Shown here: positions 1-64,000 of the stretch, piece after piece
Layout of the letters: the number at the start of each line of letters is the position of its first letter
Position numbering within the stretch: the first letter of the stretch is position 1
From: a virus
Strand: one strand, 5' to 3'
IMG/VR virus record: IMGVR_UViG_3300005805_000051
Span: 1 to 64,000 of that record
Length of the DNA stretch: 64,000 nt
The notes under the pieces: model-generated
What the model saw: the letters and a program-made list of their open reading frames with translations, nothing else
Databases searched by the model: none
What the model was told of the DNA's origin: nothing
Made by a program: the position numbers and the translations under genes

Positions 1-1
1 G

Positions 2-637
2 TTGCTGTTGTTCCCACTGCTCTGCATAAGTTTTCGCAAGGGCATGCTGCGATTCAATCACCGCGAGATGACCCTGTGCTTGCTGAAGCAGGTCTTTGGT
101 TTCGGTGAGGCGCCCCTTGAGGAGGGCATGCATCATGGAAAAAACTTCAATGTCGAGGACATCTTCCAAGATATCGCGTCGTGCTTGCGGGGTCAACCGC
201 ATAAATGGCACATACGACGATGCACCGAGAATCACGACTTGCGTAAACGCTTTGTAGTTGCACTTGAGAATATACTTCTCCAAGTGGTCTTGCATCTCGT
301 TTGCGCTCGGAAGCGCCTCAATCGGTTTTCCATCACAAAGAATATCAAACACACTGGGTTTGATGCCACGCCGCACGACATAGCGATGACTCTGCGTCGT
401 GAACTCGACTTCGACCACGAGTTCCTTTTGGTTCACGCTATTGATAATCGATGGCTTGTTGATATTCCGAAACGGCTTACCGTACAACGCAAAACACAAC
501 GCGTCCAGCACGGTGGTTTTCCCTGCACCGTTCTGCCCGACAATCAAGGTATGCGGATGTGAGTCCAGTGGCGTTTTTGTCCACGCATTACCAGTGGCGA
601 GGAAGTTCTTATATTTTATGGAGTGAAAAGTCAGCAT
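2..637 (-). CDS. gp46: Recombination endonuclease ATPase subunit (SbcC/Rad50-like); the 3' part runs off the window edge
   Basis: Not in the ORF track. Hand translation from ATG 637 gives MLTFHSIKYKNFLATGN...IVGQNGAGKTTVLDALCFALYGKPFRNINKP (Walker A). It follows gp47. Confidence 0.95.
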   Translation of the reverse strand, partial: MLTFHSIKYKNFLATGNAWTKTPLDSHPHTLIVGQNGAGKTTVLDALCFALYGKPFRNINKPSIINSVNQKELVVEVEFTTQSHRYVVRRGIKPSVFDILCDGKPIEALPSANEMQDHLEKYILKCNYKAFTQVVILGASSYVPFMRLTPQARRDILEDVLDIEVFSMMHALLKGRLTETKDLLQQAQGHLAVIESQHALAKTYAEQWEQQQ

Positions 638-639
638 AC

Positions 640-1743
640 TTACGCTCGGGCAACGGTCTTCGCTTGTTCTGCGGCTTCTTGATACAGCGAGGTCATCAGT
701 GCAGTCACATCGCGTTGAATGTCACTGTTGGCCCACGGTAAACTCTGGACATACCAACGAATCGTGGACAAAGTATCCAATGATGTATTGGCCGCTTCCG
801 TTGGCATATCTTCCGGTGTCCATGCACTATCATCGATAAACTGGACATCGTGACAGCCGAGTTTCATGACCGCATCTGCAAAGGTTTCATACCAAATCGG
901 TTGGGTCTTCTTTCGCACCAGCACTTTCACAATCCGTTGTGCGACACCACGAGACGACATAGACGCGAGTAACTCTTTCACATAGGTCATCGGCTGATCT
1001 GCATCATCATAGATGAAGCGGAAAAAGAGATGATGCGGGTTCTCCACAAAGGTCAGGTCATGCGTCTCCGGTGTCCACCAGTGAAAGCCGTGCGCGTCGC
1101 CGTGGTCGCTCCAAATCATCTCATACGGTGACCCCAGATAGTGAATATTCCCTCGCGAGGACTTGTGATGATAATGACCACTCAGCACCAACGGAAACTG
1201 CTTGAAGGCGTCCGTGCTGAGTCCGTGGTCGTTAGTGACGCCACGGAACATTTCAAATCCTCCGAACTCGAAGTGCCCCATGACGACACTGCCGGTATAC
1301 TGTGCAAGGGTATCCATGCTGTGTGTCGTGTTCTCATCACACAACCACGGCATCAACAGTACTGCGGTATCCTGCACCCGAATCTCGGTGGCGGTGCGAT
1401 AGACCTGCACATTCGTATATTCCTTGAACGCTTCGTGACTCGACAATGACAAGCTGTGCTTGTAAGGAAGGTCATGATTGCCAAGGAGCCAATGCACTTT
1501 GATGCCCCGCTGTCGTGCGGGTTCAAAGAACATATGCTTTGCAAACGAGAGCGTTTGAAAATTAACAAATTTGCGGCGATCGGTCATGTCACCCAGATGT
1601 AGAATCTCGGTGACGCCCCCTTCGGCGTCAATTGCCGGCCAAAAGATGTTTGTATAAAAATCTTCCTGATTCGCGTAAATGACTTGCGAATCTCCCCGCG
1701 CACCGAAATGTGTGTCAGTTATAATCGGGATACGATGGCTCAT
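640..1743 (-). CDS. gp47: Recombination endonuclease nuclease subunit (SbcD/Mre11-like)
   Basis: Metallophosphoesterase motifs DTHFG, HLGD, GNHD and SGHYH; gp55-gp47-gp46 synteny. Confidence 0.95.
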   Translation of the reverse strand: MSHRIPIITDTHFGARGDSQVIYANQEDFYTNIFWPAIDAEGGVTEILHLGDMTDRRKFVNFQTLSFAKHMFFEPARQRGIKVHWLLGNHDLPYKHSLSLSSHEAFKEYTNVQVYRTATEIRVQDTAVLLMPWLCDENTTHSMDTLAQYTGSVVMGHFEFGGFEMFRGVTNDHGLSTDAFKQFPLVLSGHYHHKSSRGNIHYLGSPYEMIWSDHGDAHGFHWWTPETHDLTFVENPHHLFFRFIYDDADQPMTYVKELLASMSSRGVAQRIVKVLVRKKTQPIWYETFADAVMKLGCHDVQFIDDSAWTPEDMPTEAANTSLDTLSTIRWYVQSLPWANSDIQRDVTALMTSLYQEAAEQAKTVARA

Positions 1744-2393
1744 AGTTCCTCAATCGTGTCATCGGCGTCCTCTTCCCCATCATCGTCGGGAAAGCGTTCC
1801 ACTTCGCCGTCGACGCCGCGTTCATGCTCAACCTCTTCATCCTCTTCTAGTATATCAAAAGAAACGATGCCGTCATGCTCGGCGTCGTGTAAGGAACGTC
1901 GCGCTCGGTTCGCACTGAGCTTCTGCTCGTAGTCGCGGATGAAGTCATGCACATTTTCGTAGGACATCCATGCCGGATCTTTGATATTTGCGGCATCCCC
2001 ATCCTGCGTGGTGTAGTCGGCATTTTGAAGCGTTTGCTCCATCGCATACTTGAGCTTGATGTAGGATTGTTTTTTCTCGCGCTCAATGCGACGAATAAAC
2101 GCGAAGTGCGTAATCTGCGTAAAGTACGCAAACGGATTCGTACTCTTGGCCGGGTCAAAGTTGTGCATATACATGATGCAGTTTTCCACCGCATCACTAA
2201 TCATATCATCGCGAAAGGTATACTGAGCAAAGTTGGCTTTATGTGACAACCGAGTCGCAATCTTCAGCAAACATTCACCGATGTATTCAGGAATCGGTGG
2301 GGGATTCTTTGGCTTCTTTGCGATCTTGTTCCTGTACTTGACTAGTTCTTCAAAGAGCTTCTTGTTGTCGACATAATGATGTTGGCTGGCCAT
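1740..2393 (-). CDS. gp55: Late transcription sigma factor
   Basis: HYVDNK...YIGECLLKIATRLSHKANF...NPFAYFTQI motifs and acidic C-tail. Start moved to ATG 2393 because the longer ORF overlaps the upstream gene. Confidence 0.95.
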   Translation of the reverse strand: MASQHHYVDNKKLFEELVKYRNKIAKKPKNPPPIPEYIGECLLKIATRLSHKANFAQYTFRDDMISDAVENCIMYMHNFDPAKSTNPFAYFTQITHFAFIRRIEREKKQSYIKLKYAMEQTLQNADYTTQDGDAANIKDPAWMSYENVHDFIRDYEQKLSANRARRSLHDAEHDGIVSFDILEEDEEVEHERGVDGEVERFPDDDGEEDADDTIEEL

Positions 2394-2394
2394 A

Positions 2395-2901
2395 TTAGTT
2401 GGGCTTGCCTTTCGGCTTGAAATTTTGCAGCACGTAGTCGAAATACGACTTTCGCACTTCATCCACTGTGGTGTCGGGCGGCAGCGGCTCCGGGAAGGTA
2501 TGTTGCCCGTCTTGCCCCACGGGACGCAACTCGCGAAACACGACCCCGTGATCATAGAGCTTTTCCGCCCACTCGATATAGGCTTGCACAATATTGTCCG
2601 CGAGAGGGGCGATCGTCAGTATGTGATCGAGATAGATGGGAAACATCAGGGCATCGCTCATAGAGAGCCAGCGTTCAAACCGAGTGCGAACGCGAGAGAC
2701 ATTCAAGTCATCTTGCATGTCTGCGGTCTGCTCTAACGATTCATATTGAACGGCAATCGGCCGTTCCAGCATCATCCGGTCATCTTCGGGGGAATGATAT
2801 GCTACCGTGAGGATTTCTTCGCCGGTGATTAGTCGCACGATGACGGGCGCGCCGTCATAGAGGGCGGTAAACCCATCCTCTTTCGGGGTCTGATAGCTCA
2901 T
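2395..2901 (-). CDS. Conserved T4-like hypothetical protein (possible Sm-like fold)
   Basis: VRLITGEEIL N-terminal motif; sits between uvsW and gp55. Confidence 0.7.
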   Translation of the reverse strand: MSYQTPKEDGFTALYDGAPVIVRLITGEEILTVAYHSPEDDRMMLERPIAVQYESLEQTADMQDDLNVSRVRTRFERWLSMSDALMFPIYLDHILTIAPLADNIVQAYIEWAEKLYDHGVVFRELRPVGQDGQHTFPEPLPPDTTVDEVRKSYFDYVLQNFKPKGKPN

Positions 2902-3242
2902 ACTAACTCTCCTTCATCACTGAGGTTATGGGTATATAGTTCGATGGGAAACGCTTCTTCTTTGTAGAACTTTGCGCGTTGCCCCCAATGCTTGAACGCA
3001 TAGTTTACATGTTTGCGGTCATGGGCATCATCTACAATATCCATCACATGCACCACGCGCTTTGAGGCATGAAGGCGTAGACCACGACCGATGCTTTGCA
3101 ATACGCGATAGCGGCTCTTGGAGGGCGATGCGAACACGAGATGGTGCAAGCGACGCACATTGACGCCGGTACTAAAGGTGCCGTACGATGCGATGAGAAT
3201 CGCATCTTTCACCTGTTCCCGCCGGATTGCTGTAGGCTTCAT
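2898..3242 (-). CDS. uvsW: UvsW helicase, C-terminal fragment (motifs V-VI)
   Basis: DAILIASYGTFSTGVNVRRLHHLVFASPSKSRYRVLQSIGRGLR...DIVDD...H..QR..FY.EE.F is the UvsW C-terminus. ATG at 3242. Confidence 0.9.
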   Translation of the reverse strand: MKPTAIRREQVKDAILIASYGTFSTGVNVRRLHHLVFASPSKSRYRVLQSIGRGLRLHASKRVVHVMDIVDDAHDRKHVNYAFKHWGQRAKFYKEEAFPIELYTHNLSDEGELV

Positions 3243-3255
3243 CCTGTACCACCAT

Positions 3256-3288
3256 AAAAAAAGGGGATGTCGTTTTGACATCCCCTTT
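3256..3288 (-). terminator. Intrinsic terminator of the gene inserted in uvsW
   Basis: Minus strand GGGGATGTC-AAAAC-GACATCCCC followed by T7. Confidence 0.85.
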
Positions 3289-3297
3289 AGTATAGCA
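3289..3297 (-). promoter_or_regulatory. Extended -10 promoter TGCTATACT
   Basis: The same 9-mer occurs at 5990, 30728 and 61610, each upstream of a non-structural gene. Confidence 0.6.
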
Positions 3298-3312
3298 CAA
3301 GATGTAGTAGAG

Positions 3313-4167
3313 TTACTCAGGTAACTGCGTGTCGTCTCCGTCACCACCACCCGGATCAACGATGCTTCCCATCGCGACCAAGCACTCGTACTGCACCCGA
3401 CCATTCGGTAGCACCTTGCGGAGATTCCATCCCGCTGACGGTACCTTGCTCTGCTCTGAACGCAGTGCAGCGGTCGCGGTCGACCCCGATCCACCCGCAC
3501 CACCGAAGGTCACGGTCGGTTCACTGGTGTAGTTGATGCCGTTTGCAGTCATCGTGACCGCTAACACACCGAAGTTCAGGTTGATGACCAATCCCGAACC
3601 CACCCCCGTGGTGTTGGTCACATCGTTGTTGGACACACGGGTCGGCAGCGTGGTAAATGCTCCAGCGGTGTTGATTGAGATGGTCAGCACGGTGTTCGAT
3701 GCGGCCGCGTTTACGGTCAACACATTGAACTTCGCACCGGTCGTGGCACCCGCGGCGCCCGTGGTGTTGATGGTCACCACATCACCGGGGGCGTAGTTTG
3801 ATCCACCGGCGAAGATCGTGCTACCCGTCACAATCTTTGCGGTCGCTTGTGCGGTTGCCCCTGAGGCGTCAGGACCGCCACCCGAGAATGCGACGGTCGG
3901 GCGCGCAGTATATCCTGACCCCGCAGCCGTCACGGTTACGGACGCGACCTGACCCGTTACTGAGTCCAGCATTTCATCAGCGGAGACGCCAAACACACCA
4001 GCAGTGTATCCGTTAGAAAATGCGGTGTTGGTCACGAATGCGTTCGCGGTCGTGTTGTTGAACAGGGTATCGCGGTTTGCCGTATTCGGCGTGAGCATAA
4101 CCGACACAGGGCCCCAGATGGGCGAATTGTTGGCTTGGTCTGTATTTCCCCACATGGTCTGTGACAT
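3313..4167 (-). CDS. Putative virion structural protein (Gly/Thr/Ala-rich) inserted within uvsW
   Basis: GSGYT..PTV.F.GG-type modules, MWGNTD N-terminus and GW...GRVQYECLVAM C-terminus. It has its own late promoter, RBS and terminator. Confidence 0.7.
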   Translation of the reverse strand: MSQTMWGNTDQANNSPIWGPVSVMLTPNTANRDTLFNNTTANAFVTNTAFSNGYTAGVFGVSADEMLDSVTGQVASVTVTAAGSGYTARPTVAFSGGGPDASGATAQATAKIVTGSTIFAGGSNYAPGDVVTINTTGAAGATTGAKFNVLTVNAAASNTVLTISINTAGAFTTLPTRVSNNDVTNTTGVGSGLVINLNFGVLAVTMTANGINYTSEPTVTFGGAGGSGSTATAALRSEQSKVPSAGWNLRKVLPNGRVQYECLVAMGSIVDPGGGDGDDTQLPE

Positions 4168-4182
4168 GTTGGTATCCTTTAG

Positions 4183-5547
4183 CTAAAAGTTATCTGACGC
4201 GGAAACGTGCGCTGGCACTTCCTCTACTCTTCTATTTAGTATCCACGCATCGTCCACATCGTCCTCTAGCGTGATGGCTTCTGCTGCTTTTATAGTACCA
4301 TCCACAAGGGGTACCGGTTCCATTGGGATACATCTAACGTATTTATCTCCGAAGGTTAACACGATGTGTTCTGGTTGTTCTAACAAAGCGCGAATCGATT
4401 CACGGGTATCCCCGTCTACTTGACCGCTAACGAAATACACCGGTCGGGTTGATCCGACTCGCGCTTTGATGGCGTGATACAACGGCACCCCATGCTTTTC
4501 CACGAACTGATACAGCACCAGCACATTGCCCTTGAGTTGCTCGGTAAAGCTGACGAGCCACTCCATGCGTTTGGGGTGCTGCACGAGATACTGTATCTCG
4601 TCCACATACCGGCGATGGTGTTCCCGAAGCTGCCAGCGGTCGTGTGAAGAATACTGGAGGAAGTGGCCTTGGATACGGATGGGTGTCAGGTGCCCCCGCT
4701 CCTGAAGGTCGGCTGTGCGCGCCACGCGGTGCGGGGGACCAAAGACGCCTTCCACCATGAGCTTGTTGCTCTTTGCATCGTCTAAGGTACCAGTGACACC
4801 GATCCGGTGCGAACAGTGCGGCAGCTTCTCCATGATGCTTCGCAGCGATTCCGCTTTGAAGGTATGCGCTTCGTCACCGAGCAGGGTACGATACCGACTG
4901 AACCACTCTTCAGGTTGACGAAAAATGCTTTGCCAAGTACTGACGACCACCGGCTTGGTCGTCTCTTTCGTCACCCCACCGGTAATCTGATGCACGGACG
5001 CATCGACATCAGTCCATCCATAGTCGCGCCAGTCTTCGACCATCTGACGCACCAGTGTAATGGTCGGAACCACCAGCAAGACCGGGCCGTCCATCATACG
5101 CGCCCGCACGAGATAATACAGCACCAGCGATTTTCCTGAAGCGGTCGGCGACAGCAGCACCGCACGGGTCTGATGCAGTCCGTGCGTAATCGCGTCCCGC
5201 TGGTAGTCTCGCACGTCTAGATGCGTCGGATAGGTCTGAAGCAATCGCTCGGTATCAAACCCGTCCCATACCGCACGAGACGGCGGGAGCCGATTTTCAA
5301 TCGTATAGCCCTGCTTCGCGGCCCAGCGTTCAATGCGTGACGCAAGCCCTGCGTAGACCATCTTGGTCGTACGATTGAGCAAGCGAACTTTCCCGTCCCA
5401 GCCTTTGCGAAACTTCGACATGTATTGCGAGCCGGGCACGAGAAACGACAGTTCCTCGCTGAGTTCGCGCTCAATGCTCTCGCTTGTCCACACGAAGCAA
5501 TACGCATGCGTGTGCGGTGCGAGAATGATATCAGGAGGGACAGGCAT
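4183..5547 (-). CDS. uvsW: UvsW helicase, N-terminal fragment (motifs I-IV) with a ~60-aa non-helicase tail
   Basis: RDYQ, SPTASGKS, DEAH, TGTL and SGQVDGDTRESIR are present; motifs V/VI are absent. Confidence 0.92.
   Translation of the reverse strand: MPVPPDIILAPHTHAYCFVWTSESIERELSEELSFLVPGSQYMSKFRKGWDGKVRLLNRTTKMVYAGLASRIERWAAKQGYTIENRLPPSRAVWDGFDTERLLQTYPTHLDVRDYQRDAITHGLHQTRAVLLSPTASGKSLVLYYLVRARMMDGPVLLVVPTITLVRQMVEDWRDYGWTDVDASVHQITGGVTKETTKPVVVSTWQSIFRQPEEWFSRYRTLLGDEAHTFKAESLRSIMEKLPHCSHRIGVTGTLDDAKSNKLMVEGVFGPPHRVARTADLQERGHLTPIRIQGHFLQYSSHDRWQLREHHRRYVDEIQYLVQHPKRMEWLVSFTEQLKGNVLVLYQFVEKHGVPLYHAIKARVGSTRPVYFVSGQVDGDTRESIRALLEQPEHIVLTFGDKYVRCIPMEPVPLVDGTIKAAEAITLEDDVDDAWILNRRVEEVPAHVSASDNF
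4233..4239 (-). promoter_or_regulatory. Late promoter CTAAATA
   Basis: Matches the recurring (C/A)TAAATA motif; lies inside the uvsW-N tail, upstream of the inserted gene. Confidence 0.65.
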
Positions 5548-5981
5548 TACGCCCCCTGCGAGAAGCGCAGGTAGTCCACATAACTGCGAATCAGATAGCC
5601 ACGATTGTTGATGTGCTTGATGCAGTCTTCAATGAACTTGAGCTTGAGTTCTTGCACATCCACTTTCCCCGCGAGGGGGAGCAAATCGGTATCGGTGTTC
5701 AGGTACGTATCGACTTCCTGACGCACGATACGCACCGGCTGCGGGTTCCAGCCCAGAGCTTTCCGTTCGTCTTCATCCATGCGCCCGAGATACCACTCAA
5801 ACTTCTGTCGCTTGAGCATATCATAATCTTGCTTGAGCGCGACGTACCGCTGCCGTTCGTGGGTATAGAACTGCCACCATTTGCCGTGCAACAGCGGCAC
5901 CTGCGTGATGGCACGATCAGGCGACGAGAAATCCAGCGTCTTATCGGTATGCCATTCCTGATGGAGTGCGTCGAGTGTCAT
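5547..5981 (-). CDS. uvsY: Recombination mediator protein
   Basis: PLLHGKW, KFEWYLG and I.NRGY.I....DY.RF..G motifs; its stop overlaps the uvsW start. Confidence 0.92.
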   Translation of the reverse strand: MTLDALHQEWHTDKTLDFSSPDRAITQVPLLHGKWWQFYTHERQRYVALKQDYDMLKRQKFEWYLGRMDEDERKALGWNPQPVRIVRQEVDTYLNTDTDLLPLAGKVDVQELKLKFIEDCIKHINNRGYLIRSYVDYLRFSQGA

Positions 5982-5989
5982 AGGTCAGT

Positions 5990-5998
5990 AGTATAGCA
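5990..5998 (-). promoter_or_regulatory. Extended -10 promoter TGCTATACT upstream of uvsY
   Basis: TGn-TATACT located 8 nt before the ATG. Confidence 0.6.
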
Positions 5999-6000
5999 TA

Positions 6001-6573
6001 CTACCGACGAATCTCCACGATGGTGTAGAAGTCATACTCGAACGTGGCGGTAGAGGTCATGACCTGCCCCGGATCAACATTCGTGGCAAACTGCACCTGA
6101 CCCAACGAAGTAATATAGGCGTTGTAGAACAACACGCGCAGAATCGGAATCTTCGCGGGGTTCACAATCGTCAACCCGGCATAGGTTTGCGATGCAAGAC
6201 CGAGTGCGGTTTCATCATTCTTATTGTCCGGCCAGATATAGTTCGCTTGGTCGGCTAAAAACTCTGCGACCACTTCAGAACGGTCGGCCCCACCGGTCAT
6301 ACCCCAGAGCCACTTATACAGTTCACGATGCACCCGAAACTCTTCATCGACAATGAAGGTCACATTCAAGGGATCGAAGTTCAGGCGCTCTGGGGCAAAT
6401 TTTGAAAAGATACCCGCTGTTTGTACGCGGGGAATATTCGCGGTAATCGTAGGTAGATTCACTTCCTGTATCATGAATGACAGATTAGGCATTCGCGCAA
6501 ACCTAATCATGTGATTCTGCGGGTTTGCAGGAAACAGGTTGTAGGTGTCTGCGGGAAGTGAGAGATTACTCAT
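6001..6573 (-). CDS. gp3: Tail tube terminator / tail completion protein
   Basis: PNLSF.IQEVNLP, F.PLNVTFIVDE and F.Y..Y C-terminus; synteny. Confidence 0.85.
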   Translation of the reverse strand: MSNLSLPADTYNLFPANPQNHMIRFARMPNLSFMIQEVNLPTITANIPRVQTAGIFSKFAPERLNFDPLNVTFIVDEEFRVHRELYKWLWGMTGGADRSEVVAEFLADQANYIWPDNKNDETALGLASQTYAGLTIVNPAKIPILRVLFYNAYITSLGQVQFATNVDPGQVMTSTATFEYDFYTIVEIRR

Positions 6574-6581
6574 AGCAGTAT

Positions 6582-7265
6582 TTAGGGCAACTTTCGAGCG
6601 CGATAGCCTTTAGTGTGACCATAAGTGGTAAAGTTTCCCTGACTCAAGCCGTGGTCTTTACAAAACTGACGAAGATTGGTGATGCGTACGATTTCCCCCG
6701 TGGGCATCGTCACTTCCCATTCCGACACATTCGCTTCACGCGCCCGTTGTTTTTGGTGGTCAGTTTGTGGTTTCCCACGACGCTTATCCGCAATCTGTCG
6801 TATTACTTCTGGGGAATGATGGTGTGGGTTATTTCGTTTGCTTTCACTAATCTTCCGTTTGGTTTCTTCGGTATGCGTGGTTCTAATACGAAGATGCGGA
6901 TGTTTTTCATATCGTTCTTTTTGAGCGGCAGATATCCGCTGTTTAGTTTCATTTGTAGGTGTCCATTCACGACCAACACCAATCGTATTCCCTTTCATTC
7001 GCGCAGATTGCGTTTCACGCGCCGCCGGGGTTTTCCAACGTCGTTGCTGAACATGTCGTGCTAGTTCTATCCGCGCAGCTTCTGCTTCCTCTGTCTTCCC
7101 CGCAAGTAATAACCACGCGAGTTTATCTTCAGGACGACCATGCTGTTCCCATAACAATCGATGAGCTTCCGCATGTTCTGTAATCGTAAGACGAATAAGA
7201 TTAGAGGGGTCGTCAGTACCGCCTGCATGTTTGGGAATAATATGATGCCAATGATAAACTTCCAT
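6582..7265 (-). CDS. HNH homing endonuclease with NUMOD3-type repeats
   Basis: HHIIPKHAGGTDDPSNLIRLTITEHAEAH and HTEETKRKISES. ATG 7265 has a GAGG RBS, with a late promoter at 7283-7289. Confidence 0.9.
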   Translation of the reverse strand: MEVYHWHHIIPKHAGGTDDPSNLIRLTITEHAEAHRLLWEQHGRPEDKLAWLLLAGKTEEAEAARIELARHVQQRRWKTPAARETQSARMKGNTIGVGREWTPTNETKQRISAAQKERYEKHPHLRIRTTHTEETKRKISESKRNNPHHHSPEVIRQIADKRRGKPQTDHQKQRAREANVSEWEVTMPTGEIVRITNLRQFCKDHGLSQGNFTTYGHTKGYRARKLP

Positions 7266-7290
7266 ATGATTAACCTCTTTTATATTTAGC

Positions 7291-7324
7291 AAAAAGAAAG
7301 GGGCAGGATTGCTCCTGCCCCCTT
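7291..7324 (-). terminator. Intrinsic terminator after the major capsid gene
   Basis: GGGGCAGGA-GCAA-TCCTGCCCC followed by a U-rich tail. Confidence 0.88.
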
Positions 7325-7356
7325 CCCCAATCTATCTAGCATTTTTAGGTCAAATG

Positions 7357-8661
7357 CTAGAATAAGTTGGTTACCTTGACTTTTCTATAGTAAAGATTCG
7401 TGTCGGTCACCAGCGAACCGGGGCTCGCTGCGGTTGCGAACGGGTTGCCCACGGTCGCGTAGCGCGTCTTGAACCCGATCTTCGGCACGAAGCTGTTCGG
7501 GTCAACTGCACGATACATCTGGAGCGGCACATACGGGCAGTAGAACAACCCTGCGTCGTACGGTGACGAACCCTTGTATCCGACGATGAAGTAGTCAGCG
7601 GTCGGGGCCACGGGAGCATACGGGTCCACGAACACCTTGTAGCGACCCTGCAACATACCCGCGAAGGTGTTGCCGGTGTCGTCGACCACGAGGTCAGCGT
7701 TGTAGGCAGGGGTGTAGTCCAGCAGACCCGCAGCAACAAGGGCACTCGCCACATCTGACGAGGTGATGATGATGTTGCCCTTTCCGCGACGGGTGTTCTT
7801 CGCGATAGCATTGGCTTCGCGCTCGATCTGGAAGAACAGACCCTTGAACTTCTCTACCGACCAACGACCATTCGCATCCACGTCGAGGTCGAAGGTGCCG
7901 GCGACTGAAGTCGTGTTCGCACCGTTTGCAGCCACGCGACCAATGGTGCGGACCACTTCACGGTTGATTTCCGCGAGGATTTCTGCGGACAGGATGTTGG
8001 CGAGTTCCGCCTCGGCGTCGAGGTTGTGAACTGCCTTCAAGTCCTGCGCGATTTCCACGCTGTACTCGGCCTTCAGCGCACGAGTCACTGCGGTCGCGGT
8101 GACCTTCTCGATTGAGAATGCCATCTCGGGGATTGCAGTGTTCGATGCGGTTCCCAGACCTTCACCGTTCAGCGTCGACATACCCGTTGCTGCACCGTAA
8201 CCGGCTGAGAACGGATAGGTACCAAGCTGGGCACCGTTTGACGACAGACCGGCTGATGCGTTACCAGCGGCTGACCACTCGGTGTTCGCTTCGTTGAACA
8301 GCGCCTCGTCCCCACCCTGTGAGTTGTAGCGCGAACGCAGAGCGAAGATGAGTCCGGTCGGTCCTGACATCGGCTGCACACCGCAGATGTCATAGGCAAT
8401 CAGGTTCGGCATTGCACGACGCACCAACGCAATCAGAATCGGGTCGAAACCCTTGAGGTTGGTCGCGTTCGGGAATGCACCTGACTGGTTTGCAGGAGCG
8501 ACTTCGTTCAGCATCTGTGCCTGTGAGGCAACTGCTTCGCGCTCCTGATTTTCAAGCACCACGGCGGTAACCGCACGGCGCCAAGAATCCTTGATTCCCG
8601 GCAGACCCTTGTGGTCAAGCAGTGGTGCCCACTTACGTTCGAGTTCGGGCTTGAGATTCAT
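7357..8661 (-). CDS. gp23: Major capsid protein
   Basis: KWAPLL, FDPILIALVRRAMPNLIAYDICGVQPMSGPTGLIFA, YCPYVPL and KIGFKTRY motifs. Confidence 0.98.
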   Translation of the reverse strand: MNLKPELERKWAPLLDHKGLPGIKDSWRRAVTAVVLENQEREAVASQAQMLNEVAPANQSGAFPNATNLKGFDPILIALVRRAMPNLIAYDICGVQPMSGPTGLIFALRSRYNSQGGDEALFNEANTEWSAAGNASAGLSSNGAQLGTYPFSAGYGAATGMSTLNGEGLGTASNTAIPEMAFSIEKVTATAVTRALKAEYSVEIAQDLKAVHNLDAEAELANILSAEILAEINREVVRTIGRVAANGANTTSVAGTFDLDVDANGRWSVEKFKGLFFQIEREANAIAKNTRRGKGNIIITSSDVASALVAAGLLDYTPAYNADLVVDDTGNTFAGMLQGRYKVFVDPYAPVAPTADYFIVGYKGSSPYDAGLFYCPYVPLQMYRAVDPNSFVPKIGFKTRYATVGNPFATAASPGSLVTDTNLYYRKVKVTNLF

Positions 8662-8714
8662 TACTGTATTCTCCTAAAGTAAAGTAAATAACTAACGGTG
8701 AATGAGCGTCTTGG

Positions 8715-10280
8715 TTACCGAGAGAACTTCTCCGCCGCTTGAATATACGCATTCACAGGCGTCTTCGAAGGCTGCTTCTCTTCAAACAAGGGTGCAGCAT
8801 CGGGCACATTCATCGGTCGCTCCCCCGATGTCTTGGCCCCTGAGTACTGCTCCCGCAAGGCAACCAAATCCTTCTTGAAGGTCTTGGTGTTCGCGAACGT
8901 CAGCGACTCGGCGCGCTTTGCGAACTGACCGCGTTCTGCCGCGGGAAGGACGCTTGCAGCCTCAGCGATGAGGCGTGCTTTATGCTCACGCACGAGAGCT
9001 TGACGTTCACGATTGACGGCGGTCTTCATCTCCGCATGGAGTTGTACCGCACGAGCTTCCGACTCTTGCACTTGCTGCTTCAGCGTCTTCACATTCTTTG
9101 CAAGAGCTTCCACGACATTGACGCGCGACTCCGGCACTTCAATGTAGTGCTTCTTGAACAGGTCTTTCAGACCGTTGATGAAGTTCTCCGACAGCTTGTT
9201 ACGGAGTTGCGTCCGTACCGTGGTGCGGTTTTCCTTCACCCACTGCTCGACCACATAGCTCAGATACTGATCTACCTGCTTTGCAGTCTTCGCTTCGAAC
9301 ACCTTCTGACTCAGCGCGAGCTTGCGCTCACTCAGCGACTTCAGGTTCTTGTAACGGGCACTGTACGCCTCGTGCAACTGGGCACCGATATCCTGTGCCA
9401 TTGCACGAACGGTTGCTTCAAACAACCGGCGTGACTGCTGCTTCTCTTCCTCAGTCAGTGTCTGGTTGTTCTCGAAGAGCTTGTTTGCATCACCAAACTT
9501 CAGCGAGACGCGAATCTTGCCTTCGGACATCATCTCGTCCTCGGCCTTCTTCAACTCGTCCTCTTCTTCAGCGAGCTTCTCTTCGTCCTCGTCCTCTTCT
9601 TCAGCAACGAGTTCGTCCTTCTTCTCGTCCTCGTCATGCTCTTCTTCGGACATGAGTTCGTCGTGCTTCTCGTCCTCGTCCTCTTCCTTCATCTTATAAC
9701 CTTCAGCAAACGGCATCTTCTTCTTCTCGTCCTCGTCCGCTTCATCCGCAGACATCTCATCTTCTTCAGCCGCGAAGTCGAGTTCGTCCTCGTCCTCAGC
9801 CTCGTCTGCTACTTCTTCCACATCTGCGTCGCCGAGTTCCACCATTTCAGTGTCGTCGTCCGCAAGGTCTGCCAAATCGAGGTCAAGGACATCTTCATCT
9901 TCTCCGTCGAGTTCGGCAAGGACTTTTTCGTCCTTGTCGTCTTCGTCGTCTTTGTCGTCGACTTTCTCGGCATCGTCTTCCTCCTCTGGAAGCTCTTTCG
10001 GTTCGTCCTCGGATTCCATCTCCTCGGACTTGACATCCATCTCATCGGACGGATCGTCATCTTCCTCGCTCATCTTGTGAACGGGTTCCGCCGGCACACC
10101 CGCCTTCGGAAGAATGGTCATGTCGGGACTCACCCCCGACGCCGCGTCAAACTTGAAGTTTGCATAGTTCGCCGTTGACCAATCGGGAGTGGGTCCACCC
10201 ACATCCTGCACATCGGCGTGTGAGGGAACCATCGGTTCCTGTTTGCCCGCAACTGAAAGTAGTTCCTTCTGTGATGCCAT
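8715..10280 (-). CDS. gp22: Prohead core scaffolding protein with a long acidic N-terminal region
   Basis: VDQYLSYVVEQW.KEN and ENFINGLKDLF..HYIEVPE motifs; lies between gp21 and gp23. Confidence 0.9.
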   Translation of the reverse strand: MASQKELLSVAGKQEPMVPSHADVQDVGGPTPDWSTANYANFKFDAASGVSPDMTILPKAGVPAEPVHKMSEEDDDPSDEMDVKSEEMESEDEPKELPEEEDDAEKVDDKDDEDDKDEKVLAELDGEDEDVLDLDLADLADDDTEMVELGDADVEEVADEAEDEDELDFAAEEDEMSADEADEDEKKKMPFAEGYKMKEEDEDEKHDELMSEEEHDEDEKKDELVAEEEDEDEEKLAEEEDELKKAEDEMMSEGKIRVSLKFGDANKLFENNQTLTEEEKQQSRRLFEATVRAMAQDIGAQLHEAYSARYKNLKSLSERKLALSQKVFEAKTAKQVDQYLSYVVEQWVKENRTTVRTQLRNKLSENFINGLKDLFKKHYIEVPESRVNVVEALAKNVKTLKQQVQESEARAVQLHAEMKTAVNRERQALVREHKARLIAEAASVLPAAERGQFAKRAESLTFANTKTFKKDLVALREQYSGAKTSGERPMNVPDAAPLFEEKQPSKTPVNAYIQAAEKFSR

Positions 10281-10321
10281 ACGATCCTCGCTAATGGGGA
10301 TAAACCAACGCTAACCTTTAT

Positions 10322-11032
10322 TTAGCGTTGACGAATGTTTGACTGCACACCGCGACGTAATGCATTCAAATACTGGTTAAACGACTCCACGAACAACCCC
10401 TGCCGCGTCGCTGTGGACACAGTAGGTTTATGCGCGGCGTCGAGGGTTTGAGCCACGGCGTCGAGCGCACATTCTTTATACACACCACTCTCCCAGACCC
10501 ACGCTTTACCTTCCATAATACCACGCACAAATGCTTCGGGGGCTGAGGGGTCTGCAACAATATCCACCGTTGACAAGAAGAAATCATCTTGCACGAGCAT
10601 ACCGTCATTAGTATCCACGAGTGACCCAAGGCCACGCGTTGACACCCCAAGCTCACCGCCCTCGTCGATCAACGCCTTGACAATCTTACCCATCGGCGTC
10701 TCCGACATAATCTTCGCTTTACCGACGAAGTTCTTGCCTTCGCGCCGCATTTGCGTAATCATGTGAGAAACACGGTCCAGATTCACCGTGGGGCTATCAG
10801 GGTGCCCGAGTTCGCCGAAGGCGCGCTTGCGGTCAATATATTCCCGCTGATACCGTTGCATCTCACGGTCGAGCGTCTCCGAAGGATAGATGCGGCCGTT
10901 TTGATTCTTGACATCGCCTTGCATGAAGATGCCTTCGATGAAGTACGCACTCTTCCGACCCTGATGGGTTTCTTGATCTTCCACCAGCGTTCGCACATCA
11001 TGAATGGTTTCGGTAATAAGTCGTAATGCCAT
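10322..11032 (-). CDS. gp21: Prohead protease
   Basis: NQNGRIYP, GELGHP, GVSTRGLGS and DIVADPSAP motifs. Confidence 0.97.
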   Translation of the reverse strand: MALRLITETIHDVRTLVEDQETHQGRKSAYFIEGIFMQGDVKNQNGRIYPSETLDREMQRYQREYIDRKRAFGELGHPDSPTVNLDRVSHMITQMRREGKNFVGKAKIMSETPMGKIVKALIDEGGELGVSTRGLGSLVDTNDGMLVQDDFFLSTVDIVADPSAPEAFVRGIMEGKAWVWESGVYKECALDAVAQTLDAAHKPTVSTATRQGLFVESFNQYLNALRRGVQSNIRQR

Positions 11033-11033
11033 C

Positions 11034-11690
11034 TTAGTATCCTACCAATCCTGCGTTGCGGTCGTAGTATGGTTGTGCGTATCCTGACACCTTGGCGACA
11101 TCCAAAATCAGCGTGTAGTGCGAATCTGCACTCCAGTTCAAGCAGGACAGAATGATGTTGCCGGTCGCGCTGTTTGCGTTATTCGGAATGCGACCAATGT
11201 AATCTTCCAAATCCAGATGCCCGGTGCGGTTCAGCACGGCAATGACGCGATTGTTCGCCCCACCGCTGGTACCTTCCCACTCAAGCTGCACCGCAGCGAT
11301 ACCGGAGTTACCGGACACATTATAGTAAATCTGCTGGACATGAAGCTGTGTGTTGGCCGCACCAATTGCGCCGTTCTGTGTGCGCTCTTTACCGGTCGTG
11401 AACCCGGTCAGGGTATCGTTGTCTGCGAACGTGCCAGAGACATTGATGACAACAACCGATGTGGAGTTGATCACATCCTGCACAATTGCCGATCCTCCGC
11501 TGGTCGCGTTTACCGTCTCACCCACGCGGAAGTTATTCGAGGAGGCATCCGTGGTAATGGTCTGAAGGGTATAAGCGAGCGCACTCGCATTCACGACCAG
11601 CGCACTGGATTCCGTGTTGCCGGAATTGACGCGCTTCGTGATGTGACGGCGGTCGGTGTCCGTAATGGTTTGAACTTGTGTATACGCCAT
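11034..11690 (-). CDS. Putative virion structural protein
   Basis: Lies in the head operon and carries the F.VGET.../GTF...TLTG module also seen in gp7, gp13 and gp14. Confidence 0.7.
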   Translation of the reverse strand: MAYTQVQTITDTDRRHITKRVNSGNTESSALVVNASALAYTLQTITTDASSNNFRVGETVNATSGGSAIVQDVINSTSVVVINVSGTFADNDTLTGFTTGKERTQNGAIGAANTQLHVQQIYYNVSGNSGIAAVQLEWEGTSGGANNRVIAVLNRTGHLDLEDYIGRIPNNANSATGNIILSCLNWSADSHYTLILDVAKVSGYAQPYYDRNAGLVGY

Positions 11691-11697
11691 ACGTTAT

Positions 11698-11862
11698 CTA
11701 CTTCTGTTGGGGTGACGACGCGCTAAACTCCGCGGCCACGGACTTGTATTCAGCACCAATGGCGGCCGACAGCTTTTCCCGCATCACATTCAGAAAGTGT
11801 TCCTTCGCGACAGGAAAGTTCCCGCTAGCAATCGCACGATATAAATTAGTCGGTGTGGACAT
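11698..11862 (-). CDS. gp67: Small prohead core protein (54 aa)
   Basis: Hand translation gives MSTPTNLYRAIASGNFPVAKEHFLNVMREKLSAAIGAEYKSVAAEF. It has a GAGG RBS, a late promoter at 11876-11882, and lies directly after the portal gene. Confidence 0.75.
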   Translation of the reverse strand: MSTPTNLYRAIASGNFPVAKEHFLNVMREKLSAAIGAEYKSVAAEFSASSPQQK

Positions 11863-11885
11863 AAAACCTCACTGGTATTTAGGAG

Positions 11886-13538
11886 TTACGAAGGCTTCTC
11901 TTCGTCCTCTGACCCGAAGAAAAAGTTTTGTGTGTCGATCTCGGTTTGTCCTGTCGATGAAGTCCCGTCTGCGGTGGTGACTTCAATCTCCCCGGCCGGA
12001 CTCGCAGGAAGCGTTGATGAATCCTGTTCCTTTTGCTCGGGCACTTTCTGAAGCTCTTGCCGAATCTCTTCTTGCTCTTCGGCGGTTTGCTTCAGAATGC
12101 GGTCACGCACATACTGATCAGAGAAATACCGACCCAAATACGGGTCAACCTGTTGCAGCGCGGAGAGCCGCTCACGCAGGATTTCTAAATCCTTCAACTC
12201 CGAGAACTTCGAATCGGTGACAAACTCATAGCGAATGTATTGACGGAGTTCGTGCCATTGATCTTGCGAGCGAGTAATACCCTTCAGGGTAAGATGCCGT
12301 GACAATACTTCGTCGAACAACATCGCAAACCGCGACCGCAACCGATTCAAAAAGCGATTGAACTTGATTTCATCGCGCTGAATCTCCGTGGTGCGACCGA
12401 TCGTGAAGTTTCCCCCCGTCGCTTCGATGCGCGACACGGGTAAGTTCAATGCACGATACAGCTTCTCCCGGAAGTACATGACATCGGCCATCTCACCGAG
12501 GTTCTGTCCTGCGGGTAGCGTCTGGATTTCCGTGCCGCGACCGTTGCTGCGACGCGGGAGGAAAAAATCTTCCAGCATGGACTGCACCTTGCGGTCGTCG
12601 CGCACTTCGCCGGTGTTGCTGTCGTAGACCACGCGATTGCGATAGCGAGTCGCGATGCTATTGATATATTGCTCTGCACGAGCGGTCGGGAGGTCAGCCA
12701 CATCGATATAAAAGACACGGCGCTCCGGCGCACGAGTGATGCGATAAATGACCGTGGCATCTTCCACCATGCGAAGCTGGTTATACGGCTTAATCGCTTT
12801 GTGCAGATGGGATAGTACTGCCACATTGCCGGGAGTGTACACACCAGAGTTGATGTGGGCGATGCGGTCTTTCGTGATACGCACACCAGACATGTTCGAG
12901 ACATTCGACAGATTGCGGAATCCCTGCGGGCTGTACACATAGTATTCGTCGACAATTTGTGTCAGACGCGCCCCGGAATCTTCGTGATCAAATTGCCGCA
13001 TTTCACGAATCGGGCGAATCGTGCGCGGGTCGATGTTCCGCATTTCCACAATACCACGCTGTGGGTGTTCCTCGTCAATCACCAAGTCATAAAATAAACG
13101 ACCATCGACATAAAACTGCCGCGCAATGTCGTAGCAACGATCCTTGAAGTCCAACATGTTCATCACATTATTGAACTCAGTCACCACTTGCTGACGGAAG
13201 TTCTGATCGTACACTTCAGGGAGGGCGTCCACATCAATCGACACCGGCACATCATCGTCATCGCGCACAATCATCTCGTTAATGATGTCACTAATCGCTT
13301 CGTCCACTTCGGGTTGCAGTGACATGTCACGATACTGATTAATGAGGTCGACTTCGTTTGTATAGGCACCAAAGGTATCGAAATCTACGGCGTACTGACC
13401 GAAGACGCCGAGGCCCGTTTCCATGACCGTCGCCGCGGCATCCGTATTCTGCGGCGGGACAATCGACGGGGCCCGACCGATGCTCTTCTGTACATCGCGG
13501 GGTGTTAAGAGGGTAAAACCAAAGAGGTTAATCGCCAT
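11886..13538 (-). CDS. gp20: Portal vertex protein
   Basis: YRITRAPERRVFYIDV, MLEDFFLPRR..GRGTEI.TLP.GQNL and RDEIKF motifs. Confidence 0.98.
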   Translation of the reverse strand: MAINLFGFTLLTPRDVQKSIGRAPSIVPPQNTDAAATVMETGLGVFGQYAVDFDTFGAYTNEVDLINQYRDMSLQPEVDEAISDIINEMIVRDDDDVPVSIDVDALPEVYDQNFRQQVVTEFNNVMNMLDFKDRCYDIARQFYVDGRLFYDLVIDEEHPQRGIVEMRNIDPRTIRPIREMRQFDHEDSGARLTQIVDEYYVYSPQGFRNLSNVSNMSGVRITKDRIAHINSGVYTPGNVAVLSHLHKAIKPYNQLRMVEDATVIYRITRAPERRVFYIDVADLPTARAEQYINSIATRYRNRVVYDSNTGEVRDDRKVQSMLEDFFLPRRSNGRGTEIQTLPAGQNLGEMADVMYFREKLYRALNLPVSRIEATGGNFTIGRTTEIQRDEIKFNRFLNRLRSRFAMLFDEVLSRHLTLKGITRSQDQWHELRQYIRYEFVTDSKFSELKDLEILRERLSALQQVDPYLGRYFSDQYVRDRILKQTAEEQEEIRQELQKVPEQKEQDSSTLPASPAGEIEVTTADGTSSTGQTEIDTQNFFFGSEDEEKPS

Positions 13539-13565
13539 AACAGTATGTAGCTCCCACAGAAATCA

Positions 13566-14219
13566 CTAACTTCCGAGTGCCCGATGCGATTCAAATTCCA
13601 TGTGTTGATAGCGGAACTCAACATCGAAGGTTTGAATCTCCGCATCGTTATCATAGCTAAACTGCAACCCCCCGATGGAGGTCGGAAACGCATCATACAG
13701 CGTATAGGTGGCAATTGGTTGGGCTTTAATCAACTCACTAATCGCAATCTCTGCGACGTCAGATAACGTACCACCGGGTTTAATAATTCCCTTCGCAATT
13801 AATATCGCAAGGGTCGCAAGCGGATCAATTACCGAATCATACTGCGTGATAGTGATGGTGCTGTATAAATCGGTACCGGTAATCGTTCGACTATTTGCCG
13901 CCGGATCGTTCAACAAACGGTTCCATTGTTCGAACCCAACGCGGGACGAGTATTGCTGCGAATGAAGAAAAGTCAGCGTCAGCGGTTGAAAAGTGCGTTT
14001 GCCGGGGATGCTAATTTGACGGGTGAAATATGACAGTTCGGTGGCTTCTACCGTCCAGCTAGGGACGGTTGTTGCTTTGCACAGCAACGCGGTCGTTTCG
14101 GTAAAATAATCAGAAATAGGCTTCACTCGGGGCGTGACCACGCAACGAAATAAATGGCCACGCGCCGGCTTCCGCAGGGCGGCTTGAAGATTCAGAATAG
14201 AAAAGGATGCGCTGTCCAT
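13566..14219 (-). CDS. Second tail-tube-like protein (gp19 paralogue)
   Basis: PAR..LF, IPGKRTF..LTLTF and AFPTSIG...SYD....QTFDVEF.YQ motifs. Confidence 0.8.
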   Translation of the reverse strand: MDSASFSILNLQAALRKPARGHLFRCVVTPRVKPISDYFTETTALLCKATTVPSWTVEATELSYFTRQISIPGKRTFQPLTLTFLHSQQYSSRVGFEQWNRLLNDPAANSRTITGTDLYSTITITQYDSVIDPLATLAILIAKGIIKPGGTLSDVAEIAISELIKAQPIATYTLYDAFPTSIGGLQFSYDNDAEIQTFDVEFRYQHMEFESHRALGS

Positions 14220-14244
14220 AGACGGATGTCACTGTCTACATGAT

Positions 14245-14277
14245 AAAGGTGGGGTGAGAGTTGCCCCTCACCCCACG
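14245..14277 (-). terminator. Probable terminator after gp19
   Basis: GTGGGGTGAG/CTCACCCCAC inverted repeat followed by a short U run. Confidence 0.65.
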
Positions 14278-14283
14278 ATGGCA

Positions 14284-14790
14284 TTACAGCCAGTATTGAT
14301 ATGCGAACTCGACGGTGTATTCCTCGATGACCGCATCATTGCTCCAATCCAGCGGAATCGGAGCAATGTTCACCGGGAACATCCCGAAGAACTTGTAGGT
14401 CGCAAGGTCGCCGCCGGTCTTTGCATACTGCGTAACGGTGCCAACCCCTTCAAGACCCGCTTGCTGGTATCCTGCAAGGTTGGTCAGCTTTCCGTTGATT
14501 AAATCCATCCAGCGATCTAACGCTTTGCGGATTCGGAACCCTTCATCATTCAGAATGGTGACCGTCAGATTCGTGAAGGTGCGCTGTCCGGCGAACTTGA
14601 TTTCACGACCGACAAACTTCTGAGTGATAAGGTTCTGTTGTGACCCCGGAATTTCCGACACACGGCAAAAATATTGTGCCTTGGATAATCCCGCCGGTGT
14701 GTAGTCCAACTCCATCGTGAACAGGGAGGGGCGCGCCCCTCCGTCTGCCATCTGTGATTTGAACTCGTCGAGAAATGGTAACTGCGCCAT
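14284..14790 (-). CDS. gp19: Tail tube protein
   Basis: GGARPSLF, GREIKFAGQRTF..LTVTILNDE.F.IR and IEEYTVEFAYQYW motifs. Confidence 0.95.
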   Translation of the reverse strand: MAQLPFLDEFKSQMADGGARPSLFTMELDYTPAGLSKAQYFCRVSEIPGSQQNLITQKFVGREIKFAGQRTFTNLTVTILNDEGFRIRKALDRWMDLINGKLTNLAGYQQAGLEGVGTVTQYAKTGGDLATYKFFGMFPVNIAPIPLDWSNDAVIEEYTVEFAYQYWL

Positions 14791-14830
14791 TGATGTCTCC
14801 TCGCTTCCTATTTAGTGTCGTCGTTACGCG

Positions 14831-16945
14831 TTATTGAAGATTAGTGATAATCTCGTTAAACGCGACATCCGACCGCACCGCAACAACATTCAACTGGATA
14901 AAGTTGATGCTGCGAATCGGCTTGACATAGACATCCGCACGGAACTCATTGCGGTCTACGGCATCAGGCGGATTGTTGGTTTCGTCGCACACGACGATGA
15001 AGTCCGAGATTCCGCGACGGCCCTTGACCTGACGCAAGAACGGCTCCACCAGATTGACGAACTGGTTGCGCGAGAAGTCATCGTTCTGCTCGAACAGCAA
15101 CTGCTGGGCAGCGGTTTCGATGGTCTTCTCCAGCACGATGAACAAGCGACGCACATTGATACGGTCAAATGCGCTCGGCTTCGTCAACAGGGTCTTGTCT
15201 CCGAACAGCACCGTACCCTGACCGGGGAAGGTGACAATCGGGTTGATACCCTTTGAATAGAGGTCATCGCGGTCTACCTGCTTCGGATTGAAGGCAAGTT
15301 TAACCACATTCTTGATTTGACCACGGGTGAACCCTGCGGGTGAGAACCATGTCTCCGCTTCCTGACTCGTCCGCACCAAGCATCCGGCGGTGTCACCATT
15401 CAGCGGCACATAACGGTACATATCGTTGTACTTGTCGTACTGATACTTCCACCCCGAGTCCAACACCGCGTAGCTGGTTGACGGCAATCCGTCGCGGTAG
15501 CTCACGATGCTATCCACTTCGCTCCCCGCGTTGTTCACCACATCGCTCTTTTCGGGAGAGAAGAAGCCCATCGTGTACTTCCGTGCTAACACGATGTTGT
15601 TGATGATATAGGTTGCAAGTGTGGTGTTTGCGGATGCACCCAACACGGTGTCCATCAACACGGTTTCGTCCTTGAGCTTGTCGTACCCACGAATCAGGTC
15701 AGCGTTGGTCGCGTCCCCACCGTCGGCACCACCATTCAAGCTGCCACCTTGTAGCAAGCTCGGTGAATCAAATGCGACTCCCGACGCCGCTGAACCCCAG
15801 TTGGTACCCGACGACGGGTGATGCAACCACCACACATACGCGGACTGGTTGTTCAGCACATCCTTGTAGTAGACATTTGACCCGACATCGTTCTTCGCGT
15901 CCGAGGCCTTGCTGACATATCCGAACTTCTCCAGCACGGTGTTTGCAGTACCCGTGAAGAGTCCGTCCTCGTCCACCACGACCACATGCATTTCATCCAA
16001 CGACCCCCCGCGCTGTGAAGCGAAGGTTGAAGTCCCCGGCGCGCTCCCGAACAGTGACGCATGCTTCCACTTGCGCGTCCATGCAGAACCTGTCAGTGCG
16101 GTGCTGAATGCAGCGTTCAGCGTTACGGCAGTATTATTCTGCACCAAAGTGACCGAACGCTGTTCGGCGTTTGCCGTGACAATATCACCTACCTGCACAT
16201 ACGGTGCGATGTTTGACGAGAAAGTCGCGGTCGTGTTTCCTGATGTCACGGTCAAGGTGGTTGACGCCACATTTGACTGTGAGTAAGCATTTGCACTCGC
16301 GCACACATCTACGCGCAGACTGTTTCCGAGCTTCCCGACCCACTTTGCACCCCACTCACCACCGATAGCTTGCACACCGTCCGCAAAGCTTGCGTCGTAG
16401 TTGTCCTGATTCTTAATGTAGAGTCCGAACGGGAACGCGTTCCCCGCAGTGACTGCGGCACTCGGAATCGATGCTAACTGAGCAGCGGTCGTGTTCGTGA
16501 TGGACGCGACAGTCACCAGCACATTCGAGGTGGCAGAGTTTCCAACATGGTAGGCCAATCCGACCGTCAGATTCTGCGTATTTCCCGAGGCGGCTAACAT
16601 CAAGGTGTTGCCGGTGTTGATGGTGAACGTTCCTCCCGCGATAGCGGTCGCAGACGGTGAAGCGGTCGCGACTTTTGCAGCGGATGCATTCGCTACACGC
16701 ACGACGCGCAACGAGTTGCTATAGGAAAGGAAGTTTGCGGCAGTAAAAAACTGATCCGCCGTGTTGGAATTTGGCTTTCCAAACCGCGCGACTAATTCGT
16801 CTTCGGATGTGACGGTTTGCACATCTTCCAGCGGGCCCCATGTGAATTGCCCCGCAATTGCACCAGTCGGAGGTGCTGTTTGCGGAACCGCAAGGGTCTG
16901 GTCCACTTCTTGTACTAATACGCCGGGGCTAACTTGCGTTGCCAT
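14831..16945 (-). CDS. gp18: Tail sheath protein
   Basis: SPGVLVQEVD, WFSPAG..RG and FDRINVRRLF motifs. Confidence 0.98.
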   Translation of the reverse strand: MATQVSPGVLVQEVDQTLAVPQTAPPTGAIAGQFTWGPLEDVQTVTSEDELVARFGKPNSNTADQFFTAANFLSYSNSLRVVRVANASAAKVATASPSATAIAGGTFTINTGNTLMLAASGNTQNLTVGLAYHVGNSATSNVLVTVASITNTTAAQLASIPSAAVTAGNAFPFGLYIKNQDNYDASFADGVQAIGGEWGAKWVGKLGNSLRVDVCASANAYSQSNVASTTLTVTSGNTTATFSSNIAPYVQVGDIVTANAEQRSVTLVQNNTAVTLNAAFSTALTGSAWTRKWKHASLFGSAPGTSTFASQRGGSLDEMHVVVVDEDGLFTGTANTVLEKFGYVSKASDAKNDVGSNVYYKDVLNNQSAYVWWLHHPSSGTNWGSAASGVAFDSPSLLQGGSLNGGADGGDATNADLIRGYDKLKDETVLMDTVLGASANTTLATYIINNIVLARKYTMGFFSPEKSDVVNNAGSEVDSIVSYRDGLPSTSYAVLDSGWKYQYDKYNDMYRYVPLNGDTAGCLVRTSQEAETWFSPAGFTRGQIKNVVKLAFNPKQVDRDDLYSKGINPIVTFPGQGTVLFGDKTLLTKPSAFDRINVRRLFIVLEKTIETAAQQLLFEQNDDFSRNQFVNLVEPFLRQVKGRRGISDFIVVCDETNNPPDAVDRNEFRADVYVKPIRSINFIQLNVVAVRSDVAFNEIITNLQ

Positions 16946-17037
16946 AGGGATACTCCTCGTTACGCTCGATGGTTACAGACTCACGTAGTGTGAAGTCCAT
17001 TCAAACTCTTTGGTATTTAGGAAAGCAGTTTCTTTCA

Positions 17038-18684
17038 CTAGAGTAACCAACTGGCATCCTCGGGATCGTCATCATTTGACCAAACACCAAGCGGCATCGG
17101 TGTCTCCGCTTGTGACTCGGATACCTGCGGAAGTTCTGGCATCTGTTTCGCCGTTTGAGTATAGACATCCAACGCACGGACACTCGTGACTTCCGCAAAG
17201 TTGGGTTGGAGTGATGCCCATCCAAGCATGACCAGTGGCATCACTAAGTCGTCATGATGCCCGACTTCGGCTTCGTAGGTGCTACGCCGCTGGACAAACA
17301 CCGACAGTTGCTGGATGATGCGATAATCATTCAGCACCAGTTGTTGATTTTCGATAAGGGTTTTCAGCACGGAGCAGCCGCTACGTTTGACGCTCGCGGT
17401 CATGCGGACACCGGGATGGCGATTATTCCCCACCCCGAAGCTGATTTTCTGACCCAGCCGCGTTTCGGTCGCGGTCGTCAGCAACCGGTCATATTCATGG
17501 TCGCGCATTAGAATATGCGCGATATCGCGGCCAATATCGTTGACTTCTACCAATACCCATGCGTTATTGTAGCGTCGTGCATACTCCAACACTACCTGTG
17601 GATATTCCATCGTCGTGATGCGATTGTTTTCATATGCAGCGACCACCCGATACGGCATCTGTGATACATCAAACACGACAAACGCCGATGAATCGAGTCC
17701 CTGACCCGACGCAGTATCGACCGTCATGATATAGGTGTGATCTGGCAGTGGCGGTTCATACTCATAGTAGCCCGTGGTGTTGGTCTTGATGGGTTCCGTC
17801 GACACCAGTGTTTGTAACACTTGCGGACGAATCAGGGTATATGCGGTTGATAGGAACGAGCATTCATATTCTTGAGCAAACTTCTCAGGACCACCAATGT
17901 TCCGCGCGGTTTCTTCTTTCCATTTCTCATCACGCCCCGGTACCTGCGACCAATGCACGAAAAGCGGATGAAAGTCATTGCGCTTCGCTTTCGCATCCGA
18001 CCAGAACTTATGAAACAAGTTCATCCCGTTTGGGGTGCTGACAATAATCAACTTGGTCGTCTTGCCAGAAGTAATCGTTGGAAAGGTTGATGCATAGAAC
18101 TCGTTCGCGATATTTTCCGGCACGAACGCAAACTCATCCAGTAGCAGGACATTATAGGACCCGCCACGGACGGCGCTGGAAGAGGTTGCTGCGGCAAAAC
18201 ATGTCGACCCGTTCGCGAGTTCGATCTCCATCCGCGCCCAGCGGGTGACCCCTTGTTGAAGAAACTTCGGAAGATTCTCGTATGCGAGTTTCAGACGACT
18301 GAGCAAATCCACGGCGGTCTTCTGCTTGTTCGCGGAGATACACACGCGGACATTTACATTAAAGAGAATATAGTGCAGAAAATATCCAATGACGGTGGTG
18401 GATTTGCCGACCTGACGAGAACACATCGTGATACTGAAACGGTTCTCGTGATAGCACCGCACCATATCTTCCTGAAACTCCCACATCTCGAACGGCACCA
18501 AGCCTTTATCGACTTGGATAATCTTCATGTAGTTCTTGATGAAATACACCGGGTCTTGGGCGCACTTCACGAACTCTTGGACTTCCTGTACAGTGTATTG
18601 CTGTGTGATGCCAGCAGAGAGAAGTTGTTGATTATTTTTAAATGCTGTGCCTTCGTCGCGCATATTATTGTCGGCTCTTATCAA
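17038..18684 (-). CDS. gp17: Terminase large subunit
   Basis: SRQVGKST, LLDEFAFV, STPNG.N.F and HDDLVM motifs. Confidence 0.98.
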   Translation of the reverse strand: MIRADNNMRDEGTAFKNNQQLLSAGITQQYTVQEVQEFVKCAQDPVYFIKNYMKIIQVDKGLVPFEMWEFQEDMVRCYHENRFSITMCSRQVGKSTTVIGYFLHYILFNVNVRVCISANKQKTAVDLLSRLKLAYENLPKFLQQGVTRWARMEIELANGSTCFAAATSSSAVRGGSYNVLLLDEFAFVPENIANEFYASTFPTITSGKTTKLIIVSTPNGMNLFHKFWSDAKAKRNDFHPLFVHWSQVPGRDEKWKEETARNIGGPEKFAQEYECSFLSTAYTLIRPQVLQTLVSTEPIKTNTTGYYEYEPPLPDHTYIMTVDTASGQGLDSSAFVVFDVSQMPYRVVAAYENNRITTMEYPQVVLEYARRYNNAWVLVEVNDIGRDIAHILMRDHEYDRLLTTATETRLGQKISFGVGNNRHPGVRMTASVKRSGCSVLKTLIENQQLVLNDYRIIQQLSVFVQRRSTYEAEVGHHDDLVMPLVMLGWASLQPNFAEVTSVRALDVYTQTAKQMPELPQVSESQAETPMPLGVWSNDDDPEDASWLL

Positions 18685-19129
18685 TCAAGCGAAGAAGCTC
18701 TTCGCTTGTCCCATTAAATACGACCCCTTGCTGAATATTCACTTGTGCTTGCGGGGTTTTGCCTGCTTGCGAAGCGATACGAATCTCTGCGCTTGTCTTA
18801 TGCAGGTCATGCAGTTGTTTGTGCGTTTCCACTGTTGCCCGGAGTAGTTCGGCCACCGCCGTGAATGACGACGCTTTATCGGTTTGCTCTGCCGCTTCAA
18901 CCGCACGATGCAGCGTGGTTTGTGCTTCCACCGCGAGAGTTTTCAACGCCCCGCGGCTAAACTCAAAGTCTTCATCCGCTTTGCGTTCCGCGTCGGACTT
19001 TTCGTCCACGACGGCTGGTGCAAGTGCCGTGGGTTCTGCCACCACAAGTTCTGTCTGAGGAAGCGGTTCGGTGATCGCCTCTTCAATATTGAACACCGCA
19101 CGGAGCGCGATGTCTGTATTGTTTGTCAT
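18665..19129 (-). CDS. gp16: Terminase small subunit
   Basis: DFEFSR..L and VFNGTSEELL motifs; overlaps the gp17 start. Confidence 0.88.
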   Translation of the reverse strand: MTNNTDIALRAVFNIEEAITEPLPQTELVVAEPTALAPAVVDEKSDAERKADEDFEFSRGALKTLAVEAQTTLHRAVEAAEQTDKASSFTAVAELLRATVETHKQLHDLHKTSAEIRIASQAGKTPQAQVNIQQGVVFNGTSEELLRLIDKSRQ

Positions 19130-19131
19130 AC

Positions 19132-20061
19132 TTAACTTCCTACTAGCTCATCCTGCCCCGTAAACACATTTGTCACTGTCCCGTTTGCATACTCGGTAAT
19201 CGTCGTGGTCGCATTCACCGGTTTCGTCGGTGGAGCATCCAACGGATTCGGTGTAATCTGCATGGTAATAACTCGGGCAATATCTTGTGCGCTCGTGACC
19301 AGAGACTCGTCAATAAGACGGCCATCACCGGACTCCAGAATCAGTCGGTCTAACGCATCTGTCAGATAGTAACTAGGCAGTTCCAGTGACATATCCGGTT
19401 CCGCATTATACAGATCAATAAAGATTTTCCGAATAATCGCCGGCGGGGTGGTCGAGATCGGCCCATACAGATTAATCAGTGCGTTGAAGTTAAAAGTGAG
19501 AATCACATCACGCTTGCTGTCCAATCCGGTTTCTTCGTAGTTATCGACCCACTGCGGGGTACCATCCAAGACGATACGCATACGGTCGAGGATGCCCATC
19601 GACGGAATCAACTTCACCAACAAATCATAGTTGGGGGTAAAGTACGGAAGGATTTGCTCCGCAATCTGATTCGCATCTTCCAGATTTCGGGTCAGCGCAT
19701 ACAAACTAATCGACATCACATAGGGTGTCGGCATAAAATACCGGCGCACGGAATTGTTTACCCCGTCTAATCGCGGGCGTGTGCGTTGATTAAAACTGTT
19801 AAGCTGACGCGACGCATCATATCGAATGCCGGTCATCTCATATCCTAATCGCGGCACCGTTACTTCCGTTCGACGATTCAAATCCGGGTCGCGATGATAC
19901 CGTGCTATCCATGCTTCTTGTGACGCGTATTCAATCGGCAAGGTGAATCGTTCTTGCTCTTCTAACGCCCCGTTGACTCGCAATAAGGTCAGATTGTTGA
20001 ACAACGATCCGAACGCAATCTGATAGCGACGAAGAAGCTGATGGTAAAAAGGCGTAAACAT
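19132..20061 (-). CDS. gp15: Tail sheath stabiliser / terminator
   Basis: FYH..LRRY..AFGSLFNN and QI.EQILPYF.P motifs. Confidence 0.93.
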   Translation of the reverse strand: MFTPFYHQLLRRYQIAFGSLFNNLTLLRVNGALEEQERFTLPIEYASQEAWIARYHRDPDLNRRTEVTVPRLGYEMTGIRYDASRQLNSFNQRTRPRLDGVNNSVRRYFMPTPYVMSISLYALTRNLEDANQIAEQILPYFTPNYDLLVKLIPSMGILDRMRIVLDGTPQWVDNYEETGLDSKRDVILTFNFNALINLYGPISTTPPAIIRKIFIDLYNAEPDMSLELPSYYLTDALDRLILESGDGRLIDESLVTSAQDIARVITMQITPNPLDAPPTKPVNATTTITEYANGTVTNVFTGQDELVGS

Positions 20062-20066
20062 CGTCG

Positions 20067-20942
20067 CTACCCCGTAATGCGATTCACTTCACGGCCATCA
20101 ACAACTAACGACCCTTGCAGTTCCAAGAAACGATTATCTTCGGTGGGATCATTCGGGTTTTCTTCTTCCACCGGTTCCTGCACAATCGTGTAGACCGATC
20201 CTGAAGTGACCCCGGTGACCGCAATCCCGTTCGCAAACGTTCCCTTGATATGTACCACATTCAGGTGGCGGGTGCCGTTGTCAATCGTCCAACTGGACAC
20301 CATTCCGGATGCCGTGGCTACTGCAAGAGACGGGCCTTGGAAGACCGTTTCACCCACGGTGTAGGTGCCCGATCCGCTACCCATGTGAAGCTGCACGGCG
20401 TCGTTTTCCAAGTAATCAACCACATCGATTTCGGCGTCGCCTGTCTCGATTTTTTCTTGATTGCTCGTGTAGCTTTCCAGCTTAATCTGATAGTAGGTCA
20501 GTTTGCCCAGCGGATAGAACTGACCCGGTGCGCGTTCGTGGATGACATGCACGATTTCCATCAACGCATCCACGGGTGCCGGCAGATACACTAAGTCGCC
20601 TTCCATTGGGCGGGTTTTATTCGATATCGGTGACACCAGTTCGATGAACCGTTCCCGAGACACGCGCATGGTCACTTGGTCTTTCATCTGCAAGCCAAAC
20701 TTGCTCATGAAGTCGCCTTGCGCGTCCCAGCCCTGCACATTGTCGAGATACATTTCAATCGACACGGCACTGGAAAACTTTCGCAATGTATCTTCTTCGT
20801 AGAGCAAGTCCTCATTCCGAAGCGTGACCGGAAGATAGCGAACTTCGGTGCCAAACATTTGAATCGTTTCAGTCATCAACGACTGAAGCAACTCTTGCTC
20901 TCCGGTGTCGTTCCAGAAATCGATATACGGATTCGTGGGCAT
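20067..20942 (-). CDS. gp14: Neck protein
   Basis: EQ.LLQSL..E.IQMFG, SKFGL and RP.EGDLVY.P motifs. Confidence 0.93.
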   Translation of the reverse strand: MPTNPYIDFWNDTGEQELLQSLMTETIQMFGTEVRYLPVTLRNEDLLYEEDTLRKFSSAVSIEMYLDNVQGWDAQGDFMSKFGLQMKDQVTMRVSRERFIELVSPISNKTRPMEGDLVYLPAPVDALMEIVHVIHERAPGQFYPLGKLTYYQIKLESYTSNQEKIETGDAEIDVVDYLENDAVQLHMGSGSGTYTVGETVFQGPSLAVATASGMVSSWTIDNGTRHLNVVHIKGTFANGIAVTGVTSGSVYTIVQEPVEEENPNDPTEDNRFLELQGSLVVDGREVNRITG

Positions 20943-20950
20943 GTGAAATC

Positions 20951-21925
20951 CTATGCCACAAAGAATTCAGGCGGCAACTCGTACTTCGATTGAATCTGCT
21001 CTTCCATTTGTTGTGCTTCGCGGTTCCCCTCGTCGTAAATCGCACGACCGTTGAGCGTGACCCCACCCGGCATCTGCACACCCTCATACTTGATGAGATT
21101 CTGCCCCCATTGCTTTTTCACCAACGCCGTGGAGTAATCGCGCAAGAAACGGTCAGTCCAGACATCCGCATACGTCGCGGGGTCGATAATGCGCTGTGCT
21201 TCGACAATCACATAATCGTTGACACGAATATCGGTTGACCAGTCTAAGTCCAAATACAGTCGATTGACATGTCGATTGTATCGGACATTGACGGTACCAA
21301 TAAACAGGTCATTCAATAGCTCCATGTGCGAACGCGTGAGGTAGTAGGAAATCACACTACTACTAGAAAGCCACGACAGGTCGTTCATCAAGAACTGGTA
21401 GTTCCACGAAAACAACCCCGTGCTGCGGTCGACTGCAAACCCGTCAAGGGGCAGCACTTTGGAAATACTCATCACCAAGTTTGACACCGGCAAATACTGA
21501 TTATCGTAGTCGCCCAATGCAATCGCACTAATCGTCGCCGTCGCGTTACTACCGAGTCCCTTGACCGTTTCCCCCACGCTAAAGGTGTTGGCCGGCACTG
21601 CACTCGAATAAGTGAACTGAAGAAACGTGGCGTTCGCGTTGCTTGTGTACGCTTTTCCGTAGGCGTTACTGGTCAAGCCTTGGAGGCTTTCGCCGTTGGT
21701 AAAGGTACCGGTCGACGCAACCGTAAAGGTCAGATTGGACGGCGTAACCCGATGCTTCAGATAGACCTTTTCCGACCCATCGAAGTGATAGTCTTGAAAG
21801 AACGCCAACGCATCATCAATCCGTTGCTCTAACTGGTCGTCAGAGACATTGACGGTGATCACGGGTTCGCCAAGACGGCGACGGATATAGGTTTTGAGTT
21901 CCGTGCGAGTAGTTGGGAGTGCCAT
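20951..21925 (-). CDS. gp13: Neck protein
   Basis: RRLGEPVI.VNV..DQ and KQWGQNL.KYEGVQMPGGVTLNG motifs. Confidence 0.95.
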   Translation of the reverse strand: MALPTTRTELKTYIRRRLGEPVITVNVSDDQLEQRIDDALAFFQDYHFDGSEKVYLKHRVTPSNLTFTVASTGTFTNGESLQGLTSNAYGKAYTSNANATFLQFTYSSAVPANTFSVGETVKGLGSNATATISAIALGDYDNQYLPVSNLVMSISKVLPLDGFAVDRSTGLFSWNYQFLMNDLSWLSSSSVISYYLTRSHMELLNDLFIGTVNVRYNRHVNRLYLDLDWSTDIRVNDYVIVEAQRIIDPATYADVWTDRFLRDYSTALVKKQWGQNLIKYEGVQMPGGVTLNGRAIYDEGNREAQQMEEQIQSKYELPPEFFVA

Positions 21926-21939
21926 ATCTGGTATTTAGG

Positions 21940-22794
21940 CTACACCGTCGACCATTTATCAGCTCCCACCGGCACCACAATACGACCATTATTTGCCCCA
22001 TCACATTTGATGGTGGCGTTTGCCGTGGTAGTCCCGCTCAACAATACTGTACTGCTGAAAGTCGCGGCCCCTGTGTGAGCAGAAGTAGAGAGCGCACTGA
22101 AGGCCCCACTTACTCCGAGGGTACTTGCTGTATTCATCGCACCCGTAACGGACACAGTATTACTGAGAGTGACCGCCCCGGTGATACCTACATTACTTAA
22201 TGCGTTTACCTGACCCGTAACACTGAGGGTGCTGTTCATGACTACCGCACCGGTCAGGGTGGAGTTCGCCAACGCGGTGAATACTCCAGTCACCCCGAGA
22301 GTACTCAGCGCATTCGCCGCCCCCGCAATACTGGCAGTATTGCTCATCGTGACCGCACCCGTCAACGTGGAGTTTGCGGATGCGGTAAAGACGCCAATGG
22401 CCCCTAATGTGCTAGCGGCGTTTACTGCACCGGTAAAGGTTTTTGCTCCAGCAAAACTTTGCGTCGTGGTATCCACCACACCATTTGCGCTGGTATTTGC
22501 TGACGAGAGTCGTTCAAGCGGTACCGTTCCAGACCCCAACGCGCTTGCATTCAGGGTAGTCAGGGAAACGCCGTTTCCTGAAAATGCTGTTGCGGTAACA
22601 TTCCCGGTTGCGTTCACGGTCGCAACGGTAAATGTTCCATTGAGTGTCGCGTTCGCGGTCGATACCCGAGGGGTCGCGTTCGTCGCTAGCTGTAAATAAG
22701 CTGCGGTGTTATCAACATGACTAGTTAGATTATTGGTTGCATCCAACCACACAAAGAATGTGTCGGTATTTGCAACAAAATTCGGTAATGGCAT
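21940..22794 (-). CDS. Fibre protein with low-complexity beta repeats, at the position T4 uses for wac
   Basis: The N-terminal ~55 aa match those of the 633-aa fibre; repeated NxxSTL.VTG units. The ATG at 22794 has a GAGGAG RBS. Confidence 0.75.
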   Translation of the reverse strand: MPLPNFVANTDTFFVWLDATNNLTSHVDNTAAYLQLATNATPRVSTANATLNGTFTVATVNATGNVTATAFSGNGVSLTTLNASALGSGTVPLERLSSANTSANGVVDTTTQSFAGAKTFTGAVNAASTLGAIGVFTASANSTLTGAVTMSNTASIAGAANALSTLGVTGVFTALANSTLTGAVVMNSTLSVTGQVNALSNVGITGAVTLSNTVSVTGAMNTASTLGVSGAFSALSTSAHTGAATFSSTVLLSGTTTANATIKCDGANNGRIVVPVGADKWSTV

Positions 22795-22881
22795 CTCCAC
22801 TCCTCTTCGGAAACGGGCCGAGTGCGCGAATCCTTCATCCGCGCAGGTCTATGCCATATTTAGGGAAGCATCAATGTCCAC

Positions 22882-23940
22882 CTATGCGGGGGACGAGGTG
22901 CCCGTATTTAACGCTTTCTTTGCGAGTCGTTCCGCTTCCAATTCTTCGTTCGACTTGTGAGTTCCGTCAGGACGCAACATCCCTTCCTTTGCCAACCGAT
23001 CAAAAATATCCTTCATCGAGGTTGCTTGTTGTTCCTTATAAGCCGCGGCCCGTGCATAATTCTTTTCGTATTCTTCTGGCCCATAAGCTTGCTTGCAAAT
23101 AACCTTTGCGCGTTCTACAATACTTTCCCCCCACTCAAAGTAAGAATCAAGGAAATCTTTACCTTCCGGGGTATAACGAACATGCTTGCGGATTTCCACC
23201 AATCCATCCTCAATTTTGGGAATGTTCCCAATCAAATAATGAGAAGCGTTGATCAGATTGCCGGGAAGTTTTGCACACTGAATGTCGTTTTCTCCGAACA
23301 CAATCCACGAATAAATTGCTTGAATGACCGCTGACATCGGACGCTTTTTGTCGCGACGGATCGGTGAATCGTAGAGTTCTTCGCTTGTATTGAGAATTAA
23401 AGAATAGTCGTGGTCATCGATATCCATACCCAGTGCTTCCAGCCGTGCATGACCGACTTCGTGATAAATGCCTTCCGCACACCCTTGCATGCTATTAATG
23501 GTCACATACACCGCGTTGACAAACATGCCTTCTTCTTTGCGGTGGGTCTTAGTCGCACTTTTCATTTCAAAATGACCCGACGAACATCCGTTCGCCCCCT
23601 CCCCCATAATCTTTGACCATTTGGGCCAGAATTCATCGAGAAAAAGTTTGAGCATGAGATGCCCGTCTTCCCATGTCCGTAAGTAGGGGTCAAGATTGGC
23701 GGCAATTTCAGGTGTCCAACGGTCATACCCATCCAACATGGGGTCATCGGGGGGAACCAAGGCTGGGTCAACTAAGGGATCGCGCACAACGGCAACTTCT
23801 CCGTCACAAATCGTAAACTTTGAGGTTGGTTTTCGTTTTGTCCAGCCGTATTTTTGATTCAAAAGATACGCAATTGCGTGGGAATCATAACCGTCAGGTT
23901 GAGGTTTACATACGCGCTTCCAGTCAATTTTCATGATCAC
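22882..23940 (-). CDS. HExxH-motif peptide-modifying enzyme (aKG-HExxH-like beta-hydroxylase)
   Basis: AEGIYHEVGHARL followed by YDSPIRRDKKRPMSAVIQAIYSW, the SP.R...RP signature of RiPP-associated HExxH proteins. Late promoter at 23951-23957. Confidence 0.8.
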   Translation of the reverse strand: MIMKIDWKRVCKPQPDGYDSHAIAYLLNQKYGWTKRKPTSKFTICDGEVAVVRDPLVDPALVPPDDPMLDGYDRWTPEIAANLDPYLRTWEDGHLMLKLFLDEFWPKWSKIMGEGANGCSSGHFEMKSATKTHRKEEGMFVNAVYVTINSMQGCAEGIYHEVGHARLEALGMDIDDHDYSLILNTSEELYDSPIRRDKKRPMSAVIQAIYSWIVFGENDIQCAKLPGNLINASHYLIGNIPKIEDGLVEIRKHVRYTPEGKDFLDSYFEWGESIVERAKVICKQAYGPEEYEKNYARAAAYKEQQATSMKDIFDRLAKEGMLRPDGTHKSNEELEAERLAKKALNTGTSSPA

Positions 23941-23949
23941 TCTCCGTGT

Positions 23950-24546
23950 CTATTTAGTGCGTTCTATTGGAATCTGTGGCCGCTCCGCTTCGGAAATAAA
24001 CGACTGAATACTAACTCGTAACAATCGATTTGTCATCACCGGAGTGGTCATATGAAATTCATTTTTATCATTGTGGATCAGCATACCTTGTGTCGGCACC
24101 AAACTGTCCCATCGACCCGTTGACGCATTATGATATTGGAACAGTCCTCCACAAGTAATATCCCACTCAGGATTTGTGTAGATAGTGACTGTTTTTCGTT
24201 CTGTATCAATGGTTTCATCTTTCCCGTTGTCAAAATGACCGGGAATATACGATCCCTTCGTCCACACATACGCCATGATGCGTCCATGTTTGCCATCATT
24301 TACAAAAGTGGATCGTGAGTTACCCAGCCCCATACGGAAAAGATGCTCATACACTGCGTTGGTCAGTCGTTCATTTAACACCAAGCAAAACACTGGTGTA
24401 CTATCTCTGATGATATCAGAACGCCACGAATAATTTGACCACATAACCACCGGTTCGGTGTGACCGCAGGTCAAGACAATACTGGTCGCCCACCGATAGA
24501 CTTCATTACACAATTCTTTGGGAATAGCCGCAGGATATACAATCAT
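23950..24546 (-). CDS. 2OG-Fe(II) oxygenase (prolyl-4-hydroxylase-like)
   Basis: HFD (HxD), Y.N.EW....GG.F, distal H in FHMTTPV, and R.SIQ.F. Confidence 0.88.
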   Translation of the reverse strand: MIVYPAAIPKELCNEVYRWATSIVLTCGHTEPVVMWSNYSWRSDIIRDSTPVFCLVLNERLTNAVYEHLFRMGLGNSRSTFVNDGKHGRIMAYVWTKGSYIPGHFDNGKDETIDTERKTVTIYTNPEWDITCGGLFQYHNASTGRWDSLVPTQGMLIHNDKNEFHMTTPVMTNRLLRVSIQSFISEAERPQIPIERTK

Positions 24547-24573
24547 AATAATACTAGCTGTTTACTTAATTAA

Positions 24574-25860
24574 TTAAAAACCAGTTTCTGGCTTATCAAT
24601 ATGGGTGATATCGTTGTGTGAATCGACATGCGCGGTGTCAGTGTGCGCGTCTGAGTGGGAATTACTGAAGGCAATATCTGTATGGGCGTCCGAATGGGAA
24701 TTACTGAACGCAATGTCGGTATGAGCATTCGAGTGCGAATTGCTAAATGCAATGTCGGTGTGTGCGTCTGAGTGTGAATTACTAAAGGCGCGGTCAAAAT
24801 GAGCATCCGAGTGGGAGTTATTGAACGCGCGATCAAAATGAGCATTCGAATGTGACGACCCAAACGCGATGTCGTAATGGGCGTTTGAATGCGACGAACT
24901 AAATGCGCGGTCGTAATGAGCATTCGAATGTGAACTGCCAAACGCGATATCATAATGCGCGTTTGAAAACGCTTGGTCGTAATGTAAATAGAAGAATCCG
25001 TCAATATGAAACGGTTGCCACGGACCAGAACCGTAACATATGAATCCATAATTGGGCCCACCCGGCCATGGCACATTAGAGAACCCCGGATAGCCCCACG
25101 GTGCTAAGTTAGTACCATTGTAACAATTATTGTCGGCATATCCATCGAAGTGCGAAGAACTGAATCCAATATCACTGTGCGATGACCCAAACGCGATGTC
25201 GTAATGGGCGTTTGAATGCGACGAACTAAATGCGATATCGTAATGGGCGTTTGAATGCGACGAACTAAATGCGATATCGTAATGGGCGTTTGAATGCGAA
25301 TTACTAAACGATATATCGGTGTGTGCGTTAGAGTGCGACGAACTAAAGGCAATATCTGTATGGGCATTCGAATGTGAACTGCTGAAGGCCCGATCAAAAT
25401 GAGCATCCGAATGGGAGTTACTGAACGCAATATCCGTATGCGCGTCCGAATGGGAGTTACTAAATGCGATGTCCGTATGGGCGTCTGAATGTGAGTTACT
25501 AAACGCAATATCCGTATGAAGGTCTGTATGCGGAGTATCGTTATGCACCCAGAACTCGTTGCCGCTTTCTGCAAGATAATGTAGCTGGCCGGCCGGCGTC
25601 GACGGCGCATAAGATGTTTCTACCCACACCGATCCTGCAAGTCCCGGTGTTGCTCCGATGAACGGCCCGTCGACATAGCGTTCGACGCCAGTGGAATCGA
25701 TGTAATGAATCGTGTTTGACTCAATCCATAAGCTTCCCTGCAACGCGCCGGCCGGAGTGGCGACCGTGGTGCCAAGAAACCGATATTCTGTATTGGATGA
25801 GTTGCGCCAATGTAGGTAGGTTGACTCTACCCACATTGACCCATTGGATTCATTTGCCAT
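24574..25860 (-). CDS. His/Asp/Ser 13-aa repeat protein A (putative virion needle/fibre and modification substrate)
   Basis: Three GS.W.E N-terminal modules, about 17 H(T/Y/F)DIAFSNSHS(D/N)A units split by a unique centre, and a DKPETGF C-terminus. Late promoter 5 nt before the ATG. Confidence 0.85.
   Translation of the reverse strand: MANESNGSMWVESTYLHWRNSSNTEYRFLGTTVATPAGALQGSLWIESNTIHYIDSTGVERYVDGPFIGATPGLAGSVWVETSYAPSTPAGQLHYLAESGNEFWVHNDTPHTDLHTDIAFSNSHSDAHTDIAFSNSHSDAHTDIAFSNSHSDAHFDRAFSSSHSNAHTDIAFSSSHSNAHTDISFSNSHSNAHYDIAFSSSHSNAHYDIAFSSSHSNAHYDIAFGSSHSDIGFSSSHFDGYADNNCYNGTNLAPWGYPGFSNVPWPGGPNYGFICYGSGPWQPFHIDGFFYLHYDQAFSNAHYDIAFGSSHSNAHYDRAFSSSHSNAHYDIAFGSSHSNAHFDRAFNNSHSDAHFDRAFSNSHSDAHTDIAFSNSHSNAHTDIAFSNSHSDAHTDIAFSNSHSDAHTDTAHVDSHNDITHIDKPETGF
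24640..25520 (-). repeat. 39-nt coding tandem repeats in two arms
   Basis: The periodic units differ mostly at synonymous positions; interrupted at about 24980-25150. Confidence 0.9.
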
Positions 25861-25865
25861 ACAAA

Positions 25866-25872
25866 TATTTAG
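25866..25872 (-). promoter_or_regulatory. Late promoter CTAAATA of repeat protein A
   Basis: CTAAATA-TTTGT-ATG, the same 5-nt spacing as at gp3 and gp20. Confidence 0.75.
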
Positions 25873-27246
25873 TTACCGATTCAAACGAATTACTCCGACA
25901 GCTACTCCCTTGGCAGCATCAGTGTGCGTCACGAGCAACTTGTCATTTGGCAGTCCCATCGCTTGTACCCACTCTTCTAGCGATTTCTTTTCCAAATTAT
26001 CCCCATACACGTATACGATGTGTATTGGGCAAGTTTTCAGAGCTTCTAATCCTGCAAATCGGGGTTCTTCGGACATCTCCACGAATCGCACCGGGCAATA
26101 CACCGGTACTGGTGACTCAAACTTTGTTAGTTCATTATACCATCCGAGATTTTCTAGCGCATCCACAACCCACGTTCCTACACCCACCGCTTGTGCGTCC
26201 TTGATGGCGTCTTCGTTCACATCCACCCCGAAGAGGTTCACATCCGGGCGATGCAACTTGATACGACGCAGTAAATGACCATTCCCACATCCTAGATCGA
26301 CCAGCGCGGCGTTTTCAGGAGCAAATTCTTTGACAGTATCAATAATTGGGGAATGCGCTTGACGCATTGCCGCAAAAGAGGCGAAACCATTTTGAAGCCA
26401 AATTTTCTTAGTCGGCTTCACATACCGACCCTTACGTTCAAAGTGTCGTTTTGCCCGAGGCGGAGCCCAATCCGTGCGCGTCGACACCTTGATGCACGGT
26501 CCGACAATTTCCGCAATCCCATTGACTCCGCTCCACTTCGTTGGCCATGATAACACCGTATCAATCGTATGTGCGATTTCGACGTATCCACGGCGCTGCG
26601 CCATCTGACGCATCTGACGCCCGAGTTCGACCGTGTGTTTACACTGATACGAACACGGTAGATGCGACACCCACCGAATCCCCTTCCACCGCCACAGCAT
26701 ATTCGCTTCGACGGGACCGTCTGCAACCCCCGTGGTCGCGAACTGATTCCATGTCGTATCTACCTGACCGGAACCCCATGTATTCAGAAAGAATTGACGG
26801 CAACACTCGGGATAGCCGAGAATCTCTCCGAGCGCCGCATCATTCTTTGCTAAGTTTGATACGGTTGCAATCTTTGCGACCATTTCAGGGCGCGTGATAA
26901 TCACCCGATAATCCCACGGTTGTGATGGATCAAATCCGTCATTTGAACCTGACCGATAAGACGTAGTGCGATTAATCTGCGTAATCGGAACAACAATCAA
27001 TCCATGCGTCGACGCCCACGTAGAGAGTTCCATGAATCTCTCCGGTGACGCCACTTGATAAGTCGCGGGGCGAATCCCATCCACCACAGACCAACGTTCC
27101 AGTTCTTCCCATGACTGGCTCACCTGTTCAAACAACGGCATCCAATAATCACGTTCAGTCAACGATGACCACGCCCAGCGTGTCCACTCTGGCAATACAG
27201 GTCGGTTCGGGTCAAGTTCAGTAGAAATATTGATCGTTTCACTCAT
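25873..27246 (-). CDS. Fusion of a Cys-motif N-terminal domain and a class I SAM-dependent methyltransferase
   Basis: LGYPECC and HLPCSYQC in the N-terminal half; LVDLGCGNG and GVDVNE in the C-terminal half. Confidence 0.8.
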   Translation of the reverse strand: MSETINISTELDPNRPVLPEWTRWAWSSLTERDYWMPLFEQVSQSWEELERWSVVDGIRPATYQVASPERFMELSTWASTHGLIVVPITQINRTTSYRSGSNDGFDPSQPWDYRVIITRPEMVAKIATVSNLAKNDAALGEILGYPECCRQFFLNTWGSGQVDTTWNQFATTGVADGPVEANMLWRWKGIRWVSHLPCSYQCKHTVELGRQMRQMAQRRGYVEIAHTIDTVLSWPTKWSGVNGIAEIVGPCIKVSTRTDWAPPRAKRHFERKGRYVKPTKKIWLQNGFASFAAMRQAHSPIIDTVKEFAPENAALVDLGCGNGHLLRRIKLHRPDVNLFGVDVNEDAIKDAQAVGVGTWVVDALENLGWYNELTKFESPVPVYCPVRFVEMSEEPRFAGLEALKTCPIHIVYVYGDNLEKKSLEEWVQAMGLPNDKLLVTHTDAAKGVAVGVIRLNR

Positions 27247-27254
27247 AATTAATC

Positions 27255-29198
27255 CTATCGTTTTGCGAGATCAGTATGATCGCCGTGTGGAATATCTCCA
27301 TGCCAGTTTCGCGGGGTAATGTTTGATTCTTCTCTTCCGATATCAAAATGATCTCCGTGGGAACGCTCCACAACTTCCACATCTTCATGTGAATCGCCGT
27401 GCGGAATATTCACGGGTGTTTGCAATAACGCAGTATCTGTGTGATCCCCGTGCGGAATATTCTTTGGAGCGTCAAGTAACGCAGCATCGATATGGTCACC
27501 GTGTGGAATATTCTGTATTTGATTCGCAATCATCAAGTCGGTATGATCACCGTGCGGAATATATTCCGTTCTATTCACAATAGCCGAATCTGTATGATCC
27601 CCGTGTGGAATATTTTGCGGCTCATTTAGGAAGGACGCATCCGTATGATCCCCGTGTGGAATATCTTCAGATTTGTCCAGAATAAATGTATCGGTATGAT
27701 CGCCGTGAGGAACTGTTTGGACAGACAAATCGGTGTGATCCCCGTGCGGTATGTGTGGAATACTGGCATCTGTATGGTCAATGTAGTTATCCGCGTGACC
27801 GGGATGCTCTCCCGTTTGCTGGTGTTGCTCCACAGTCATCTGCTCCCGTTGCTGGAGGTCGAATTGCAACATCGCCACATCTGTATGATCCCCATGCACT
27901 CCGTTTCGACGAATCGATTCAGATTGCATGACATTCACTAATTTTGAATATGCCCGATTCCAATTGCCTTGCGATTCATTGGCAATTTGTATTGCATGAG
28001 CGACATCAATTTCTCCCCCGCGCTCCCATGTCGTATACATGATCGTTTCAATGAGCGGCCGCTGCGGGCTTAATGACAGGGGTTCGTCCCCAACGGCGAC
28101 TAATCGACGCTCGACTTCTTCAAACTGCGATTTGAGTGTTGCACAATGCGAGGATTTCAGACGCCAGTCACCGTCCTTCGTATCGAACGGGACTCCCGTA
28201 CCGGGACAATATCCTTGACACATCAACCAGAACCGGCATCCTTTGCACCCACCATCTTCTTCGGGGGTAACATACAATGAAAGCTGCCGTTCATGAAAAC
28301 GATTGGTCTTAAATTGTGTAATCTGCCATTGACTTTCTTGTCCCGACCCCTCAGACGGCAACCAATCTTTCCCGTCTTTGATGCCACGTGTACAGTTTGA
28401 AGGTTCTCCTTCATTTCCAAGTCCTTGCACCGCAGCGGTACTCCACGGGTCGCAGGCTTTCCAAACGCACATGGACGCGGAATCTTTTCCGCGCAAAAGG
28501 TCAATCAATTCTTCAAAATTCAAGAACTTCAAACTTTTGAGTTCTTCGGTCATCTCCCATAGTTCTACCATGACTTTTGTGATTTGCTCATCTGGCAAGT
28601 AGAACTTCTCGGCGTTGTAATCCATTTCCATGAAATGAATGTTGATGAAGCTGACCCCGATACTATCCAGATAGCGAATCCATTCCTTCATCCGCGGCCA
28701 GCGTTCTTCTGACGCGTTGCCCGCATGGAGCGTCACAATCATAGTCGGACCGATGTTACGATCACCGGTTTCTCGGGCGATTCGTGCAATCTCTTCCACC
28801 GCCCATTCACTCTTTGCGGTTGCGTTCCGTGTCGCTTCGAGCGTTCCCGCCCACCGGGAATCGTTGAGTTCACCGGGACCGTCCATACTGATCCCGACTT
28901 GTGTGCGATACTTCTGAAACAGTTCGATGTGCTTTGGGGTGATGAGGGTTGCATTGGTTTGCAGACCCGTGTAGCCCCACTTCTCATATCCGGCCTTCAA
29001 GAGTTCTTCCAACTCTTCAAACCGAATCAGCAACGGTTCACCACCAAATAACTGCCAAAATCCTTGCGACGTTTTAATGGCTTGCATCACTGCTTCGCGA
29101 TTATACTTCGAAACCGGTTGCACATCACGCGCCGCCTGCTCGTAACAGTATTCGCAACGCAAATTGCAAGTTACCCCAACCGGGAGGACTTCAATCAT
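27255..29198 (-). CDS. Radical SAM/SPASM maturase 2 with a long IPHGDHTD-repeat tail
   Basis: CNLRCEYC, FGGEPL, ISMDGP...ND.R and SPASM-type CKGCRFWLMCQGYCP motifs. Confidence 0.93.
   Translation of the reverse strand: MIEVLPVGVTCNLRCEYCYEQAARDVQPVSKYNREAVMQAIKTSQGFWQLFGGEPLLIRFEELEELLKAGYEKWGYTGLQTNATLITPKHIELFQKYRTQVGISMDGPGELNDSRWAGTLEATRNATAKSEWAVEEIARIARETGDRNIGPTMIVTLHAGNASEERWPRMKEWIRYLDSIGVSFINIHFMEMDYNAEKFYLPDEQITKVMVELWEMTEELKSLKFLNFEELIDLLRGKDSASMCVWKACDPWSTAAVQGLGNEGEPSNCTRGIKDGKDWLPSEGSGQESQWQITQFKTNRFHERQLSLYVTPEEDGGCKGCRFWLMCQGYCPGTGVPFDTKDGDWRLKSSHCATLKSQFEEVERRLVAVGDEPLSLSPQRPLIETIMYTTWERGGEIDVAHAIQIANESQGNWNRAYSKLVNVMQSESIRRNGVHGDHTDVAMLQFDLQQREQMTVEQHQQTGEHPGHADNYIDHTDASIPHIPHGDHTDLSVQTVPHGDHTDTFILDKSEDIPHGDHTDASFLNEPQNIPHGDHTDSAIVNRTEYIPHGDHTDLMIANQIQNIPHGDHIDAALLDAPKNIPHGDHTDTALLQTPVNIPHGDSHEDVEVVERSHGDHFDIGREESNITPRNWHGDIPHGDHTDLAKR
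27270..27900 (-). repeat. HGDHxD repeat tail, mostly 17-aa period
   Basis: Ten HGDH(T/I/F)D motifs plus variants in the translation. Confidence 0.9.
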
Positions 29199-29199
29199 G

Positions 29200-30705
29200 T
29201 TAGTTCTCCATCTTCAGGAGCGCATCATCCACATGATCACCATGCGGAATATTTAATATACCCGCATCGGTATGATCGCCATGTTCGTCACCGTGCGGTA
29301 TAATTCCCGAACCAAAATCCTGATGCGACTCGTTATCTGAATGCATCGCATCCGTGTGATCCCGATGTTCATCCCCATGCGGACGGCTTCCTGTCGATGC
29401 AGGAACAAGATGACTCCCGTCATAATGATCGCCGTGACCAAACCCATACTGATCGATATCTTGTTCACGGAGTTGCCCGTTGAAAATCTTAATCGCGGTA
29501 CTCATCTCACACGCACGACCCTGCGTCCACGCGCGATACATGATTGCTTCAATTTCTTTGCGTTGCGGGTGCAACGACATCGGCGTTTCTCCCAACAGCT
29601 TCAGTCGTCGCTCCCCTTCGGTAAACAGTCCCATCCATGTTTGACAGTAGCTTGACCGCAGACGCCAATCCCCGACCCCGCTTTCTTGACTTGCGTCTCC
29701 CTCACCGGGGCACTGCCCTTTACACATCATCCAGAACCGGCAATCCTTGCAACCCCCCTCTTCTTGTGGAGTCACATACAGCGAAAGCTGTCGCTCGTGA
29801 TGACGTTGACCTTCGAAAGTACCGATTTCCCATTTTGCGTGACGACCCGCACCCTCGGCCGGTAGCCAATCAATCCCGTCTTTATTCGTGCGAGAGCAAT
29901 GGGAGGGCGACCCGTCCCCTTCGAGCCCCTGCACGGCGGAAGTATTCCACGGGTCACAGGAGTGCCATGTACACATGACATTCTCATCTTTTGCGCGAAG
30001 CAGTTCAATAATCGCACGGAAGTTGACTACCTTTGCGTTTTTGAACTTGCTGCTCAAATCCCAAAGCTGTAACAGCGCATCCATCAACTCTTCATGCGGG
30101 AGATACCATTCGTTTGCTTGGTAATCCATCTCCATTGTATGAAAGTTGAAATTGAGCATACCTTTTTCATCAAGGTCAATCAACCACTGCTTCAACCGAG
30201 GCAACTTATCTTTTGCAGCATTTCCCGCATGCAATGTAATGATCAGGCTCGGCACCATGTGCTTGTTGTTCACCTTCTTTGCACGTTCCAACAGCAGATC
30301 GATTGCGCGTTCAGACTTCGCGGTTGCCTTGCGCGTGGCTTCTAAGGTACCGGCCCACCGGGAATCGTTGAGTTCGCCGGGCCCGTCCATACTGATACCC
30401 ACATGTGTGTTGTATTTTTCGAAGAGGTCAACATGCCGCTCAGTGATGAGGGTGGCGTTCGTTTGGACGCCGGTGCTGCCAAACTTCTTGTAACCAATGT
30501 CGAGCAGTTCTTCGAGATGATGGAGCGGTAGCAGGAGAGCTTCGCCTCCAAAGAGTGACCACTGCCCGGTGGACTTATCGATCTGGGCAAGAACGGCCTC
30601 GCGGTTATATTTGTGAACCGGCTGCACATCACGCATCGATTGCTCATAGCAATAGGTACAACGCAAATTGCAGGTCACGCCTACAGGTCGAACTTCAATA
30701 CTCAT
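29200..30705 (-). CDS. Radical SAM/SPASM maturase 1 with a short HGD/HTD tail
   Basis: CNLRCTYC, FGGEAL and CKDCRFWMMCKGQCP motifs; tandem paralogue of 27255-29198. Confidence 0.93.
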   Translation of the reverse strand: MSIEVRPVGVTCNLRCTYCYEQSMRDVQPVHKYNREAVLAQIDKSTGQWSLFGGEALLLPLHHLEELLDIGYKKFGSTGVQTNATLITERHVDLFEKYNTHVGISMDGPGELNDSRWAGTLEATRKATAKSERAIDLLLERAKKVNNKHMVPSLIITLHAGNAAKDKLPRLKQWLIDLDEKGMLNFNFHTMEMDYQANEWYLPHEELMDALLQLWDLSSKFKNAKVVNFRAIIELLRAKDENVMCTWHSCDPWNTSAVQGLEGDGSPSHCSRTNKDGIDWLPAEGAGRHAKWEIGTFEGQRHHERQLSLYVTPQEEGGCKDCRFWMMCKGQCPGEGDASQESGVGDWRLRSSYCQTWMGLFTEGERRLKLLGETPMSLHPQRKEIEAIMYRAWTQGRACEMSTAIKIFNGQLREQDIDQYGFGHGDHYDGSHLVPASTGSRPHGDEHRDHTDAMHSDNESHQDFGSGIIPHGDEHGDHTDAGILNIPHGDHVDDALLKMEN

Positions 30706-30727
30706 AACGAAGCCTCACTCACTACTT

Positions 30728-30736
30728 AGTATAGCA
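30728..30736 (-). promoter_or_regulatory. Extended -10 promoter TGCTATACT for the rSAM-rSAM-methyltransferase operon
   Basis: Same motif as before uvsY, followed by a GAGG RBS. Confidence 0.6.
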
Positions 30737-30741
30737 CAGAA

Positions 30742-31938
30742 TTAGAACCCTGTCTCTGGTTTGTCGACATGTGCCACATCGGAGTGCGTATCCGTATGAA
30801 GGTCGGTGTGGGTATCCGTGTGCGCGTTGTTGAATGCGATGTCATAATGCGCGTCAGAATGCGAGTTACTGAAGGCAATATCCGTATGAGCATCCGAATG
30901 CGAGTTACTGAAGGCAATATCCGTATGAGCATCCGAATGTGAGTTACTGAAGGCAATGTCCGTGTGCGCGTCTGAATGCGATGATGCAAACGCGATATCA
31001 TAGTGTGCGTCCGAGTGCGACGACACGAATCCAATATCATAGTGGGCATTTGAGTGCGATGACGCGAATCCAATATCATAGTGGGCATTTGAGTGCGATG
31101 ACCCAAACCCAATATCGTAGTGTTCATCCGTGTGAGAACTGGCAAATGCTTGATATGGCGGCCCATAGTCATTGTAATAATCCGAATGCCCGGGATCGTA
31201 GGGGCCACCACCATTATCAATATATTCATCACCATGACTATTATCAAATGGTATATCATAATGATCGTCAGCATGTGAATTAGAAAATGCGATATCATAG
31301 TGGGCATCCGAATGTGATGACCCAAAGGCGATATCATAATGAGCATTTGAATGTGACGACGCAAACGCAATATCGTAATGAGCATTCGAATGTGACGACC
31401 CAAACGCAATATCGTAATGCGCGTCGGAGTGGGAATTGCTAAACGCACGGTCAAAATGAGCATCCGAGTGCGAGTTGTTAAATGCAATATCCGTGTGGGC
31501 GTTTGAGTGCGAATTACTGAACGCAATATCCGTATGGGCGTCTGAGTGTGAGTTGCTGAACGCGATATCGGTATGCACATCCGAGTGCGTGATCACGGAG
31601 GTGTCAGTGTGCAAGTCCGTGTGTGCGATGTCATCATGGGCATAGCGTTCTGCCCCTGACGCATCAACCCAGTGGAACCCACTGGCATGTGGAGAGGTGC
31701 TATCGGCCCAGATTGACCCTTGCGTTGCTCCTGCGGGTGACGCGACGGTCGGCCCGTAGACATAGCGTTCCGTGCCTGATTCGTCGATGTAGTGGAAGTT
31801 GTTGCTTTCCACCCAGATACTTCCCTTTGTGGCGCCGGCCGGCGTCGCGACCGAGGTACCTAAGAACCGATACTCGGTGTTACTTGCGTTCCGCCAGTGA
31901 AAGTAAGTGCCTTCAACCCAAATAGAGCCGTTCGCCAT
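30742..31938 (-). CDS. His/Asp/Ser 13-aa repeat protein B (paralogue of A)
   Basis: Same GSIWVE modules, about 17 repeats, a different centre and the same DKPETGF end; directly follows the tail fibre gene. Confidence 0.85.
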   Translation of the reverse strand: MANGSIWVEGTYFHWRNASNTEYRFLGTSVATPAGATKGSIWVESNNFHYIDESGTERYVYGPTVASPAGATQGSIWADSTSPHASGFHWVDASGAERYAHDDIAHTDLHTDTSVITHSDVHTDIAFSNSHSDAHTDIAFSNSHSNAHTDIAFNNSHSDAHFDRAFSNSHSDAHYDIAFGSSHSNAHYDIAFASSHSNAHYDIAFGSSHSDAHYDIAFSNSHADDHYDIPFDNSHGDEYIDNGGGPYDPGHSDYYNDYGPPYQAFASSHTDEHYDIGFGSSHSNAHYDIGFASSHSNAHYDIGFVSSHSDAHYDIAFASSHSDAHTDIAFSNSHSDAHTDIAFSNSHSDAHTDIAFSNSHSDAHYDIAFNNAHTDTHTDLHTDTHSDVAHVDKPETGF

Positions 31939-31956
31939 ATTCTTATCCTAGTAATC

Positions 31957-33858
31957 CTATGGTTGTAGTGTAGCACGAAGTGCTGCAACTTCCGCAGACA
32001 ATTCTTTGATTGCTGCAACCAGATATGGCACTAATCCTTGATATGCCATGACTTTAGCATCGTTGAGGTCTTCGGATTCAATTGTGTGAACTAATTCGGG
32101 GAAGACCCGTTCTACATCTTGAGCGATAAGGAATGACCGCGTAACATCCGCGTCATCACCCGTGAACCGCCCCATCACCGTGCGAAGAGTCTGTAGTCGT
32201 GAAGTGGCGTTTGAAATTGGCTCAGTTAAAATCTTTGTCCGTTCATCGGACATCGCCGACCAAGCGGTGGCCCCATTAACTAACTGGACACCACCAGAAC
32301 CCCCAACCCCCGGATTTGCATACGCTCGTAGTACTGGAGCGGCCCCTGTACCATAGACATCAATGACCCATGCGTGCGCCTGATCCGAGGCGCGTTCCCA
32401 TCTAATCTCCCCACCTTCGATCGATGTATCTCCGCGACGCAACACAAACCCGGTTGATACACCTTCATACGCGACGGTGGCGGTCGTAGCAGAAGAGGCG
32501 CTTCCCGCACTTCCCGTGATGTTGATGCCCCATGTTCCAGAAGCTCCAGCTCCGCCGGTGGAAGGCGCACCCACCGTGTTGTAACTGATGGTCTTACCCG
32601 CACTTCCATTATAGCTGGTGCCTGATGCCTCACCAGCACCACCATTGTTAAATATGATGGCGTTGGATACTTGAGTTGCTTGCGCCGCGGTCGTCGCACT
32701 AGTGGCGGTCGTGGCGGTTGTGGCACTTCCCGCACTTCCCGTAATATTAATGCCCCAAGTTCCAGAAGCCCCAGTTCCGCCCGTGGAAGGCGCGCCTACC
32801 GTATTATAACTGACCGTGATAGCTCCCGATCCATTATACGTCGTCCCTGACGCGGCTCCACTTCCTCCGTTGTTGAAGGTTACCGCGTTGAGGTTGCTTC
32901 CAAGTGTAACACCTGAAATGGTTGAGGCTGCGAGCTTACTGACAGCAATCGCAGCACTCCCGCTGATGTCTGCGTTAACGATACCTCCCGTCAACGACAA
33001 CTTACTATATGCAATCGCCGCGGAGGCGCTGACGTCTCCATTGACAATCGTACCATCAGCAATCATTGAACTTGTAACTTTTCCTGCCCCAATGGTAGTC
33101 GCTCCAGTACCAGAGATGGTCACATCCCCGGACATAGCAAGAGCTTCAATCCCACCGGTCGCATTCCCTAGTAACAACCGACCGGCGCTAGTGGTCGCCA
33201 GCTTGTCGTGCGACAACGATCCGGCAGCAATCCGTGCGGCGGGCAAAGTACCATTTGAAATATTACTTGCGTTAACCGTCGTAATGTTGATGCCGTTTCC
33301 GGTCAGGAATCCCGCAGCTCCTGCGCTTACATTCGACGTCGCATAGATGTTGACTGCGTTCATGTTACCAGCAGTGGCCGTCACATTCCCTGACGCAGTA
33401 ATGGTGCCAGATGCAGTGATGAACCCCGTGGCGATGACATTCCCGGTCGCGACATTGCCGGTCGCACTGATAGTCGTGGTGTTCAGTGCAGTCGTGTTGA
33501 CATTCTGTGTCGCGGTGATGTTCAACGCACCCGTGATGTTCGCGCTCAGTACCAAGTTGCGCGTCACCGACAAGGAGTTGCTCATCGTCACATCACCGGT
33601 AATCGCCACATTCGCATTAAACGTCGCAATGCCGTTGATGGTCGTATTTCCGTTAACGGACAGTACATTACTGGTCGTCAGATTGACAATCGTTGCAGTC
33701 CCATTCAGACTAACATTGCCAGTTGAAACGCTCGGAGTCGCATTCTGTGCAACCTGCAAATAGACGCTCGTGTTCGCAACATGGCTAATGAGATTATTTG
33801 TCGCATCAAACCATGTATTGAAACTATCGGTCGTCTGAATAATGGAAGGTAACGGCAT
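31957..33858 (-). CDS. Tail fibre with a C-terminal intramolecular chaperone (peptidase S74-like)
   Basis: SDERTK cleavage motif, IAQDVERVFPELV, Y..LVPYLVAAIKEL coiled coil, and an internal ~60-aa duplication. Confidence 0.9.
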   Translation of the reverse strand: MPLPSIIQTTDSFNTWFDATNNLISHVANTSVYLQVAQNATPSVSTGNVSLNGTATIVNLTTSNVLSVNGNTTINGIATFNANVAITGDVTMSNSLSVTRNLVLSANITGALNITATQNVNTTALNTTTISATGNVATGNVIATGFITASGTITASGNVTATAGNMNAVNIYATSNVSAGAAGFLTGNGINITTVNASNISNGTLPAARIAAGSLSHDKLATTSAGRLLLGNATGGIEALAMSGDVTISGTGATTIGAGKVTSSMIADGTIVNGDVSASAAIAYSKLSLTGGIVNADISGSAAIAVSKLAASTISGVTLGSNLNAVTFNNGGSGAASGTTYNGSGAITVSYNTVGAPSTGGTGASGTWGINITGSAGSATTATTATSATTAAQATQVSNAIIFNNGGAGEASGTSYNGSAGKTISYNTVGAPSTGGAGASGTWGINITGSAGSASSATTATVAYEGVSTGFVLRRGDTSIEGGEIRWERASDQAHAWVIDVYGTGAAPVLRAYANPGVGGSGGVQLVNGATAWSAMSDERTKILTEPISNATSRLQTLRTVMGRFTGDDADVTRSFLIAQDVERVFPELVHTIESEDLNDAKVMAYQGLVPYLVAAIKELSAEVAALRATLQP

Positions 33859-33860
33859 GA

Positions 33861-34139
33861 CTACTCCTGCGTCTTCGTCGGTTCAGGCGTCGACCGCGAC
33901 ACCAGTGTGGTAATGTGCTGCACGAGTTCTTGCAGTAACGATTCACAGCGGTCTAGCCGATTCGACATCATCGAAAATCGGGTTTCAAAATCTTCTCGCT
34001 GTTGCGTAACTTCCGCCATGCGCTTGGCGGTGCCGCGAGACGCGCGGGCCTTGAGTAACGCGGCTCGGTCTGTGACGACCAAGCCGCGGGAGTCCGTGTC
34101 TCGTGCTACCAGAGGATTGTCTGTCTGAACATATGACAT
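33861..34139 (-). CDS. Small conserved late protein
   Basis: RD..SRGLV.TD motif plus a coiled coil; ATAAATA 5 nt before the ATG. Confidence 0.7.
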   Translation of the reverse strand: MSYVQTDNPLVARDTDSRGLVVTDRAALLKARASRGTAKRMAEVTQQREDFETRFSMMSNRLDRCESLLQELVQHITTLVSRSTPEPTKTQE

Positions 34140-34152
34140 GATTGTATTTATC

Positions 34153-37100
34153 CTATACGTCTAACGCAATTGCTCGTAGGTTTCGCAACCGTGGCACAAT
34201 CGTCGTATCTTCTGACCGCATCACAATCTTAATCGCAAAGGTACGGAACCGTGTGTATTCTACGCTATTGGATGTATACGCAGCGGTATTGGCAGTTGTG
34301 CGATACTCATACTCACGGAACTCACGATCTGTATTCGAGAATACATTTTCCTGCGTACTCTTGACCTGCATTCGTACCCAGTTCTTTTGATCGAAGGTTT
34401 CCTTGTCCCCTGTTGCTAACACTTTGTAGTAGACATCGATGTTTGTCGCGGGCGGGCGATTAGCAGAGACATAGACCTTGAGGTCTGCCGCTTCAAACCC
34501 ATCGGCGAGATTGACACGACGCGTTACATAGCGGGCTTTCTGCTCTCCGTAGATACTAACCTTGTTGCTGGTTTCTCCACGATATGTCAGCACCGGGGTC
34601 GTCGAGAATGCCCCAGTTGCTAATGTCGGGGCAGGAACTGTGATTGTTTCCAGATACCCGCTCCCATTAGTAGTAACATAGACATTCTGCACTTGTCCCG
34701 TGCTGTTAATGTAGAAGGTAGCTACCCCACCCGTGCCGCATTCTGCACCATTGGCCATGGTTCCTGTAATTGAAACCGTCAGCGTATTGGTATTCGCATA
34801 CGCGGCGTTTGCGGTAGCATCCATCTGGCCCGGATTTTCGATGATGACACCGTTACTATACAACTGTCCATTGTCGATGACATTTCGCACCGCAATCAAG
34901 TTGAACCGTGAGGTGTCATACATTGGAGCAACCAGATTGGAATCTGTTTTGAACGATACCACCAGTTGCAAGCTATCAGTGTTGCTGTTGTTGATACGCG
35001 CACGGCTGGTCAACGGAATATTCTGATCCAGTCGTGTAGAGAATGTTGACTGATAGGTGTTGGTTACTGCGTCCGTTACCTTCAACTGATAAGTGGCATT
35101 ATTCACCGTCTCAGGGAAATCAATGTGTTGTGTTTCCACATGATACAAATCAAAGAAGTAAGTACCGTTTGAATCCGTGGTTAGCAAATTACCACTACCA
35201 AACGGACGCAGCGTTGGCGTTTCTGCTAACTTGAACACTGCCGTAGCGGGACTCGTTGAAAAGACCGCCCGATTCAATACGAACATAAGGTCTTCTTCTT
35301 GCTGCGGTGTCCATGTGCGCGAGTTCTGCGACTTGAAGAATGAACCCGCATACGGTTGTTCCGAAATGCGACGGGTCGTTCCGATAATGTTCTGACCAAT
35401 TTCTCCGACCATAAGCTCATAATCAAAGCTGTTGGTCAGCACCACAATCGCGTACTCTTGACCAGCAGCTAAGTATACGGGATTTGCAAAAGTAAACCGC
35501 GTGTAGTGATCGGCATTTGTCGGATCGGGCGTCGTATTTGACGGCACCACATTCACGCTATATGCAATTGCCGACCCCAACACTTCATCCGCAGACGGGA
35601 ATCCATTGACAGTGGTTCGCAGTTGTACCGTGACCGGCACATTTCCGCTATCTTTACGACCAAAGAACAAATCCAAGCTAGTGATGTAGACCCCGGATGG
35701 ATTTTGTTGAGCATCCACAAGGAATGTCTGGGCTACGGGATCGATATACGCCCCCGGTGTCACGGTGACGCGTGTTCCGGCATCGGTAATACGAGTAGTA
35801 TCGGCTCTAGTTCCAGTTGTAGCCTGTCCCGAAATACTGACCGCAACCGTTGAAACTTTTTGATTCTCTACAACCTTTGTCTGTCCTTGCGCTTCATATG
35901 CGGTTTCGGCCGACATCTTTGCGACAGATGCAGACAAGTTATCTGCTATTTTGAAGATTCGGCGACCCGTATTAAATCGTAGCGAGGATAACGTGATTCC
36001 CTCGATACTTCCGTTGGCTAACCGCCGCAAACTGGATGTATCTGTGGTGTACCCATATCCCGGCAAGAAGAACATACCATATGCACACCCCGGTTGGCGC
36101 GAGCCGGCACTAGGAGCATTATAGGACATTTCTCCAGACAAGTTTGTAGTAAGCGGATCAGTTTTTACATTTCCAATACTGTACCGACTGCTTGCGGTCG
36201 GTGTTGTACTAAGTGCGCTACTGAGTGTGGCCACTTTCGTACCGCCATCATATGCGGTGATGGTTGCACGACTTCCTTCACCCGGTCCGTTAGTGACATA
36301 CAGGACTTGATTTTGGTAGGCATTTGTGACAGCACTAGCACCCGTATCTAAACATACAGATGTCGTGTTTGAACTTCCACTGGTCTGGAATCGACCCGCA
36401 TATGACACATATTCACTAACCGGCACAGCGGTGTGTGCGGTCGAGCGAAGGCTACTCAACGCGGCGGTTACATGAATGTTTTCACCAGACCCGAAGAAGC
36501 GACCACGCGGATTCACCACACGCAACACATTGCCAGTAATCGCAGCAATCACCGCTTGACCTGCATTTGATGCGGCGTTTGAAGTGATAGTTTCTCCGAC
36601 AATAAACGTTGCCGCAGCGGCATTTGACGCTAACCGCACTTCGCTTGCGCGTTCAATATAATTGGTGACATCCACTTCATCGAACGAGGCGACCAATGTA
36701 GAATCAGGTTTTAATCCGGTCGTCACAAAAACTACATTTGCTTCGCGAATCGTGGGAACAATATTGGTGTCGATTACGCGATCGCCCAAATTAGTTTCGC
36801 GCACACTGGTGGTCGCACTAATTGTGTTTCCCGTGCGTTGATGTCTTTCTGTCACGCGGGTAACACTGGAATCAATGGCTACATCAAACCATCGCGCACG
36901 ACCAGTTCCATCTGACCCCGGTCCGGCCACGGTTCCAGCCGCAACGCGAGTAAAGTCAGTTCGTGGCTGACCCACCACCGTGGTTTCCCAATCATTCCAC
37001 ACCGTACCAAACGATTTGGTGCCCCAATTGTCTTCTGCATTAAACAGATTGGTTGACACTTGAGGCGCACGGACCGTATCAACCCAAATATCACTGGACG

Positions 37101-40100
37101 GGTTTAATGTAACGCGACCGTTCCATGACGCAACAGCAAACGGATTTACATTGACCAGCTTGGAGGCCAGTGGTTGTGAAATAAACGAAGTCGTAGTATA
37201 TGTGGGAAGAATAAATGTTGATACTTCATTTCTAACGGGCGAAGGACGCATTACATTGGTACTTTGAGTGCTGTCCCAGTTTCCGACACGCAACCCTTGC
37301 GATACGAATGCCGGACGCAGTTCACGTTGCTGCGTGTCCATCGATGCTTGATAATCTTCATCAGATACATCGGCAATCGCATACGAGGCAAAAGGATCAA
37401 TCAAAATACCATTCTTAAATCGTTCAATATCATCTTCGTCCAGTTCAGGAGTCGCTAATGTGCTGTCTTCTAACTGACTCAACTGCACATAGTATTCCAA
37501 ACGTTCAATACGCTTTTCTAACCGGCCAATATCGCGCATCGTGTATCGGCGATGCTCTACTGTCTCGACTTGCACCAGTTCTGCATTCACGGTATATGGG
37601 GGATAGGTTACCAGATACAGCGTCATTGTGTCTTCTGAATCTGCCGGAGGTACCGGATTCACCGCAGGCAATCCGCGCACTACCTTCATCTGCTTGTCCG
37701 TCGTCAAAACCACCTTATCCACGCGACCCAGATAGTGTGCGTAATCCATCTGGAAGTATTCTTCAGGGTGCGGATAAAAGTTCTGCGTATCGAATGTCTG
37801 CGTCGCTCCCACATACGGCATATACGCGGTGTTCGCCAAGACGGTATTTGCTTGACGCGTCGGTCGGAAGTCCACATGGTCGCGTAGCTCTACCGTGTTT
37901 CCCGTTGCGGGATCAGTAAATGTCGGAATGTTTGCGTAACTGACACCGTTATAGCTGTTCGCGGTGAAGTATCCGCTGGTGCCGGTGTGCGAGAATAAAT
38001 CAACCACCACGAGCATCTGATTCGCGGTCGGGTGATGAATCTGCCCCGGCTTCAAGACCAACGCTGCGTGGTCGTAGCACCAGTTTCGCTGACCCGTATC
38101 CAGTGTATACCGACTTGTGACATCCACATACTCACTGGTGCTAGTAATCGCTGCATTTGCATTGGTGACCGCATACACTTTTTGCAGGGTCACCGCATCA
38201 GGTACGCCCAATCCAATCACTTTGAACGAGGCATTAGCGCGCACGGCGGATGCGTCATTAATCGCGATTTGTCCAACCGAGGTGTTGCTTACCAGATACC
38301 CCGTGGCATTAACCGTGCGACTAGTGGTATTTCCAGAAACGAATGTCTTGGTGCGGCGCACCGCAGTTAATGCGGTGTTTGAAGTGACTTCCAGACGACC
38401 AATAATGGACAGGGCGCCACCACCTGTCGCACTTGTTGGTAGCGTCAACGATGCGGTAGTGTATGGCGACGAAATACTCGTCGTCATGTTGTTTAATGGT
38501 ACTACCGCGCTAGAGTTTGCAATCACAAAACTTAAGTGACCTAATGTAGTGGTCACCGGATAGAATGTGGCGCCAGTCGGAGCAGTAATGCTATAGGTAT
38601 TGTGTGTAGCATTTGAGCTTGACGCGGCCGCTCCTGTCCATGTGTACATGGTGGAGAAAGTTTCGTCTTTAATCGATGACGGTGAAATCCAGTTTTCACG
38701 AATCTTGAAAAGCATCGGATTTTGATCCGTGCCCGTCATCGTGGTATTTCCGGCCGACACTAATCCCGTACGACTTTCAATTGCCACCGTCGCACCAATC
38801 ACAAGGGTATTTGCAGTCGTGACGCTGCGAAGCGCACGGTCGCTAAAGCTCACGACCACATTAGCAGAAGTGTTGATGCGATCCATCAATCCTGCGGCGT
38901 CCATCGTCAGCGTCAACGTTGCGCTGTTTCCTGTTGACGCAAACACCGATGTCACCACATCATAGTATAAGGTTTCTCCGTAAATGCCATAAAACTTGAC
39001 CGTTGCCCCATTAAACGCGTTGTTTGCTTGCGGAAGCAACCATGTTGACGAACCCGCACTGGAGGTGTTGTGCGTCAACACCACTTGCTTTGATGACTGG
39101 GTAACCGTAATCTTTGTCAAGCTACTGTCACTATTGGCCGCCGCAGTCACCTGATAAGTCTTTGTCTCAAACTCCATCCCCGTAAGATAGAGATTATACA
39201 GTGTATTTGCGTTACCATTTCCAGCGGAGTATACGAGCGACCGCACACGGCCGGTACCGATTCGACTATAGGGATACAGCGTGGCGGACTGTTTGATTTC
39301 ACTAAAGTCCACGCAGTGTAAATCTACCTTCTGCGTCGTAGTCAAATCAAACATGCCGTTTCCGCGTTTGACGCCCACAAACGGCCCAAAATAAGTGCTG
39401 ATTAATCCGTTGTCGATATTCTGTGTCGTGCGTGGGCGTGGCACCACCAACTTCGTAGTGCCCAGCGTTTCAAACTCATACCCGCGCACATACGCCTTGC
39501 CTGCACTCAGTTCCAGATTCATCAAATCATTGGAGATGAATCCGTAGGTGCTATTGGTAAATCCGACAGAAAACGCGTTGTTAACAGTCAAACTTTGCGA
39601 TGCATACGACCCGTCAACGGCGGTAATGGCGCGCTTTTCACCATTTACCACCAACACATCACCCGCTTGTAATCCAGTATAGAAAGTATACGCAGTGGCA
39701 TTTACGGGCGTGAAGCTAGAGTTTGAAACTAATGCTCCACTAAAGTTGGTCGGAGACGCGTTGACAATCAGAGTGCTGTTTGCGTTACCGGTCAGCGTTC
39801 CGATGCCGCTTGGTAGGTTGGTCGGGGGATTGTGGTCTTTCGCCGTTAAGACAAATGGGCGCACCACATAACTACCGGATTCGTCGAAGGTACGACGCGC
39901 AAGAACATCTTCAGTAATGGGTTCGGTTGTCGCTTGATTACGAACTTCTAAATCGCCGACACGCGCAATTTCAATGAAGTTTTCACTTGCATTCTGTTCG
40001 ACCTGCGTTGAGTTATTGGCATCAATCGTGCGGGTCGCGAGCGTCGCAGTCAACTTCAACCGGTCGGCGCCGGGAGCCGCGTAGTTTGACGAGTTTAACG

Positions 40101-40779
40101 CCGGATCTAACAAGCTACTGTCATCCAACGAAGTAATGAAGTCCTCGGACATTTCAAAGCCGATACGCGCCCGAGGTTGATTCGTCGACGAACTAACCAC
40201 CACTGTTTGTTGTGGAACATCAACTGCGTGCCCCAACAGATAGTAGGTACCAGCACGAACACTGAATACCGCCGCGTCACGAGTTACTACTGCACTGGGA
40301 GCGGCAGTCATCGTATAGGTCGTGGTGCCGACAACGATGCTGAGTTGCTCGTCCCCTGCAAAACTCTTGTCATTCATCGGGGCGATAATAATCGCCGAGT
40401 AGGTTTCGCTTGACTGCTGCGCGACTTGCACGACGCGGCCTTCTGCACCGCTGGTGCCGCCACGAACAATACCTCCGATACCCGTATTCGCGTTGTAGAA
40501 GTTCGCAATATTGACCGTCGAGTCCTTGACGAGCTGTAATGCGGTCACATTATTCGCATAGGTTTGTTCACCACCGACCAGCGCACGCCCCTCGGTATAC
40601 AACGAGGTCGCGAGTTGCTCCACTTGATTTTGGAGCATCGACTGAATTTGATTCAGTTCGCGAACCTGTACCGGTCGTTTGGTTTGAACAAGGATTCGAT
40701 GAAATCGCTTGGATTTCTCGAAATCATCCCAATACGGTTGACCGGCAATTGTTTCATTCGTGGTGTTAGAGAGAGGCAT
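34153..40779 (-). CDS. Large virion/baseplate structural protein (DUF4815/VrlC-like)
   Basis: PYWDDF...K.FHRIL, RELNQIQS.LQNQ, APGADRLK, LARRTFDESGSY, RRYTMRDIGRLEKRI..LEYY and DPVAQTF motifs. Confidence 0.88.
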   Translation of the reverse strand: MPLSNTTNETIAGQPYWDDFEKSKRFHRILVQTKRPVQVRELNQIQSMLQNQVEQLATSLYTEGRALVGGEQTYANNVTALQLVKDSTVNIANFYNANTGIGGIVRGGTSGAEGRVVQVAQQSSETYSAIIIAPMNDKSFAGDEQLSIVVGTTTYTMTAAPSAVVTRDAAVFSVRAGTYYLLGHAVDVPQQTVVVSSSTNQPRARIGFEMSEDFITSLDDSSLLDPALNSSNYAAPGADRLKLTATLATRTIDANNSTQVEQNASENFIEIARVGDLEVRNQATTEPITEDVLARRTFDESGSYVVRPFVLTAKDHNPPTNLPSGIGTLTGNANSTLIVNASPTNFSGALVSNSSFTPVNATAYTFYTGLQAGDVLVVNGEKRAITAVDGSYASQSLTVNNAFSVGFTNSTYGFISNDLMNLELSAGKAYVRGYEFETLGTTKLVVPRPRTTQNIDNGLISTYFGPFVGVKRGNGMFDLTTTQKVDLHCVDFSEIKQSATLYPYSRIGTGRVRSLVYSAGNGNANTLYNLYLTGMEFETKTYQVTAAANSDSSLTKITVTQSSKQVVLTHNTSSAGSSTWLLPQANNAFNGATVKFYGIYGETLYYDVVTSVFASTGNSATLTLTMDAAGLMDRINTSANVVVSFSDRALRSVTTANTLVIGATVAIESRTGLVSAGNTTMTGTDQNPMLFKIRENWISPSSIKDETFSTMYTWTGAAASSSNATHNTYSITAPTGATFYPVTTTLGHLSFVIANSSAVVPLNNMTTSISSPYTTASLTLPTSATGGGALSIIGRLEVTSNTALTAVRRTKTFVSGNTTSRTVNATGYLVSNTSVGQIAINDASAVRANASFKVIGLGVPDAVTLQKVYAVTNANAAITSTSEYVDVTSRYTLDTGQRNWCYDHAALVLKPGQIHHPTANQMLVVVDLFSHTGTSGYFTANSYNGVSYANIPTFTDPATGNTVELRDHVDFRPTRQANTVLANTAYMPYVGATQTFDTQNFYPHPEEYFQMDYAHYLGRVDKVVLTTDKQMKVVRGLPAVNPVPPADSEDTMTLYLVTYPPYTVNAELVQVETVEHRRYTMRDIGRLEKRIERLEYYVQLSQLEDSTLATPELDEDDIERFKNGILIDPFASYAIADVSDEDYQASMDTQQRELRPAFVSQGLRVGNWDSTQSTNVMRPSPVRNEVSTFILPTYTTTSFISQPLASKLVNVNPFAVASWNGRVTLNPSSDIWVDTVRAPQVSTNLFNAEDNWGTKSFGTVWNDWETTVVGQPRTDFTRVAAGTVAGPGSDGTGRARWFDVAIDSSVTRVTERHQRTGNTISATTSVRETNLGDRVIDTNIVPTIREANVVFVTTGLKPDSTLVASFDEVDVTNYIERASEVRLASNAAAATFIVGETITSNAASNAGQAVIAAITGNVLRVVNPRGRFFGSGENIHVTAALSSLRSTAHTAVPVSEYVSYAGRFQTSGSSNTTSVCLDTGASAVTNAYQNQVLYVTNGPGEGSRATITAYDGGTKVATLSSALSTTPTASSRYSIGNVKTDPLTTNLSGEMSYNAPSAGSRQPGCAYGMFFLPGYGYTTDTSSLRRLANGSIEGITLSSLRFNTGRRIFKIADNLSASVAKMSAETAYEAQGQTKVVENQKVSTVAVSISGQATTGTRADTTRITDAGTRVTVTPGAYIDPVAQTFLVDAQQNPSGVYITSLDLFFGRKDSGNVPVTVQLRTTVNGFPSADEVLGSAIAYSVNVVPSNTTPDPTNADHYTRFTFANPVYLAAGQEYAIVVLTNSFDYELMVGEIGQNIIGTTRRISEQPYAGSFFKSQNSRTWTPQQEEDLMFVLNRAVFSTSPATAVFKLAETPTLRPFGSGNLLTTDSNGTYFFDLYHVETQHIDFPETVNNATYQLKVTDAVTNTYQSTFSTRLDQNIPLTSRARINNSNTDSLQLVVSFKTDSNLVAPMYDTSRFNLIAVRNVIDNGQLYSNGVIIENPGQMDATANAAYANTNTLTVSITGTMANGAECGTGGVATFYINSTGQVQNVYVTTNGSGYLETITVPAPTLATGAFSTTPVLTYRGETSNKVSIYGEQKARYVTRRVNLADGFEAADLKVYVSANRPPATNIDVYYKVLATGDKETFDQKNWVRMQVKSTQENVFSNTDREFREYEYRTTANTAAYTSNSVEYTRFRTFAIKIVMRSEDTTIVPRLRNLRAIALDV

Positions 40780-40795
40780 ACTTTGTTCCTATACG

Positions 40796-42334
40796 CTAAA
40801 AGGACAGCACAAACCGAATGGTTTCAATCTGAGCAGGATCACGATATACAGGGGCTTTGTGGTCAACCACCAGAATATCTCCAGAGAACGGTGTAATGTC
40901 TGGTGCGGACACCGATTCTACCGCGGCTTGCGAACCAGATGCGGGAACAATCGGAGTAAACGCTTCGGGGGTTGCTGGAACCGTCGTTGCTCCGGCAATT
41001 TGTCCTGTCGCATTTCCATTTCCAATTCCCGAGATATTTATACCCGTTACAAAAGTGCCATAAACATGGGTGAGCTTCACTTTGGTTGCTTGGGATTCGG
41101 TGACCACCCCATAGGCCACCCCATTGGCACCTTTATCTTGGAAGACCAGCTCATTCGTAGTGAACAACCCTGTTGTATTTGAAATACCCAGTTCCCACAT
41201 CTGAACATATTCATCGCCGGTGGCAATAGTGCTGGTGCCATAGAGTTGGGGATTCCGAACAATACCTACGCGACGATAGCTCACCGCAAGAGGTAACTCT
41301 CCCGAAATACCCGTGGAATCTAACGTGGAATAAACCATGACCGCAGACCCTGATAATTCATGTTCAATGTTGATGCCATGGTTTGTGATATAATGAGTCC
41401 CGGTCGTGTTTGTGAAACTATTACGCGGAGAAATAATGGCGGCCGCGGAAGCACCGGTTCCACCACCCACACCATCAACAAAGGTGACGTTTGCGTAGCT
41501 ATAGTTACTGCCACGCAACACCATGTTAACCTGTTTAATAGACCCGGCGTCCACAACCGCGACGCCTTGTGCGCCGGTACCATCACCCGTAATAGTTACC
41601 TGTGTACCTTGACTGTACCCGCTTCCACCTTCTTCAACAACTACCGTGTAGATTGCACCGTTGCTGAACCGCGCGTCGTTGAACACGGTGTATTGGTCTG
41701 AACCGTCGTCGTACACATCCCCAAAGTTTGGGCTGGTGTTGTTGGTTTCTAATGTGCCGGCCACGGTTTTAACCGGAATGTATTCCGGTGTCAAATACTT
41801 TGTGACTAAATCGCCATCAATCTTATACAAATATTTCCATGTATAGGAATAAGGTGTCCCTGCGGTCGTAACCAACTTGGTCACATCTTCCAACCCTTCC
41901 GTGGATGGTTCTGCGATGCTGGTAGAATTGCCGTCAGGGTAGCGCCCGTTATACAAACACTTGAAGACTTCGTTGTTACTGTTCAGTACATAAAATGGAC
42001 TAGTTGCATTCGCATACATGACCGTCGTATTTGATCGATGATCATACATGTTGTAAATTGCTGCATTCGCCCAATCATGTCGCGGCGCGACCTGATACAC
42101 GTTATTTGGTGTCAAACGCACCAGCGCAATCATGTCACGCCAGTAATCAAAGGTAGTTTCTTTTACCGTGTCAGACGGGGTAGAAATTGCCGCAAAATTG
42201 GTGTCTGCGGAACTTGACCATGGCACGGAACGACCAATAAACAAGTAGAAATTATCTCCTTCTGCGGTTGAAAGAGCTTCCACAAATTCTTTGGCGTTTT
42301 TAACCCGATACTTGCGTGTAACAATTGAAGGCAT
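40796..42334 (-). CDS. gp8: Baseplate wedge subunit
   Basis: YLFIGR..PW, FYVLNS..EVFKCL.N and Y.WKYLY motifs. Confidence 0.88.
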   Translation of the reverse strand: MPSIVTRKYRVKNAKEFVEALSTAEGDNFYLFIGRSVPWSSSADTNFAAISTPSDTVKETTFDYWRDMIALVRLTPNNVYQVAPRHDWANAAIYNMYDHRSNTTVMYANATSPFYVLNSNNEVFKCLYNGRYPDGNSTSIAEPSTEGLEDVTKLVTTAGTPYSYTWKYLYKIDGDLVTKYLTPEYIPVKTVAGTLETNNTSPNFGDVYDDGSDQYTVFNDARFSNGAIYTVVVEEGGSGYSQGTQVTITGDGTGAQGVAVVDAGSIKQVNMVLRGSNYSYANVTFVDGVGGGTGASAAAIISPRNSFTNTTGTHYITNHGINIEHELSGSAVMVYSTLDSTGISGELPLAVSYRRVGIVRNPQLYGTSTIATGDEYVQMWELGISNTTGLFTTNELVFQDKGANGVAYGVVTESQATKVKLTHVYGTFVTGINISGIGNGNATGQIAGATTVPATPEAFTPIVPASGSQAAVESVSAPDITPFSGDILVVDHKAPVYRDPAQIETIRFVLSF

Positions 42335-42372
42335 GTCTGTATGTCCTCTACATCATTCTATTTATTGTCACT

Positions 42373-45300
42373 TTAAACAACCGTCGCGGTCGGGACAACA
42401 ATGTCCACAATGCGTGGCTTCGAATCGGCCGTTGACGCGGCAACTTCATCTCCGTGGATATTGATGGGATCGTTACCGTATTCAGCAATTGCGGGATTAT
42501 TATTAACCCCAATGAACAACCCTACCACAATCGCATCTACGCTAATCGTAATACTGAGCGCCCCTGCAAGGGGTTCAATAGTCGCACTTCGCGTCGCGGT
42601 CGGCGCACTTATTGTTTCAATTGCAGATTCTGCAACACTATTTGGGCCCGCAGGAATAACTAAATGCACCAGCGGGGCCGGTGCTGTGCGAGTGACTGTG
42701 GCCGTTGTAATAACAATTGCCCGGTTGGGCTTAACCGCAGGTGCGCTAACCGTAATAATAACCGACGTCACTTCAAAGTCTAAGTCTGCATTACGGAATG
42801 TTTCAATTTCTTGAATGCCAGCATTTAAATTAACCGTAATGCTTTGATTCGGGATAAGCTTTGCACCAGCCGGATGCACAAATCGTTTCACCGCATCCGC
42901 ATATCGCGTGTAATCTTCTTCGACAGACAACACATACGCAAACGGTTGATACGTCGACGCATCCTGCATGTATTGGTCGGCGGATGCAAAACTTTGAGTG
43001 GTCTTAAATCGAGGTGTGCTGGTGACGGTTCCACCCAACACTAATTGAAGTTGTGCGTTATTTCCGGATGCGCTGGATGAGGTCGTGCTGTTTACCGTGA
43101 AGGTTGCCGCAGAGATGTACCCTGATCCGCCAGACACCACTTCAAGTGACCCGATGACGCCGTTGCTCGCTTGCGTCGATAGCTCGGCCGCTTCGTACGG
43201 ATAAACCGACCGGGAGACATACGACCCGTTTGAAAATTGCGGTTGATTTGGCACTGGCAATGTAACAACGGGGCTTCCCAAAATGTATCCGCGACCCACA
43301 CCAGTAACAAGAATATCGTCTACTTCACCGATTGCGGTTCGGACACCATTGATATAAATTGGCACCACAGTCGTTGCGAGTAGAATCGGCTCGATAATCG
43401 AGGCTAAGTCAGCTTCGTATAATCCACTTCCCGTGGCCCCCATACTCCAATCGGTGGCCCCAATCGTCGGAGGTTCCTGCCCTAAAGTAACGGACGAAGT
43501 ATTCCCCGATTGCACACGCGTTTGTGCAGAGGTTCCACCGGTCAAGGTGGTATTTGCGGTAAAGGTGCCGGTGGAGCCTTCAAGCACCAATGCGGTGCTG
43601 TTGATAGTGGAGTGCAGTGTTCCGGTGCCCCCACTACCCGCCGTGATTGTTTCCCCTACCGTGAAATTGTTGGTCGAGGTAATTGTGGTGACTAGCGTCA
43701 ACCCTTCGGCGGCAATGGTGTCGCCGCTAAGGAGTTCGTCATCAACTGCTAATCGCCACGATAAGACGTCAAGAAGAGAAATACCACTAATAAAGTAATC
43801 TGTACTCTCTAACCCTGATTTATATTCAAGGGGAATCGTCGGGAATACAGGATTGTTCACGGTAAAGTAAATAGTATCGCCCGCTTCGGTAAGAATCTGA
43901 CCCGCTGTAATGTCAGAAACATACGCTTCAAGACCAGACCCACCCGTGCCGGTGTTGTCTACAATGACCGGGATACCGGCATAGTACCCTTCACCGGGCG
44001 TATCAATATTGATGATTGAGATTTCTGACGAAGATAACCCCGTAACTCGACCGATGGCTCCATATCCGTTAATCGTTGGCGGGGTATTGGGCACATACAC
44101 CAAATCACCGACTTTATAATTGCTACCACCACTATTAACTAGGAACCCGGCGACTGCGCCCGTTACGGTTGCTTGAATTCGCAGGGGGTCTTCTAGGGGC
44201 AGTGTACTGACGCGTTCACCCACCTCAAAATTTGTGCCGGGTTTTTGCTCTTGGACAAACGGTTGTGTATAGATTTGTGTCTCTACCTGCGTCGGGGGCA
44301 CACCAAACACTGTCGACATCAGATAGCCACCTTCTGTGGTTACCTGATATGCAGTACCGCGAGTAACTTCTGTGGAAGGCGTTGCGGTGAGAGTAATGTG
44401 TGTGCCATTAGTTGCCACATTCGCTACTGTGACGCGCACCGCGCTCACGCTACCATTGGCGATATAGAACGACTGTCCTGCGGCTACCAACAACGCCACA
44501 TTTCCAGAGGCCACCATTGTCGTGCTGCTGGTGTTAATCGCAAAAGTTTCGGTGCGCGTAACCGCACGACCGGGTTCGTCGACATCTAAGATAAGATTAA
44601 ACGGAATATCATTTGTAATAACATCATCAAGATTTAAGGACAGAATAGTATTGCGTCCTTCAATTTCTTCACGCACTTGTGCAACGCGGGCGCGCACATT
44701 ACTGGTCAATCCCACAATCTCACGCGATTCTAGCGCATACACATTACCTGTTGCTATTCCACCAAAAGTTAATCCCGTGGTATAGGAACCGGTTGATGTT
44801 GCGTTGACCGTAATCGTGCGAGTATAGCCAGTGGTGTTACCCGTTAAAACCTCACCAGTTGTCAAACTTCCATAAATGGCATACACATCCACCGCTGTGC
44901 TATTAACAGTTTGATAAACAGTGGCAAAATCACCAGCGGCGGTGTCAAGAATTTCTCCGTTACTAAAGGTATTCGACGACGCGCTGGTGGTTACACGATA
45001 AATCAAACGCGGAGGCGTCGAGTCTACCTTTAAAATGGTCGAGCGGTCATACGTCGCATCTGACGCCGTAAATGTATATTCGCGGGGATAGCGAATCGTG
45101 ATTTCTCTTCCAAACAATGCCCGGAATAAGAACCGATAGGAATCTTCACTACCACGCGCTTGATAAAAGCTCAGAATTTTTGGGATTAATCCAGCGGCAT
45201 CCGCCCCTTCTTGCGGAAACTCTCGCAAATACGTATCTTGAAAATACGAAATGAAATCTGCAATCGTAGCTTCGTATTCATGAAAATCTAAAATTTGGCG

Positions 45301-45732
45301 TAGTGCGCCCGCCGCTTGCCGCACGGACTTTTGCGTTTCAACCGAATAAGTATTGCCATAATACGTGCGTTCTGGCACATCATACAACAATAACGACGTA
45401 CTGTTCGTTACACTTCGAACCGTAAAAAATTCTTGCCCAACCTTAATGCGGTCATACTGCACTAAAGTGGAGTCTGTCTCGACTCCGCGATCAACTAACG
45501 TAAATGTGGTATTTGAGCCAACTACCGTCGAATTTCCCGAGAGAACCGTAAGCACCCCTTGCTGGGCAACATAGACGGACTCAATAGGATTTTCGTCGTT
45601 TTGCTCAAGAAATTGAAAATATGCTTTAAGAAAAGCAAAAAATTGCGGATATTGAGCCTGAATAAACTGCGGGACAATTTCCCCGAGTCGAGTTGAAGTT
45701 CGGTGGTGAACGTCTTGTGCGTAATGCGCCAT
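42373..45732 (-). CDS. gp7: Baseplate wedge initiator-like protein
   Basis: P.F..FLKAYF.FLE, FY.ARGSE.SY.FLFRALFG and YQ.FAYV...HPAG motifs; lies between gp6 and gp8. Confidence 0.75.
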   Translation of the reverse strand: MAHYAQDVHHRTSTRLGEIVPQFIQAQYPQFFAFLKAYFQFLEQNDENPIESVYVAQQGVLTVLSGNSTVVGSNTTFTLVDRGVETDSTLVQYDRIKVGQEFFTVRSVTNSTSLLLYDVPERTYYGNTYSVETQKSVRQAAGALRQILDFHEYEATIADFISYFQDTYLREFPQEGADAAGLIPKILSFYQARGSEDSYRFLFRALFGREITIRYPREYTFTASDATYDRSTILKVDSTPPRLIYRVTTSASSNTFSNGEILDTAAGDFATVYQTVNSTAVDVYAIYGSLTTGEVLTGNTTGYTRTITVNATSTGSYTTGLTFGGIATGNVYALESREIVGLTSNVRARVAQVREEIEGRNTILSLNLDDVITNDIPFNLILDVDEPGRAVTRTETFAINTSSTTMVASGNVALLVAAGQSFYIANGSVSAVRVTVANVATNGTHITLTATPSTEVTRGTAYQVTTEGGYLMSTVFGVPPTQVETQIYTQPFVQEQKPGTNFEVGERVSTLPLEDPLRIQATVTGAVAGFLVNSGGSNYKVGDLVYVPNTPPTINGYGAIGRVTGLSSSEISIINIDTPGEGYYAGIPVIVDNTGTGGSGLEAYVSDITAGQILTEAGDTIYFTVNNPVFPTIPLEYKSGLESTDYFISGISLLDVLSWRLAVDDELLSGDTIAAEGLTLVTTITSTNNFTVGETITAGSGGTGTLHSTINSTALVLEGSTGTFTANTTLTGGTSAQTRVQSGNTSSVTLGQEPPTIGATDWSMGATGSGLYEADLASIIEPILLATTVVPIYINGVRTAIGEVDDILVTGVGRGYILGSPVVTLPVPNQPQFSNGSYVSRSVYPYEAAELSTQASNGVIGSLEVVSGGSGYISAATFTVNSTTSSSASGNNAQLQLVLGGTVTSTPRFKTTQSFASADQYMQDASTYQPFAYVLSVEEDYTRYADAVKRFVHPAGAKLIPNQSITVNLNAGIQEIETFRNADLDFEVTSVIITVSAPAVKPNRAIVITTATVTRTAPAPLVHLVIPAGPNSVAESAIETISAPTATRSATIEPLAGALSITISVDAIVVGLFIGVNNNPAIAEYGNDPINIHGDEVAASTADSKPRIVDIVVPTATVV

Positions 45733-45742
45733 GAACGATCCC

Positions 45743-47650
45743 TTAGAACACGATTGCGCCGTTGATGATGCGACCCGCTGTGGTGCCGCGACGGTCTAAC
45801 AGATCAGGTAGCACTCGTACACTCACACTCTCCGCAGGAATCCGCACAATCTGTGACCGACGTGCGATAATGTCCGTTGTATTTGGAATCGCCTGTACGC
45901 GTACTTCCCCGATAAAATTTGTCGTAATATTTGTCGGATAGAAGTGTGTCAGAGACACCGCTCCCGTGGCAAAATTTACCGTACCAACACCACTCTTGAC
46001 TAAGGTTTTACCGGTAGCAGGATCATCGCGATATACATTAATCACATTTGCATGATTTTCAATAAAACATCCAGAATACACGAATCCTGTCGTATCTGCA
46101 TGCGAGAATCGTTGTGTGCCTACTCGACTTGTGACGGTCACCAATTGATTTGCGTCAGTTGCTTCAAAAACAGGGTTAGAAAATTCTAAAGTGTATGACC
46201 CAGTAGTCGCGACCACCCGAAAGCGTTTTTCCATTTTTACCGCAGTGATATTACTTTGAATGCTTTGTTCTGCACTGTCGATAAGCTTTGATACCTGTGA
46301 GTATCGGAAAATGGAACCAAACTGACCCACGGTAATCTGCCCATACCCGACAATTGCATTACTGATTAAAGCGGCAAGTTCAGAGGTATTGCGTGAGGTT
46401 AACGCGGGAGTATACTTAGCCTCAACATCAACCGCGACATAGATGTAGTCGGGGTCAACAAATTCATATCCAAGAATCGGCAACGATTTTGGACGCAATA
46501 CATGGTCGAGAATCGAGTTCTTTTGCGTATCTCCGAACTTATCACCGTTGAACGGTTTCAGGGCGATAAACATCTTCCCATATACCGGAGGATCGTTATC
46601 TTCACCGCCCCAGATGGATACCGATTCGATGCCGCTATACTCGGTGAGCAGTACTGTTCTGGCATCTTCTGGGGTCACAATACGACCCTGTACCTGATAA
46701 ATCGCCGGAGCATTCTTTTTGATACTATCAATCGATTCGCGAACATCTCCACCGTACGCCGGTACGTTGATGTTGTTCAGCACGGTGGCCACCGTCACGC
46801 CGGTGGTATTGACGACGAGATTTCCCACGGTATCGGCGAACGAGAAGGTGTTAGCCCCGTTCCCGCGCGTCCCACCAGAAATCAGATAATCCGCAACCAC
46901 TTGTTGCCCGACTGTTAGGTTGCGACCAAGACGGCCGTCTCCGAATTGAATATCGTAAGTGCCATCATTGTTTTCAAACAGGAAGTAAACATTTGTAGTC
47001 GGACCAACCACGACGGCTGATGTTGCACGGTCATAAATGAACGAGGTTGTGCTATTTGCGTCAGGCTTCACCGAAATCGTGATGGTGCGGGTATCAATTG
47101 TTTCGTTGGGGAGGGTCAACTTTACCCCAGAGGCTTGAATGTCTCCCGACGCAACGGTAAAAGTTTGGGTCAGCTTAATACCTTCGTATAGCTCGGCCCC
47201 GATGAACGTCACGGTGTTTGCCGCAAATGTTTCCTGTTCGGCGTCATCAATCGTATAAAAAGTCAGCGTTTGATTACCCGTCGTTGATGAGAACTTCGTA
47301 TAGCGGGGAAGTTCTACCGTAACCTCTGTCGTGTCGACACCATTCAAGGTTACATCGACAATCGCAGTTGCACTTGAAATAGAACGCGGGACGTAGCCTA
47401 GCTGACGCGCGGCAGCCACCACCGAGTTTCGAATCTGGGCGGTTTGCAGGAAGACTTCGTTAATTGCAAAATTGGTATACCAGCCATGGTAGTAAGCATC
47501 ATATGCCAACACATCCAGAATCGTGCTGATGGCTGATCCCTCATAGTTATAATCTTGCAGTAGCGTCTGACTTTGTAAAAACCGCTTGAGGTCAGCACGA
47601 ATGGTATCAAAGTCCAGTGGGACAATTTGAATTTCGGAAGGTAGTGGCAT
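45743..47650 (-). CDS. gp6: Baseplate wedge subunit
   Basis: LDFDTI...LK.FL, DYNYEGS, LDVLAY and WGGEDNDPP.YGK motifs. Confidence 0.95.
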   Translation of the reverse strand: MPLPSEIQIVPLDFDTIRADLKRFLQSQTLLQDYNYEGSAISTILDVLAYDAYYHGWYTNFAINEVFLQTAQIRNSVVAAARQLGYVPRSISSATAIVDVTLNGVDTTEVTVELPRYTKFSSTTGNQTLTFYTIDDAEQETFAANTVTFIGAELYEGIKLTQTFTVASGDIQASGVKLTLPNETIDTRTITISVKPDANSTTSFIYDRATSAVVVGPTTNVYFLFENNDGTYDIQFGDGRLGRNLTVGQQVVADYLISGGTRGNGANTFSFADTVGNLVVNTTGVTVATVLNNINVPAYGGDVRESIDSIKKNAPAIYQVQGRIVTPEDARTVLLTEYSGIESVSIWGGEDNDPPVYGKMFIALKPFNGDKFGDTQKNSILDHVLRPKSLPILGYEFVDPDYIYVAVDVEAKYTPALTSRNTSELAALISNAIVGYGQITVGQFGSIFRYSQVSKLIDSAEQSIQSNITAVKMEKRFRVVATTGSYTLEFSNPVFEATDANQLVTVTSRVGTQRFSHADTTGFVYSGCFIENHANVINVYRDDPATGKTLVKSGVGTVNFATGAVSLTHFYPTNITTNFIGEVRVQAIPNTTDIIARRSQIVRIPAESVSVRVLPDLLDRRGTTAGRIINGAIVF

Positions 47651-47656
47651 AGTTGC

Positions 47657-48058
47657 TTACCGCACCCGCTTCAAGACCAGTCGTGTGGTTTGAATCTGGG
47701 GAATGTTTTGAACAATAAACCCGACTTCAATCAAAATGGCATGTTCGTCCAGCATCTCATTCTGCGGACCACGATTCTTGTAGACATCCACAAATTTGAC
47801 CGTGGCGCGAGGTTCAAACTGACGAATCACATTCCGAATATCATTTGCTAACACAAACTCCGTAATATCGTCATACGGTTCAAATAACCGCAACATGATG
47901 GAATTTCCCAACGCCGGCTGAAAGGGACGCTCATAAAAATTCGTATACAATAAATTCATTACGGACTGCTTGACGGCCTCTTCCTCCGTCAAGACAGGAA
48001 TGTCGCGAGACACCGGGTCTTTCACGAAGGAAATGTCTAGGTCGCTGTATACTGCCAT
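47657..48058 (-). CDS. gp25: Baseplate wedge / sheath initiator
   Basis: YSDLD, AVKQSV.NL..TNFYERPFQP and FEPR motifs. Confidence 0.95.
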   Translation of the reverse strand: MAVYSDLDISFVKDPVSRDIPVLTEEEAVKQSVMNLLYTNFYERPFQPALGNSIMLRLFEPYDDITEFVLANDIRNVIRQFEPRATVKFVDVYKNRGPQNEMLDEHAILIEVGFIVQNIPQIQTTRLVLKRVR

Positions 48059-48093
48059 GGTAGCTGTATTTAGCTGGAATAGAAAACCGTATC

Positions 48094-49806
48094 CTACGCG
48101 GCAATAAACACCGGATTGATGCTGTCATCCTGTCCGGGACAGGTATGGTCAATCCACGCAAAGGACGCCCCCGATGACCCGGCACCACCAATAATATCAA
48201 TGACGCATATACGTTTATCTGCATCCCATTTGTCGGTTCCTTGTCCTTGAGGACCACCGGTCGGATCAAGAATCGCAATTGCATCACCAGATGCATCGCT
48301 TGCATTTCCACGAATCCCAACAATCCCCACCTTTGGATCGTTAACATTTCGCACCACTGCCGCAAGAAACTCGCGATGCGGTCCCATATTGTCACGGAAT
48401 GCTGAAGTTTTGACAGCTTCAAACAAATCAGGATTCTCTTTAACCGCCGCATCGAACGCGGAACCCACAGATCCGTAGTAGGCAGAACGAATAGCCGACG
48501 GGTTGTATTTCTGACCCCACGGGTCAACCAACGATCGGCAATCTTCTCCACCCGCTCCGTATTCGCCAGTGAACCCCTCTTCGGTATTTACACCAATCGG
48601 ATTGAGTCGTTGTTGCCGAGACGCGAGGCGGTCAATATATTGTGACGCCAAATTAGCGTCTGCGATCAATGCATTTAAAGCCGCCGTTTCAGCACCCGGT
48701 GCATAGGGTTGATGCACAATCAGGCCTTCTAGAAACTCATCATTGAAGGTTTTAGTCATCACCAGTCGTCGACGACTTTCGGGGGTAAAGGTAATATGCA
48801 ACCATGCTTGTCCTTTTCCTACTGGCACCAAGCTGTGCGATAGGATCAATTGGTCAAACACTAGGTTGTTTTTTGCCCACCGCGCAAGTTGAAACAGCTT
48901 CGGAGCCTCAGCTAAACTCCCATCACCTATCGTGAGATCAATCGCTTCGCCGCGCTCATGCGGGCTGGTGCTGCTGTTCTCGCTTCGGAATCCTTCAAGA
49001 ATGCGTGGGGTGCCCCAATTTTGTCGTCGTGCATATCCAGCCAGCGGTTCGTAAATGTTTTCCGCAATCAACACCAGCCGATAAAAAATCTCATCCTGTA
49101 GTAGACCATGTTGGTTTATCAAGACACTTGTGGGTTCATTACTCGTCGGTACCGGATTCGGCGCGGGTAGTGTTGTAGTTCCCAGTTGCCCAGTTTCGAC
49201 TTTAGTCACATCCCAAAACCGCTTGCTGCTCTCGATTTCTTTCTTTGTGCGAAAAATCGTTGAGACAGGCGGAATGCCTTTTCCTAGCGGTGCGGACAAC
49301 AATCCCGTGAGGGCTGCTTTGGCCGCCGTTTCTGAAAGTTGTTTGGCCGCTTGTGACGGATTGACCGACAATCCTTCAGGGAATGGTCGACGCAGCTTCG
49401 TCAAGTTCGTTTCTTCGACGATACTGACACCAAGACCCATCGCACCAGCAAGCTTCGAGACACTCCCGAGCGCACCGCGTCCAATCGCGCCCGCAGCTTT
49501 TCCCACTTTCCCTTCCATCGCCGCTTGTGTGCGTTTAGAAGCGACGGCTAATGCTTTGGCCGCAGCCGCCTTCAGTGCATATTGCCCAATCTGTTGTGCT
49601 AACACACTACTGCCACCGGTTGCAACGGCAGCTCCCACCGTCGTAGCAGCACTTTTCATCTTACTAATCAAACTCTTTGTTCGTTGCACGGCCCCTAAAA
49701 GCTTTGCAGATATGGGGTTCTGAAGATTAACCTTAATCTCTTTTGGGGGCCGGCTACTCGCAAGGAGTTCAGCATCCGAACGTAAATCTTTAAATGCGCG
49801 TGACAT
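48094..49806 (-). CDS. Baseplate-associated protein with a peptidase M15-type Zn cell-wall peptidase domain
   Basis: ENIYEPL...GFRS....S.H..GEAID...FDQLIL...WLHITF motif. Confidence 0.78.
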   Translation of the reverse strand: MSRAFKDLRSDAELLASSRPPKEIKVNLQNPISAKLLGAVQRTKSLISKMKSAATTVGAAVATGGSSVLAQQIGQYALKAAAAKALAVASKRTQAAMEGKVGKAAGAIGRGALGSVSKLAGAMGLGVSIVEETNLTKLRRPFPEGLSVNPSQAAKQLSETAAKAALTGLLSAPLGKGIPPVSTIFRTKKEIESSKRFWDVTKVETGQLGTTTLPAPNPVPTSNEPTSVLINQHGLLQDEIFYRLVLIAENIYEPLAGYARRQNWGTPRILEGFRSENSSTSPHERGEAIDLTIGDGSLAEAPKLFQLARWAKNNLVFDQLILSHSLVPVGKGQAWLHITFTPESRRRLVMTKTFNDEFLEGLIVHQPYAPGAETAALNALIADANLASQYIDRLASRQQRLNPIGVNTEEGFTGEYGAGGEDCRSLVDPWGQKYNPSAIRSAYYGSVGSAFDAAVKENPDLFEAVKTSAFRDNMGPHREFLAAVVRNVNDPKVGIVGIRGNASDASGDAIAILDPTGGPQGQGTDKWDADKRICVIDIIGGAGSSGASFAWIDHTCPGQDDSINPVFIAA

Positions 49807-49815
49807 ATTATATCC

Positions 49816-51306
49816 TTAGATCAACGGAGGATCGTTCCATCCTTCTGGGGGTGGTCCGGGGGGTGTTCCTCCTCCCCCTCCAGTACTACCGCCGGGCCCT
49901 GATGTCGTATTGTCTACTACCGCGTCAACAGGGATGGCAAACTCTTCGGGTTCGATAATCGGTGGAATATAGTTTTGCATCAGAGAAGCGAGAGTTAGTG
50001 TGCTACTGCCTAACTGGTCAGTAAGCGTAAAGACTTTCTTGTCCGCGTATTCTGCAAATGCCCGATACCGGAATACATACGGTACCACACTAGTAACGGT
50101 AGGATAACCATACGGTTCCGTAATAACCATTAGCGTGTCATTCGCAATCGATGCAATCCGAGGGAATCCCTGTGGAAATGGCGCACTCACAAACGGCGGT
50201 GACGGGAAGGTCAAATACATTCCAACAGCAACATCTTCGGTAAACTTGGTGTTGGTGCCAACCACCACCGTGTTGCCTTGCTCAAAGCGTACGGTACCGC
50301 CGCTTGCAAATGGATAGGAGGTGGCCGGCGGTGGTTCTTCACCCGGCGGTTCCGTATCCACATATATTGTGCTTTGTTGACCGGGAAGAGCTTTGGTTGC
50401 AGAGGTGAAATCACCAATTTCTTCCGACAGATTCTGATGTGCTGTATACGCTTCGCTGTTTTGCACATCTTCCGGGGTGTCAAACTGACGGTCACGGAAC
50501 TCAATGCGTTCCACCGACTTTCCGTTATACACTTGCGGATTCGACACGGGAATTTCTTCCGGTGGGGCCACTTCTGGCACCAACGGCATGCCTTTAGCAT
50601 CCGTTAGTGATTTTGCAAATTGTAGGCTCTTCCCGACATTTCGCGCATACGAACTGATCGTAGACACCGCAGATAATAATCCCGCAAGCGTACTAATCGA
50701 CCCCGGTGAACTCGGGAACACTCCCGTCACGCGCGGCACCAACACCCCAAAGATAGGCACAATCCCCGTTGGTAACGATAAGAACGGTGTCGTTGCGTTC
50801 GCCCCGACTCCGCCAATATCCACCTTCGGAGCGGCGAGCGAAATCTTATTGTCGGCGCGCATGAAAATATTATCCCCGCGCATCTTTAACTCACCCTTGA
50901 CATTGATGGCTAAGCCGTTATCGGCTTGAATCTCAAAGGCTCCGTTACGGACATAAATGTTTGCTCCACCGGACACCGTGATTTTATAGTCACCGTTGAC
51001 AATAATCTCATGGTCGGCCACCGTCACATCTTGCCGTTTTGATTTTGAGACATACTTCACCGCTCCATCAGGACGCAGTTCGATGTGAGAACCCGTACGA
51101 TGATAAACCTGTATGCGTTCGGCGCCCGGCGTATCATCCATCTCAAACAGATGACCAGATTCCGTCGCGGTCACATTGTTGTAGGGGTACTCTGCGGCGT
51201 ATGATGGAGGCAGTTCCGTAATCGTTGGGGCGGCCGCGCCACGAATCGGGTCGTTCTTCGCTTTTCGAAATACCCGTAGGATATTAGCACCAGCGCCTAA
51301 AAACAT
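49816..51306 (-). CDS. gp5: Baseplate spike, C-terminal (beta-helix) part
   Basis: YPYNNV..TESGH.FE.DDTPGAERI..YHRTGS followed by V.GD/V.GG repeats. Confidence 0.85.
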   Translation of the reverse strand: MFLGAGANILRVFRKAKNDPIRGAAAPTITELPPSYAAEYPYNNVTATESGHLFEMDDTPGAERIQVYHRTGSHIELRPDGAVKYVSKSKRQDVTVADHEIIVNGDYKITVSGGANIYVRNGAFEIQADNGLAINVKGELKMRGDNIFMRADNKISLAAPKVDIGGVGANATTPFLSLPTGIVPIFGVLVPRVTGVFPSSPGSISTLAGLLSAVSTISSYARNVGKSLQFAKSLTDAKGMPLVPEVAPPEEIPVSNPQVYNGKSVERIEFRDRQFDTPEDVQNSEAYTAHQNLSEEIGDFTSATKALPGQQSTIYVDTEPPGEEPPPATSYPFASGGTVRFEQGNTVVVGTNTKFTEDVAVGMYLTFPSPPFVSAPFPQGFPRIASIANDTLMVITEPYGYPTVTSVVPYVFRYRAFAEYADKKVFTLTDQLGSSTLTLASLMQNYIPPIIEPEEFAIPVDAVVDNTTSGPGGSTGGGGGTPPGPPPEGWNDPPLI

Positions 51307-51322
51307 ACTCTACCTTTCGTGC

Positions 51323-51715
51323 TTATGTCGGAAACGGCGGACTAGATGCCGGAGCAAGAGGGTTCTGATACCGATACCCCGGCAACACTCCGAGCATGAC
51401 CGGTTGTTGTGCGAGCTGTCCGTCCAAGAAAAATCCCAAGACCCACGACGCAATCGGCGGCGACTTCGGGCATCCCGAGTTTCCTAATGGTGCCATGGCT
51501 AAGGCCCACGGAAGATCGTCAGTTGCAATACCCGTCGCCGCACTCTCGCTGGTAGTAGTCTGTGCGGACTCGTTGTGAAATCCGAAGATTCGGACGCGCG
51601 CCCGGCCAAGCTTTAAGGGGTCTTTGTTATCTTCGACGACACCAATCCACCAGACGAATCCATTCTTGCCCATGAAATCGTGCGCGGATGGTGTGCCAAA
51701 AGCATTTAACGACAT
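51323..51715 (-). CDS. gp5: Baseplate spike, N-terminal OB-fold encoded as a separate gene
   Basis: FVWWIGVVED..DPLKLGRARVRIFGFH, LPWA and V.GFFLDG..AQQPVMLG motifs, then a stop codon. Confidence 0.9.
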   Translation of the reverse strand: MSLNAFGTPSAHDFMGKNGFVWWIGVVEDNKDPLKLGRARVRIFGFHNESAQTTTSESAATGIATDDLPWALAMAPLGNSGCPKSPPIASWVLGFFLDGQLAQQPVMLGVLPGYRYQNPLAPASSPPFPT

Positions 51716-51724
51716 ACAACACCT

Positions 51725-53149
51725 TTACGCAATAGAATCCGAACACGCTTCAAAAGTTGTTTCATACTGATATGCGTCATTTCCCATATTTATGATGGTA
51801 TGTTTGACCGCTAAAATAATATACAATCCCGATCGCAAATCAGCAAATCCGCCCGTCGTGGTGTCATTATTCAAGACATTGGGAATCTCAATATGCACAA
51901 CCGACCCCACATTCAGATTTGGGGCACCAGCCACCTTTACCCGCACGGTAAACATTTGCAGTTCGAGCAACTCACGATTTCGTACCGCTAAAGTTTGCTC
52001 AATAAAGTTTTCCGCCGGACGATGCTCCCGTGGAAACGGCGAAGTATCGTTGCCGGCGCTAATGCTGGTCGTGGGTACCACAAATACTCGGGCGGTTGGG
52101 TGTGCAACCGTAGCAAACTCAGGCGGATATAGTGGTCGCGCATTCAACCGCTCGCGACTCTTAAACAGATTATCGTTTACTGATGTTGTGGTCACGCGAT
52201 ACTGTCCTGCTAACACATCAACCCCGATAGTCGCCGACGAAAAATATCCTTCACTCAAGCCATATAAGAAATCAAAGTTATTGACGATATCGATTTGTTC
52301 TGCGGCAATATAACGATCTCCCGCACGAGTCGGTGCTAAACCACCAGCTTGACGACGCACATAAACGGGATTCTCGTTCCACTTCTTGCGGCCTTGTTTC
52401 ACCATCTCTTGTAGTGACCGGAAATAGAACCCATCTAACGTTTCATAGAAAAAAAAGTTTGCGCGATTGTCTGGGGTGTATGCTTGCAATGTCGCTAACT
52501 TAATCGCATTCAGCGGGGTAATATACGGGGCTACAAATCCAAACGGTTTTGCGTCTGCACTGAATGTAGGTTCAAAATACGGTCGACCGTCAGGAGCGGT
52601 AGTGGTACCGTACGGTTTTGTGGTGCCAATATATTCAGACAGCACTGTGTTGATAACTTGCTCGACGCGCAAGTTCTTGAACACCCGAGAAAACCGTTTT
52701 TCGCTAGACTTTAGCAGTTCGGGACTCGCAAGACCAAGACGATAGGTTTCTGACCCTTGTGATTGGGGAATGCGCTCCGTTTGATTGTATACGGCAAAGT
52801 TTAACACTGCACTAGTGCTGGTTGCGGCTTGATAGGGATAGTATCGATACGTTCCTGTGCGAGGGTTGAATACACGAAACTTGACCGAAAGATTTTCTAT
52901 GCCCATAAGAGGCACAACACTCGACAAGTTCATGTCATCTTGAACGCGCAACTCTCCCGTCAGTGTGGGGTTAAACACACTTTCATAAATGTTCAAGGAG
53001 GTCATGTAGTTCCGCGCATCACGAAATACCGCAGCTTGTTTTGCAGTAATATTTCGTGCCGTTAGATCACCGAGAGTCGGCGTTTTTAAGTCACATTCCA
53101 GTAACTCAACATCTTTAAGAGCAAACGGAGAACTCATTCCACCAGACAT
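51725..53149 (-). CDS. Baseplate hub protein (gp27-like)
   Basis: LNIYES.F, FFFYETLDGFYFRSL and SGLY.I..VKH motifs; lies between gp53 and gp5. Confidence 0.75.
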   Translation of the reverse strand: MSGGMSSPFALKDVELLECDLKTPTLGDLTARNITAKQAAVFRDARNYMTSLNIYESVFNPTLTGELRVQDDMNLSSVVPLMGIENLSVKFRVFNPRTGTYRYYPYQAATSTSAVLNFAVYNQTERIPQSQGSETYRLGLASPELLKSSEKRFSRVFKNLRVEQVINTVLSEYIGTTKPYGTTTAPDGRPYFEPTFSADAKPFGFVAPYITPLNAIKLATLQAYTPDNRANFFFYETLDGFYFRSLQEMVKQGRKKWNENPVYVRRQAGGLAPTRAGDRYIAAEQIDIVNNFDFLYGLSEGYFSSATIGVDVLAGQYRVTTTSVNDNLFKSRERLNARPLYPPEFATVAHPTARVFVVPTTSISAGNDTSPFPREHRPAENFIEQTLAVRNRELLELQMFTVRVKVAGAPNLNVGSVVHIEIPNVLNNDTTTGGFADLRSGLYIILAVKHTIINMGNDAYQYETTFEACSDSIA

Positions 53150-53152
53150 AGT

Positions 53153-53737
53153 TTATGCTCGCAGTAATGCGTCTAACTGATTTTCTATTGAAGGCACAAT
53201 ACGCGGTTCGACAATCTTGATTTCTCGTCGAGTATCGTTTGCTTCTTCTTCTTGCTCGTAGACAGTTTTAATTTCGCGTACGGCGGTACCTAAACTCAAA
53301 TATGTTTCCCGATTGACAAAGTACCGTTCCCCATCAATAAGTTGGATGTATTGGGTGTCAGGCAACGGAGTTACTTCATTCTGGCTACGAGCAACACCAT
53401 CTAAGGCACCTGCGCTACTTTCGTATTTTTTTGCGATGTAGTTTTCAAATTCTTCGTTTGACATCGGCCAATCATACCAATCACGCATATTGTTGGCTAA
53501 CAAAATTAACCACACATACTGGGTGCTGCCATAAAACTTTGCCGCCACTGTATCTGCGCGTTCCGACTCTTGTACCCGATAGGTAACAAATGGAATCGAC
53601 TCCGACCCCGTAGCCAAACTTTGCAGTTGAAATCGCACGGTCATATCTGGCACCGTGCGATTGACAGGCAGACCAGTGTCGTCCGTATATTCAGTCGCGG
53701 TATAAGGAATGCGTGGAAGACGAGTAAAATAATTCAT
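53153..53737 (-). CDS. gp53: Baseplate wedge protein
   Basis: YF...P.I.Y, ERADTVA..FYG...WLILLAN...DWP and YE.E...N..RREIK motifs. Confidence 0.93.
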   Translation of the reverse strand: MNYFTRLPRIPYTATEYTDDTGLPVNRTVPDMTVRFQLQSLATGSESIPFVTYRVQESERADTVAAKFYGSTQYVWLILLANNMRDWYDWPMSNEEFENYIAKKYESSAGALDGVARSQNEVTPLPDTQYIQLIDGERYFVNRETYLSLGTAVREIKTVYEQEEEANDTRREIKIVEPRIVPSIENQLDALLRA

Positions 53738-53739
53738 GG

Positions 53740-54762
53740 CTAGAATCGATAACGAGTTCTATTTTTTGTAATTGTATCAAACACTCCAGCATTTTCTAAT
53801 GTTCCCTCTACGGTAACTGGGTTTTCAATCACAATTTGATTTCGTGTTAAAAATGACACTTCTTTGAATGTCATAGACACATCAATTTTTGTTGGATATC
53901 GTTTGACATCGTTTCCTACAGTTTTAAACAACTTTGGAGAGTCTACTCCGTCTGCATAATTCACTTGCATACTTGTCAGCACTGAAGGCAACAGTGTGAA
54001 TGTGGTGTCTGCAATCGAATAAATAATTTGCCATTCTAACGGAAACTTTAACCATGTTCCAAACTGTCCAGCTAGTGTAGACGTAAACTCGGGTAGCATG
54101 TAAAACTTGAAGTATTGAAGAATCTTATCTATTGTTTGAGATTCGTGCAATGACTTTGGTTGAAATGTGTACACAAAAGTGTGTTCGCGAAATGGCACAT
54201 TTTCATATAACACTTCGGTAAACGGGTTCACCGTTTTATTCATTGCTAGTGTTGCCGCATCTTTAAATGTTTCGCTGATTCCGCCTAACCCTTGTAATGC
54301 CCCTGTTGTGCCTGCATCAACGAGGGTCGAACCGGCTTCACCCGCAATACCAGCAAGCCCACCAACAGTAGCTTTTACTTTATCAATCCATCCGTCCGCA
54401 TTTTGTACCGCATTTTTTAATTTGTTGGCTTCTTCAAGAATGTTTTTTCCACCTACCGCTAACGAACCTACAGCACCACCTAATGATGCGTCACGATATC
54501 CCACAGAAAATGTGGTTGATAACGCGGACGATGGGATAGGAAGTGCAATCGTGCGTCGAGGTCCGGGCAATCCGTCTAGTAATGAAGTCGGTGTCCCTGA
54601 AGAACCACCGATAGAAACTATTCGATTGCGTTCATATGGACCAAACAACACATACGGGATACCAAGCTTTGACAGATTGGTCGGAAACTTGACACAATCT
54701 GTCCCGAATACCGTAAGCGGATCTCTTGACGGGTCGTCGTATGAATAAAAGTTATCGGCCAT
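53740..54762 (-). CDS. gp48: Baseplate tail tube cap
   Basis: I.LPIP, NPF.EVLY....FR.H.F.Y.F.PKS..E and M.FKE motifs. Start set at ATG 54762. Confidence 0.88.
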   Translation of the reverse strand: MADNFYSYDDPSRDPLTVFGTDCVKFPTNLSKLGIPYVLFGPYERNRIVSIGGSSGTPTSLLDGLPGPRRTIALPIPSSALSTTFSVGYRDASLGGAVGSLAVGGKNILEEANKLKNAVQNADGWIDKVKATVGGLAGIAGEAGSTLVDAGTTGALQGLGGISETFKDAATLAMNKTVNPFTEVLYENVPFREHTFVYTFQPKSLHESQTIDKILQYFKFYMLPEFTSTLAGQFGTWLKFPLEWQIIYSIADTTFTLLPSVLTSMQVNYADGVDSPKLFKTVGNDVKRYPTKIDVSMTFKEVSFLTRNQIVIENPVTVEGTLENAGVFDTITKNRTRYRF

Positions 54763-54767
54763 ATTGG

Positions 54768-54777
54768 TATCTAAATA
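54768..54777. promoter_or_regulatory. Overlapping divergent late promoters for gp48 and gp4
   Basis: CTAAATA on the + strand (54771-54777); TTAGATA on the - strand 5 nt before the gp48 ATG. Confidence 0.5.
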
Positions 54778-54804
54778 GGAAACGGACATTAGTATATAGG
54801 GACT

Positions 54805-55260
54805 ATGGCACGATATCATCAGGGGAAGTTCATTCCGAGGAACCCCCACAAGTATGTGGGTGACCCGAGCAACATCATCTATCGGTCGTCGTGGGAATTT
54901 AACTTCCTACAATGGGCCGACCGTGAAGAGAATGTCTTGCGATACGCATCGGAAGAGCTACATATCCCGTACTACTTTCAAGGTGACGGCAAATGGCATC
55001 GGTATTTCCCCGACTTCATCTTGCATGTCAAAGATAAAAACGGCACACAGCAGGTTTGGATGGTAGAAATCAAGCCGCAGCACCAAACACAACATCCCCA
55101 AACGAAGCGGTTTCGGTCAAAACAACGGCAGCTTCGGGAGACGATGGAGTACGCGAAGAACCAAGCAAAGTGGGCGGCCGCCGATACCTTTTGCCGCAAT
55201 AAAGGGTGGCGGTTCATGATTCTTACCGAAAAGGAACTGTATGGCGACCGATCCCTTTGA
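54805..55260 (+). CDS. gp4: Head completion nuclease
   Basis: KY.GDP.NI.YRSSWE, HRYFPDF, EIKP and N.AKW.AA motifs. Confidence 0.95.
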   Translation: MARYHQGKFIPRNPHKYVGDPSNIIYRSSWEFNFLQWADREENVLRYASEELHIPYYFQGDGKWHRYFPDFILHVKDKNGTQQVWMVEIKPQHQTQHPQTKRFRSKQRQLRETMEYAKNQAKWAAADTFCRNKGWRFMILTEKELYGDRSL

Positions 55261-55993
55261 CGCACTCGTCCTGCGGAACGCACCCCAGTTTCTTGCAGGC
55301 AACTATCGTATACTCCCTCGTAATGCGTTTCGCGGGGTGTTTCACGACGCTCCTCCCGACCGTCGAGTCTTGACCGGTCAGACCCTTCCAAATGTGCCAA
55401 ACTTGACTTTTGTGCCGTTACTCAAGCAGCTTGGTGCGATTGCCAACCAGCGGACACCCGCAGGCGTGGCCGCATGGGTTAAAACCGCGACCTATTTGCT
55501 TGGCCGGGTCGATGACGACGACCAGCGCGAAGTCATGCAGAAATACCAAACGCTAAAAAGCTTTAGTGTTTCTCCGTCGCAAATGTTGCCGGGATTTCTC
55601 TATACCTTTCGCTATCAAGCAAAAGCAAATCAGTTTGACCGATTCCCCCTGACACTGGTATTAGACAAAGACAAAACCAGCATCTTGGGATTGAACTTCC
55701 ACTATTTGCCGTTAATCTGGCGGTTTGCATTCTTTGAAGCGTTAATGCCGTTGATTGCACCACTCCCTGTGTCTCAGCGGACACGGATTCTTGCAACTTA
55801 TCAACGTCTTTCTACCGGCACTAAATACTATTATTGGGAATCAACCGTGAAACGATACACGATGAAGCAGATTCAAAGTCGTGCGATATTCATAACCCCG
55901 ATTGAGTGGGCCGCGGCAATAGCGTATCCGAGCGATATGTTTATTCGGACAACATCCAATATAGTGTATACCCAGAGTCTTCGTAACAAGTAA
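55241..55993 (+). CDS. gp2: DNA end protector protein
   Basis: PG.LY.F.Y.AK, DRFPL and GLNFHYLP...R motifs. Confidence 0.88.
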   Translation: MATDPFDALVLRNAPQFLAGNYRILPRNAFRGVFHDAPPDRRVLTGQTLPNVPNLTFVPLLKQLGAIANQRTPAGVAAWVKTATYLLGRVDDDDQREVMQKYQTLKSFSVSPSQMLPGFLYTFRYQAKANQFDRFPLTLVLDKDKTSILGLNFHYLPLIWRFAFFEALMPLIAPLPVSQRTRILATYQRLSTGTKYYYWESTVKRYTMKQIQSRAIFITPIEWAAAIAYPSDMFIRTTSNIVYTQSLRNK

Positions 55994-55994
55994 T

Positions 55995-56729
55995 ATGTCG
56001 ATTACATCCTTTCGTCCAGACGCGTTTTTTGCAAAAACGGCACATTTTGCCAGTCAAGGGCGCGGTCTATTTACGCTCACCCCTGATACCGCAAAAGCCA
56101 CGCAAGGTGCAGTCGACGACGGGGGTCACATTCTTGATACGACAAAGACCTCCCGTGATTACAACAAAGCTAAAATTACCGAAGGTCTGGCGTTATTATC
56201 GCGAGGATTGGTCGCTAAAAATTTTAGCATTCCGTCGCTACAATTGAATACCTATGAACCATTTAGCTACATGGGCCCCACCAAAAAAATGCCATATGGG
56301 TTACAGTTTAGTGACCTTGAGGTAGAATTTTATCTAATGGGGTCGTCTCAGTCCGAAGCTGGTTGCTTACATTATTTGTTCTCTCGTTGGATGGAAGGCA
56401 TTGCGGGCCCGCGTGTTGGAAGTAACGAGTTTTCATTACCAGACAGCAATATGCCTACTTCAGACGCAACGGTGTTTGAAGTCGAATATTATAACAACTA
56501 TATCGCTAGTGCAGAAATTCGTATTTACTCACCTACGGATGAAGTTCTACCTACAGCAAATAATGTCACTTCTCCCTCTAAACCGCAAGTCATCACCCTA
56601 GTCAAGTTTAGTGAACTTTTTCCGATTGCGTTAGGGCCGCTCCAACTTTCGTGGGAATCACCGGATGCTCCGTTGTCTTTGAGCGTAACTTTTGCTTACT
56701 ACTATCATCGTGTTATTTCTGTCGTCTAG
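55995..56729 (+). CDS. gp54: Baseplate tail tube initiator
   Basis: GP..KMPY, F..WM, YY.NY and FP..LG..QLSW...LSVTFAY motifs. Confidence 0.8.
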   Translation: MSITSFRPDAFFAKTAHFASQGRGLFTLTPDTAKATQGAVDDGGHILDTTKTSRDYNKAKITEGLALLSRGLVAKNFSIPSLQLNTYEPFSYMGPTKKMPYGLQFSDLEVEFYLMGSSQSEAGCLHYLFSRWMEGIAGPRVGSNEFSLPDSNMPTSDATVFEVEYYNNYIASAEIRIYSPTDEVLPTANNVTSPSKPQVITLVKFSELFPIALGPLQLSWESPDAPLSLSVTFAYYYHRVISVV

Positions 56730-56749
56730 TTTTTTTAGTGAGGTATATC

Positions 56750-57511
56750 ATGAAACTTCCGTTAGTTGATACATACGCATTTCCGGTAACCGTCCCGTCA
56801 TCAAATACAAGCATCACGATTCGACCATTTTTGGTGAAGGAAGAAAAGCTGTTACTGATGGCACAGCAAAGCAAAAGTTACGACGAACAGGTCGAAGCGA
56901 TTGCTCAAGTGATTCGTAACTGCACGAACAATCAAGTTGAGCCAAAAACCGCCCCCTTCTTTGATATCGAATATCTCCTGATTCAACTTCGCACTCGCAG
57001 TGTGGGAGAAACAATCAGTCCCTACTATGTGTGCCGAAATAAAGTAAATGAAGAAGAATGTGGGCACCGTACGGCGGTGACCATTAATCTCCAAGAAATC
57101 AAGGTGACAGACTTCGTTACCACTATTCCGGTGAAGTCACTACAGGTATCACCACGATATGTACTAAACCTTCGCTATCCAACTGTCTATACCGTGCAAC
57201 GGCTGTTATTATTTAACGCTTCCGTAGATGACGCGGAACGCAGCAAACTGGCCGTAGATGTCGTCGATAGCTTGATTGACGTATTCGATACCCTCGAAGA
57301 TAAAGATACCGGCACTCTGTATAAGTTTGACGACTTCAATCGAACACAAAAGATTGAGTTTTTAAACAGCTTGCTCTCGACCGATTACGAGAAGATTACC
57401 CAGTTTGTGGCTGAGATGCCGACCGTGTATGTAGAAACATCATACACATGTGAAAAATGTGCGTTCGAACACAGCATCCGGTTACAGGGCATGTCGGATT
57501 TTTTAGGCTAG
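56750..57511 (+). CDS. gp26: Baseplate hub assembly chaperone
   Basis: RPFLVKEEKLLLMA, FDIEYL.IQLR.RSVGE and C..C motifs; the ATG at 56750 follows GAGG. Confidence 0.92.
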   Translation: MKLPLVDTYAFPVTVPSSNTSITIRPFLVKEEKLLLMAQQSKSYDEQVEAIAQVIRNCTNNQVEPKTAPFFDIEYLLIQLRTRSVGETISPYYVCRNKVNEEECGHRTAVTINLQEIKVTDFVTTIPVKSLQVSPRYVLNLRYPTVYTVQRLLLFNASVDDAERSKLAVDVVDSLIDVFDTLEDKDTGTLYKFDDFNRTQKIEFLNSLLSTDYEKITQFVAEMPTVYVETSYTCEKCAFEHSIRLQGMSDFLG

Positions 57512-57693
57512 GGTTTCAGTATGATACGTTAGGCAATCACTTTCAAACGAACTTTGTGCTGATGCAAGACCACCACTGGTCGTGGACAGACATTCAGAAC
57601 ATGGTGCCGTTTGAACGGGACATTTACATCATCCTCTTGCGTCAGTGGGTCGAGAAAAAGAATGAGGAGACAAAGAGGCAGACCACACGATAA
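57499..57693 (+). CDS. gp51: Baseplate hub assembly catalyst, probably entered by a -1 frameshift from gp26
   Basis: L.NHFQTNF.LMQ.HHWS..DIQNM.PFER.IY...L motif; no ATG upstream of the conserved core. Confidence 0.85.
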   Translation, partial: FFRLGFQYDTLGNHFQTNFVLMQDHHWSWTDIQNMVPFERDIYIILLRQWVEKKNEETKRQTTR

Positions 57694-57703
57694 ATAGGCG
57701 CAT

Positions 57704-60169
57704 ATGGCAGAAAATCGCAATCCTTCAAAAAAAATATCCTTCGTGGAGCAGTTTTACAAGCCCGAAGCAGTTCAATCTGAGATGGCTAAGACATTTCTGA
57801 ATGTCACAAAAGAGCTATCGGATAAAAAAGCAATGGCTCTAAAAAAGACTATTGCCCCGTTCGAGAAGCAAGTTGAAGGAACTTTAATTAGTTCTTCGGG
57901 TGAAAAGCAATCACTGGTTGAGTTATATTACAATCAGATTGCTGAGATTTATTATGGCTCCGCCGAAGCATCAACGGATATTATTAAGCGAGAACTGCTT
58001 CCTACGTTGGAAGATATCAGTTCATCTCTTCGATCAGAAATTGCATTAAGTGACGAAGAAAAAGACCCTCTTCTAAAAATTATCGGAGAAGCACAAGATG
58101 CGTTAAAATCTCGCATCAGTGTTATTGGTCGTGTTGCGGCAAAAACAAAAGCTCTTGCCGGCAGTGGCGTTGTTCAATCGTTCCTCGCAGGGGCAGCGAC
58201 CGACAACCCCCTAGTAGCATTAGCTGTATTTGCCGCTAGCAACCGACCAAACAAGAAAAAAACCGTCGAAATTGAAGAATCGCGCCGGCAAGCATCAATG
58301 GAGCGAGGAAAAAAATCGTTTGCCGCATTAGACGAAGCGACTGCTCCTACCGCAACCAAAGAAGGTCGAGCAGGAACACGACCATCAGCAAAAGCGTTGT
58401 CATCGTCTGCTGGAGGCGATGGAGGATTTGCTCTTGGTGATGGGGAGGGTGGTGGTGGAGGTATTGCAGGCATTCTTGCAAAACAAACCACCACATTAGA
58501 AAGCATTGACGCGTCGATGAAAGGTATGGTTGAACTGTTTAGTAAGCAGTTTGACCTTCAACAACGGCAGGCGGAAGAATCAACATTTGAAACTAGCTCT
58601 GCGGTCAAGATGACTAAAGAAAAAGCTGATGATGGCAAGGAAGAAAAAAAACAAAAAGGATTTCTGGAAACCTTACTTGGTGGATTTGTCGGAGTTGCAG
58701 ACTTTATCAAAGGCTTACTTCCTAATTGGATGACCGAACTTGGTGGTAAACTTTTTGGAATGATTTCTACGCTTGGGAGTACCTTAAGTACCGCACTTTC
58801 GTCTCTTGGTTCGACTCTTTCTGGTGCATTTTCAGCTCTCAAAGGTGGACTTTCAAGTCTTTTGTCAAATATTTTGCCCGCTGGAGCAGGAGCTACCGCA
58901 GCATTTTTAGGTGGTGGATTGGCTGGTGTGGCGGCCACAGCCGCTACATTTAAAGCCATCAACGCAGGTCCAGCCCTTGTCGGAAGTGTTTACAAGAAAG
59001 CTAAAGAATACGGACTCGATCAAACAGGTTCAGTTACTGAAATTTCAAAACGTATTCGTGCCTATGAACAATCAAAAGGCATGACCCTTTCGAAACAAGC
59101 CCGTGTTATTAATGAAGGTGGAAAACCTGTTCTCCTAGAAGAAGGCGATCCTCGATTGACCGCAGCACCGGCGGCCGCACCTGAAAAGGCTGCATCATCT
59201 GCGGCACCTACATCTACTGGCACTCCGTCTTCTCCACCACCAGCTCCACCAGCCCCAACACCTTCGGCAGCACCAGCAGCAGCACCAACGCCTCCAGCAC
59301 CTCCACCACCGTCTGCAACACCGACGCCTGCACCCACGGGCCCGGCTGCTGAATCATTGGGGAGTGTTGATGAAAACATGAAAATGATTATGCAGCATGA
59401 GGGCGTGCGGACACGACCCTATAAAGATTCTCTCGGACTGTGGACCGTTGGTGTGGGGCATCTCATCGGTGATGGAAAAACGCTCCCCCCTGAAATGAAC
59501 CGCGAATTTTCACAAGCGGAAGTCATGAGCATGTTCAAAAAAGATTATGAACATCATGCCACAGCCGCAGCAAAAATTCCCGGCTTCAACAAAATGAATT
59601 CTACGGGCAAGGGCGCGCTCATCGACCTCACCTTCAATATGGGACCAAAATGGTATACAAAGTGGCCCAATACCGTAAAAGCTCTTAGTGCTGGAGATGC
59701 GGAAGGTGCGGCAAGTGGTCTTGAAAATTCAAAATGGTATCGTCAAGTAGGCAACAGAGCGCGAAAAATTGTTTCAATGGTTCGTGCAGGATTTTCGGGT
59801 AAACCCACAACCACCCCTGACGCTGCGTCTGGTAATGTCCCCACACGATTTGCCGAAGCTTCAACCGGCGGTGGTGCGGGAGGGGGAGCGGGTGCTGGTA
59901 GTGCAACCACATCTATGGCACAAGCATCTCCCTCAACTGGTGGTGCCCCAATAACAGCCGCTCCTGCTGGTGGTGATATGGTAGCCACAGGTCGTGCATC
60001 GATGACCCCAAGCTTACAAGTTGCCTCCGCTGCTCCGTCTTCAGGTGGTGTAGTTGTTGGAGGTTCAAGCACCAATGTCATCAACAACGGGGGTGGTGGA
60101 CAACCGATGGGACGACTACCCGCACCAGTCGACGGGGAACCCGTTGTGCGTCGTGTGATTAACGCCTAA
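57704..60169 (+). CDS. Tape-measure/hub-like protein with a T4-type lysozyme domain
   Basis: Helical Ala/Gly-rich body, Pro-rich linker, and HEG.R..PYKDSLGLWTVGVGHLI...FNMG...SKWYRQVGNRA. Sits at the gp29-equivalent position. Confidence 0.8.
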   Translation: MAENRNPSKKISFVEQFYKPEAVQSEMAKTFLNVTKELSDKKAMALKKTIAPFEKQVEGTLISSSGEKQSLVELYYNQIAEIYYGSAEASTDIIKRELLPTLEDISSSLRSEIALSDEEKDPLLKIIGEAQDALKSRISVIGRVAAKTKALAGSGVVQSFLAGAATDNPLVALAVFAASNRPNKKKTVEIEESRRQASMERGKKSFAALDEATAPTATKEGRAGTRPSAKALSSSAGGDGGFALGDGEGGGGGIAGILAKQTTTLESIDASMKGMVELFSKQFDLQQRQAEESTFETSSAVKMTKEKADDGKEEKKQKGFLETLLGGFVGVADFIKGLLPNWMTELGGKLFGMISTLGSTLSTALSSLGSTLSGAFSALKGGLSSLLSNILPAGAGATAAFLGGGLAGVAATAATFKAINAGPALVGSVYKKAKEYGLDQTGSVTEISKRIRAYEQSKGMTLSKQARVINEGGKPVLLEEGDPRLTAAPAAAPEKAASSAAPTSTGTPSSPPPAPPAPTPSAAPAAAPTPPAPPPPSATPTPAPTGPAAESLGSVDENMKMIMQHEGVRTRPYKDSLGLWTVGVGHLIGDGKTLPPEMNREFSQAEVMSMFKKDYEHHATAAAKIPGFNKMNSTGKGALIDLTFNMGPKWYTKWPNTVKALSAGDAEGAASGLENSKWYRQVGNRARKIVSMVRAGFSGKPTTTPDAASGNVPTRFAEASTGGGAGGGAGAGSATTSMAQASPSTGGAPITAAPAGGDMVATGRASMTPSLQVASAAPSSGGVVVGGSSTNVINNGGGGQPMGRLPAPVDGEPVVRRVINA

Positions 60170-60201
60170 AAAAAGCCCCGTTGGCCGAAACCAACGGGGC
60201 T
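60168..60201 (-). terminator. Intrinsic terminator between convergent genes (ends gp32)
   Basis: AGCCCCGTTGG/CCAACGGGGCT stem with a U tract on the minus strand. Confidence 0.85.
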
Positions 60202-60222
60202 GAGTTCCACCCGACTTACGCA

Positions 60223-61149
60223 CTAATCATCATCAAACTTCCGCAGTCGTGCGTCGTCTTCGTCCTCGTCGTCATCACTGACACTCGGGGGCGTCCACGG
60301 GCGTGCCGAGGTTGGAACCGGCACGTCATCATCCTCATCCAGCTTCGCAACCGCAGGACGACGGGTGGCACTCACAGGGGCATCATTCGGCGTCAGGTAT
60401 ACTGACGTATCGAATGTCATCACCTTATCAAGCTTCTTCTTCAACTCTTCATACGACTTGAACTTCTCCGGTGCGACAATCTCCGTCAGCGACCGCAGCC
60501 CGTTCAGCACCTGAAGAATCGCGGTTTCGTTGCCCTTCAGCAGCGGTGACGGCGCTTCAAATGCAGAATCATCATAGTTGGGATAGCCCGCCTGCTTCTT
60601 CTGACGCAGACGGAAGTTCGCCCCGTCAATCACATGGAACGGATCAACCGGCTGATCATCCTCGAACTCCGGCTCAATCGCCTTCGTGATCTTGTCGAAA
60701 ATCTTCTGACCGAAACGGAACAGAAACACCTTACCGTCGTTCTCGGGATTTCCCTTGTCCTGCACGACATAGATGTTTGCCACATAGGTCTTCTTACGTG
60801 ACTGCTTTCGTACCTGATCTCGCAGGGTATCATCCTTCGTCGCCCACATGCGTGAGTTGTAATCCCCAACGGGATCAGACTCTCCAATCGTCGTGCGACT
60901 CAGTTCGATATACCAGCCGTTCGGTCCTTCAAACGCATGACGATAGAACGACACAAACGGAATCGTCTCCGGCGGGGGCGCAGGAAGAAACCGGATGATC
61001 GCGGACCCATTGCCTGCCTTATCGACGGTCGGCTTCCAATAGCCTTCGTCGTCGCGGGCCCCGCCTTCCTTCGTCTGACTCTTGACCGCCGCCTTGAGCT
61101 TATCCAGCGAACTACTCTTCAACAGACTCTGAAACTGAGATGGTGACAT
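60223..61149 (-). CDS. gp32: Single-stranded DNA-binding protein
   Basis: DKAGNG.AIIRFLPAP, GWYIE, KIFDKI and NYD.S.F motifs with an acidic tail. Confidence 0.97.
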   Translation of the reverse strand: MSPSQFQSLLKSSSLDKLKAAVKSQTKEGGARDDEGYWKPTVDKAGNGSAIIRFLPAPPPETIPFVSFYRHAFEGPNGWYIELSRTTIGESDPVGDYNSRMWATKDDTLRDQVRKQSRKKTYVANIYVVQDKGNPENDGKVFLFRFGQKIFDKITKAIEPEFEDDQPVDPFHVIDGANFRLRQKKQAGYPNYDDSAFEAPSPLLKGNETAILQVLNGLRSLTEIVAPEKFKSYEELKKKLDKVMTFDTSVYLTPNDAPVSATRRPAVAKLDEDDDVPVPTSARPWTPPSVSDDDEDEDDARLRKFDDD

Positions 61150-61214
61150 ACTCTTTCATTCTCCTTAACACTGACATTCCAAGCAAGATAGACAATATAG
61201 ACAGTATAGACAAA

Positions 61215-61523
61215 TTAACCAAGTTTATCCAATAGAAACGAATTATCTTTCAACAATCGCCGACGAGACATCTCTTCCAACAGTGCCAACTTTAAGGTCG
61301 GGGTCAATAGCGGCTTTACGGATTCGTAATCCCGCTGGTAATATTCACAGAGTTCCAGAATCGCCTCGAAGTGCGATATCTGGTACCGTTGCACAACGGT
61401 CAGCACCACTTTAGTAAACGCTTCCGGGGTAATCTCGGCATCTTGTTCCGGCAAGCGTTCATCTGCGTGTTGGAACATTTGTCCGAAACTACGAACCGTG
61501 AGCGTAGAATTTGTGCTGTCCAT
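61215..61523 (-). CDS. gp33: Late promoter co-activator
   Basis: F...V...V......FEAIL..CE......ESV..LL...LK..L pattern; lies upstream of gp32. Confidence 0.75.
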   Translation of the reverse strand: MDSTNSTLTVRSFGQMFQHADERLPEQDAEITPEAFTKVVLTVVQRYQISHFEAILELCEYYQRDYESVKPLLTPTLKLALLEEMSRRRLLKDNSFLLDKLG

Positions 61524-62085
61524 ATGTCTTTACATGTTGTAACTGCTTTGACCACGCCGGCGAAATTGACACATGATGGAAGTGTGTGATGTTTTCGTAC
61601 GACTCCCGTAGTATAGCACGATTTTGAAGAAATGTTTTAGCCATGTCGATATATTTTTGTGGTGGCACACGACGCCACTTCGCATAATCGGCTGTCCATG
61701 AAAATTGTGCAGCTTGATAAACGACACCACAGACAGTGTGTGGATACGCATCAGACGACATCCGGTTGAAAACTACCGCCGCGACCGCCTCAATGCCTGC
61801 TACGGGTTCATATGCCGATTCAAAGAAAATATTTTGGGCAAGACACAACACTTCATTCGTGACCCGCTTCGGTCGCGTGACTTTTGCGCGTTTCACTGAC
61901 TTAACTTTTTCTGGCGTACTCCGCTGTAATGTGGCCGGACGAATTGCAATATGGTCGACAGGGGTGAATGTGTATACATTTTTCGGACGATTCCCGATGC
62001 CTTGACTTATGGCCATGACAATCAGAGTCAGGGCTAACCCTCGTGACGCCCAAATCCGAATCGACGATTCTCGTTTTCGTGCCAT
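61489..62085 (-). CDS. SleB-like cell wall hydrolase with an N-terminal hydrophobic segment
   Basis: CLAQNIFFES..EP..G..AVA.VV.NR, TVCGVVYQ..QFSW and HKFY motifs; GAGGAG before ATG 62085. Confidence 0.9.
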   Translation of the reverse strand: MARKRESSIRIWASRGLALTLIVMAISQGIGNRPKNVYTFTPVDHIAIRPATLQRSTPEKVKSVKRAKVTRPKRVTNEVLCLAQNIFFESAYEPVAGIEAVAAVVFNRMSSDAYPHTVCGVVYQAAQFSWTADYAKWRRVPPQKYIDMAKTFLQNRAILRESYENITHFHHVSISPAWSKQLQHVKTYGQHKFYAHGS

Positions 62086-62099
62086 TGCTCCTCGCTTGG

Positions 62100-62138
62100 A
62101 AAAAGAAAAACGCCGGTTTTGGGTCAGCGGAGCCGGCG
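62100..62138 (-). terminator. Probable terminator after the tmRNA
   Basis: CGCCGG...CCGGCG stem followed by TTTTTCTTTTT. Confidence 0.55.
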
Positions 62139-62139
62139 C

Positions 62140-62400
62140 GCTGTGATGATCACTTCTGTTGCAAGGTGGAACATCGAACCCCTGACTCATGAATGAGTCA
62201 AGTAGCTGCTAGGCAGCCATTGCGAACTGATAGGTGTCAGTTGCGAGTGTCTCTGTTTAACGTCAGCGACTTGACGATAGCCTCCATAGCTTTCTGCCGA
62301 TACTCTGTCGAATCCAAGTCACCCCCGTAAGTTTGAATGGTGGAGGTGGGCGGGTTCGAACCGCCGTCCAAAATATCCGAACGCTACTTCATCAGCTACA
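62140..62400 (-). ncRNA. ssrA: Circularly permuted (two-piece) tmRNA
   Basis: The acceptor piece ...GGCGGTTCGAACCCGCCCACCTCCACCA (ends 62338) comes before the coding piece GGGGGTGACTTGGATTCGAC (starts 62326). G3-U70 pair present; tag ATDTYQFAMAA*. The outer ends are approximate. Confidence 0.92.
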
Positions 62401-62408
62401 TTCTGTAT

Positions 62409-63158
62409 TTATGTCAACACCGTCTGTTGTACCTCGGCAAACCGTGCCACGCGTTCTTCTAGCAACGGGCGCCAGAGTTCAGCCGAAGATTCTTGCCAAA
62501 CCAACAGTTTCGGGCACAACTGTACAATCACGATGGTATCTATAGTACCACGACCCAACCATTCTGTCAACGCATCCGCATAAAATGTGGCTTGCAAGGC
62601 ATAGTTAGTCACCCGATTGTCCGTTTTGGGTTTTTTGCCAGTTTTAAAATCAATCACCGCAAGACGACCATCGGTCAGTTCCGCACAAATGTCCATGCGT
62701 CCAGCCACTTTATGACGCGTAGACATGATGCGTGACTCGGACAATAATACCGTGCGAATCCGCGCATTCAGCAGCGTTCCGATCGCCGCGGCCATCGGTG
62801 GGTCAGATGGGTCTTTCAAATATTTCCACAGAGGCTGCCCCGTGATGAAGGATTCGCAGAAATCATGCCAACGGGTACCGTTTCCCGCGGCGGTTTTGGT
62901 GACTCGATCCGCTTCCACTGCCCCGACGCGTTTCCGCCACTTACGAAGTGCCGATTGCCCTTCATCATCAGTCGCACTCAGCAGTGTCGTAATCGACGGA
63001 TAGCGTTCTCCTTCGCTCGTATACCAACGTTTCCCGTCGTGATAGGTTTCACTCAAGGTGACGCGCAACGGTTGAGGGTCGTAGGTAATCGTCGACGCAG
63101 GAATGTCAGCCGCATTCCAAAACGGATATTCATGAACATGCCATTCCTGTTGTGTCAT
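62409..63158 (-). CDS. PD-(D/E)XK exonuclease
   Basis: YPSITTLL, W.KRVG..EA, GT.WH and AGR.D...VIDFKT...Y.LQ..FYA motifs. Confidence 0.88.
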   Translation of the reverse strand: MTQQEWHVHEYPFWNAADIPASTITYDPQPLRVTLSETYHDGKRWYTSEGERYPSITTLLSATDDEGQSALRKWRKRVGAVEADRVTKTAAGNGTRWHDFCESFITGQPLWKYLKDPSDPPMAAAIGTLLNARIRTVLLSESRIMSTRHKVAGRMDICAELTDGRLAVIDFKTGKKPKTDNRVTNYALQATFYADALTEWLGRGTIDTIVIVQLCPKLLVWQESSAELWRPLLEERVARFAEVQQTVLT

Positions 63159-63201
63159 AACCCTAGTATACTACACTTCTAAATAGAGATGGAGGTATCC
63201 T

Positions 63202-63375
63202 ATGAACGGTGTACTTGTTGGTATTGTTCTCGGGCTGTTGCTTGTTGCGTGGGCCGTCACAACATTTATCGGCAAAGAATCAGGCGGACATGATCGTGTG
63301 CCGTTTGACTCGCGAAACTCCCCGTCATTCGGAGGCTCCACGCACCATGACGATCATGATAAACCCCTTATTTGA
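63202..63375 (+). CDS. Small membrane-anchored late protein (57 aa)
   Basis: Hand translation gives MNGVLVGIVLGLLLVAWAVTTFIGK...HHDDHDKPLI. GGAGG RBS and CTAAATA at 63179. Confidence 0.7.
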   Translation: MNGVLVGIVLGLLLVAWAVTTFIGKESGGHDRVPFDSRNSPSFGGSTHHDDHDKPLI

Positions 63376-63392
63376 GTATAGCTGAGGTCTGT

Positions 63393-63584
63393 ATGGAACT
63401 AGTTGGAGGCGTTGTTTTTGCAGTTGTTTTTGCGGGTGTCCTCGGGTATGCGTTATTGGGAAGAAAATCCCAAGACTCCATCGAGGCCACGCGTGAAGAA
63501 ATCTTACGACATCACGGGGTAGACGTTGACCCCGTGGATTTTCATAGTGATATCGACCCCGGCGACGACAATCGATTCATCTAA
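63393..63584 (+). CDS. Small membrane-anchored protein (63 aa)
   Basis: GAGG RBS, N-terminal transmembrane segment and acidic tail. Confidence 0.65.
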   Translation: MELVGGVVFAVVFAGVLGYALLGRKSQDSIEATREEILRHHGVDVDPVDFHSDIDPGDDNRFI

Positions 63585-63586
63585 CG

Positions 63587-63620
63587 AAAAAAGGACGGGC
63601 ATTTTACCCGTCCTTTTTTT
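63587..63620. terminator. Bidirectional intrinsic terminator
   Basis: A6-GGACGGG-CATTTTA-CCCGTCC followed by a T run, between convergent genes. Confidence 0.88.
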
Positions 63621-63630
63621 ATTGTACCAG

Positions 63631-63984
63631 TTAGTTCACGCGACCGACGAACAGTCGAGCGCGATCCCACGAAACGTTAAACACCTCACCAGCTTTCTTA
63701 TTGACGGGAGTCGCATCACCAGTTGCAGGATGATAGAAGGTACCACTGAAATTTCGAGCGGCACGAAACTGGTGTGTGCCGGGTTCTCCGTAGAACAGAT
63801 AGACACACCGACCATCACTGTGCTGCGCGCCGTCAACACGCACTTCGTGCGAAATGCCTTGATCAACGATACGTAGTTGACTCCATGTGTTGCCAGAGTG
63901 ATGTAGCGTAGTATATGTCATGACATCCTTCGGTAGTAACGCGCATATCTTCGGGGTGTTCCAGAAACCATTCTCCACTTGCAA
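63631..63984 (-). CDS. Hypothetical protein (start uncertain)
   Basis: The ORF ends next to the bidirectional terminator. Confidence 0.55.
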   Translation of the reverse strand: MQVENGFWNTPKICALLPKDVMTYTTLHHSGNTWSQLRIVDQGISHEVRVDGAQHSDGRCVYLFYGEPGTHQFRAARNFSGTFYHPATGDATPVNKKAGEVFNVSWDRARLFVGRVN

Positions 63985-64000
63985 GCCCTTGTCAATGGAG

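Follow-up and report, generated by a model that had tools for sequence, protein, structure and literature searches.

A divided uvsW helicase gene in an uncultured T4-like phage, with a proposed intein relic at the break

The uvsW gene of an uncultured T4-like phage is divided into two minus-strand open reading frames (ORFs), uvsW-N and uvsW-C, between which lies a complete gene for a 284-aa protein. The window analysed is a stretch of 64,000 nucleotides (positions 1 to 64,000 of IMG/VR record IMGVR_UViG_3300005805_000051). The best explanation of the data, to which a probability of about 0.7 is given, is that UvsW is made as two chains, which most likely associate non-covalently as one SF2 helicase, that the break arose from an intein/endonuclease event and that the 284-aa gene is a later tenant of the gap. 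The first chain would run from the N-terminal domain through RecA-like domain 1 into the beginning of RecA-like domain 2 and finish with an acidic beta-hairpin tail of ~50 aa; the second would open with a short basic leader, MKPTAIRR, and contribute the strand that the first lacks as well as motifs V and VI. By analogy to phage Aeh1, in which tails help to assemble a split NrdA, the relic tail may act as a docking clasp for the two chains. Literature searches found no published description of a split uvsW or of a uvsW with an intein.

The two halves and the joint between them

The arrangement first described for this locus, two uvsW pieces around a 284-aa gene, was borne out by the ORF listing (Table 1). 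The start of uvsW-N is overlapped by uvsY by one base, the stop of uvsW-C overlaps the start of an Sm-like gene, and between the halves the frame of uvsW is broken by a stop codon, a full gene and a terminator, so uvsW does not encode one continuous polypeptide. Misassembly is excluded because the same order of N half, 284-aa gene and C half is repeated in contigs of many independent samples (L002, L005-L009, L102, L106, L108-L112). A blastn search of 50,697 phage records with positions 2800-5650 found nothing.

Table 1. Features of the divided uvsW locus, in window coordinates
Feature	Position	Strand	Description or evidence
uvsW-N	4183-5547	-	454 aa; Pfam UvsW_N, ResIII, DEAD
uvsW-N core, aa 1-391	4375..5547	-	UvsW N-terminal domain, RecA-like domain 1 (motifs I-III), first part of RecA-like domain 2
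uvsW-N tail domain, aa 392-~440	4228..4374	-	Block-B-like relic; proposed docking domain
uvsW-N unconserved C-terminal end and TAG stop	4183..4227	-	dN/dS, AF2 pLDDT
CTAAATA, putative late promoter of 284-aa gene	4233..4239	-	Motif counts, conservation
284-aa Gly/Ala/Thr-rich gene, putative virion-surface (decoration-type) protein	3313..4167	-	Weak PHROG, homologues, AF2
TGCTATACT, extended -10 promoter motif before uvsW-C	3289..3297	-	Motif counts, clade conservation
Intrinsic terminator of 284-aa gene, 12-bp stem and T-run	3253..3288	-	Scan
uvsW-C, 114 aa	2898..3242	-	phmmer, PHROG, stand-alone homologues
8-bp hairpin GATGCGAT-TCTC-ATCGCATC in uvsW-C codons DAILIAS	3187..3206	-	Sequence reading, MFE
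uvsY and its TGCTATACT promoter motif	5547..5998	-	Pfam UvsY 3e-19

Together the halves cover a helicase of the UvsW type (T4 UvsW/A18 family of SF2). uvsW-N matches the Pfam families UvsW_N (1.8e-10), ResIII (4e-17) and DEAD (7e-15), aligns by phmmer with residues 8-402 of T4 UvsW (2oca; E 3e-54) and contains the N-terminal domain and RecA-like domain 1, with motifs I (SPTASGKS), II (DEAH) and III (TGT). uvsW-C aligns with residues 394-503 of 2oca (E 2e-18) and brings in motifs V (TFSTGVNV) and VI (QSIGRGLR) of RecA-like domain 2, a domain that is incomplete in either half alone. The single-chain AF2 model of uvsW-N has a pLDDT of 86 and superimposes on T4 UvsW structures (2oca Z 32.8, 1rif Z 31.3, rmsd 2.3 A). 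In uvsW-C the eight-residue basic leader is followed by a beta-strand, motifs V and VI and the UvsW C-terminus. PHROG 17901, a 109-aa profile, begins at its Met, and stand-alone homologues of 110-125 aa fall into ~45 protein clusters; for one such C fragment, P0040, whose recorded source is an NCBI contig of 170 kb, tblastn against the phage records did not recover its own record.

Compared with intact homologues, the break has left two extras, a 63-aa tail on the N half and the 8-aa leader on the C half. The split point corresponds to T4 UvsW residues 394-402, across which intact relatives are continuous: some 75 loci with an undivided gene place N residue ~391 next to C residue 9 or in overlap with it. 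In L121, the closest relative with an undivided gene, the joint has the sequence ...FTEEQKSSILVASYG..., and the proposal that joining the halves at Glu-Gln restores an intact UvsW is thus correct. GAACA, encoding these two residues, occurs at 4380-4376 and 3218-3214, 1162 nt apart as claimed, but the repeat is specific to this window within the clade compared: the relatives keep only a Glu on each side (LLEH/REAV, LLES/KEKV). Among the matches listed, the locus search with the C-fragment alignment gave mostly intact distant genes, which served only as controls.

Selection was assessed for each part of the locus, the preliminary description having proposed this for the two halves. Synonymous sites are saturated across the comparisons (pS 0.75-0.95), against which pN is 0.10-0.32 for the uvsW-N core, 0.22-0.38 for the tail domain and 0.13-0.22 for uvsW-C, while the 284-aa gene has a dN/dS of 0.08-0.22. 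All four are under purifying selection, which is strong in both halves. The extreme end of uvsW-N behaves differently, with a dN/dS of ~0.7 or higher, a length that differs among relatives and an AF2 pLDDT below 50.

These values bear on the idea that the pieces are decaying, or that one or both have separate functions and form no joint helicase. uvsW is not essential in T4, and in many relatives uvsW-C carries insertions that introduce a stop or frameshift, both of which would fit such a loss. However, all helicase motifs have been retained under strong selection over saturated synonymous divergence, the halves are kept together, in the same order and on one strand wherever compared, and neither holds a complete RecA-like domain 2. 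Decay or separate function is accordingly considered unlikely, and a working helicase of two chains is preferred.

Origin of the break

The tail of uvsW-N is proposed, from sequence similarity, to be what is left, no longer able to splice, of the block-B region in the N-half of a split intein; the 8-aa leader of uvsW-C is too short for the same comparison. The tail lies outside all helicase alignments and is modelled by AF2 as four short strands and a helix (pLDDT 80-90), and within the clade its invariant positions are F, RC, P, E, PL, G, A, I, DDV and W. Pfam searches with single tails alone gave nothing useful and a word-based homologue search gave only close relatives, whereas an exhaustive profile search of 1.84e9 proteins gave 56 matches, the majority of those examined being C-termini of UvsW N fragments. 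Four of six large matches checked against Pfam carry inteins; the intein-bearing matches are GyrB, portal and PolA proteins, and the three with inspected alignments align at ...IkCTPDH...DG..K.A.dLt.eD, which is block B. Each of these intein matches is short (15-21 bits) and reaches significance only when summed over multi-intein proteins. The best PDB match of the tail is the NrdJ-1 split intein (residues 73-104, E 0.042), at a position that we take to adjoin the natural split point of that intein.

The same break, with a homologous tail of ~50 aa, is found in many diverged phages, in which the N fragments always end with the tail, and the split is, on the loci compared, widespread and patchily distributed among T4-like phages. 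Where the 284-aa gene is absent, the gap holds HNH or GIY-YIG homing endonuclease genes, other genes or nothing. Endonuclease genes at the break were found in L008, L193, L203, L205, L207 and others, L008 being equivalent to L009 with an added HNH gene and a co-conversion tract. The recurrence of break and tail in distant phages without the 284-aa gene, and with endonucleases in the gap, argues that the fracture was of the endonuclease/intein type. A selfish intein/endonuclease element probably made the uvsW split long ago, and the 284-aa gene moved into the gap later. This contradicts the earlier view that a late gene fractured uvsW, and what had been called unlike typical fractured phage genes would instead be a decayed example of one.

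The 284-aa gene itself appears to stand where relatives usually carry an endonuclease gene. It is present in all eight members of the window's clade and is best described as a clade-specific later occupant of the gap, encoding a putative virion-surface protein. The protein has no match in Pfam but weak PHROG matches to repeats of virion proteins, and its homologues, at 32-44% identity, sit in structural modules of unrelated phages. Its N- and C-ends are conserved and its middle is variable; the AF2 model has a beta-rich middle and matches large virion-type proteins in BFVD (to E 1e-13), while in the PDB Foldseek matched nothing at E <= 0.001. There is no paralogue in the genome, and tblastn against the 50,697 phage records gave no match and therefore no cultured close relative. 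As had been stated, the insert is not a nuclease: Pfam, PHROG and Foldseek/BFVD gave no nuclease match, and no homing endonuclease gene was found at the window's break.

That this late gene inserted into an intact uvsW and so made the split, with tail and leader as by-products, would suit the window on its own, in which it is the sole gene between the halves and is flanked by the 5-nt GAACA repeat, and its presence throughout the clade is consistent with this. Beyond the clade, however, the homologous tail occurs at the same break without the gene, the tail is intein-like and unrelated to it, the repeat is not conserved, and the gene's homologues elsewhere are unexceptional components of structural modules. 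Insertion by the 284-aa gene is thus judged highly improbable as the cause of a break that is better assigned to an intein/endonuclease element.

The late gene was described as having its own promoter and terminator, and both were found. CTAAATA, for which 4.4 occurrences would be expected in the window and 15 are found, mostly ahead of structural genes, lies 66 nt upstream of the 284-aa gene's ATG, within the uvsW-N codons for W-I-L-N, and stands 50-66 nt upstream in 8/8 clade members. Downstream, a strong terminator was identified by scan as a 12-bp hairpin followed by a T-run (3288-3260), with an equivalent hairpin in all relatives. Meanwhile, TGNTATACT has five matches against 0.96 expected, four of them being TGCTATACT, and this motif precedes both halves: before uvsW-C, where TGnTATACT is found in all clade members, and at 5990-5998 before uvsY and uvsW-N, where the scan also gave a promoter-like site with TG. 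The halves therefore share a motif while the 284-aa gene has its own signals, an arrangement of promoter and terminator that would keep two expression programmes apart if the promoters are timed as their motifs suggest. The 284-aa ORF follows uvsW-N in the same frame, five codons away; translation through the stop between them was considered but rejected, since this arrangement is not conserved in relatives.

Rejoining of the halves and known split genes

It had been suggested that the window encodes either a working two-chain helicase or halves that are rejoined at the DNA, RNA or protein level. The first option is retained as the best reading, both halves being intact and under purifying selection; rejoining is unlikely at every level. 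For DNA this is because the layout is fixed across the clade.

At the protein level, trans-splicing through an unusual minimal split intein would suit a tail whose source is the N-half of a split intein and whose end falls at the natural split position of such inteins, in a layout like that of fractured genes (PMC2677866). Nonetheless, protein splicing is very unlikely on sequence grounds, because the tail lacks Cys1 and the TxxH histidine and uvsW-C lacks an HN end. An N-half should have block A with Cys/Ser1 and block B with TxxH, but the tail begins with PEH straight after a helicase helix, block A and a junctional Cys/Ser both being absent, and TxxH reads IPME in the window and TPEE or TPDE in relatives, the His position being invariantly Glu. 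A C-half should run to ~35-50 aa and end in His-Asn followed by Cys/Ser/Thr; in uvsW-C the helicase resumes at EQVKD directly after the leader, with no His-Asn, no nucleophile and Glu at +1. Furthermore, the relic measures ~50 aa against ~88-105 aa in known N-halves.

Removal of the 1162 nt as an intron, or its bypass by the ribosome, has in its favour that the joint is seamless at Glu-Gln and that group I introns occur in other genes of T4-type phages. Either route is nevertheless extremely unlikely, because cmscan of 2300-6100 with 4227 Rfam families (E up to 1) gave no match, and hence no group I or group II intron core, and because, over the opening 150 nt of the presumed intron, purifying selection acts at the protein level on the frame of uvsW-N. 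The segment also holds a full gene with its own promoter motif and strong terminator.

With a non-covalent pair of chains as the preferred reading, the closest precedent is the NrdA of phage Aeh1 (nrdA-a/mobE/nrdA-b), where an active, unspliced enzyme is assembled by means of additional C- and N-terminal tails that came with the insertion (Friedrich et al. 2007; Crona et al. 2010, PMC3045599), the tails being needed for higher-order assembly and not for formation of the heterodimer (PMC3045599). In both cases a DNA-metabolism enzyme of a T4-like phage is divided, at the site of a mobile-element insertion, between two neighbouring genes on one strand, neither of which has been lost, and tails absent from intact homologues are found at the break (63 aa on the N side and 8 aa on the C side for uvsW). 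The present case differs in its host gene, in an N-side tail recognisable as a probable dead intein fragment, in a split that is widespread and patchy instead of a single case, and in a gap gene that is late and virion-type and not an endonuclease; its two-chain function is inferred here.

Dassa et al. 2009 (PMC2677866) described fractured genes in which split inteins accompany a free-standing endonuclease gene (gp41-1, NrdJ-1, IMPDH-1 and others); UvsW is absent from the eight enzyme types listed there. The uvsW locus resembles these systems in having an N-half with an apparently intein-derived end, an intervening free-standing gene between two same-strand halves and a C-half, in phage DNA metabolism, with NrdJ-1 as the tail's best structural match and HNH or GIY-YIG genes in the gap of relatives, although the window's own intervening gene is not an endonuclease. 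Unlike in those systems, trans-splicing is not expected here because only ~50 aa of an N-half remain, with neither Cys1 nor the block-B His, and there is no recognisable C-half ending in HN and a nucleophile. Set against T4 UvsW, a single-chain SF2 branch-migration helicase (2oca, 1rif), all domains and motifs are collinear and the N model scores Z 31-33, the differences being the two chains, the extra tail domain and the leader.

If this is correct, uvsW would be a natural case of a selfish intein/endonuclease element permanently turning a one-chain helicase into a two-chain enzyme, in which the dead intein piece appears to have been kept for the new job of holding the chains together. This raises the testable question of how phages neutralise gene fracture without splicing, and it makes the tail a candidate natural tag, of small size, for heterodimerisation. 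After such an element, the gap within an early/middle DNA-metabolism operon could also be put to new use as the site of an unrelated late structural gene.

Hairpin and small insertions in uvsW-C

The window's uvsW-C is one open frame, but in many relatives it is interrupted by insertions of 1-7 nt, most of which contain a stop codon, behind a strong hairpin. The window's own hairpin lies just 5' of Tyr20/Gly21, where the relatives carry these insertions. T4 gene 60 reportedly offers a parallel, the mobA-associated split of genes 39 and 60 being accompanied by a 50-nt translational bypass. Both would combine an endonuclease-linked split with a short untranslatable insertion near a stop and an RNA hairpin in the downstream piece, as far as the relatives are concerned; by contrast, the window has no insertion, the gaps of the relatives are 1-7 nt and not 50, and the hairpin is 5' of the take-off codon. 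Matching take-off and landing codons are not evident except for CUU/CUA in L201.

A possible but doubtful extension of the preferred explanation is that tail, gap and leader form a mobile gene-fracturing cassette, and that the insertions behind the hairpin, between ASY and GTFSTG, are immunity marks against the endonuclease of the cassette itself, over which ribosomes would have to hop or shift. Such a cassette would have spread among T4-like phages by endonuclease homing, the dead intein piece being kept as a clip for the helicase chains and the hop or shift sites being small-scale relatives of the gene 60 bypass. The window would then be an end state in which the endonuclease is gone, no insertion is present and a late virion gene occupies the protected, co-inherited gap. 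The relatives gathered here can be compared with one another to study what may be a new class of short sites of translational bypass or frameshifting.

Under synonymous resampling the window's hairpin (MFE -10.8) has a z of -1.7, and relatives with insertions have stems of 10-13 bp and z values of -2.9 to -5.6. In 129 intact alleles the mean z is -0.2, and in alleles that are intact or contiguous the structure is mostly a by-product of the DAI..IAS peptide.

The joint and the variable gap

The window is part of the 109-kb record of an uncultured T4-like phage, and the halves of its helicase gene, uvsW-N and uvsW-C, lie where they were first placed, as does the GAACA repeat at the two breakpoints (table below). 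In about 75 intact uvsW genes, taken from viral and metagenome contigs, the equivalent of N-391 directly adjoins or overlaps that of C-9. L121, the nearest intact relative (same gene neighbours; identity 53% with N and 71% with C), reads ...REYLRQFTEEQKSSILVASYGVFSTG... across the joint; joining at the EQ codons therefore yields UvsW of normal spacing, as proposed, with nothing gained or lost. The matching EQ junctions are present in the window, but split relatives retain only the Glu on either side of the break, and the five-base repeat is therefore window-specific. The same layout of N, 284-aa gene and C recurs in contigs from many samples (related loci L002, L005-L009, L102, L106, L108-L112), showing that the split is not an artefact of misassembly. 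Stand-alone C fragments of 110-125 aa make up about 45 protein clusters, and they also constitute the PHROG family 17901. Nor are the halves pseudogenes under relaxed selection: among five members of the clade formed by the window and its close split relatives, synonymous sites are saturated (pS 0.75-0.95) and pN is far lower, at 0.10-0.32 for the N core, 0.13-0.22 for uvsW-C, 0.20-0.29 for the 284-aa gene and 0.22-0.38 for the opening ~45 residues of the additional tail carried by uvsW-N, neutral evolution being confined to the last 15-30 residues of that protein.

Features of the window and of related loci
Locus	Feature	Position	Strand	Remarks
Window	gp23	7357-8661	-	
Window	CTAAATA motifs at HNH gene	6579-6585; 7283-7289		
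Window	HNH endonuclease gene, free-standing, between gp23 and tail-tube-like gene	6582-7292	-	PHROG 655, 1.4e-22
Window	tail-tube-like gene	6001-6573	-	
Window	TGCTATACT before uvsY/uvsW-N	5990-5998		
Window	uvsY	5547-5981	-	
Window	uvsW-N, 454 aa	4183-5547	-	T4 UvsW (2oca) residues 8-402; motifs I-III
Window	GAACA repeat	4380-4376; 3218-3214		
Window	284-aa ORF	3313-4167	-	
Window	TGCTATACT before uvsW-C	3289-3297		
Window	terminator of 284-aa gene	3288-3260		12-bp stem
Window	uvsW-C, 114 aa	2898-3242	-	T4 UvsW (2oca) residues 394-503; motifs V-VI
Window	Sm-like gene, gp55, gp47	after uvsW-C in minus-strand order	-	
L008	segment that differs from L009, with 317-aa HNH gene in gap	5881-6922		L009: 5881-6007
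L195	gap content	6953-8987		
L002	interrupted uvsW-C start	2656-2724		
L005	interrupted uvsW-C start	5976-6045		
L008	interrupted uvsW-C start	6835-6900		
L010	284-aa family	4995-5795		
L020	284-aa family	5001-5330		
L021	284-aa family	3204-8596		

The preliminary description held that the 284-aa late gene had fractured uvsW, and this was not borne out: it occurs as a gap gene in the window's clade only, which rules it out as the cause, and the split with its tail is found without it elsewhere. A DNA pattern of the tail motif brought in about 40 additional split loci. From N stop to C start, split loci range from an overlap (L189) through 24 nt (L214) and 205 nt (L223) up to 0.5-2 kb. The larger gaps hold an HNH homing endonuclease, recognised by matches to PHROG 655/12434 (L008, L193, L207) or by the same HNH motif (L190, L202, L217, L219, L220, L228, L229), a GIY-YIG enzyme (L203, Pfam 7e-8; L206; L210) or an endonuclease of another family (L205). 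L195 carries a further non-endonuclease tenant, a methyltransferase-like gene (PHROG 5172/799) with a 386-aa gene without matches. L008 and L009 are 98% identical apart from the HNH gene and a replaced flanking stretch, the 5' part of uvsW-C, which includes a TGAC insertion; another cluster of changes follows after ~80 nt. The difference marks a fresh, textbook case of homing with a co-conversion tract. On a FastTree phylogeny of the N core (140 loci) the split-with-tail state is scattered, requiring six or more changes on branches with good support, suggesting that fracture and tail either move horizontally or are often reverted; the window's clade (seven split genes) is sister to intact L121. 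A late gene that is not a nuclease in the gap is what sets the window apart.

The intein-like tail and the proposed pairing of the halves

Beyond ...RALLEQ, uvsW-N carries 63 residues absent from intact UvsW. Conservation extends over the first ~48, in which F, RC, P, E, PL, G, A, I, DDV and W are invariant. A search of 1.84 billion proteins with a profile of the tail yielded 56 matches; among those examined, the majority are the very C-terminal ends of N fragments of UvsW, encoded by numerous divergent phages that are mostly AT-rich, and none lies inside an intact UvsW. Single tails had no Pfam match. Among six large profile matches checked against Pfam, four contain inteins (GyrB, T4-type portal, PolA) and two are unrelated repeat proteins, and the inspected alignments of three intein proteins fall on the block-B region (...L.F..G..I.CTPDH.f.L.DG.yKeAkdLt.eD). 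Against solved structures the best match (E 0.042) was to residues 73-104 of the NrdJ-1 split intein, a segment that we take to be the end of its N-half, beside the natural split point. Dassa et al. count NrdJ-1 among their 'fractured genes', and UvsW is absent from the fractured enzymes that they list (PMC2677866). In the AF2 model the tail forms a confident mini-domain, built from four short strands plus one helix (pLDDT 80-90), outside all helicase superpositions, which end at about residue 394. Block B TxxH reads IPME in the window, the Glu being invariant across the clade; the window's tail has neither block A nor the junction Cys/Ser, and uvsW-C has neither the His-Asn end nor the nucleophile, MKPTAIRR alone preceding its helicase sequence. 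We conclude that the tail is a splicing-dead intein relic, a reading that rests on the sum and consistency of the intein matches, since each is short. Several UvsW N fragments with a tail, from AT-rich phages (database proteins P0127, P0134, P0135, P0144, P0149, P0154), also harbour complete inteins elsewhere, for example after DEC of motif II; inteins, like endonucleases, have thus targeted uvsW repeatedly.

The preliminary description envisaged either a working two-chain helicase or rejoined halves. With its catalytic residues gone, the relic is very unlikely to support protein splicing, and RNA-level rejoining is unlikely, given that an Rfam search of the locus gave no match and that the 'intron' would open with protein-coding sequence under selection. 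The best-supported model is that the product would be a non-covalent two-chain helicase, in which the acidic relic tail, and perhaps also the basic leader MKPTAIRR, may help the halves find each other. Split inteins use an electrostatic capture step, one analogy for such pairing. The other analogy is the split NrdA of phage Aeh1 (PMC3045599). No description of a split uvsW, or of an intein relic on uvsW, was found in the literature searched.

The 284-aa gene and expression signals

The 284-aa protein has no nuclease or other match in Pfam, in keeping with the original view that the insert is not a nuclease. PHROG gave weak matches to repeats of head, baseplate and fibre proteins, and homologues (32-44% identity) sit in structural modules of another phage type. 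The family keeps its ends (M.LWG..D; AGWNLR...RVQYECLVAM...DD..LP) around a variable Gly/Ala/Thr-rich middle; among members in L010-L021 are three tandem paralogues in L021 (318, 323 and 1136 aa) and, in L020, a 109-aa form without the middle. The AF2 model has a beta-rich middle and matches large uncharacterised virion-type proteins in BFVD (down to E 1e-13), with no match in PDB; a protein atlas agrees. Our best guess is that the gene encodes a late virion-surface protein.

The gene's terminator was upheld, and so was a putative late promoter of its own. The window has 15 copies of CTAAATA where 4.4 would be expected, and the motif is conserved 50-66 nt upstream of the gene in eight of eight clade members, in the window overlapping the W-I-L-N codons of uvsW-N. 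The tenant gene has a promoter motif and a terminator to itself, which insulate it. The window has four copies of TGCTATACT, and TGnTATACT stands upstream of uvsW-C in every clade member; with a common motif before both, uvsW-N and uvsW-C appear to be co-regulated. In the window (3253-3297, minus strand) and L002 (2590-2640) the -10 motif TGCTATACT directly precedes the terminator stem; in other clade members the terminator comes first, then the promoter. Transcripts from a motif at the 5' edge of the stem would therefore start inside its 5' arm, missing part of the stem, and could continue into uvsW-C. The 284-aa ORF is in frame with the uvsW-N TAG stop, five codons away (4167-4185, minus strand), probably a coincidence because relatives lack this. 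The near-identical relative L003 lacks the window's free-standing HNH gene.

Interruptions of uvsW-C in relatives

In many split loci, the window not among them, uvsW-C is broken by 1, 4, 6 or 7 nt, exactly between ...ASY and GTFSTG... in all forms but the 1-nt one, and in most with a stop codon right after the Tyr codon. The forms are TAT TGA C GG (L002, L005, L008, L102, L193, L214, L217, L229), TAC TGA GGA C (L219), TAT TAG GTG C (L203), CTT TTGACTA GGC (L201, L202), in-frame TAG TGA or TAG TGC (L189, L207, L228) and, three codons downstream of that site, a T-run lengthened by one T (L206, L210). Each of the 13 alleles tested, of the stop type or with 7 nt, has a predicted hairpin of 10-13 bp (-15 to -21 kcal/mol) that reaches to the Tyr codon, or in L201 the Leu codon, and is unusually strong (z -2.9 to -5.6 relative to synonymous resampling; intact alleles, mean z -0.2). 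A +1 frameshift fails to explain the in-frame six-base forms, whereas a short translational hop could account for all forms. Alternatively, the insertions may be recently disabled alleles, regenerated repeatedly by homing. The reading frame 3' of the insertions is open and conserved. A hop or frameshift could be linked to endonuclease immunity. By a rough count of lineages that are not independent, insertions are commoner alongside an endonuclease gene, occurring in 11 of 13 with one and 5 of 13 without.

What the first reader, a model, noticed from the sequence alone, without database searches (positions are those of the whole stretch)
22882..31938. Phage-encoded RiPP-like modification cassette that probably targets His-x-Asp repeat virion proteins
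Seen: seven co-oriented genes lie between two fibre genes. In order they are repeat protein B, rSAM/SPASM 1, rSAM/SPASM 2, a methyltransferase fusion, repeat protein A, a 2OG-Fe(II) oxygenase and an HExxH protein. No transporter, leader peptidase or short precursor gene is visible. Established: rSAM/SPASM plus aKG-HExxH enzymes are the toolkit of triceptide RiPPs, making three-residue aromatic-X-X cyclophanes and beta-hydroxylations. His-Xaa-Ser repeat systems also pair two rSAM enzymes with a His-repeat substrate. Inference: the substrates here are ~400-aa late proteins with dozens of H-x-D/H-S-N (and F-x-N/S) triplets. The phage may therefore crosslink, hydroxylate and methylate a structural fibre rather than make a small natural product. 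I know of no described system like this in a phage tail module.
Basis: partly seen in the sequence, partly recalled or inferred. Interest (0 to 1): 0.97.

Follow-up and report, generated by a model that had tools for sequence, protein, structure and literature searches.

The report
Phage fibre-repeat radical-SAM maturation cassette
A T4-like phage carries, inside its tail-fibre gene block, two proteins made of dozens of His/Phe-x-Asp/Asn triplets together with a dedicated enzyme set (two radical SAM enzymes, a DUF483-methyltransferase partner and two oxygenases), which most likely modifies these particle-associated proteins chemically, something not yet shown by experiment for any virus.

Summary
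Seven tightly packed minus-strand genes (22882-31938) lie between two fibre genes. They encode two repeat proteins, two rSAM/SPASM enzymes, a DUF483+methyltransferase fusion, a 2OG oxygenase and an HExxH protein.

New here:
- Both rSAMs end in HGDHTD-type repeats.
- The core trio (aromatic-x-Asp/Asn repeat protein, rSAM, DUF483 with or without MTase) recurs in about 40 phage loci. These include three Thermus phages, and nearly every locus not cut by a contig end has all three parts.
- The repeats also occur inside a true J-type tail fibre.
- His can be replaced by Phe in the repeats, which argues against pure metal binding.
- A complex prediction and a natural rSAM-DUF483-MTase fusion tie the enzymes together.
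- DUF483-PqqD fusions point to a peptide or protein substrate.

The enzymes belong to no curated maturase family; the nearest solved structure is anSME. The most likely function is enzymatic modification of fibre-associated repeat proteins, probably His/Phe-to-Asp/Asn Cβ rings, then hydroxylation and methylation. The chemistry and the virion location are untested.

A 2024 paper noted the trio as an 'rSAM module' of unknown function. This scan has reported it at least 8 times on other DNA. This window holds the most elaborate version seen here.

The parts
30742..31938 (-). Repeat protein B (398 aa). The N-terminal ~105 aa form a domain of three GSxW[VI]E...Y[IV]D..G..R units (31624-31938). About 25 copies of the 13-aa unit AHTDIAFSNSHSD follow, interrupted by a Gly/Pro/Tyr-rich centre. 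The conserved end is H-V-D-K-P-E-T-G-F.
   Evidence: (61 aromatic-x-D/N against 18 in shuffles).
29200..30705 (-). rSAM/SPASM enzyme 1 (501 aa). CX3CX2C at residue 12 and CX2CX5CX3C at residue 319. The C-terminal tail (about 29203-29448) holds 5 HGD motifs.
27255..29198 (-). rSAM/SPASM enzyme 2 (647 aa, 55% identical to enzyme 1). The long C-terminal tail (about 27258-27902) holds 12 HGD motifs, mostly IPHGDHTD, with a 51-bp DNA period.
25873..27246 (-). DUF483 domain (residues ~14-283; invariant C148, C149, C198, C202, E50, D163, R186, R191) fused to a class-I SAM methyltransferase (residues ~290-457; motif VDLGCGNG).
   Evidence: Predicted to dock on the SPASM region of the rSAM. Natural fusions.
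24574..25860 (-). Repeat protein A (428 aa). Same architecture as B: N-domain at 25546-25860, 13-aa repeats, a Pro/Gly/aromatic centre and the same C-terminal motif.
   Evidence: (58 aromatic-x-D/N against 17 in shuffles).
23950..24546 (-). 2OG-Fe(II) oxygenase (198 aa) with H104-x-D106, H165 and R177. It is an accessory gene, seen only in this window among the loci examined.
   Evidence: (PF13640, 26.0 bits against 27).
22882..23940 (-). HExxH protein (352 aa), a distant relative of the aKG-HExxH peptide beta-hydroxylases. It is an accessory gene, also present in L003/L004 (two fetches of one contig each, also held as L069/L067), L005, L065, L066 and L068.
   Evidence: TIGR04267, 29.6 bits against 40; fused rSAM-HExxH structure 22nu, E 0.017.
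31957..33858 (-). Upstream tail-fibre gene (633 aa) with a C-terminal S74 intramolecular chaperone.
21940..22800 (-). Downstream fibre-like gene (286 aa). It shares its N-terminus with the 633-aa fibre and ends in PVGADKW. The same end motif closes the fibre that precedes the repeat protein in L003 and the J-type fibre in L005. In L012 and L065 it is fused directly in front of the repeat protein's N-domain.

Best explanation
This is a phage-encoded protein-maturation cassette for fibre-associated repeat proteins.

Enzymes. The rSAM/SPASM enzymes work as a unit with the DUF483-methyltransferase protein; DUF483 docks on a family-specific insert of the SPASM domain.

Substrates. They act on the many aromatic-x-Asp/Asn triplets (HxD, HxN, FxN, YxD) of the two repeat proteins. 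No leader peptide is needed, because the motif itself is repeated dozens of times.

Most likely chemistry, by analogy with triceptide synthases and anSME (inferred, not shown):
1. A 5'-deoxyadenosyl radical abstracts the Cβ hydrogen of the Asp/Asn.
2. That carbon bonds to the ring of the His/Phe/Tyr two residues upstream. This gives one small cyclophane per triplet and a loss of 2 Da each.
3. The two rSAM paralogues may divide the His-x-Asp and Phe-x-Asn motif classes between them.
4. The aKG-HExxH-like protein and the 2OG oxygenase then add hydroxyl groups, and the methyltransferase adds methyl groups.

Product. The result would be a rigid, heavily cross-linked segment of a tail or neck fibre.

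Status of the steps. Shown here: gene content, motif statistics, conservation of the trio, repeats inside true fibre proteins, domain fusions. Supported by a model only: the rSAM-DUF483 complex. Inferred: the substrate assignment. Speculative: the exact chemistry, the division of labour and the benefit to the phage.
For: 1. Linkage. Forty loci hold a relative of this rSAM: IMG/VR contigs, three Thermus phages and one Limnochordales MAG. In every locus with enough flanking sequence except L063, there is an aromatic-x-D/N repeat protein and a DUF483 gene beside it or within a few kb. Among 50,697 phage records, the three that hold the repeat protein are the same three with a full-length rSAM match; a fourth record has only a 28% partial rSAM match and no repeat-protein match.

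2. Motif.
- 1411 His in 36 distinct repeat proteins; 91% have D/N at +2.
- The motif is enriched 3- to 4-fold over shuffles in all 42 proteins.
- In L058 the same protein family carries 39 Phe-x-Asn/Asp and only 6 HxD.
- The window's own unit contains a conserved F-S-N.
- So the constant feature is aromatic-x-D/N, the triceptide motif form (PMC11499958). A His metal ligand would not explain this.

3. Enzyme type. The CX3CX2C motif and the full SPASM cysteine pattern are invariant. The best curated matches are peptide and protein maturases (AmcB, anSME, DynA). The best solved relative is anSME over its full length (E 1.7e-20), followed by the ChlB rSAM domain. There is no N-terminal RRE, as in anSME, which also acts on whole proteins.

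4. Enzyme unit.
- Complex prediction of rSAM 1-405 with DUF483 scored 0.89; the best of 3 controls scored 0.18.
- That mark was reached by 58 of 80 solved complexes and by 2 of 110 mismatched pairs. These counts hold only roughly, because my own alignments were used.
- The runs agree in at least 96% of contacts, and the partner's pLDDT is at least 88.
- The interface uses rSAM residues that are invariant in this family: W280, P282, E284, G285, G287, R305, Q306, L309, Y310, T312, P313.
- A natural 914-aa protein fuses rSAM (40% identical to the window's, E 2e-91), DUF483 and MTase.

5. Peptide link. Other DUF483 proteins are fused to PqqD, the RiPP recognition element.

6. Fibre link.
- An HxD block lies inside a Phage-tail_3 / central-fibre-J protein in L005.
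- HxD blocks lie at the C-terminus of LamG proteins of 1052-1077 aa that match a PHROG annotated virion structural protein.
- Fibre N-termini are fused to the repeat protein in L012 and L065.
- The cassette sits between neck and baseplate genes here and in L042, L066 and L068.

7. Accessory chemistry. The characterised aKG-HExxH domain ChlH hydroxylates His and Asp of a peptide after cyclophane formation (PMC12636437, citing Morishita 2024).

8. Paralogues. All five two-rSAM loci have repeats that mix HxD with 7-26 FxN/D. Single-rSAM loci have 0-5, except L058.
Against: - No experiment exists. No mass shift, no virion proteomics and no expression timing have been measured.
- The rSAMs are far below every curated cyclophane-synthase cut-off. 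Their closest solved relative, anSME, does an oxidation, not a cross-link.
- The DUF483 fold matches no solved structure convincingly, so its role is unknown.
- The HGD-repeat tails of the rSAMs (110 of 120 close homologues) are unexplained, and they fit a metal-binding idea as well.
- L063 has rSAM + DUF483-MTase in a non-tail context with no separate repeat protein within the fetched flanks.
- The two-rSAM loci form one clade, so that correlation may be a single event.
- The complex prediction is a model's confidence, not a measurement.
- The conserved N-domain plus variable repeats plus conserved C-terminus of the small repeat proteins also fits a leader/core/follower precursor.
Confidence: 0.62

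Rival explanations
1. Same substrates and enzymes, but different radical chemistry. Candidates are anSME-like dehydrogenation of a side chain, epimerisation, a His-Asp bond other than ring-C to Cβ, or a carbon insertion such as the +8 Da change of HxsA. The fibre would still be modified, but not by three-residue cyclophanes.
For: - The nearest solved structure is anSME over its full length.
- All cyclophane-synthase models score far below their cut-offs.
- The only characterised His-x-Ser repeat protein system gives a +8 Da (+C, -4H) change, not -2 Da (PMC13128918).
Against: - The invariant feature is aromatic-x-D/N with fixed spacing, including Phe-for-His replacement. This fits ring-to-Cβ linkage better than oxidation of one residue.
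- The sulfatase motif C/S-x-P-x-R is absent.
- An aKG-HExxH partner is known to act after cyclophane formation (PMC12636437).
Confidence: 0.2
2. The His-x-Asp repeats are metal-binding ladders of a trimeric fibre, like the His-x-His iron sites of the T4 gp37 needle (from my own knowledge). The His-rich enzyme tails also bind metal. The enzymes would serve assembly or another target, and the repeats would not be covalently modified.
For: - His and Asp are classic metal ligands.
- 86% of all His are followed by Asp at +2.
- The rSAM tails are His/Asp-rich.
- The context is fibre genes.
Against: - Phe-x-Asn replaces His-x-Asp almost completely in L058, and partly in the window's own repeat unit. 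Phe and Asn are poor ligands.
- It gives no reason for the near-obligate adjacency of an rSAM/SPASM enzyme and DUF483.
- It gives no reason for the DUF483-PqqD fusions.
- Metal binding and cross-linking are not mutually exclusive.
Confidence: 0.1
3. The small repeat proteins are multi-core RiPP precursors. The conserved ~105-aa N-domain would be the leader, the repeats the cores, and the conserved H-x-D-Q/K-P end the follower. Host or unknown proteases would cut them into many small cyclophane peptides with a role in infection, so they would not be virion parts.
For: - The small repeat proteins have a conserved N-domain, hypervariable repeats and a conserved C-terminal motif.
- The repeat number is highly variable.
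- RiPP-type enzymes and DUF483-PqqD fusions are present.
Against: - No protease or exporter lies in any of the loci inspected.
- The same repeats occur without the N-domain inside J-type fibres and in 640-1186-aa proteins, some of which carry tail or virion-structural domains.
- Fibre N-termini are fused to the N-domain in L012 and L065.
- The location is always in tail or neck modules.
Confidence: 0.07
4. The rSAM and DUF483-methyltransferase modify DNA or nucleotides, as suggested for the Thermus phage 'rSAM module'. The repeat proteins would then be unrelated neighbours.
For: PMC11437467 reports homologues next to deazapurine DNA-modification genes in some cyanobacteria. L063 lies in a non-structural context.
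Against: - The enzyme is a SPASM-type rSAM whose best matches are peptide and protein maturases.
- It is adjacent to repeat proteins in nearly all loci.
- The enzyme's own tail carries the same motif.
- DUF483 is fused to PqqD peptide-binding domains.
- The MTase's nearest solved relatives include plantazolicin and protein methyltransferases.
Confidence: 0.03

Closest known systems
Phage 'rSAM module' of Thermus phages Cumys and phiMa (Cumys_13/12/11; Viruses 2024, PMC11437467)
   Same: Homologous trio in the same order, next to baseplate and collar-fibre genes. The rSAM is 42% identical. The DUF483 protein is present. The 'unknown' protein Cumys_13 has the same three-unit N-domain followed by 54 HxD triplets.
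   Different: The paper did not note the HxD repeats or a link to the fibre, and proposed DNA modification. The window's version is larger: two rSAMs with long HGDHTD tails, two repeat proteins with a mixed HxD/FxN 13-aa unit, an MTase fused to DUF483, and added HExxH and 2OG oxygenases. It sits in a T4-like myovirus.
Triceptide (three-residue cyclophane) synthases: XyeB/XncB, GrrM/OscB, YhhB, HaaB, HtkB, ChlB, AmcB
   Same: They are rSAM/SPASM enzymes whose substrates are defined by aromatic-X-X motifs, often several per peptide. His-containing rings are known (HAA, HNR, HTK: His-C2 to Cβ). HtkB accepts Phe in place of His (PMC11499958). ChlB is paired with an aKG-HExxH hydroxylase that acts on His and Asp (PMC12636437).
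   Different: The window's rSAMs score 31-69 bits against these models, whose cut-offs are 310-450. They have no RRE or leader logic. The substrates are 170-1186-aa fibre-type proteins with up to about 100 motifs. DUF483 is an obligate partner. The chemistry is untested.
HXS antiphage system (HxsA His-x-Ser repeat effector matured by rSAMs HxsB/HxsC with HxsD; Nat Commun 2026, PMC13128918)
   Same: Two rSAM enzymes and a small partner protein (an HxsC-HxsD complex) mature a protein, not a short peptide, that carries His-x-small repeats.
   Different: HXS is bacterial and defensive. HxsA has five basic HxS repeats, a peptidoglycan-binding domain and N-terminal processing. Here the system is phage-borne, the repeats are acidic (HxD) and number in the dozens, the context is fibre genes, and no Hxs model is matched.
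Anaerobic sulfatase-maturating enzyme (anSME, PDB 4K36)
   Same: It is the closest solved structure, aligned over the full length (E 1.7e-20). It lacks an RRE, acts on a whole folded-size protein and abstracts a Cβ hydrogen.
   Different: The score is 68 bits against a cut-off of 349. There is no sulfatase and no C/S-x-P-x-R motif. This family has its own SPASM insert, predicted to bind DUF483.

Membership tests
Triceptide / cyclophane-forming rSAM-SPASM maturases | Radical SAM CX3CX2C cluster motif | tested here: met
   CNLRCTYC at residue 12 (rSAM 1) and CNLRCEYC at residue 11 (rSAM 2). PF04055 scores 48.9 and 50.1 bits against a cut-off of 29.5.
Triceptide / cyclophane-forming rSAM-SPASM maturases | SPASM auxiliary-cluster cysteine pattern (CX9-15GX4C ... 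CX2CX5CX3C ... C) | tested here: met
   C250...G265-x4-C270, then C319-x2-C322-x5-C328-x3-C332, then C354. All are invariant in 23 homologues. Pfam's own SPASM model was not among the hits.
Triceptide / cyclophane-forming rSAM-SPASM maturases | Score above the curated cut-off of a cyclophane-synthase model | tested here: not met
   AmcB 68.8 against 425; GrrM/OscB 45.6 against 310; YhhB 50.9 against 445; XyeB 39.3 against 450; FxsB 33.0 against 370.
Triceptide / cyclophane-forming rSAM-SPASM maturases | Substrate with aromatic-X-X (Omega1-X2-X3) motifs encoded beside the enzyme | tested here: met
   58 and 61 aromatic-x-D/N triplets in the two adjacent proteins, against 17-18 in shuffles. The same holds in all 42 repeat proteins of related loci.
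Triceptide / cyclophane-forming rSAM-SPASM maturases | Short leader-core precursor peptide, usually with an RRE/PqqD-type recognition element | tested here: not met
   The substrates are 398 and 428 aa, and up to 1186 aa elsewhere. No PqqD hit in any window protein. PqqD is fused to DUF483 only in distant family members.
Triceptide / cyclophane-forming rSAM-SPASM maturases | Aromatic ring to Cβ cross-link (-2 Da per motif) | not testable with these tools
   Needs co-expression, MS/MS and NMR.
HXS system (HxsABCD) | HxsA-type His-x-Ser repeat effector; HxsB, HxsC and HxsD equivalogs | tested here: not met
   NCBIfam gave no family for either repeat protein. No Hxs model is among the 25 best rSAM hits, all of which are far below their cut-offs. 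The motif is HxD/FxN, not a basic HxS.
aKG-HExxH peptide beta-hydroxylases (TIGR04267 / IPR026337) | HExxH iron-binding motif and family-level sequence match | tested here: inconclusive
   HEVGH at residue 160 is invariant in 5 homologues. TIGR04267 scores 29.6 bits, below its cut-off of 40. The profile hits the C-terminal domain of a solved fused rSAM protein (22nu) at E 0.017, including the P-x-R-x-D-x2-R-P stretch.
2OG-Fe(II) oxygenase superfamily (PF13640) | HxD...H facial triad, basic residue for 2OG, and a score above the cut-off | tested here: inconclusive
   26.0 bits against a cut-off of 27. H104-F-D106, H165 and R177 are present. Precomputed Pfam assigns PF13640 to its four close homologues.
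Anaerobic sulfatase-maturating enzymes | Equivalog-level score and a sulfatase substrate with C/S-x-P-x-R | tested here: not met
   TIGR03942 scores 68.0 against a cut-off of 349. The motif is absent from both repeat proteins.
Phage rSAM module (Cumys/phiMa type) | Homologous rSAM + DUF483 protein + third (HxD repeat) protein as neighbours in a phage | tested here: met
   tblastn and jackhmmer matches of all three parts to Cumys, phiMa and phiLo and to about 36 IMG/VR loci.

The most novel reading that the evidence does not exclude
Phages of several unrelated types (T4-like, lambda-like, Thermus, jumbo) staple a segment of a tail or neck fibre with dozens of enzyme-made His/Phe-to-Asp/Asn Cβ rings, then add hydroxyl and methyl groups. 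The enzyme unit would be a new rSAM-DUF483-methyltransferase holoenzyme. This would be the first RiPP-type modification of a virus particle protein. It would also be the first triceptide-like enzyme family that works on large proteins without a leader. In this window, two paralogous rSAMs would each serve one motif class.
Probability: 0.4. Interest if true: 0.9.

Novelty: new variant of a known kind. Interest (0 to 1): 0.8.

Why it matters
If the reading is right, three things follow.

- Radical SAM peptide chemistry, known so far from small natural products and a few cellular proteins, would also be used to build virus particles. That opens a new class of virion modification that could affect fibre stiffness, stability or receptor binding.
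- It would give a function to DUF483. Its phage-type branch has about 1,000 cluster representatives at E <= 1e-30.
- It would explain a gene trio already noted in Thermus phages.

The trio occurs in cultivable Thermus phages, so the idea can be tested directly.

This window adds the richest enzyme set seen here. It also adds a natural contrast (HxD plus FxN motifs with two rSAM paralogues) that can be used to map enzyme specificity.

Tried and rejected
- **Megablast** of the cassette against 50,697 phage records: no match.
The contexts of the 691 metagenomic rSAM homologues could therefore not be read, and the survey rests on IMG/VR loci.
- **Genome-contig scan:** it returned one locus only, because the search patterns were narrow. 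The spread in cellular genomes was not measured.
- **N-domain scan:** the broad N-domain alignment was too divergent to scan with. A narrower one found only truncated relatives.
- **DUF483 fold:** Foldseek's best match has E 0.13. VIA-align's best is Z 6.6 (rmsd 3.8, 104 aligned) to 2guk, a protein of unknown function, and Z 3.8 to the cysteine methyltransferase NleE. There is no usable fold assignment.
- **Whole-protein fold search:** it returned only methyltransferases.
- **Protein atlas:** the DUF483 domain fell in unnamed, mostly viral clusters. The N-domain scored under 0.9, which is a lead only.
- **Low-complexity Pfam/PHROG hits:** the matches of the repeat proteins to Lysostaphin_N, DUF6150 and phrog_15366 are low-complexity matches with no accepted stretch, so I did not use them.
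- **Promoters and terminators:** sigma-70-like and terminator-like sites are no more frequent than in shuffles. The T4 late motif TATAAATA is absent from the cassette. Nothing can be said on timing.
- **Conserved insert genes in related loci** (L003 361 aa; L006, L009, L055 and L058 180-245 aa): no family was found.
- **Repeat-protein fold:** not predicted, because both fold jobs went to DUF483.

Full report
**What is there**

The window is the first 64 kb of a 109-kb IMG/VR virus record. Its portal is 46% identical to that of T4-like Synechococcus myoviruses. Its sheath, terminase, neck and baseplate-wedge genes match T4-type PHROGs.

Seven minus-strand genes lie between the gp13-like neck gene with a short fibre-like gene (20951-22800) and a 633-aa fibre with an S74 chaperone end (31957-33858). 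They are separated by only 1 to 36 nt. In order of transcription they are:

1. Repeat protein B.
2. rSAM/SPASM 1.
3. rSAM/SPASM 2.
4. DUF483 + methyltransferase.
5. Repeat protein A.
6. A 2OG-Fe(II) oxygenase.
7. An HExxH protein.

**The repeat proteins**

Both begin with a ~105-aa domain of three GSxW[VI]E...Y[IV]D..G..R units. About 25 copies of a 13-aa unit (AHTDIAFSNSHSD) follow, seen as a 39-bp DNA period. Both end in a conserved H-x-D-K-P motif.

Each unit holds three aromatic-x-D/N triplets (HTD, FSN, HSD). There are 58 and 61 such triplets per protein, against 17-18 expected from composition. In the whole 109-kb record, HxD-dense stretches occur only in these two proteins and in the C-terminal tails of the two rSAMs.

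**The enzymes**

- *The two rSAMs.* They are 55% identical. Each has the CX3CX2C motif and a complete SPASM cysteine pattern.
  - Their best curated matches are peptide or protein maturases (AmcB, anSME, DynA, DarW, PapB, GrrM/OscB). All score 31-69 bits against cut-offs of 300-650, so this is a separate subfamily.
  - The nearest solved structure is anSME over its full length (E 1.7e-20), followed by the ChlB rSAM domain.
  - The catalytic motif starts at residue 11-12, so there is no N-terminal RRE.
  - Both enzymes end in HGDHxD repeats (5 and 12 HGD). 110 of the 120 closest homologues have such tails, with up to 32 HxD motifs.
- *The third enzyme.* It joins a DUF483 domain to a class-I methyltransferase.
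  - The DUF483 domain has four invariant Cys plus invariant E, D and two R.
  - The methyltransferase's nearest solved relatives include the plantazolicin and protein methyltransferases.
  - The model of the fusion is confident (pLDDT 92), but DUF483 matches no solved fold convincingly.
- *The HExxH protein.* It is a distant relative of aKG-HExxH beta-hydroxylases: 29.6 bits against a cut-off of 40, and a profile hit to a solved fused rSAM-HExxH protein at E 0.017.
- *The 2OG oxygenase.* It scores just under the Pfam cut-off, but it has the HxD...H triad and the Arg.

**Is the association more than chance?**

Among 50,697 phage genomes, only three (Thermus phages Cumys, phiMa and phiLo) hold a full-length relative of the rSAM (a fourth has only a 28% partial match), and the same three hold the repeat protein.

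In Cumys the order is collar-fibre gene, hypothetical gene, Cumys_13, rSAM, DUF483 protein. Cumys_13 has the same N-domain followed by 54 HxD triplets, and its rSAM has an HGD tail.

Two scans of IMG/VR and one of GTDB genomes gave 37 further loci. A jackhmmer and motif census found the repeat protein, the rSAM and DUF483 (mostly fused to the MTase) together wherever the contig was not cut. The exceptions are:
- phiLo, where the HxD proteins lie about 4 kb away;
- L063, which lacks a separate repeat protein and lies in a non-tail context.

A reverse scan with the N-domain found only truncated relatives with the same layout.

**Which feature of the repeat matters?**

In 36 distinct repeat proteins, 91% of 1411 His have D/N at +2. 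Phe is followed mainly by Asn.

In L058 the same protein family, with the same N-domain, carries 39 Phe-x-Asn/Asp and only 6 HxD. The constant feature is therefore aromatic-x-Asp/Asn, not histidine.

This is the Omega1-X2-X3 form of triceptide substrates. For those, His-C2 to Cβ rings are known, and Phe is accepted in place of His (PMC11499958). It argues against a pure metal-ligand role.

All five loci with two rSAM paralogues, including this window, have repeats that mix HxD with 7-26 FxN/D. Single-rSAM loci have 0-5, apart from L058. That suggests one paralogue per motif class, but the five loci form one clade.

**Are the substrates particle proteins?**

- In L005 an HxD block of about 125 aa lies inside a 1186-aa protein with Phage-tail_3 and central-fibre-J matches.
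- In L052 and L064 the repeats end LamG-bearing proteins of 1052-1077 aa that match a PHROG annotated virion structural protein. In L050, L062 and L011 they end 640-734-aa proteins with no family match.
- In L012 and L065 a fibre N-terminus (MAWT...PVGxDK) is fused in front of the N-domain.
- The PVGxDKW or PVGTNxW end closes the window's 286-aa fibre-like protein and the fibres next to the cassette in L003, L005 and L042.

This is good indirect evidence for a fibre-associated role. There are no proteomics.

**Do the enzymes form a unit, and is the target a peptide or protein?**

A complex prediction of rSAM 1 (residues 1-405) with the DUF483 domain gave a score of 0.89, against 0.18 for the best of three controls.
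- That mark was reached by 58 of 80 solved complexes and by 2 of 110 mismatched pairs. These counts hold only roughly, because my own alignments were used.
- The runs agree in at least 96% of contacts, and the partner's pLDDT is at least 88.
- The interface uses the family-invariant insert of the SPASM domain (W280, P282, E284, G285, G287, R305-P313).

A profile search of 1.84 billion representatives found 984 DUF483 relatives at E <= 1e-30. They include:
- a 914-aa natural fusion of rSAM (40% identical to the window's), DUF483 and MTase;
- fusions of DUF483 with PqqD, the peptide-binding element of RiPP pathways.

Both kinds of fusion support a single enzyme unit that acts on a peptide or protein. 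They speak against the DNA-modification idea of PMC11437467.

**Most likely mechanism, and what is inferred**

The rSAM-DUF483-MTase unit binds the repeats directly. A 5'-deoxyadenosyl radical abstracts the Cβ hydrogen of Asp/Asn. That carbon then bonds to the ring of the aromatic residue two positions upstream.

The HExxH and 2OG enzymes then hydroxylate. ChlH, the characterised relative, hydroxylates His and Asp after ring formation (PMC12636437). The MTase methylates.

Only the gene-level facts are shown here. The complex is model-supported, the substrate assignment is inferred, and the chemistry is an analogy. The HGD tails of the enzymes remain unexplained. They could be pseudo-substrates, tethers to the repeat array or metal sites.

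**Comparison with known systems**

- *Closest relative.* The Thermus phage 'rSAM module'. It was described in 2024 without a function and without mention of the repeats.
- *Closest by mechanism.* The triceptide synthases. Membership fails on score and on the leader-peptide logic.
- *Closest by concept.* The bacterial HXS defence system, in which two rSAMs and a small partner mature a His-x-Ser repeat protein with a +8 Da change (PMC13128918). It is not homologous at family level and has the opposite biological role.
- *Closest solved structure.* anSME.

**Status within the scan**

Earlier notes of this scan describe the same trio on at least eight other genomes, with the same reading. I consulted them after forming my own reading. 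They are unchecked AI notes and are not independent evidence.

What this window adds is the most elaborate set seen here: two rSAMs, two repeat proteins, a mixed HxD/FxN unit, and both an HExxH and a 2OG oxygenase, all in a T4-like genome.

**Verdict**

I put about 0.6 on enzymatic modification of fibre-associated repeat proteins and about 0.4 on the specific cyclophane reading. I class it as a new variant of a known kind (rSAM/SPASM protein maturation), of high interest, and testable in cultivable Thermus phages.

Noticed in passing
window 27258-27902 and 29203-29448: The two rSAM enzymes end in repeats of the substrate-like motif (I)PHGDHTD: 12 and 5 HGD, with a 51-bp DNA period in rSAM 2. 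110 of the 120 closest homologues have such tails. The clade with gene order repeat protein, DUF483-MT, unknown gene, rSAM mostly lacks them (L008-L010, L053-L059; L006/L007 keep one HGDHFD). Their role is unexplained.
   Followed up: partly
window 21940-22800 and 31957-33858; L003 13888-15048; L042 10645-12000; L005 2596-6156: The fibre proteins around the cassette share an N-terminus (MPLPS..T..F..W...TN.....V) and, except the window's 633-aa fibre (which ends in an S74 chaperone), a C-terminal PVG(A/T)(D/N)(K/L)W end. In L012 and L065 a fibre N-terminus ending in this motif is fused directly to the repeat protein's N-domain. This hints that the motif and the N-domain are docking partners.
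   Followed up: partly
L063 (IMGVR_UViG_3300031548_000260) 8001-11167: This is the only complete locus where rSAM (with three HGD in its tail) and DUF483-MTase have no separate repeat protein within the fetched flanks. The neighbours look like regulatory, HNH-type and lysis-type genes (read by eye, no family search), not tail genes.
   Followed up: partly
L006 3370-3999; L009 4453-5085; L055 7478-8017; L058 5463-6200: A conserved protein of 180-245 aa with no family lies between DUF483-MTase and the rSAM in one clade of the system. It may be a fourth component.
   Followed up: partly
L003 12764-13849; L041 12407-13624: A conserved protein of 361-405 aa with no family follows DUF483-MTase in the window's closest relatives. 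It is absent from the window, where the 2OG oxygenase is the extra gene instead.
   Followed up: partly
window 30756-30728 (minus strand): A sigma-70-like site (GAGACA, 17 nt spacer, TATACT, with an upstream TG) lies just before the rSAM 1 start. Such sites are no more frequent in the region than in shuffles, and the T4 late motif TATAAATA is absent from the cassette.
   Followed up: partly
window 34153-40779: A 2208-aa protein of unknown function (phrog_358, 1120 bits) lies between the fibre genes and the baseplate wedge genes. L070 has the same order: giant protein, fibre, repeat protein.
   Followed up: no
window 30726-31580, 24570-25076 and 25104-25610: Long alternative-frame ORFs (284, 168 and 168 aa) lie inside the repeat genes. 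They are by-products of the 39-bp periodicity, not genes.
   Followed up: no
P0150, P0257 (metagenomic proteins): DUF483 domains fused to PqqD (RRE) domains. In some lineages the family therefore seems to use leader-type peptide recognition.
   Followed up: partly

Follow-up and report, generated by a model that had tools for sequence, protein, structure and literature searches.

In the 64,000-nucleotide stretch of viral DNA analysed here (the window), two paralogous repeat proteins, A and B, are encoded on either side of genes for radical SAM enzymes, raising the question of what such proteins do for a phage and why they should be accompanied by this chemistry. We consider it probable that A and B are distal fibre pieces, each folded back on itself as a hairpin of small motifs, or beads, whose triplets are modified by the co-encoded radical SAM/SPASM enzyme set. 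Translation of the two genes reveals a common order (Table 1): an N-terminal domain with three copies of the pattern 'GSxWxE...HY.D..G.E', nine 13-residue units, a centre, eight 13-residue units and a terminal KPETGF, confirming the nine-centre-eight count that a first-pass annotation had made from the sequence for both paralogues. The first nine units start at residue 115 in A and 122 in B, and the last eight at residues 302 and 273. In A, whose N arm has the unit string P R8 Q Q, arms of 134 and 138 residues place the tip at the midpoint of the array, and the earlier description of this centre as rich in aromatic residues, Gly and Pro with two Cys also holds, as Cys246 and Cys275 both fall in a 45-residue stretch that has no HxD motif. 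The centre of B, ~31 residues long, is not alignable to that of A.

Table 1 Coordinates of proteins A and B, their parts and the surrounding genes in the window
Feature	Position	Strand	Basis or remark
Fibre-like protein (286 aa)	21940..22800	minus	ends ...VPVGADKW; likely proximal partner of HxD proteins
HExxH protein (352 aa), aKG-HExxH peptide beta-hydroxylase-like	22882..23940	minus	TIGR04267 6e-7, below cutoff
2OG-Fe(II) oxygenase-like protein (198 aa)	23950..24546	minus	Pfam PF13640 1.9e-5, just under cutoff
Protein A (428 aa)	24574-25860	minus	translation
A C-terminal tail KPETGF and stop codon	24574..24594	minus	predicted docking onto N-domain
A returning (C) arm, aa 285-422	24595..25008	minus	partial units, eight 13-aa units, short HxD units
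A tip, aa 240-284	25009..25143	minus	45 aa, Gly/Pro/aromatic-rich, without HxD
A outgoing (N) arm, aa 106-239	25144..25545	minus	one 9-aa HxDxxHxDx unit, nine 13-aa units, partial unit
A N-terminal domain, aa 1-105	25546..25860	minus	three GSxWxE beta-hairpin repeats; anchor domain
DUF483 domain fused to class I SAM methyltransferase (457 aa)	25873..27246	minus	Pfam PF04467 2e-4, PF13847 1e-6
Radical SAM/SPASM enzyme 2 (647 aa)	27255..29198	minus	ten HGDH motifs in tail
Radical SAM/SPASM enzyme 1 (501 aa)	29200..30705	minus	Pfam PF04055 1e-12
Protein B (398 aa), paralogue of A	30742-31938	minus	scaffold as in A
B N-domain, aa 1-100			
B N arm, aa 101-237			
B tip, aa 238-268			
B C arm, aa 269-392			
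B tail			KPETGF
Tail fibre protein (633 aa)	31957..33858	minus	S74 chaperone domain at C terminus; next gene upstream of B; Pfam PF13884, PHROG tail fibre families

Unit types are graded symmetrically about the centre, with HTD and HSD mostly in outer units and HYD and HSN in inner ones, as the first-pass annotation had seen. Unit residue 2 reads TTTFTTYYY in the N arm of A and YYYFFTTT in the C arm, the corresponding strings in B being TTTFYYYYY and YYYYTTTY, and residue 12 of A reads DDDNNNNND followed by NNNDDNDD. When units were paired in mirror order, A averaged 11.25 identities per 13 residues and B 11.29, with P values of 0.09 and 0.0006, respectively, from shuffles within arms, and direct-order pairing in the two proteins gave 9.0–10.3; on these shuffles, therefore, the mirror signal within the window alone is modest for A and clear for B. 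Units with identical peptides differ at 5.7–6.5 of 39 nucleotides (~15% synonymous divergence), which indicates an array of long standing whose protein sequence has been conserved, and not a product of recent slippage.

The relatives of A and B, which form at least 901 protein clusters at 50% identity, extend the mirror beyond the window. First, in a midpoint test that placed the longest HxD gap of 66 family representatives against gap-order shuffles, mean arm asymmetry was 0.28 versus 0.50 ± 0.036, and asymmetry fell below 0.1 in 27 of the 66 (6.5 expected; maximum 17 in 5000 shuffles); the longest gap lies off-centre in about a third of the representatives, partly from tips that themselves contain HxD. 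Second, length changes are matched between arms. The homologs L005b and L006b, of 510 and 484 residues, differ by exactly one 13-residue unit on each arm, and L003p and L004p, 44 residues apart, fit the loss of about one 9-residue plus one 13-residue unit per arm. Third, unit strings are mirror-complementary, running Q5 P4 R.. into the centre and ..R Q4 P5 out of it in L005b, and Q P4 R.. and ..R Q5 in L003p. Fourth, HxD beads coincide only in mirror order across 28 representatives (z = −1.73, p = 1e-7; direct order, 0.04), a register whose anchor point is arbitrary without coordinates. The first-pass proposal that the variable centre is the tip is likewise supported, the centre having diverged more than any other region in each comparison of two relatives. 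At the other end of the chain, the tail Pro is invariant in alignment A1, and the tail tends to be found in proteins that have the W-repeat domain (Fisher p = 9e-8). Collectively, these comparisons establish the sequence anatomy, mirror architecture and tip variability by an indirect route, and lend good, if indirect, support to A and B being long two-armed antiparallel hairpins with a fast-evolving tip at the turn. A pentapeptide-repeat or other regular solenoid was rejected, as no single coil geometry accommodates periods of 9 and 13 together with irregular spacing of 3–7 residues, and the HxD arrays match none of the repeat families in Pfam.

Structure prediction speaks to the two ends of the hairpin. 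The AlphaFold2 (AF2) model of A, built on an 11-sequence alignment, resolves only the N-domain (pLDDT ~80). For the homolog P0080, the N-domain reaches pLDDT 93–97 and contains every strand other than a C-terminal one at residues 226–229 (pLDDT 89); structural alignments of this model are blade-like and span residues 4..230, and from these ranges and the DSSP assignment the C-terminal strand is predicted to pack against the N-domain. The arms of the monomer models (pLDDT 27–56) have no secondary structure and are uninformative, neither supporting nor refuting a needle. Such a result would be natural if the arms did not pair and were instead disordered His/Asp-rich spacers or metal sponges, their mirror being a by-product of array growth around an inserted centre, and the weak mirror signal of A in the window points the same way. 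Tandem duplication, however, yields direct and not mirror order; matched indels, mirror-complementary unit types and a family-wide mirror register are unexpected for spacers; and unit peptides have stayed identical while their codons diverged. We therefore regard unpaired arms as quite improbable and retain the paired hairpin.

Several observations suggest that this hairpin belongs to a tail fibre. By Pfam and PHROG assignments, the A and B genes sit between fibre genes. Homologs of the 286-residue fibre-like protein are encoded directly upstream of the HxD gene in loci L003–L006, and its VPVGADKW motif marks the junction in one-chain homologs. Natural fusions in a single chain also join HxD proteins to fibre heads, a virion structural protein family or Laminin_G. 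In L037, L008, L007 and L015 the HxD gene has a tail fibre or minor tail gene as its upstream neighbour, and in the Thermus phage Cumys the gene two places upstream encodes a tail collar fibre. From this context and the rapid evolution of the tip we infer that A and B are tail-fibre-type proteins of an uncultured T4-like phage. Pfam and PHROG scans of A and B themselves matched no fibre-tip family; Pfam hits to Lysostaphin_N and DUF6150 had no scored stretch, were nearly all below cutoff and were read as compositional matches to the repeats.

The linkage to radical SAM enzymes recurs across loci. A DUF483 gene and a gene for a radical SAM/SPASM enzyme resembling anSME are present in 14 of 14 related loci with readable flanks, 13 of them found through the radical SAM enzyme and one, L038, through the HxD protein, and an HxD-rich ORF adjoins both genes in all 13 and in L038. 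The triad is seen in L005–L015, L037 and L038, whereas the contigs of L003 and L004 do not extend far enough to tell if they encode the enzymes, and HExxH homologs adjoin the HxD protein in L003–L007 and L038; a related-locus search started from P0051 returned no locus. In the window, enzyme 1 has a CxxxCxxC motif at 12–19, a SPASM-type Cys cluster and an HGDH tail at its C terminus. Its nearest solved structure is anSME (4k36, 5e-14), and its best NCBIfam match, AmcB, scores 68.8 bits against a cutoff of 425. More generally, the best NCBIfam matches of the radical SAM enzymes, AmcB and anSME, reach 65–69 bits where the cutoffs are 350–425, and against the named cyclophane synthase families the enzymes fall far below every cutoff. 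By sequence, the cassette radical SAM enzymes appear to constitute a new family.

The first-pass annotation treated an H-x-x-x-H site every 13 residues as the functional unit. This unit is not supported by comparison across the family, where the bead is an aromatic-x-Asp/Asn triplet with a variable spacing of 3–9 residues and where Phe and Tyr replace His: each is 5.2-fold enriched at the His position of beads, and F-x-N beads occupy H-x-D positions in register. Of array His residues, 97% have Asp or Asn at +2. Within the window, 43 of the 46 His of A and 44 of the 48 of B belong to H-x-D/N triplets (87 of 94 together). Each unit also has a third bead, overlooked in the first pass: outer units carry F-S-N, inner units F-S-S or F-G-S.

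These features bear directly on the proposal that A and B are antiparallel metal needles modelled on T4 gp37. T4 gp37 is an out-and-back needle that holds seven iron ions on HxH motifs (Bartual et al. 2010; PMC6957217, PMC11705849). The likeness would lie in a fibre end whose chain goes out, turns at a receptor-binding tip and returns with a column of His-containing motifs along the shaft. A homotrimeric, six-stranded needle of this type, in which His and Asp of the outgoing and returning arms bind a metal column, with no covalent modification and with the enzymes serving elsewhere or aiding folding, would draw further support from the facts that His and Asp are classical metal ligands and that arm beads face each other in register. 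The out-and-back half of the proposal is indirectly supported by the midpoint test, matched indels, mirror register and AF2 tail strand. The iron half is not supported in the form proposed. In contrast to gp37, A and B contain no HxH motif, their beads are irregularly spaced and allow Phe-x-Asn and Tyr-x-Asp in register where Phe cannot bind metal, their arms are ~130–150 residues each, and the radical SAM/DUF483 set encoded with them in every readable locus would be needless for a self-assembling needle. Moreover, a PDB profile search found no solved fibre similar in sequence or profile, and gp37 itself has no detectable sequence or profile similarity to A or B. A gp37-like needle thus seems unlikely to us, although facing His/Asp pairs may bind metal in addition, which the data do not need.

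Enzymatic crosslinking of the beads offers a better fit to the same data. A triceptide crosslink is a C–C bond from an aromatic ring to a C-beta carbon, with a change of −2 Da per motif. Three-residue cyclophanes are made by the radical SAM/SPASM enzymes XncB, OscB, MscB, HaaB, YhhB, HtkB, ChlB and MicB (PMC11499958, PMC11002830, PMC12912966); proven triceptide motifs include F-x-N and His-x-X3 (PMC11002830, PMC11499958, PMC12912966), and aKG-HExxH enzymes hydroxylate Asp and His on cyclophane-bearing peptides (PMC12636437). Like triceptide RiPPs, A and B have repeated aromatic-X-X3 motifs next to radical SAM/SPASM genes, and an aKG-HExxH hydroxylase occurs in some triceptide clusters. Because the beads are aromatic-x-Asp/Asn, lack HxH and admit Phe and Tyr for His, and because the radical SAM/SPASM and DUF483 genes are invariably nearby, triceptide-type crosslinking of the beads appears likelier than simple metal sites. 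Other C-beta chemistry is also possible, since the radical SAM enzymes score below the cyclophane cutoffs and have anSME as their nearest solved relative.

The resemblance could be taken further by reading the locus as a RiPP gene cluster, with A and B acting not as virion parts but as multi-core precursors that are cut to release small modified peptides. Three-residue motif repeats do adjoin radical SAM/SPASM, HExxH, 2OG and methyltransferase genes here. Yet the cassette (21.9–33.9 kb) contains neither a protease nor an exporter, and A and B, unlike triceptide precursors, are ~400-residue fibre-type proteins (398–428 residues) with 40–50 motifs and a folded domain and have no leader-core peptide. 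Equal arms in mirror register, a predicted well-folded N-domain with a conserved C-terminal docking strand, and the position of the genes in tail-fibre blocks with fusions to fibre domains also speak against peptide release, to which we give almost no weight.

In the fibre model that we prefer, A and B would form the distal pieces of two tail fibres in a T4-like phage. A compact three-repeat beta domain would start each chain, from which the N arm would run outward to a variable Gly/Pro/aromatic turn, probably the host-contacting end; the C arm, of equal length, would come back antiparallel in bead-for-bead register, and the short conserved end strand would pack against the N-domain. The aromatic-x-Asp/Asn triplets that make up the arms, most of them His-x-Asp but with Phe-x-Asn and Tyr-x-Asp at in-register positions, would be substrates for the radical SAM/SPASM enzymes of anSME-like type and the DUF483 protein that accompanies them, joined in this cassette by the putative aKG-HExxH hydroxylase, 2OG oxygenase and methyltransferase. 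By analogy with triceptides, the most likely product would be a three-residue ring between the aromatic side chain and the C-beta of Asp or Asn, and rings of this kind would lend stiffness to a hairpin that otherwise lacks structure. We infer this crosslink chemistry, as we do the oligomeric state and any metal. Extending the model to the whole family, as a widespread class of fibre tips in which a self-pairing 'bead-coded' hairpin is cyclised bead by bead by a phage-encoded radical SAM pair, is a more tentative step, which we put a little short of even.

If this reading holds, there are several implications. The phage would possess a rigid needle of up to ~40 nm with two strands per chain and a swappable receptor-binding tip, a second solution, unrelated to gp37, to making a receptor-binding needle that is long and thin and whose chain goes out and comes back. 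The bead code would keep the arms in register, and needle length would change by matched unit indels. It would also be the first case found in which radical SAM chemistry like that of peptide antibiotics matures a virion protein, applying RiPP chemistry to a structural protein of the virus particle and giving 'RiPP' enzymes a broader role. Finally, an anchor, a tunable shaft and an exchangeable tip would make a modular scaffold that may be useful in receptor-binding protein engineering.

Among 50,697 deposited phage genomes, the HxD family was found in no more than two, the Thermus phages Cumys and phiMa, where tblastn matches are accompanied by synteny, and the family is accordingly hardly studied; a megablast search of deposited phages with the cassette found nothing. 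Cumys_13 resembles A and B in having an N-domain of three repeats, an aromatic centre flanked by HxD arms and a tail that contains Pro, Cumys_12 is a radical SAM enzyme 47% identical to enzyme 1 of the window, and Cumys_11 is a DUF483 protein. Unlike A and B, however, the Thermus protein has irregular spacing of 3–6 residues and no 13-mers, and the Cumys region examined has one radical SAM gene and no annotated HExxH, 2OG or methyltransferase gene. The only literature on the radical SAM/HxD module that we found, a 2024 Thermus phage preprint, regarded the HxD protein as one of unknown function and suggested that the module modifies DNA (bioRxiv 10.1101/2024.08.14.607894), an assignment for which fibre maturation, if correct, would substitute another explanation. 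As far as we found, a fold-back His-x-Asp fibre design is absent from published papers.

Fold searches with both AF2 models (A and P0080) gave nothing above Z 4.4, and the weak likeness of the N-domain to beta-prism II lectins (Z 3.9–4.4) serves as a lead only. The ESM Atlas held no usable neighbour, and a BFVD search gave one confident match, an unnamed 342-residue protein. A further parallel comes from the His-Xaa-Ser (Hxs) system of NCBIfam/TIGRFAMs, in which the repeat protein HxsA is accompanied by two radical SAM maturases. An NCBIfam scan of A and B matched no family and no HxsA-type model. Like the Hxs system, A and B are His-x-X repeat proteins encoded with paired radical SAM enzymes, whereas their repeats are HxD/N and their context is that of a phage fibre.

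The paralogous fibre-type proteins A and B very probably form out-and-back needles with a variable tip. Their translated sequences start with three 'GSxWxE...HY.D..G.E' repeats, followed by an N arm of nine 13-residue units of type HTDIAFSNSHSDA, a unique centre, a C arm of eight units, a few short HxD units and a KPETGF tail. Most His residues (43/46 in A, 44/48 in B) lie in H-x-D/N triplets, the commonest form of the aromatic-x-Asp/Asn triplets that we call beads. The centre of A comprises 45 HxD-free residues with abundant Gly, Pro and aromatics and two Cys; that of B (~31 aa) is unrelated to it. Unit types are ordered as the first-pass annotation described: residue 2 reads TTTFTTYYY / YYYFFTTT in A and TTTFYYYYY / YYYYTTTY in B (slash, centre), and residue 12 of A reads DDDNNNNND / NNNDDNDD. 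Each unit also has a third bead, which reads F-S-N in the outer units; the inner ones carry F-S-S or F-G-S instead. The symmetric gradient therefore runs through three positions rather than two (T to Y, N to S, D to N). Units paired in mirror order share 11.25 of 13 identities in A and 11.29 in B, and 9.0–10.3 when paired directly; shuffle P values are 0.09 (A) and 0.0006 (B). Judged from the window alone, mirror order carries moderate statistical weight. Units with the same peptide differ at ~6 of 39 nucleotides, so the array is of old origin and its protein sequence is under selection.

Positions of the fibre-type proteins, the neighbouring enzymes and related fibre-like genes
Feature	Record	Positions	Strand	Detail
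Protein A	window	24574-25860	minus	428-aa ORF
Protein B	window	30742-31938	minus	398 aa, paralogue of A
Graded third beads, A	window	24595-25545		
Graded third beads, B	window	30763-31638		
DUF483 region	window	25873-27246		Cys/His motifs GYPECC, HLPCSYQC
rSAM2 C-terminal tail	window	27255-27900	minus	ten HGDH(T/I/F)D motifs
rSAM1 C-terminal tail	window	29200-29500	minus	three HGDH(T/I/F)D motifs
Fibre-like protein	window	21940-22800	minus	ends ...VPVG(A/S)(D/N)(K/L)W
Fibre-like gene, same motif	L003	2-454		
Fibre-like gene, same motif	L004	1-762		
Fibre-like genes, same motif	L005	5361-6758; 13888-15048		
HxD/rSAM module	L037 (Limnochordales MAG JADBKP010000003.1)	7453-10674		

A profile built from A, B and nine metagenomic homologs matched 901 clusters (50% identity) with a cutoff of E<=1e-3 and 471 with the stricter E<=1e-10. 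Some members stand alone, as A does (180-350 aa); others are one-chain fusions whose fibre head, 'MAWT.P.TW..FN.QIRDN..LK ... VPVG.DK', leads directly into the three W repeats; and a third form, of ~1000 aa, has HxD arrays close to the C-terminus. Of the His residues in the retrieved proteins, 87% belong to HxD/N triplets, and most members with a W-repeat domain end in 'H.D.P..[VI]G[PT]'. Several large proteins (P0030, P0031, P0041, P0058 and others, ~800-1250 aa) have multiple HxD arrays without the W-repeat domain or Pro tail, and end in ...HGDIN or ...HGDLN; a Laminin_G_3 domain occurs in one of them. These large proteins may be built differently from the hairpin type.

A fold-back hairpin is supported as by far the simplest reading of five independent lines combined, which uphold the out-and-back topology originally proposed. 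First, the tip lies at the midpoint. With the tip defined as the longest HxD-free gap, mean arm asymmetry, the absolute value of N-C over (N+C), is 0.28 across 66 representatives versus 0.50+-0.036 with shuffled gap order; 27 proteins fall below 0.1, where 6.5 were expected and none of 5000 shuffles exceeded 17. Midpoint gaps are turn-like (GPG, VDGFP, GFTAPF) or larger aromatic/Gly/Pro/Cys domains. Second, indels are matched between arms: the homologs L005b and L006b (510 versus 484 aa) differ by exactly one 13-aa unit per arm, and the 44-aa difference between L003p and L004p (359 versus 315 aa) fits the loss from each arm of roughly one unit of 9 aa and one of 13 aa. Third, unit types (P, HxDxxHxDx; Q, HxDVSFVNx; R, 13-mer) run Q5 P4 R.. 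/ ..R Q4 P5 in L005b and Q P4 R.. / ..R Q5 in L003p, and L005a pairs a Q-rich N arm with a P9 C arm. Tandem duplication yields direct repeat order, and such mirror-complementary types therefore need selection for pairing. Fourth, in 28 symmetric representatives compared with token-order shuffles, HxD positions coincide between arms when the C arm is reversed (mean z -1.73, t=-7.2, p=1e-7) but not in direct order (z 0.04), mirror register being better in 21/28 (Wilcoxon p=8e-5). Finally, the chain appears to return. An AF2 model of the compact homolog P0080 (47-sequence alignment) has pLDDT values of 93-97 in the N-domain, 50-56 in the arms and 89 in the last ten residues, with a strand at 226-229; the remaining strands lie only in the N-domain, and many blade-like structural alignments of ~35 residues span positions 4..230. 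Tail and W-repeat domain also co-occur across the family (65/91 versus 8/39, p=9e-8). The three-repeat N-domain shows faint similarity, short of significance, to three-fold beta-prism lectins, which would allow either a trimer of hairpins or a single hairpin.

The centre, already noted as variable, is the most divergent region in every pair compared. Identities for N-domain, arms and tip are 100%, 97-98% and 86% between L005b and L006b, and 99%, 70-74% and 46% between L003p and L004p; A and B share 59% and 78-81%, and their tips are barely alignable. This pattern fits a tip that would serve as the receptor-contacting end inferred in the first-pass annotation.

The suggestion of gp37-like H-x-x-x-H metal sites every 13 aa is not supported in that form: triplet spacing across the family is 3 to 9 residues, A and B contain no HxH, and Phe or Tyr can replace His. 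To our knowledge, Phe cannot bind metal. D/N follows array His at +2 in 97% of cases (D 89%, N 8%). Two positions ahead of D/N, the non-His residues with the strongest enrichment are Tyr and Phe (5.2-fold each; all others <=1.9-fold), and N at +2 of Phe is enriched 4.7-fold. Unit Q is unit P with the second H-x-D swapped for F-x-N at unchanged spacing, and the middle bead of the 13-mer is F-S-N or F-S-S. The Tyr/Phe enrichment and these substitutions indicate that the bead unit is aromatic-x-Asp/Asn. Metal binding by facing His/Asp pairs, compatible with a ring crosslink, seems to us somewhat improbable.

The beads are likely to be enzymatically modified. Each of the 13 loci reached through radical SAM enzymes (L005-L015, the Limnochordales MAG and Thermus phage Cumys) encodes, next to the rSAM, a DUF483 protein and an ORF containing 9-71 HxD/N triplets; in L038, which was reached through its HxD protein, genes for rSAM, DUF483 and HExxH proteins lie downstream. 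Both enzymes of the window, rSAM1 and rSAM2, contain CxxxCxxC and a SPASM-type Cys cluster; their nearest solved structure is anSME, they miss every NCBIfam family cutoff by far, and rSAM1 shares 47% identity with its Thermus phage counterpart. In triceptides, defined by aromatic-X-X3, an rSAM/SPASM enzyme joins the aromatic ring to C-beta of residue 3, with proven links in Phe-x-Asn, Trp-x-Asn/Asp and, through His-C2, HAA, HNR, HTK and HAS (PMC11002830, PMC12912966, PMC11499958). The A/B family similarly combines aromatic-x-Asp/Asn beads with adjoining rSAM/SPASM genes, and by this analogy a triceptide-type ring would be the best specific guess, although one falling just short of probable. 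An HExxH gene adjoins the HxD gene in the window, L003-L007 and L038, an arrangement that would fit the known beta-hydroxylation of Asp and His by aKG-HExxH enzymes on peptides already carrying cyclophanes (PMC12636437). We found no published description of the hairpin architecture or of bead modification.

Genome-wide, the only HxD-rich ORFs are A, B and the tails of both rSAMs. Such tails, which may mimic or hold substrate arms, are frequent but not universal among rSAM homologs (0-24 HxD per enzyme); the Thermus phage enzyme ends in HGDYTDHGDAPHGDHWDG. The DUF483 region has no solved relatives, PDB matches being confined to the methyltransferase half.

The source phage, a single 109-kb contig, is a divergent T4-like myovirus whose TerL shares 52% identity with the TerL proteins of cyanomyoviruses and Pelagibacter phage Mosig. 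On the minus strand, a tail fibre with an S74 chaperone is followed by B, rSAM/SPASM 1, rSAM/SPASM 2, a DUF483-methyltransferase fusion, A, a 2OG oxygenase, an aKG-HExxH-like protein and a fibre-like protein ending VPVGADKW. Among 50,697 deposited phage genomes searched by tblastn with A and with its homolog P0016, only Thermus phages Cumys and phiMa match; their HxD homolog lies two genes downstream of a tail collar fibre gene, with genes for an rSAM and a DUF483 protein next in line. For this 'rSAM module', DNA modification was proposed (bioRxiv 10.1101/2024.08.14.607894). From position, fusions and neighbours, we consider it quite probable that A and B act as fibre parts. In the Limnochordales contig, probably a prophage, the module directly follows a tail fibre gene and comprises a short HxD protein, an rSAM, a DUF483 protein and a separate methyltransferase. 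The terminal motif of the window's fibre-like protein corresponds to the junction immediately ahead of the W repeats in one-chain homologs. Its gene lies downstream of the HExxH gene, whereas in relatives it is directly upstream of the HxD gene; thus, the two genes look like a split fibre with rearranged gene order.
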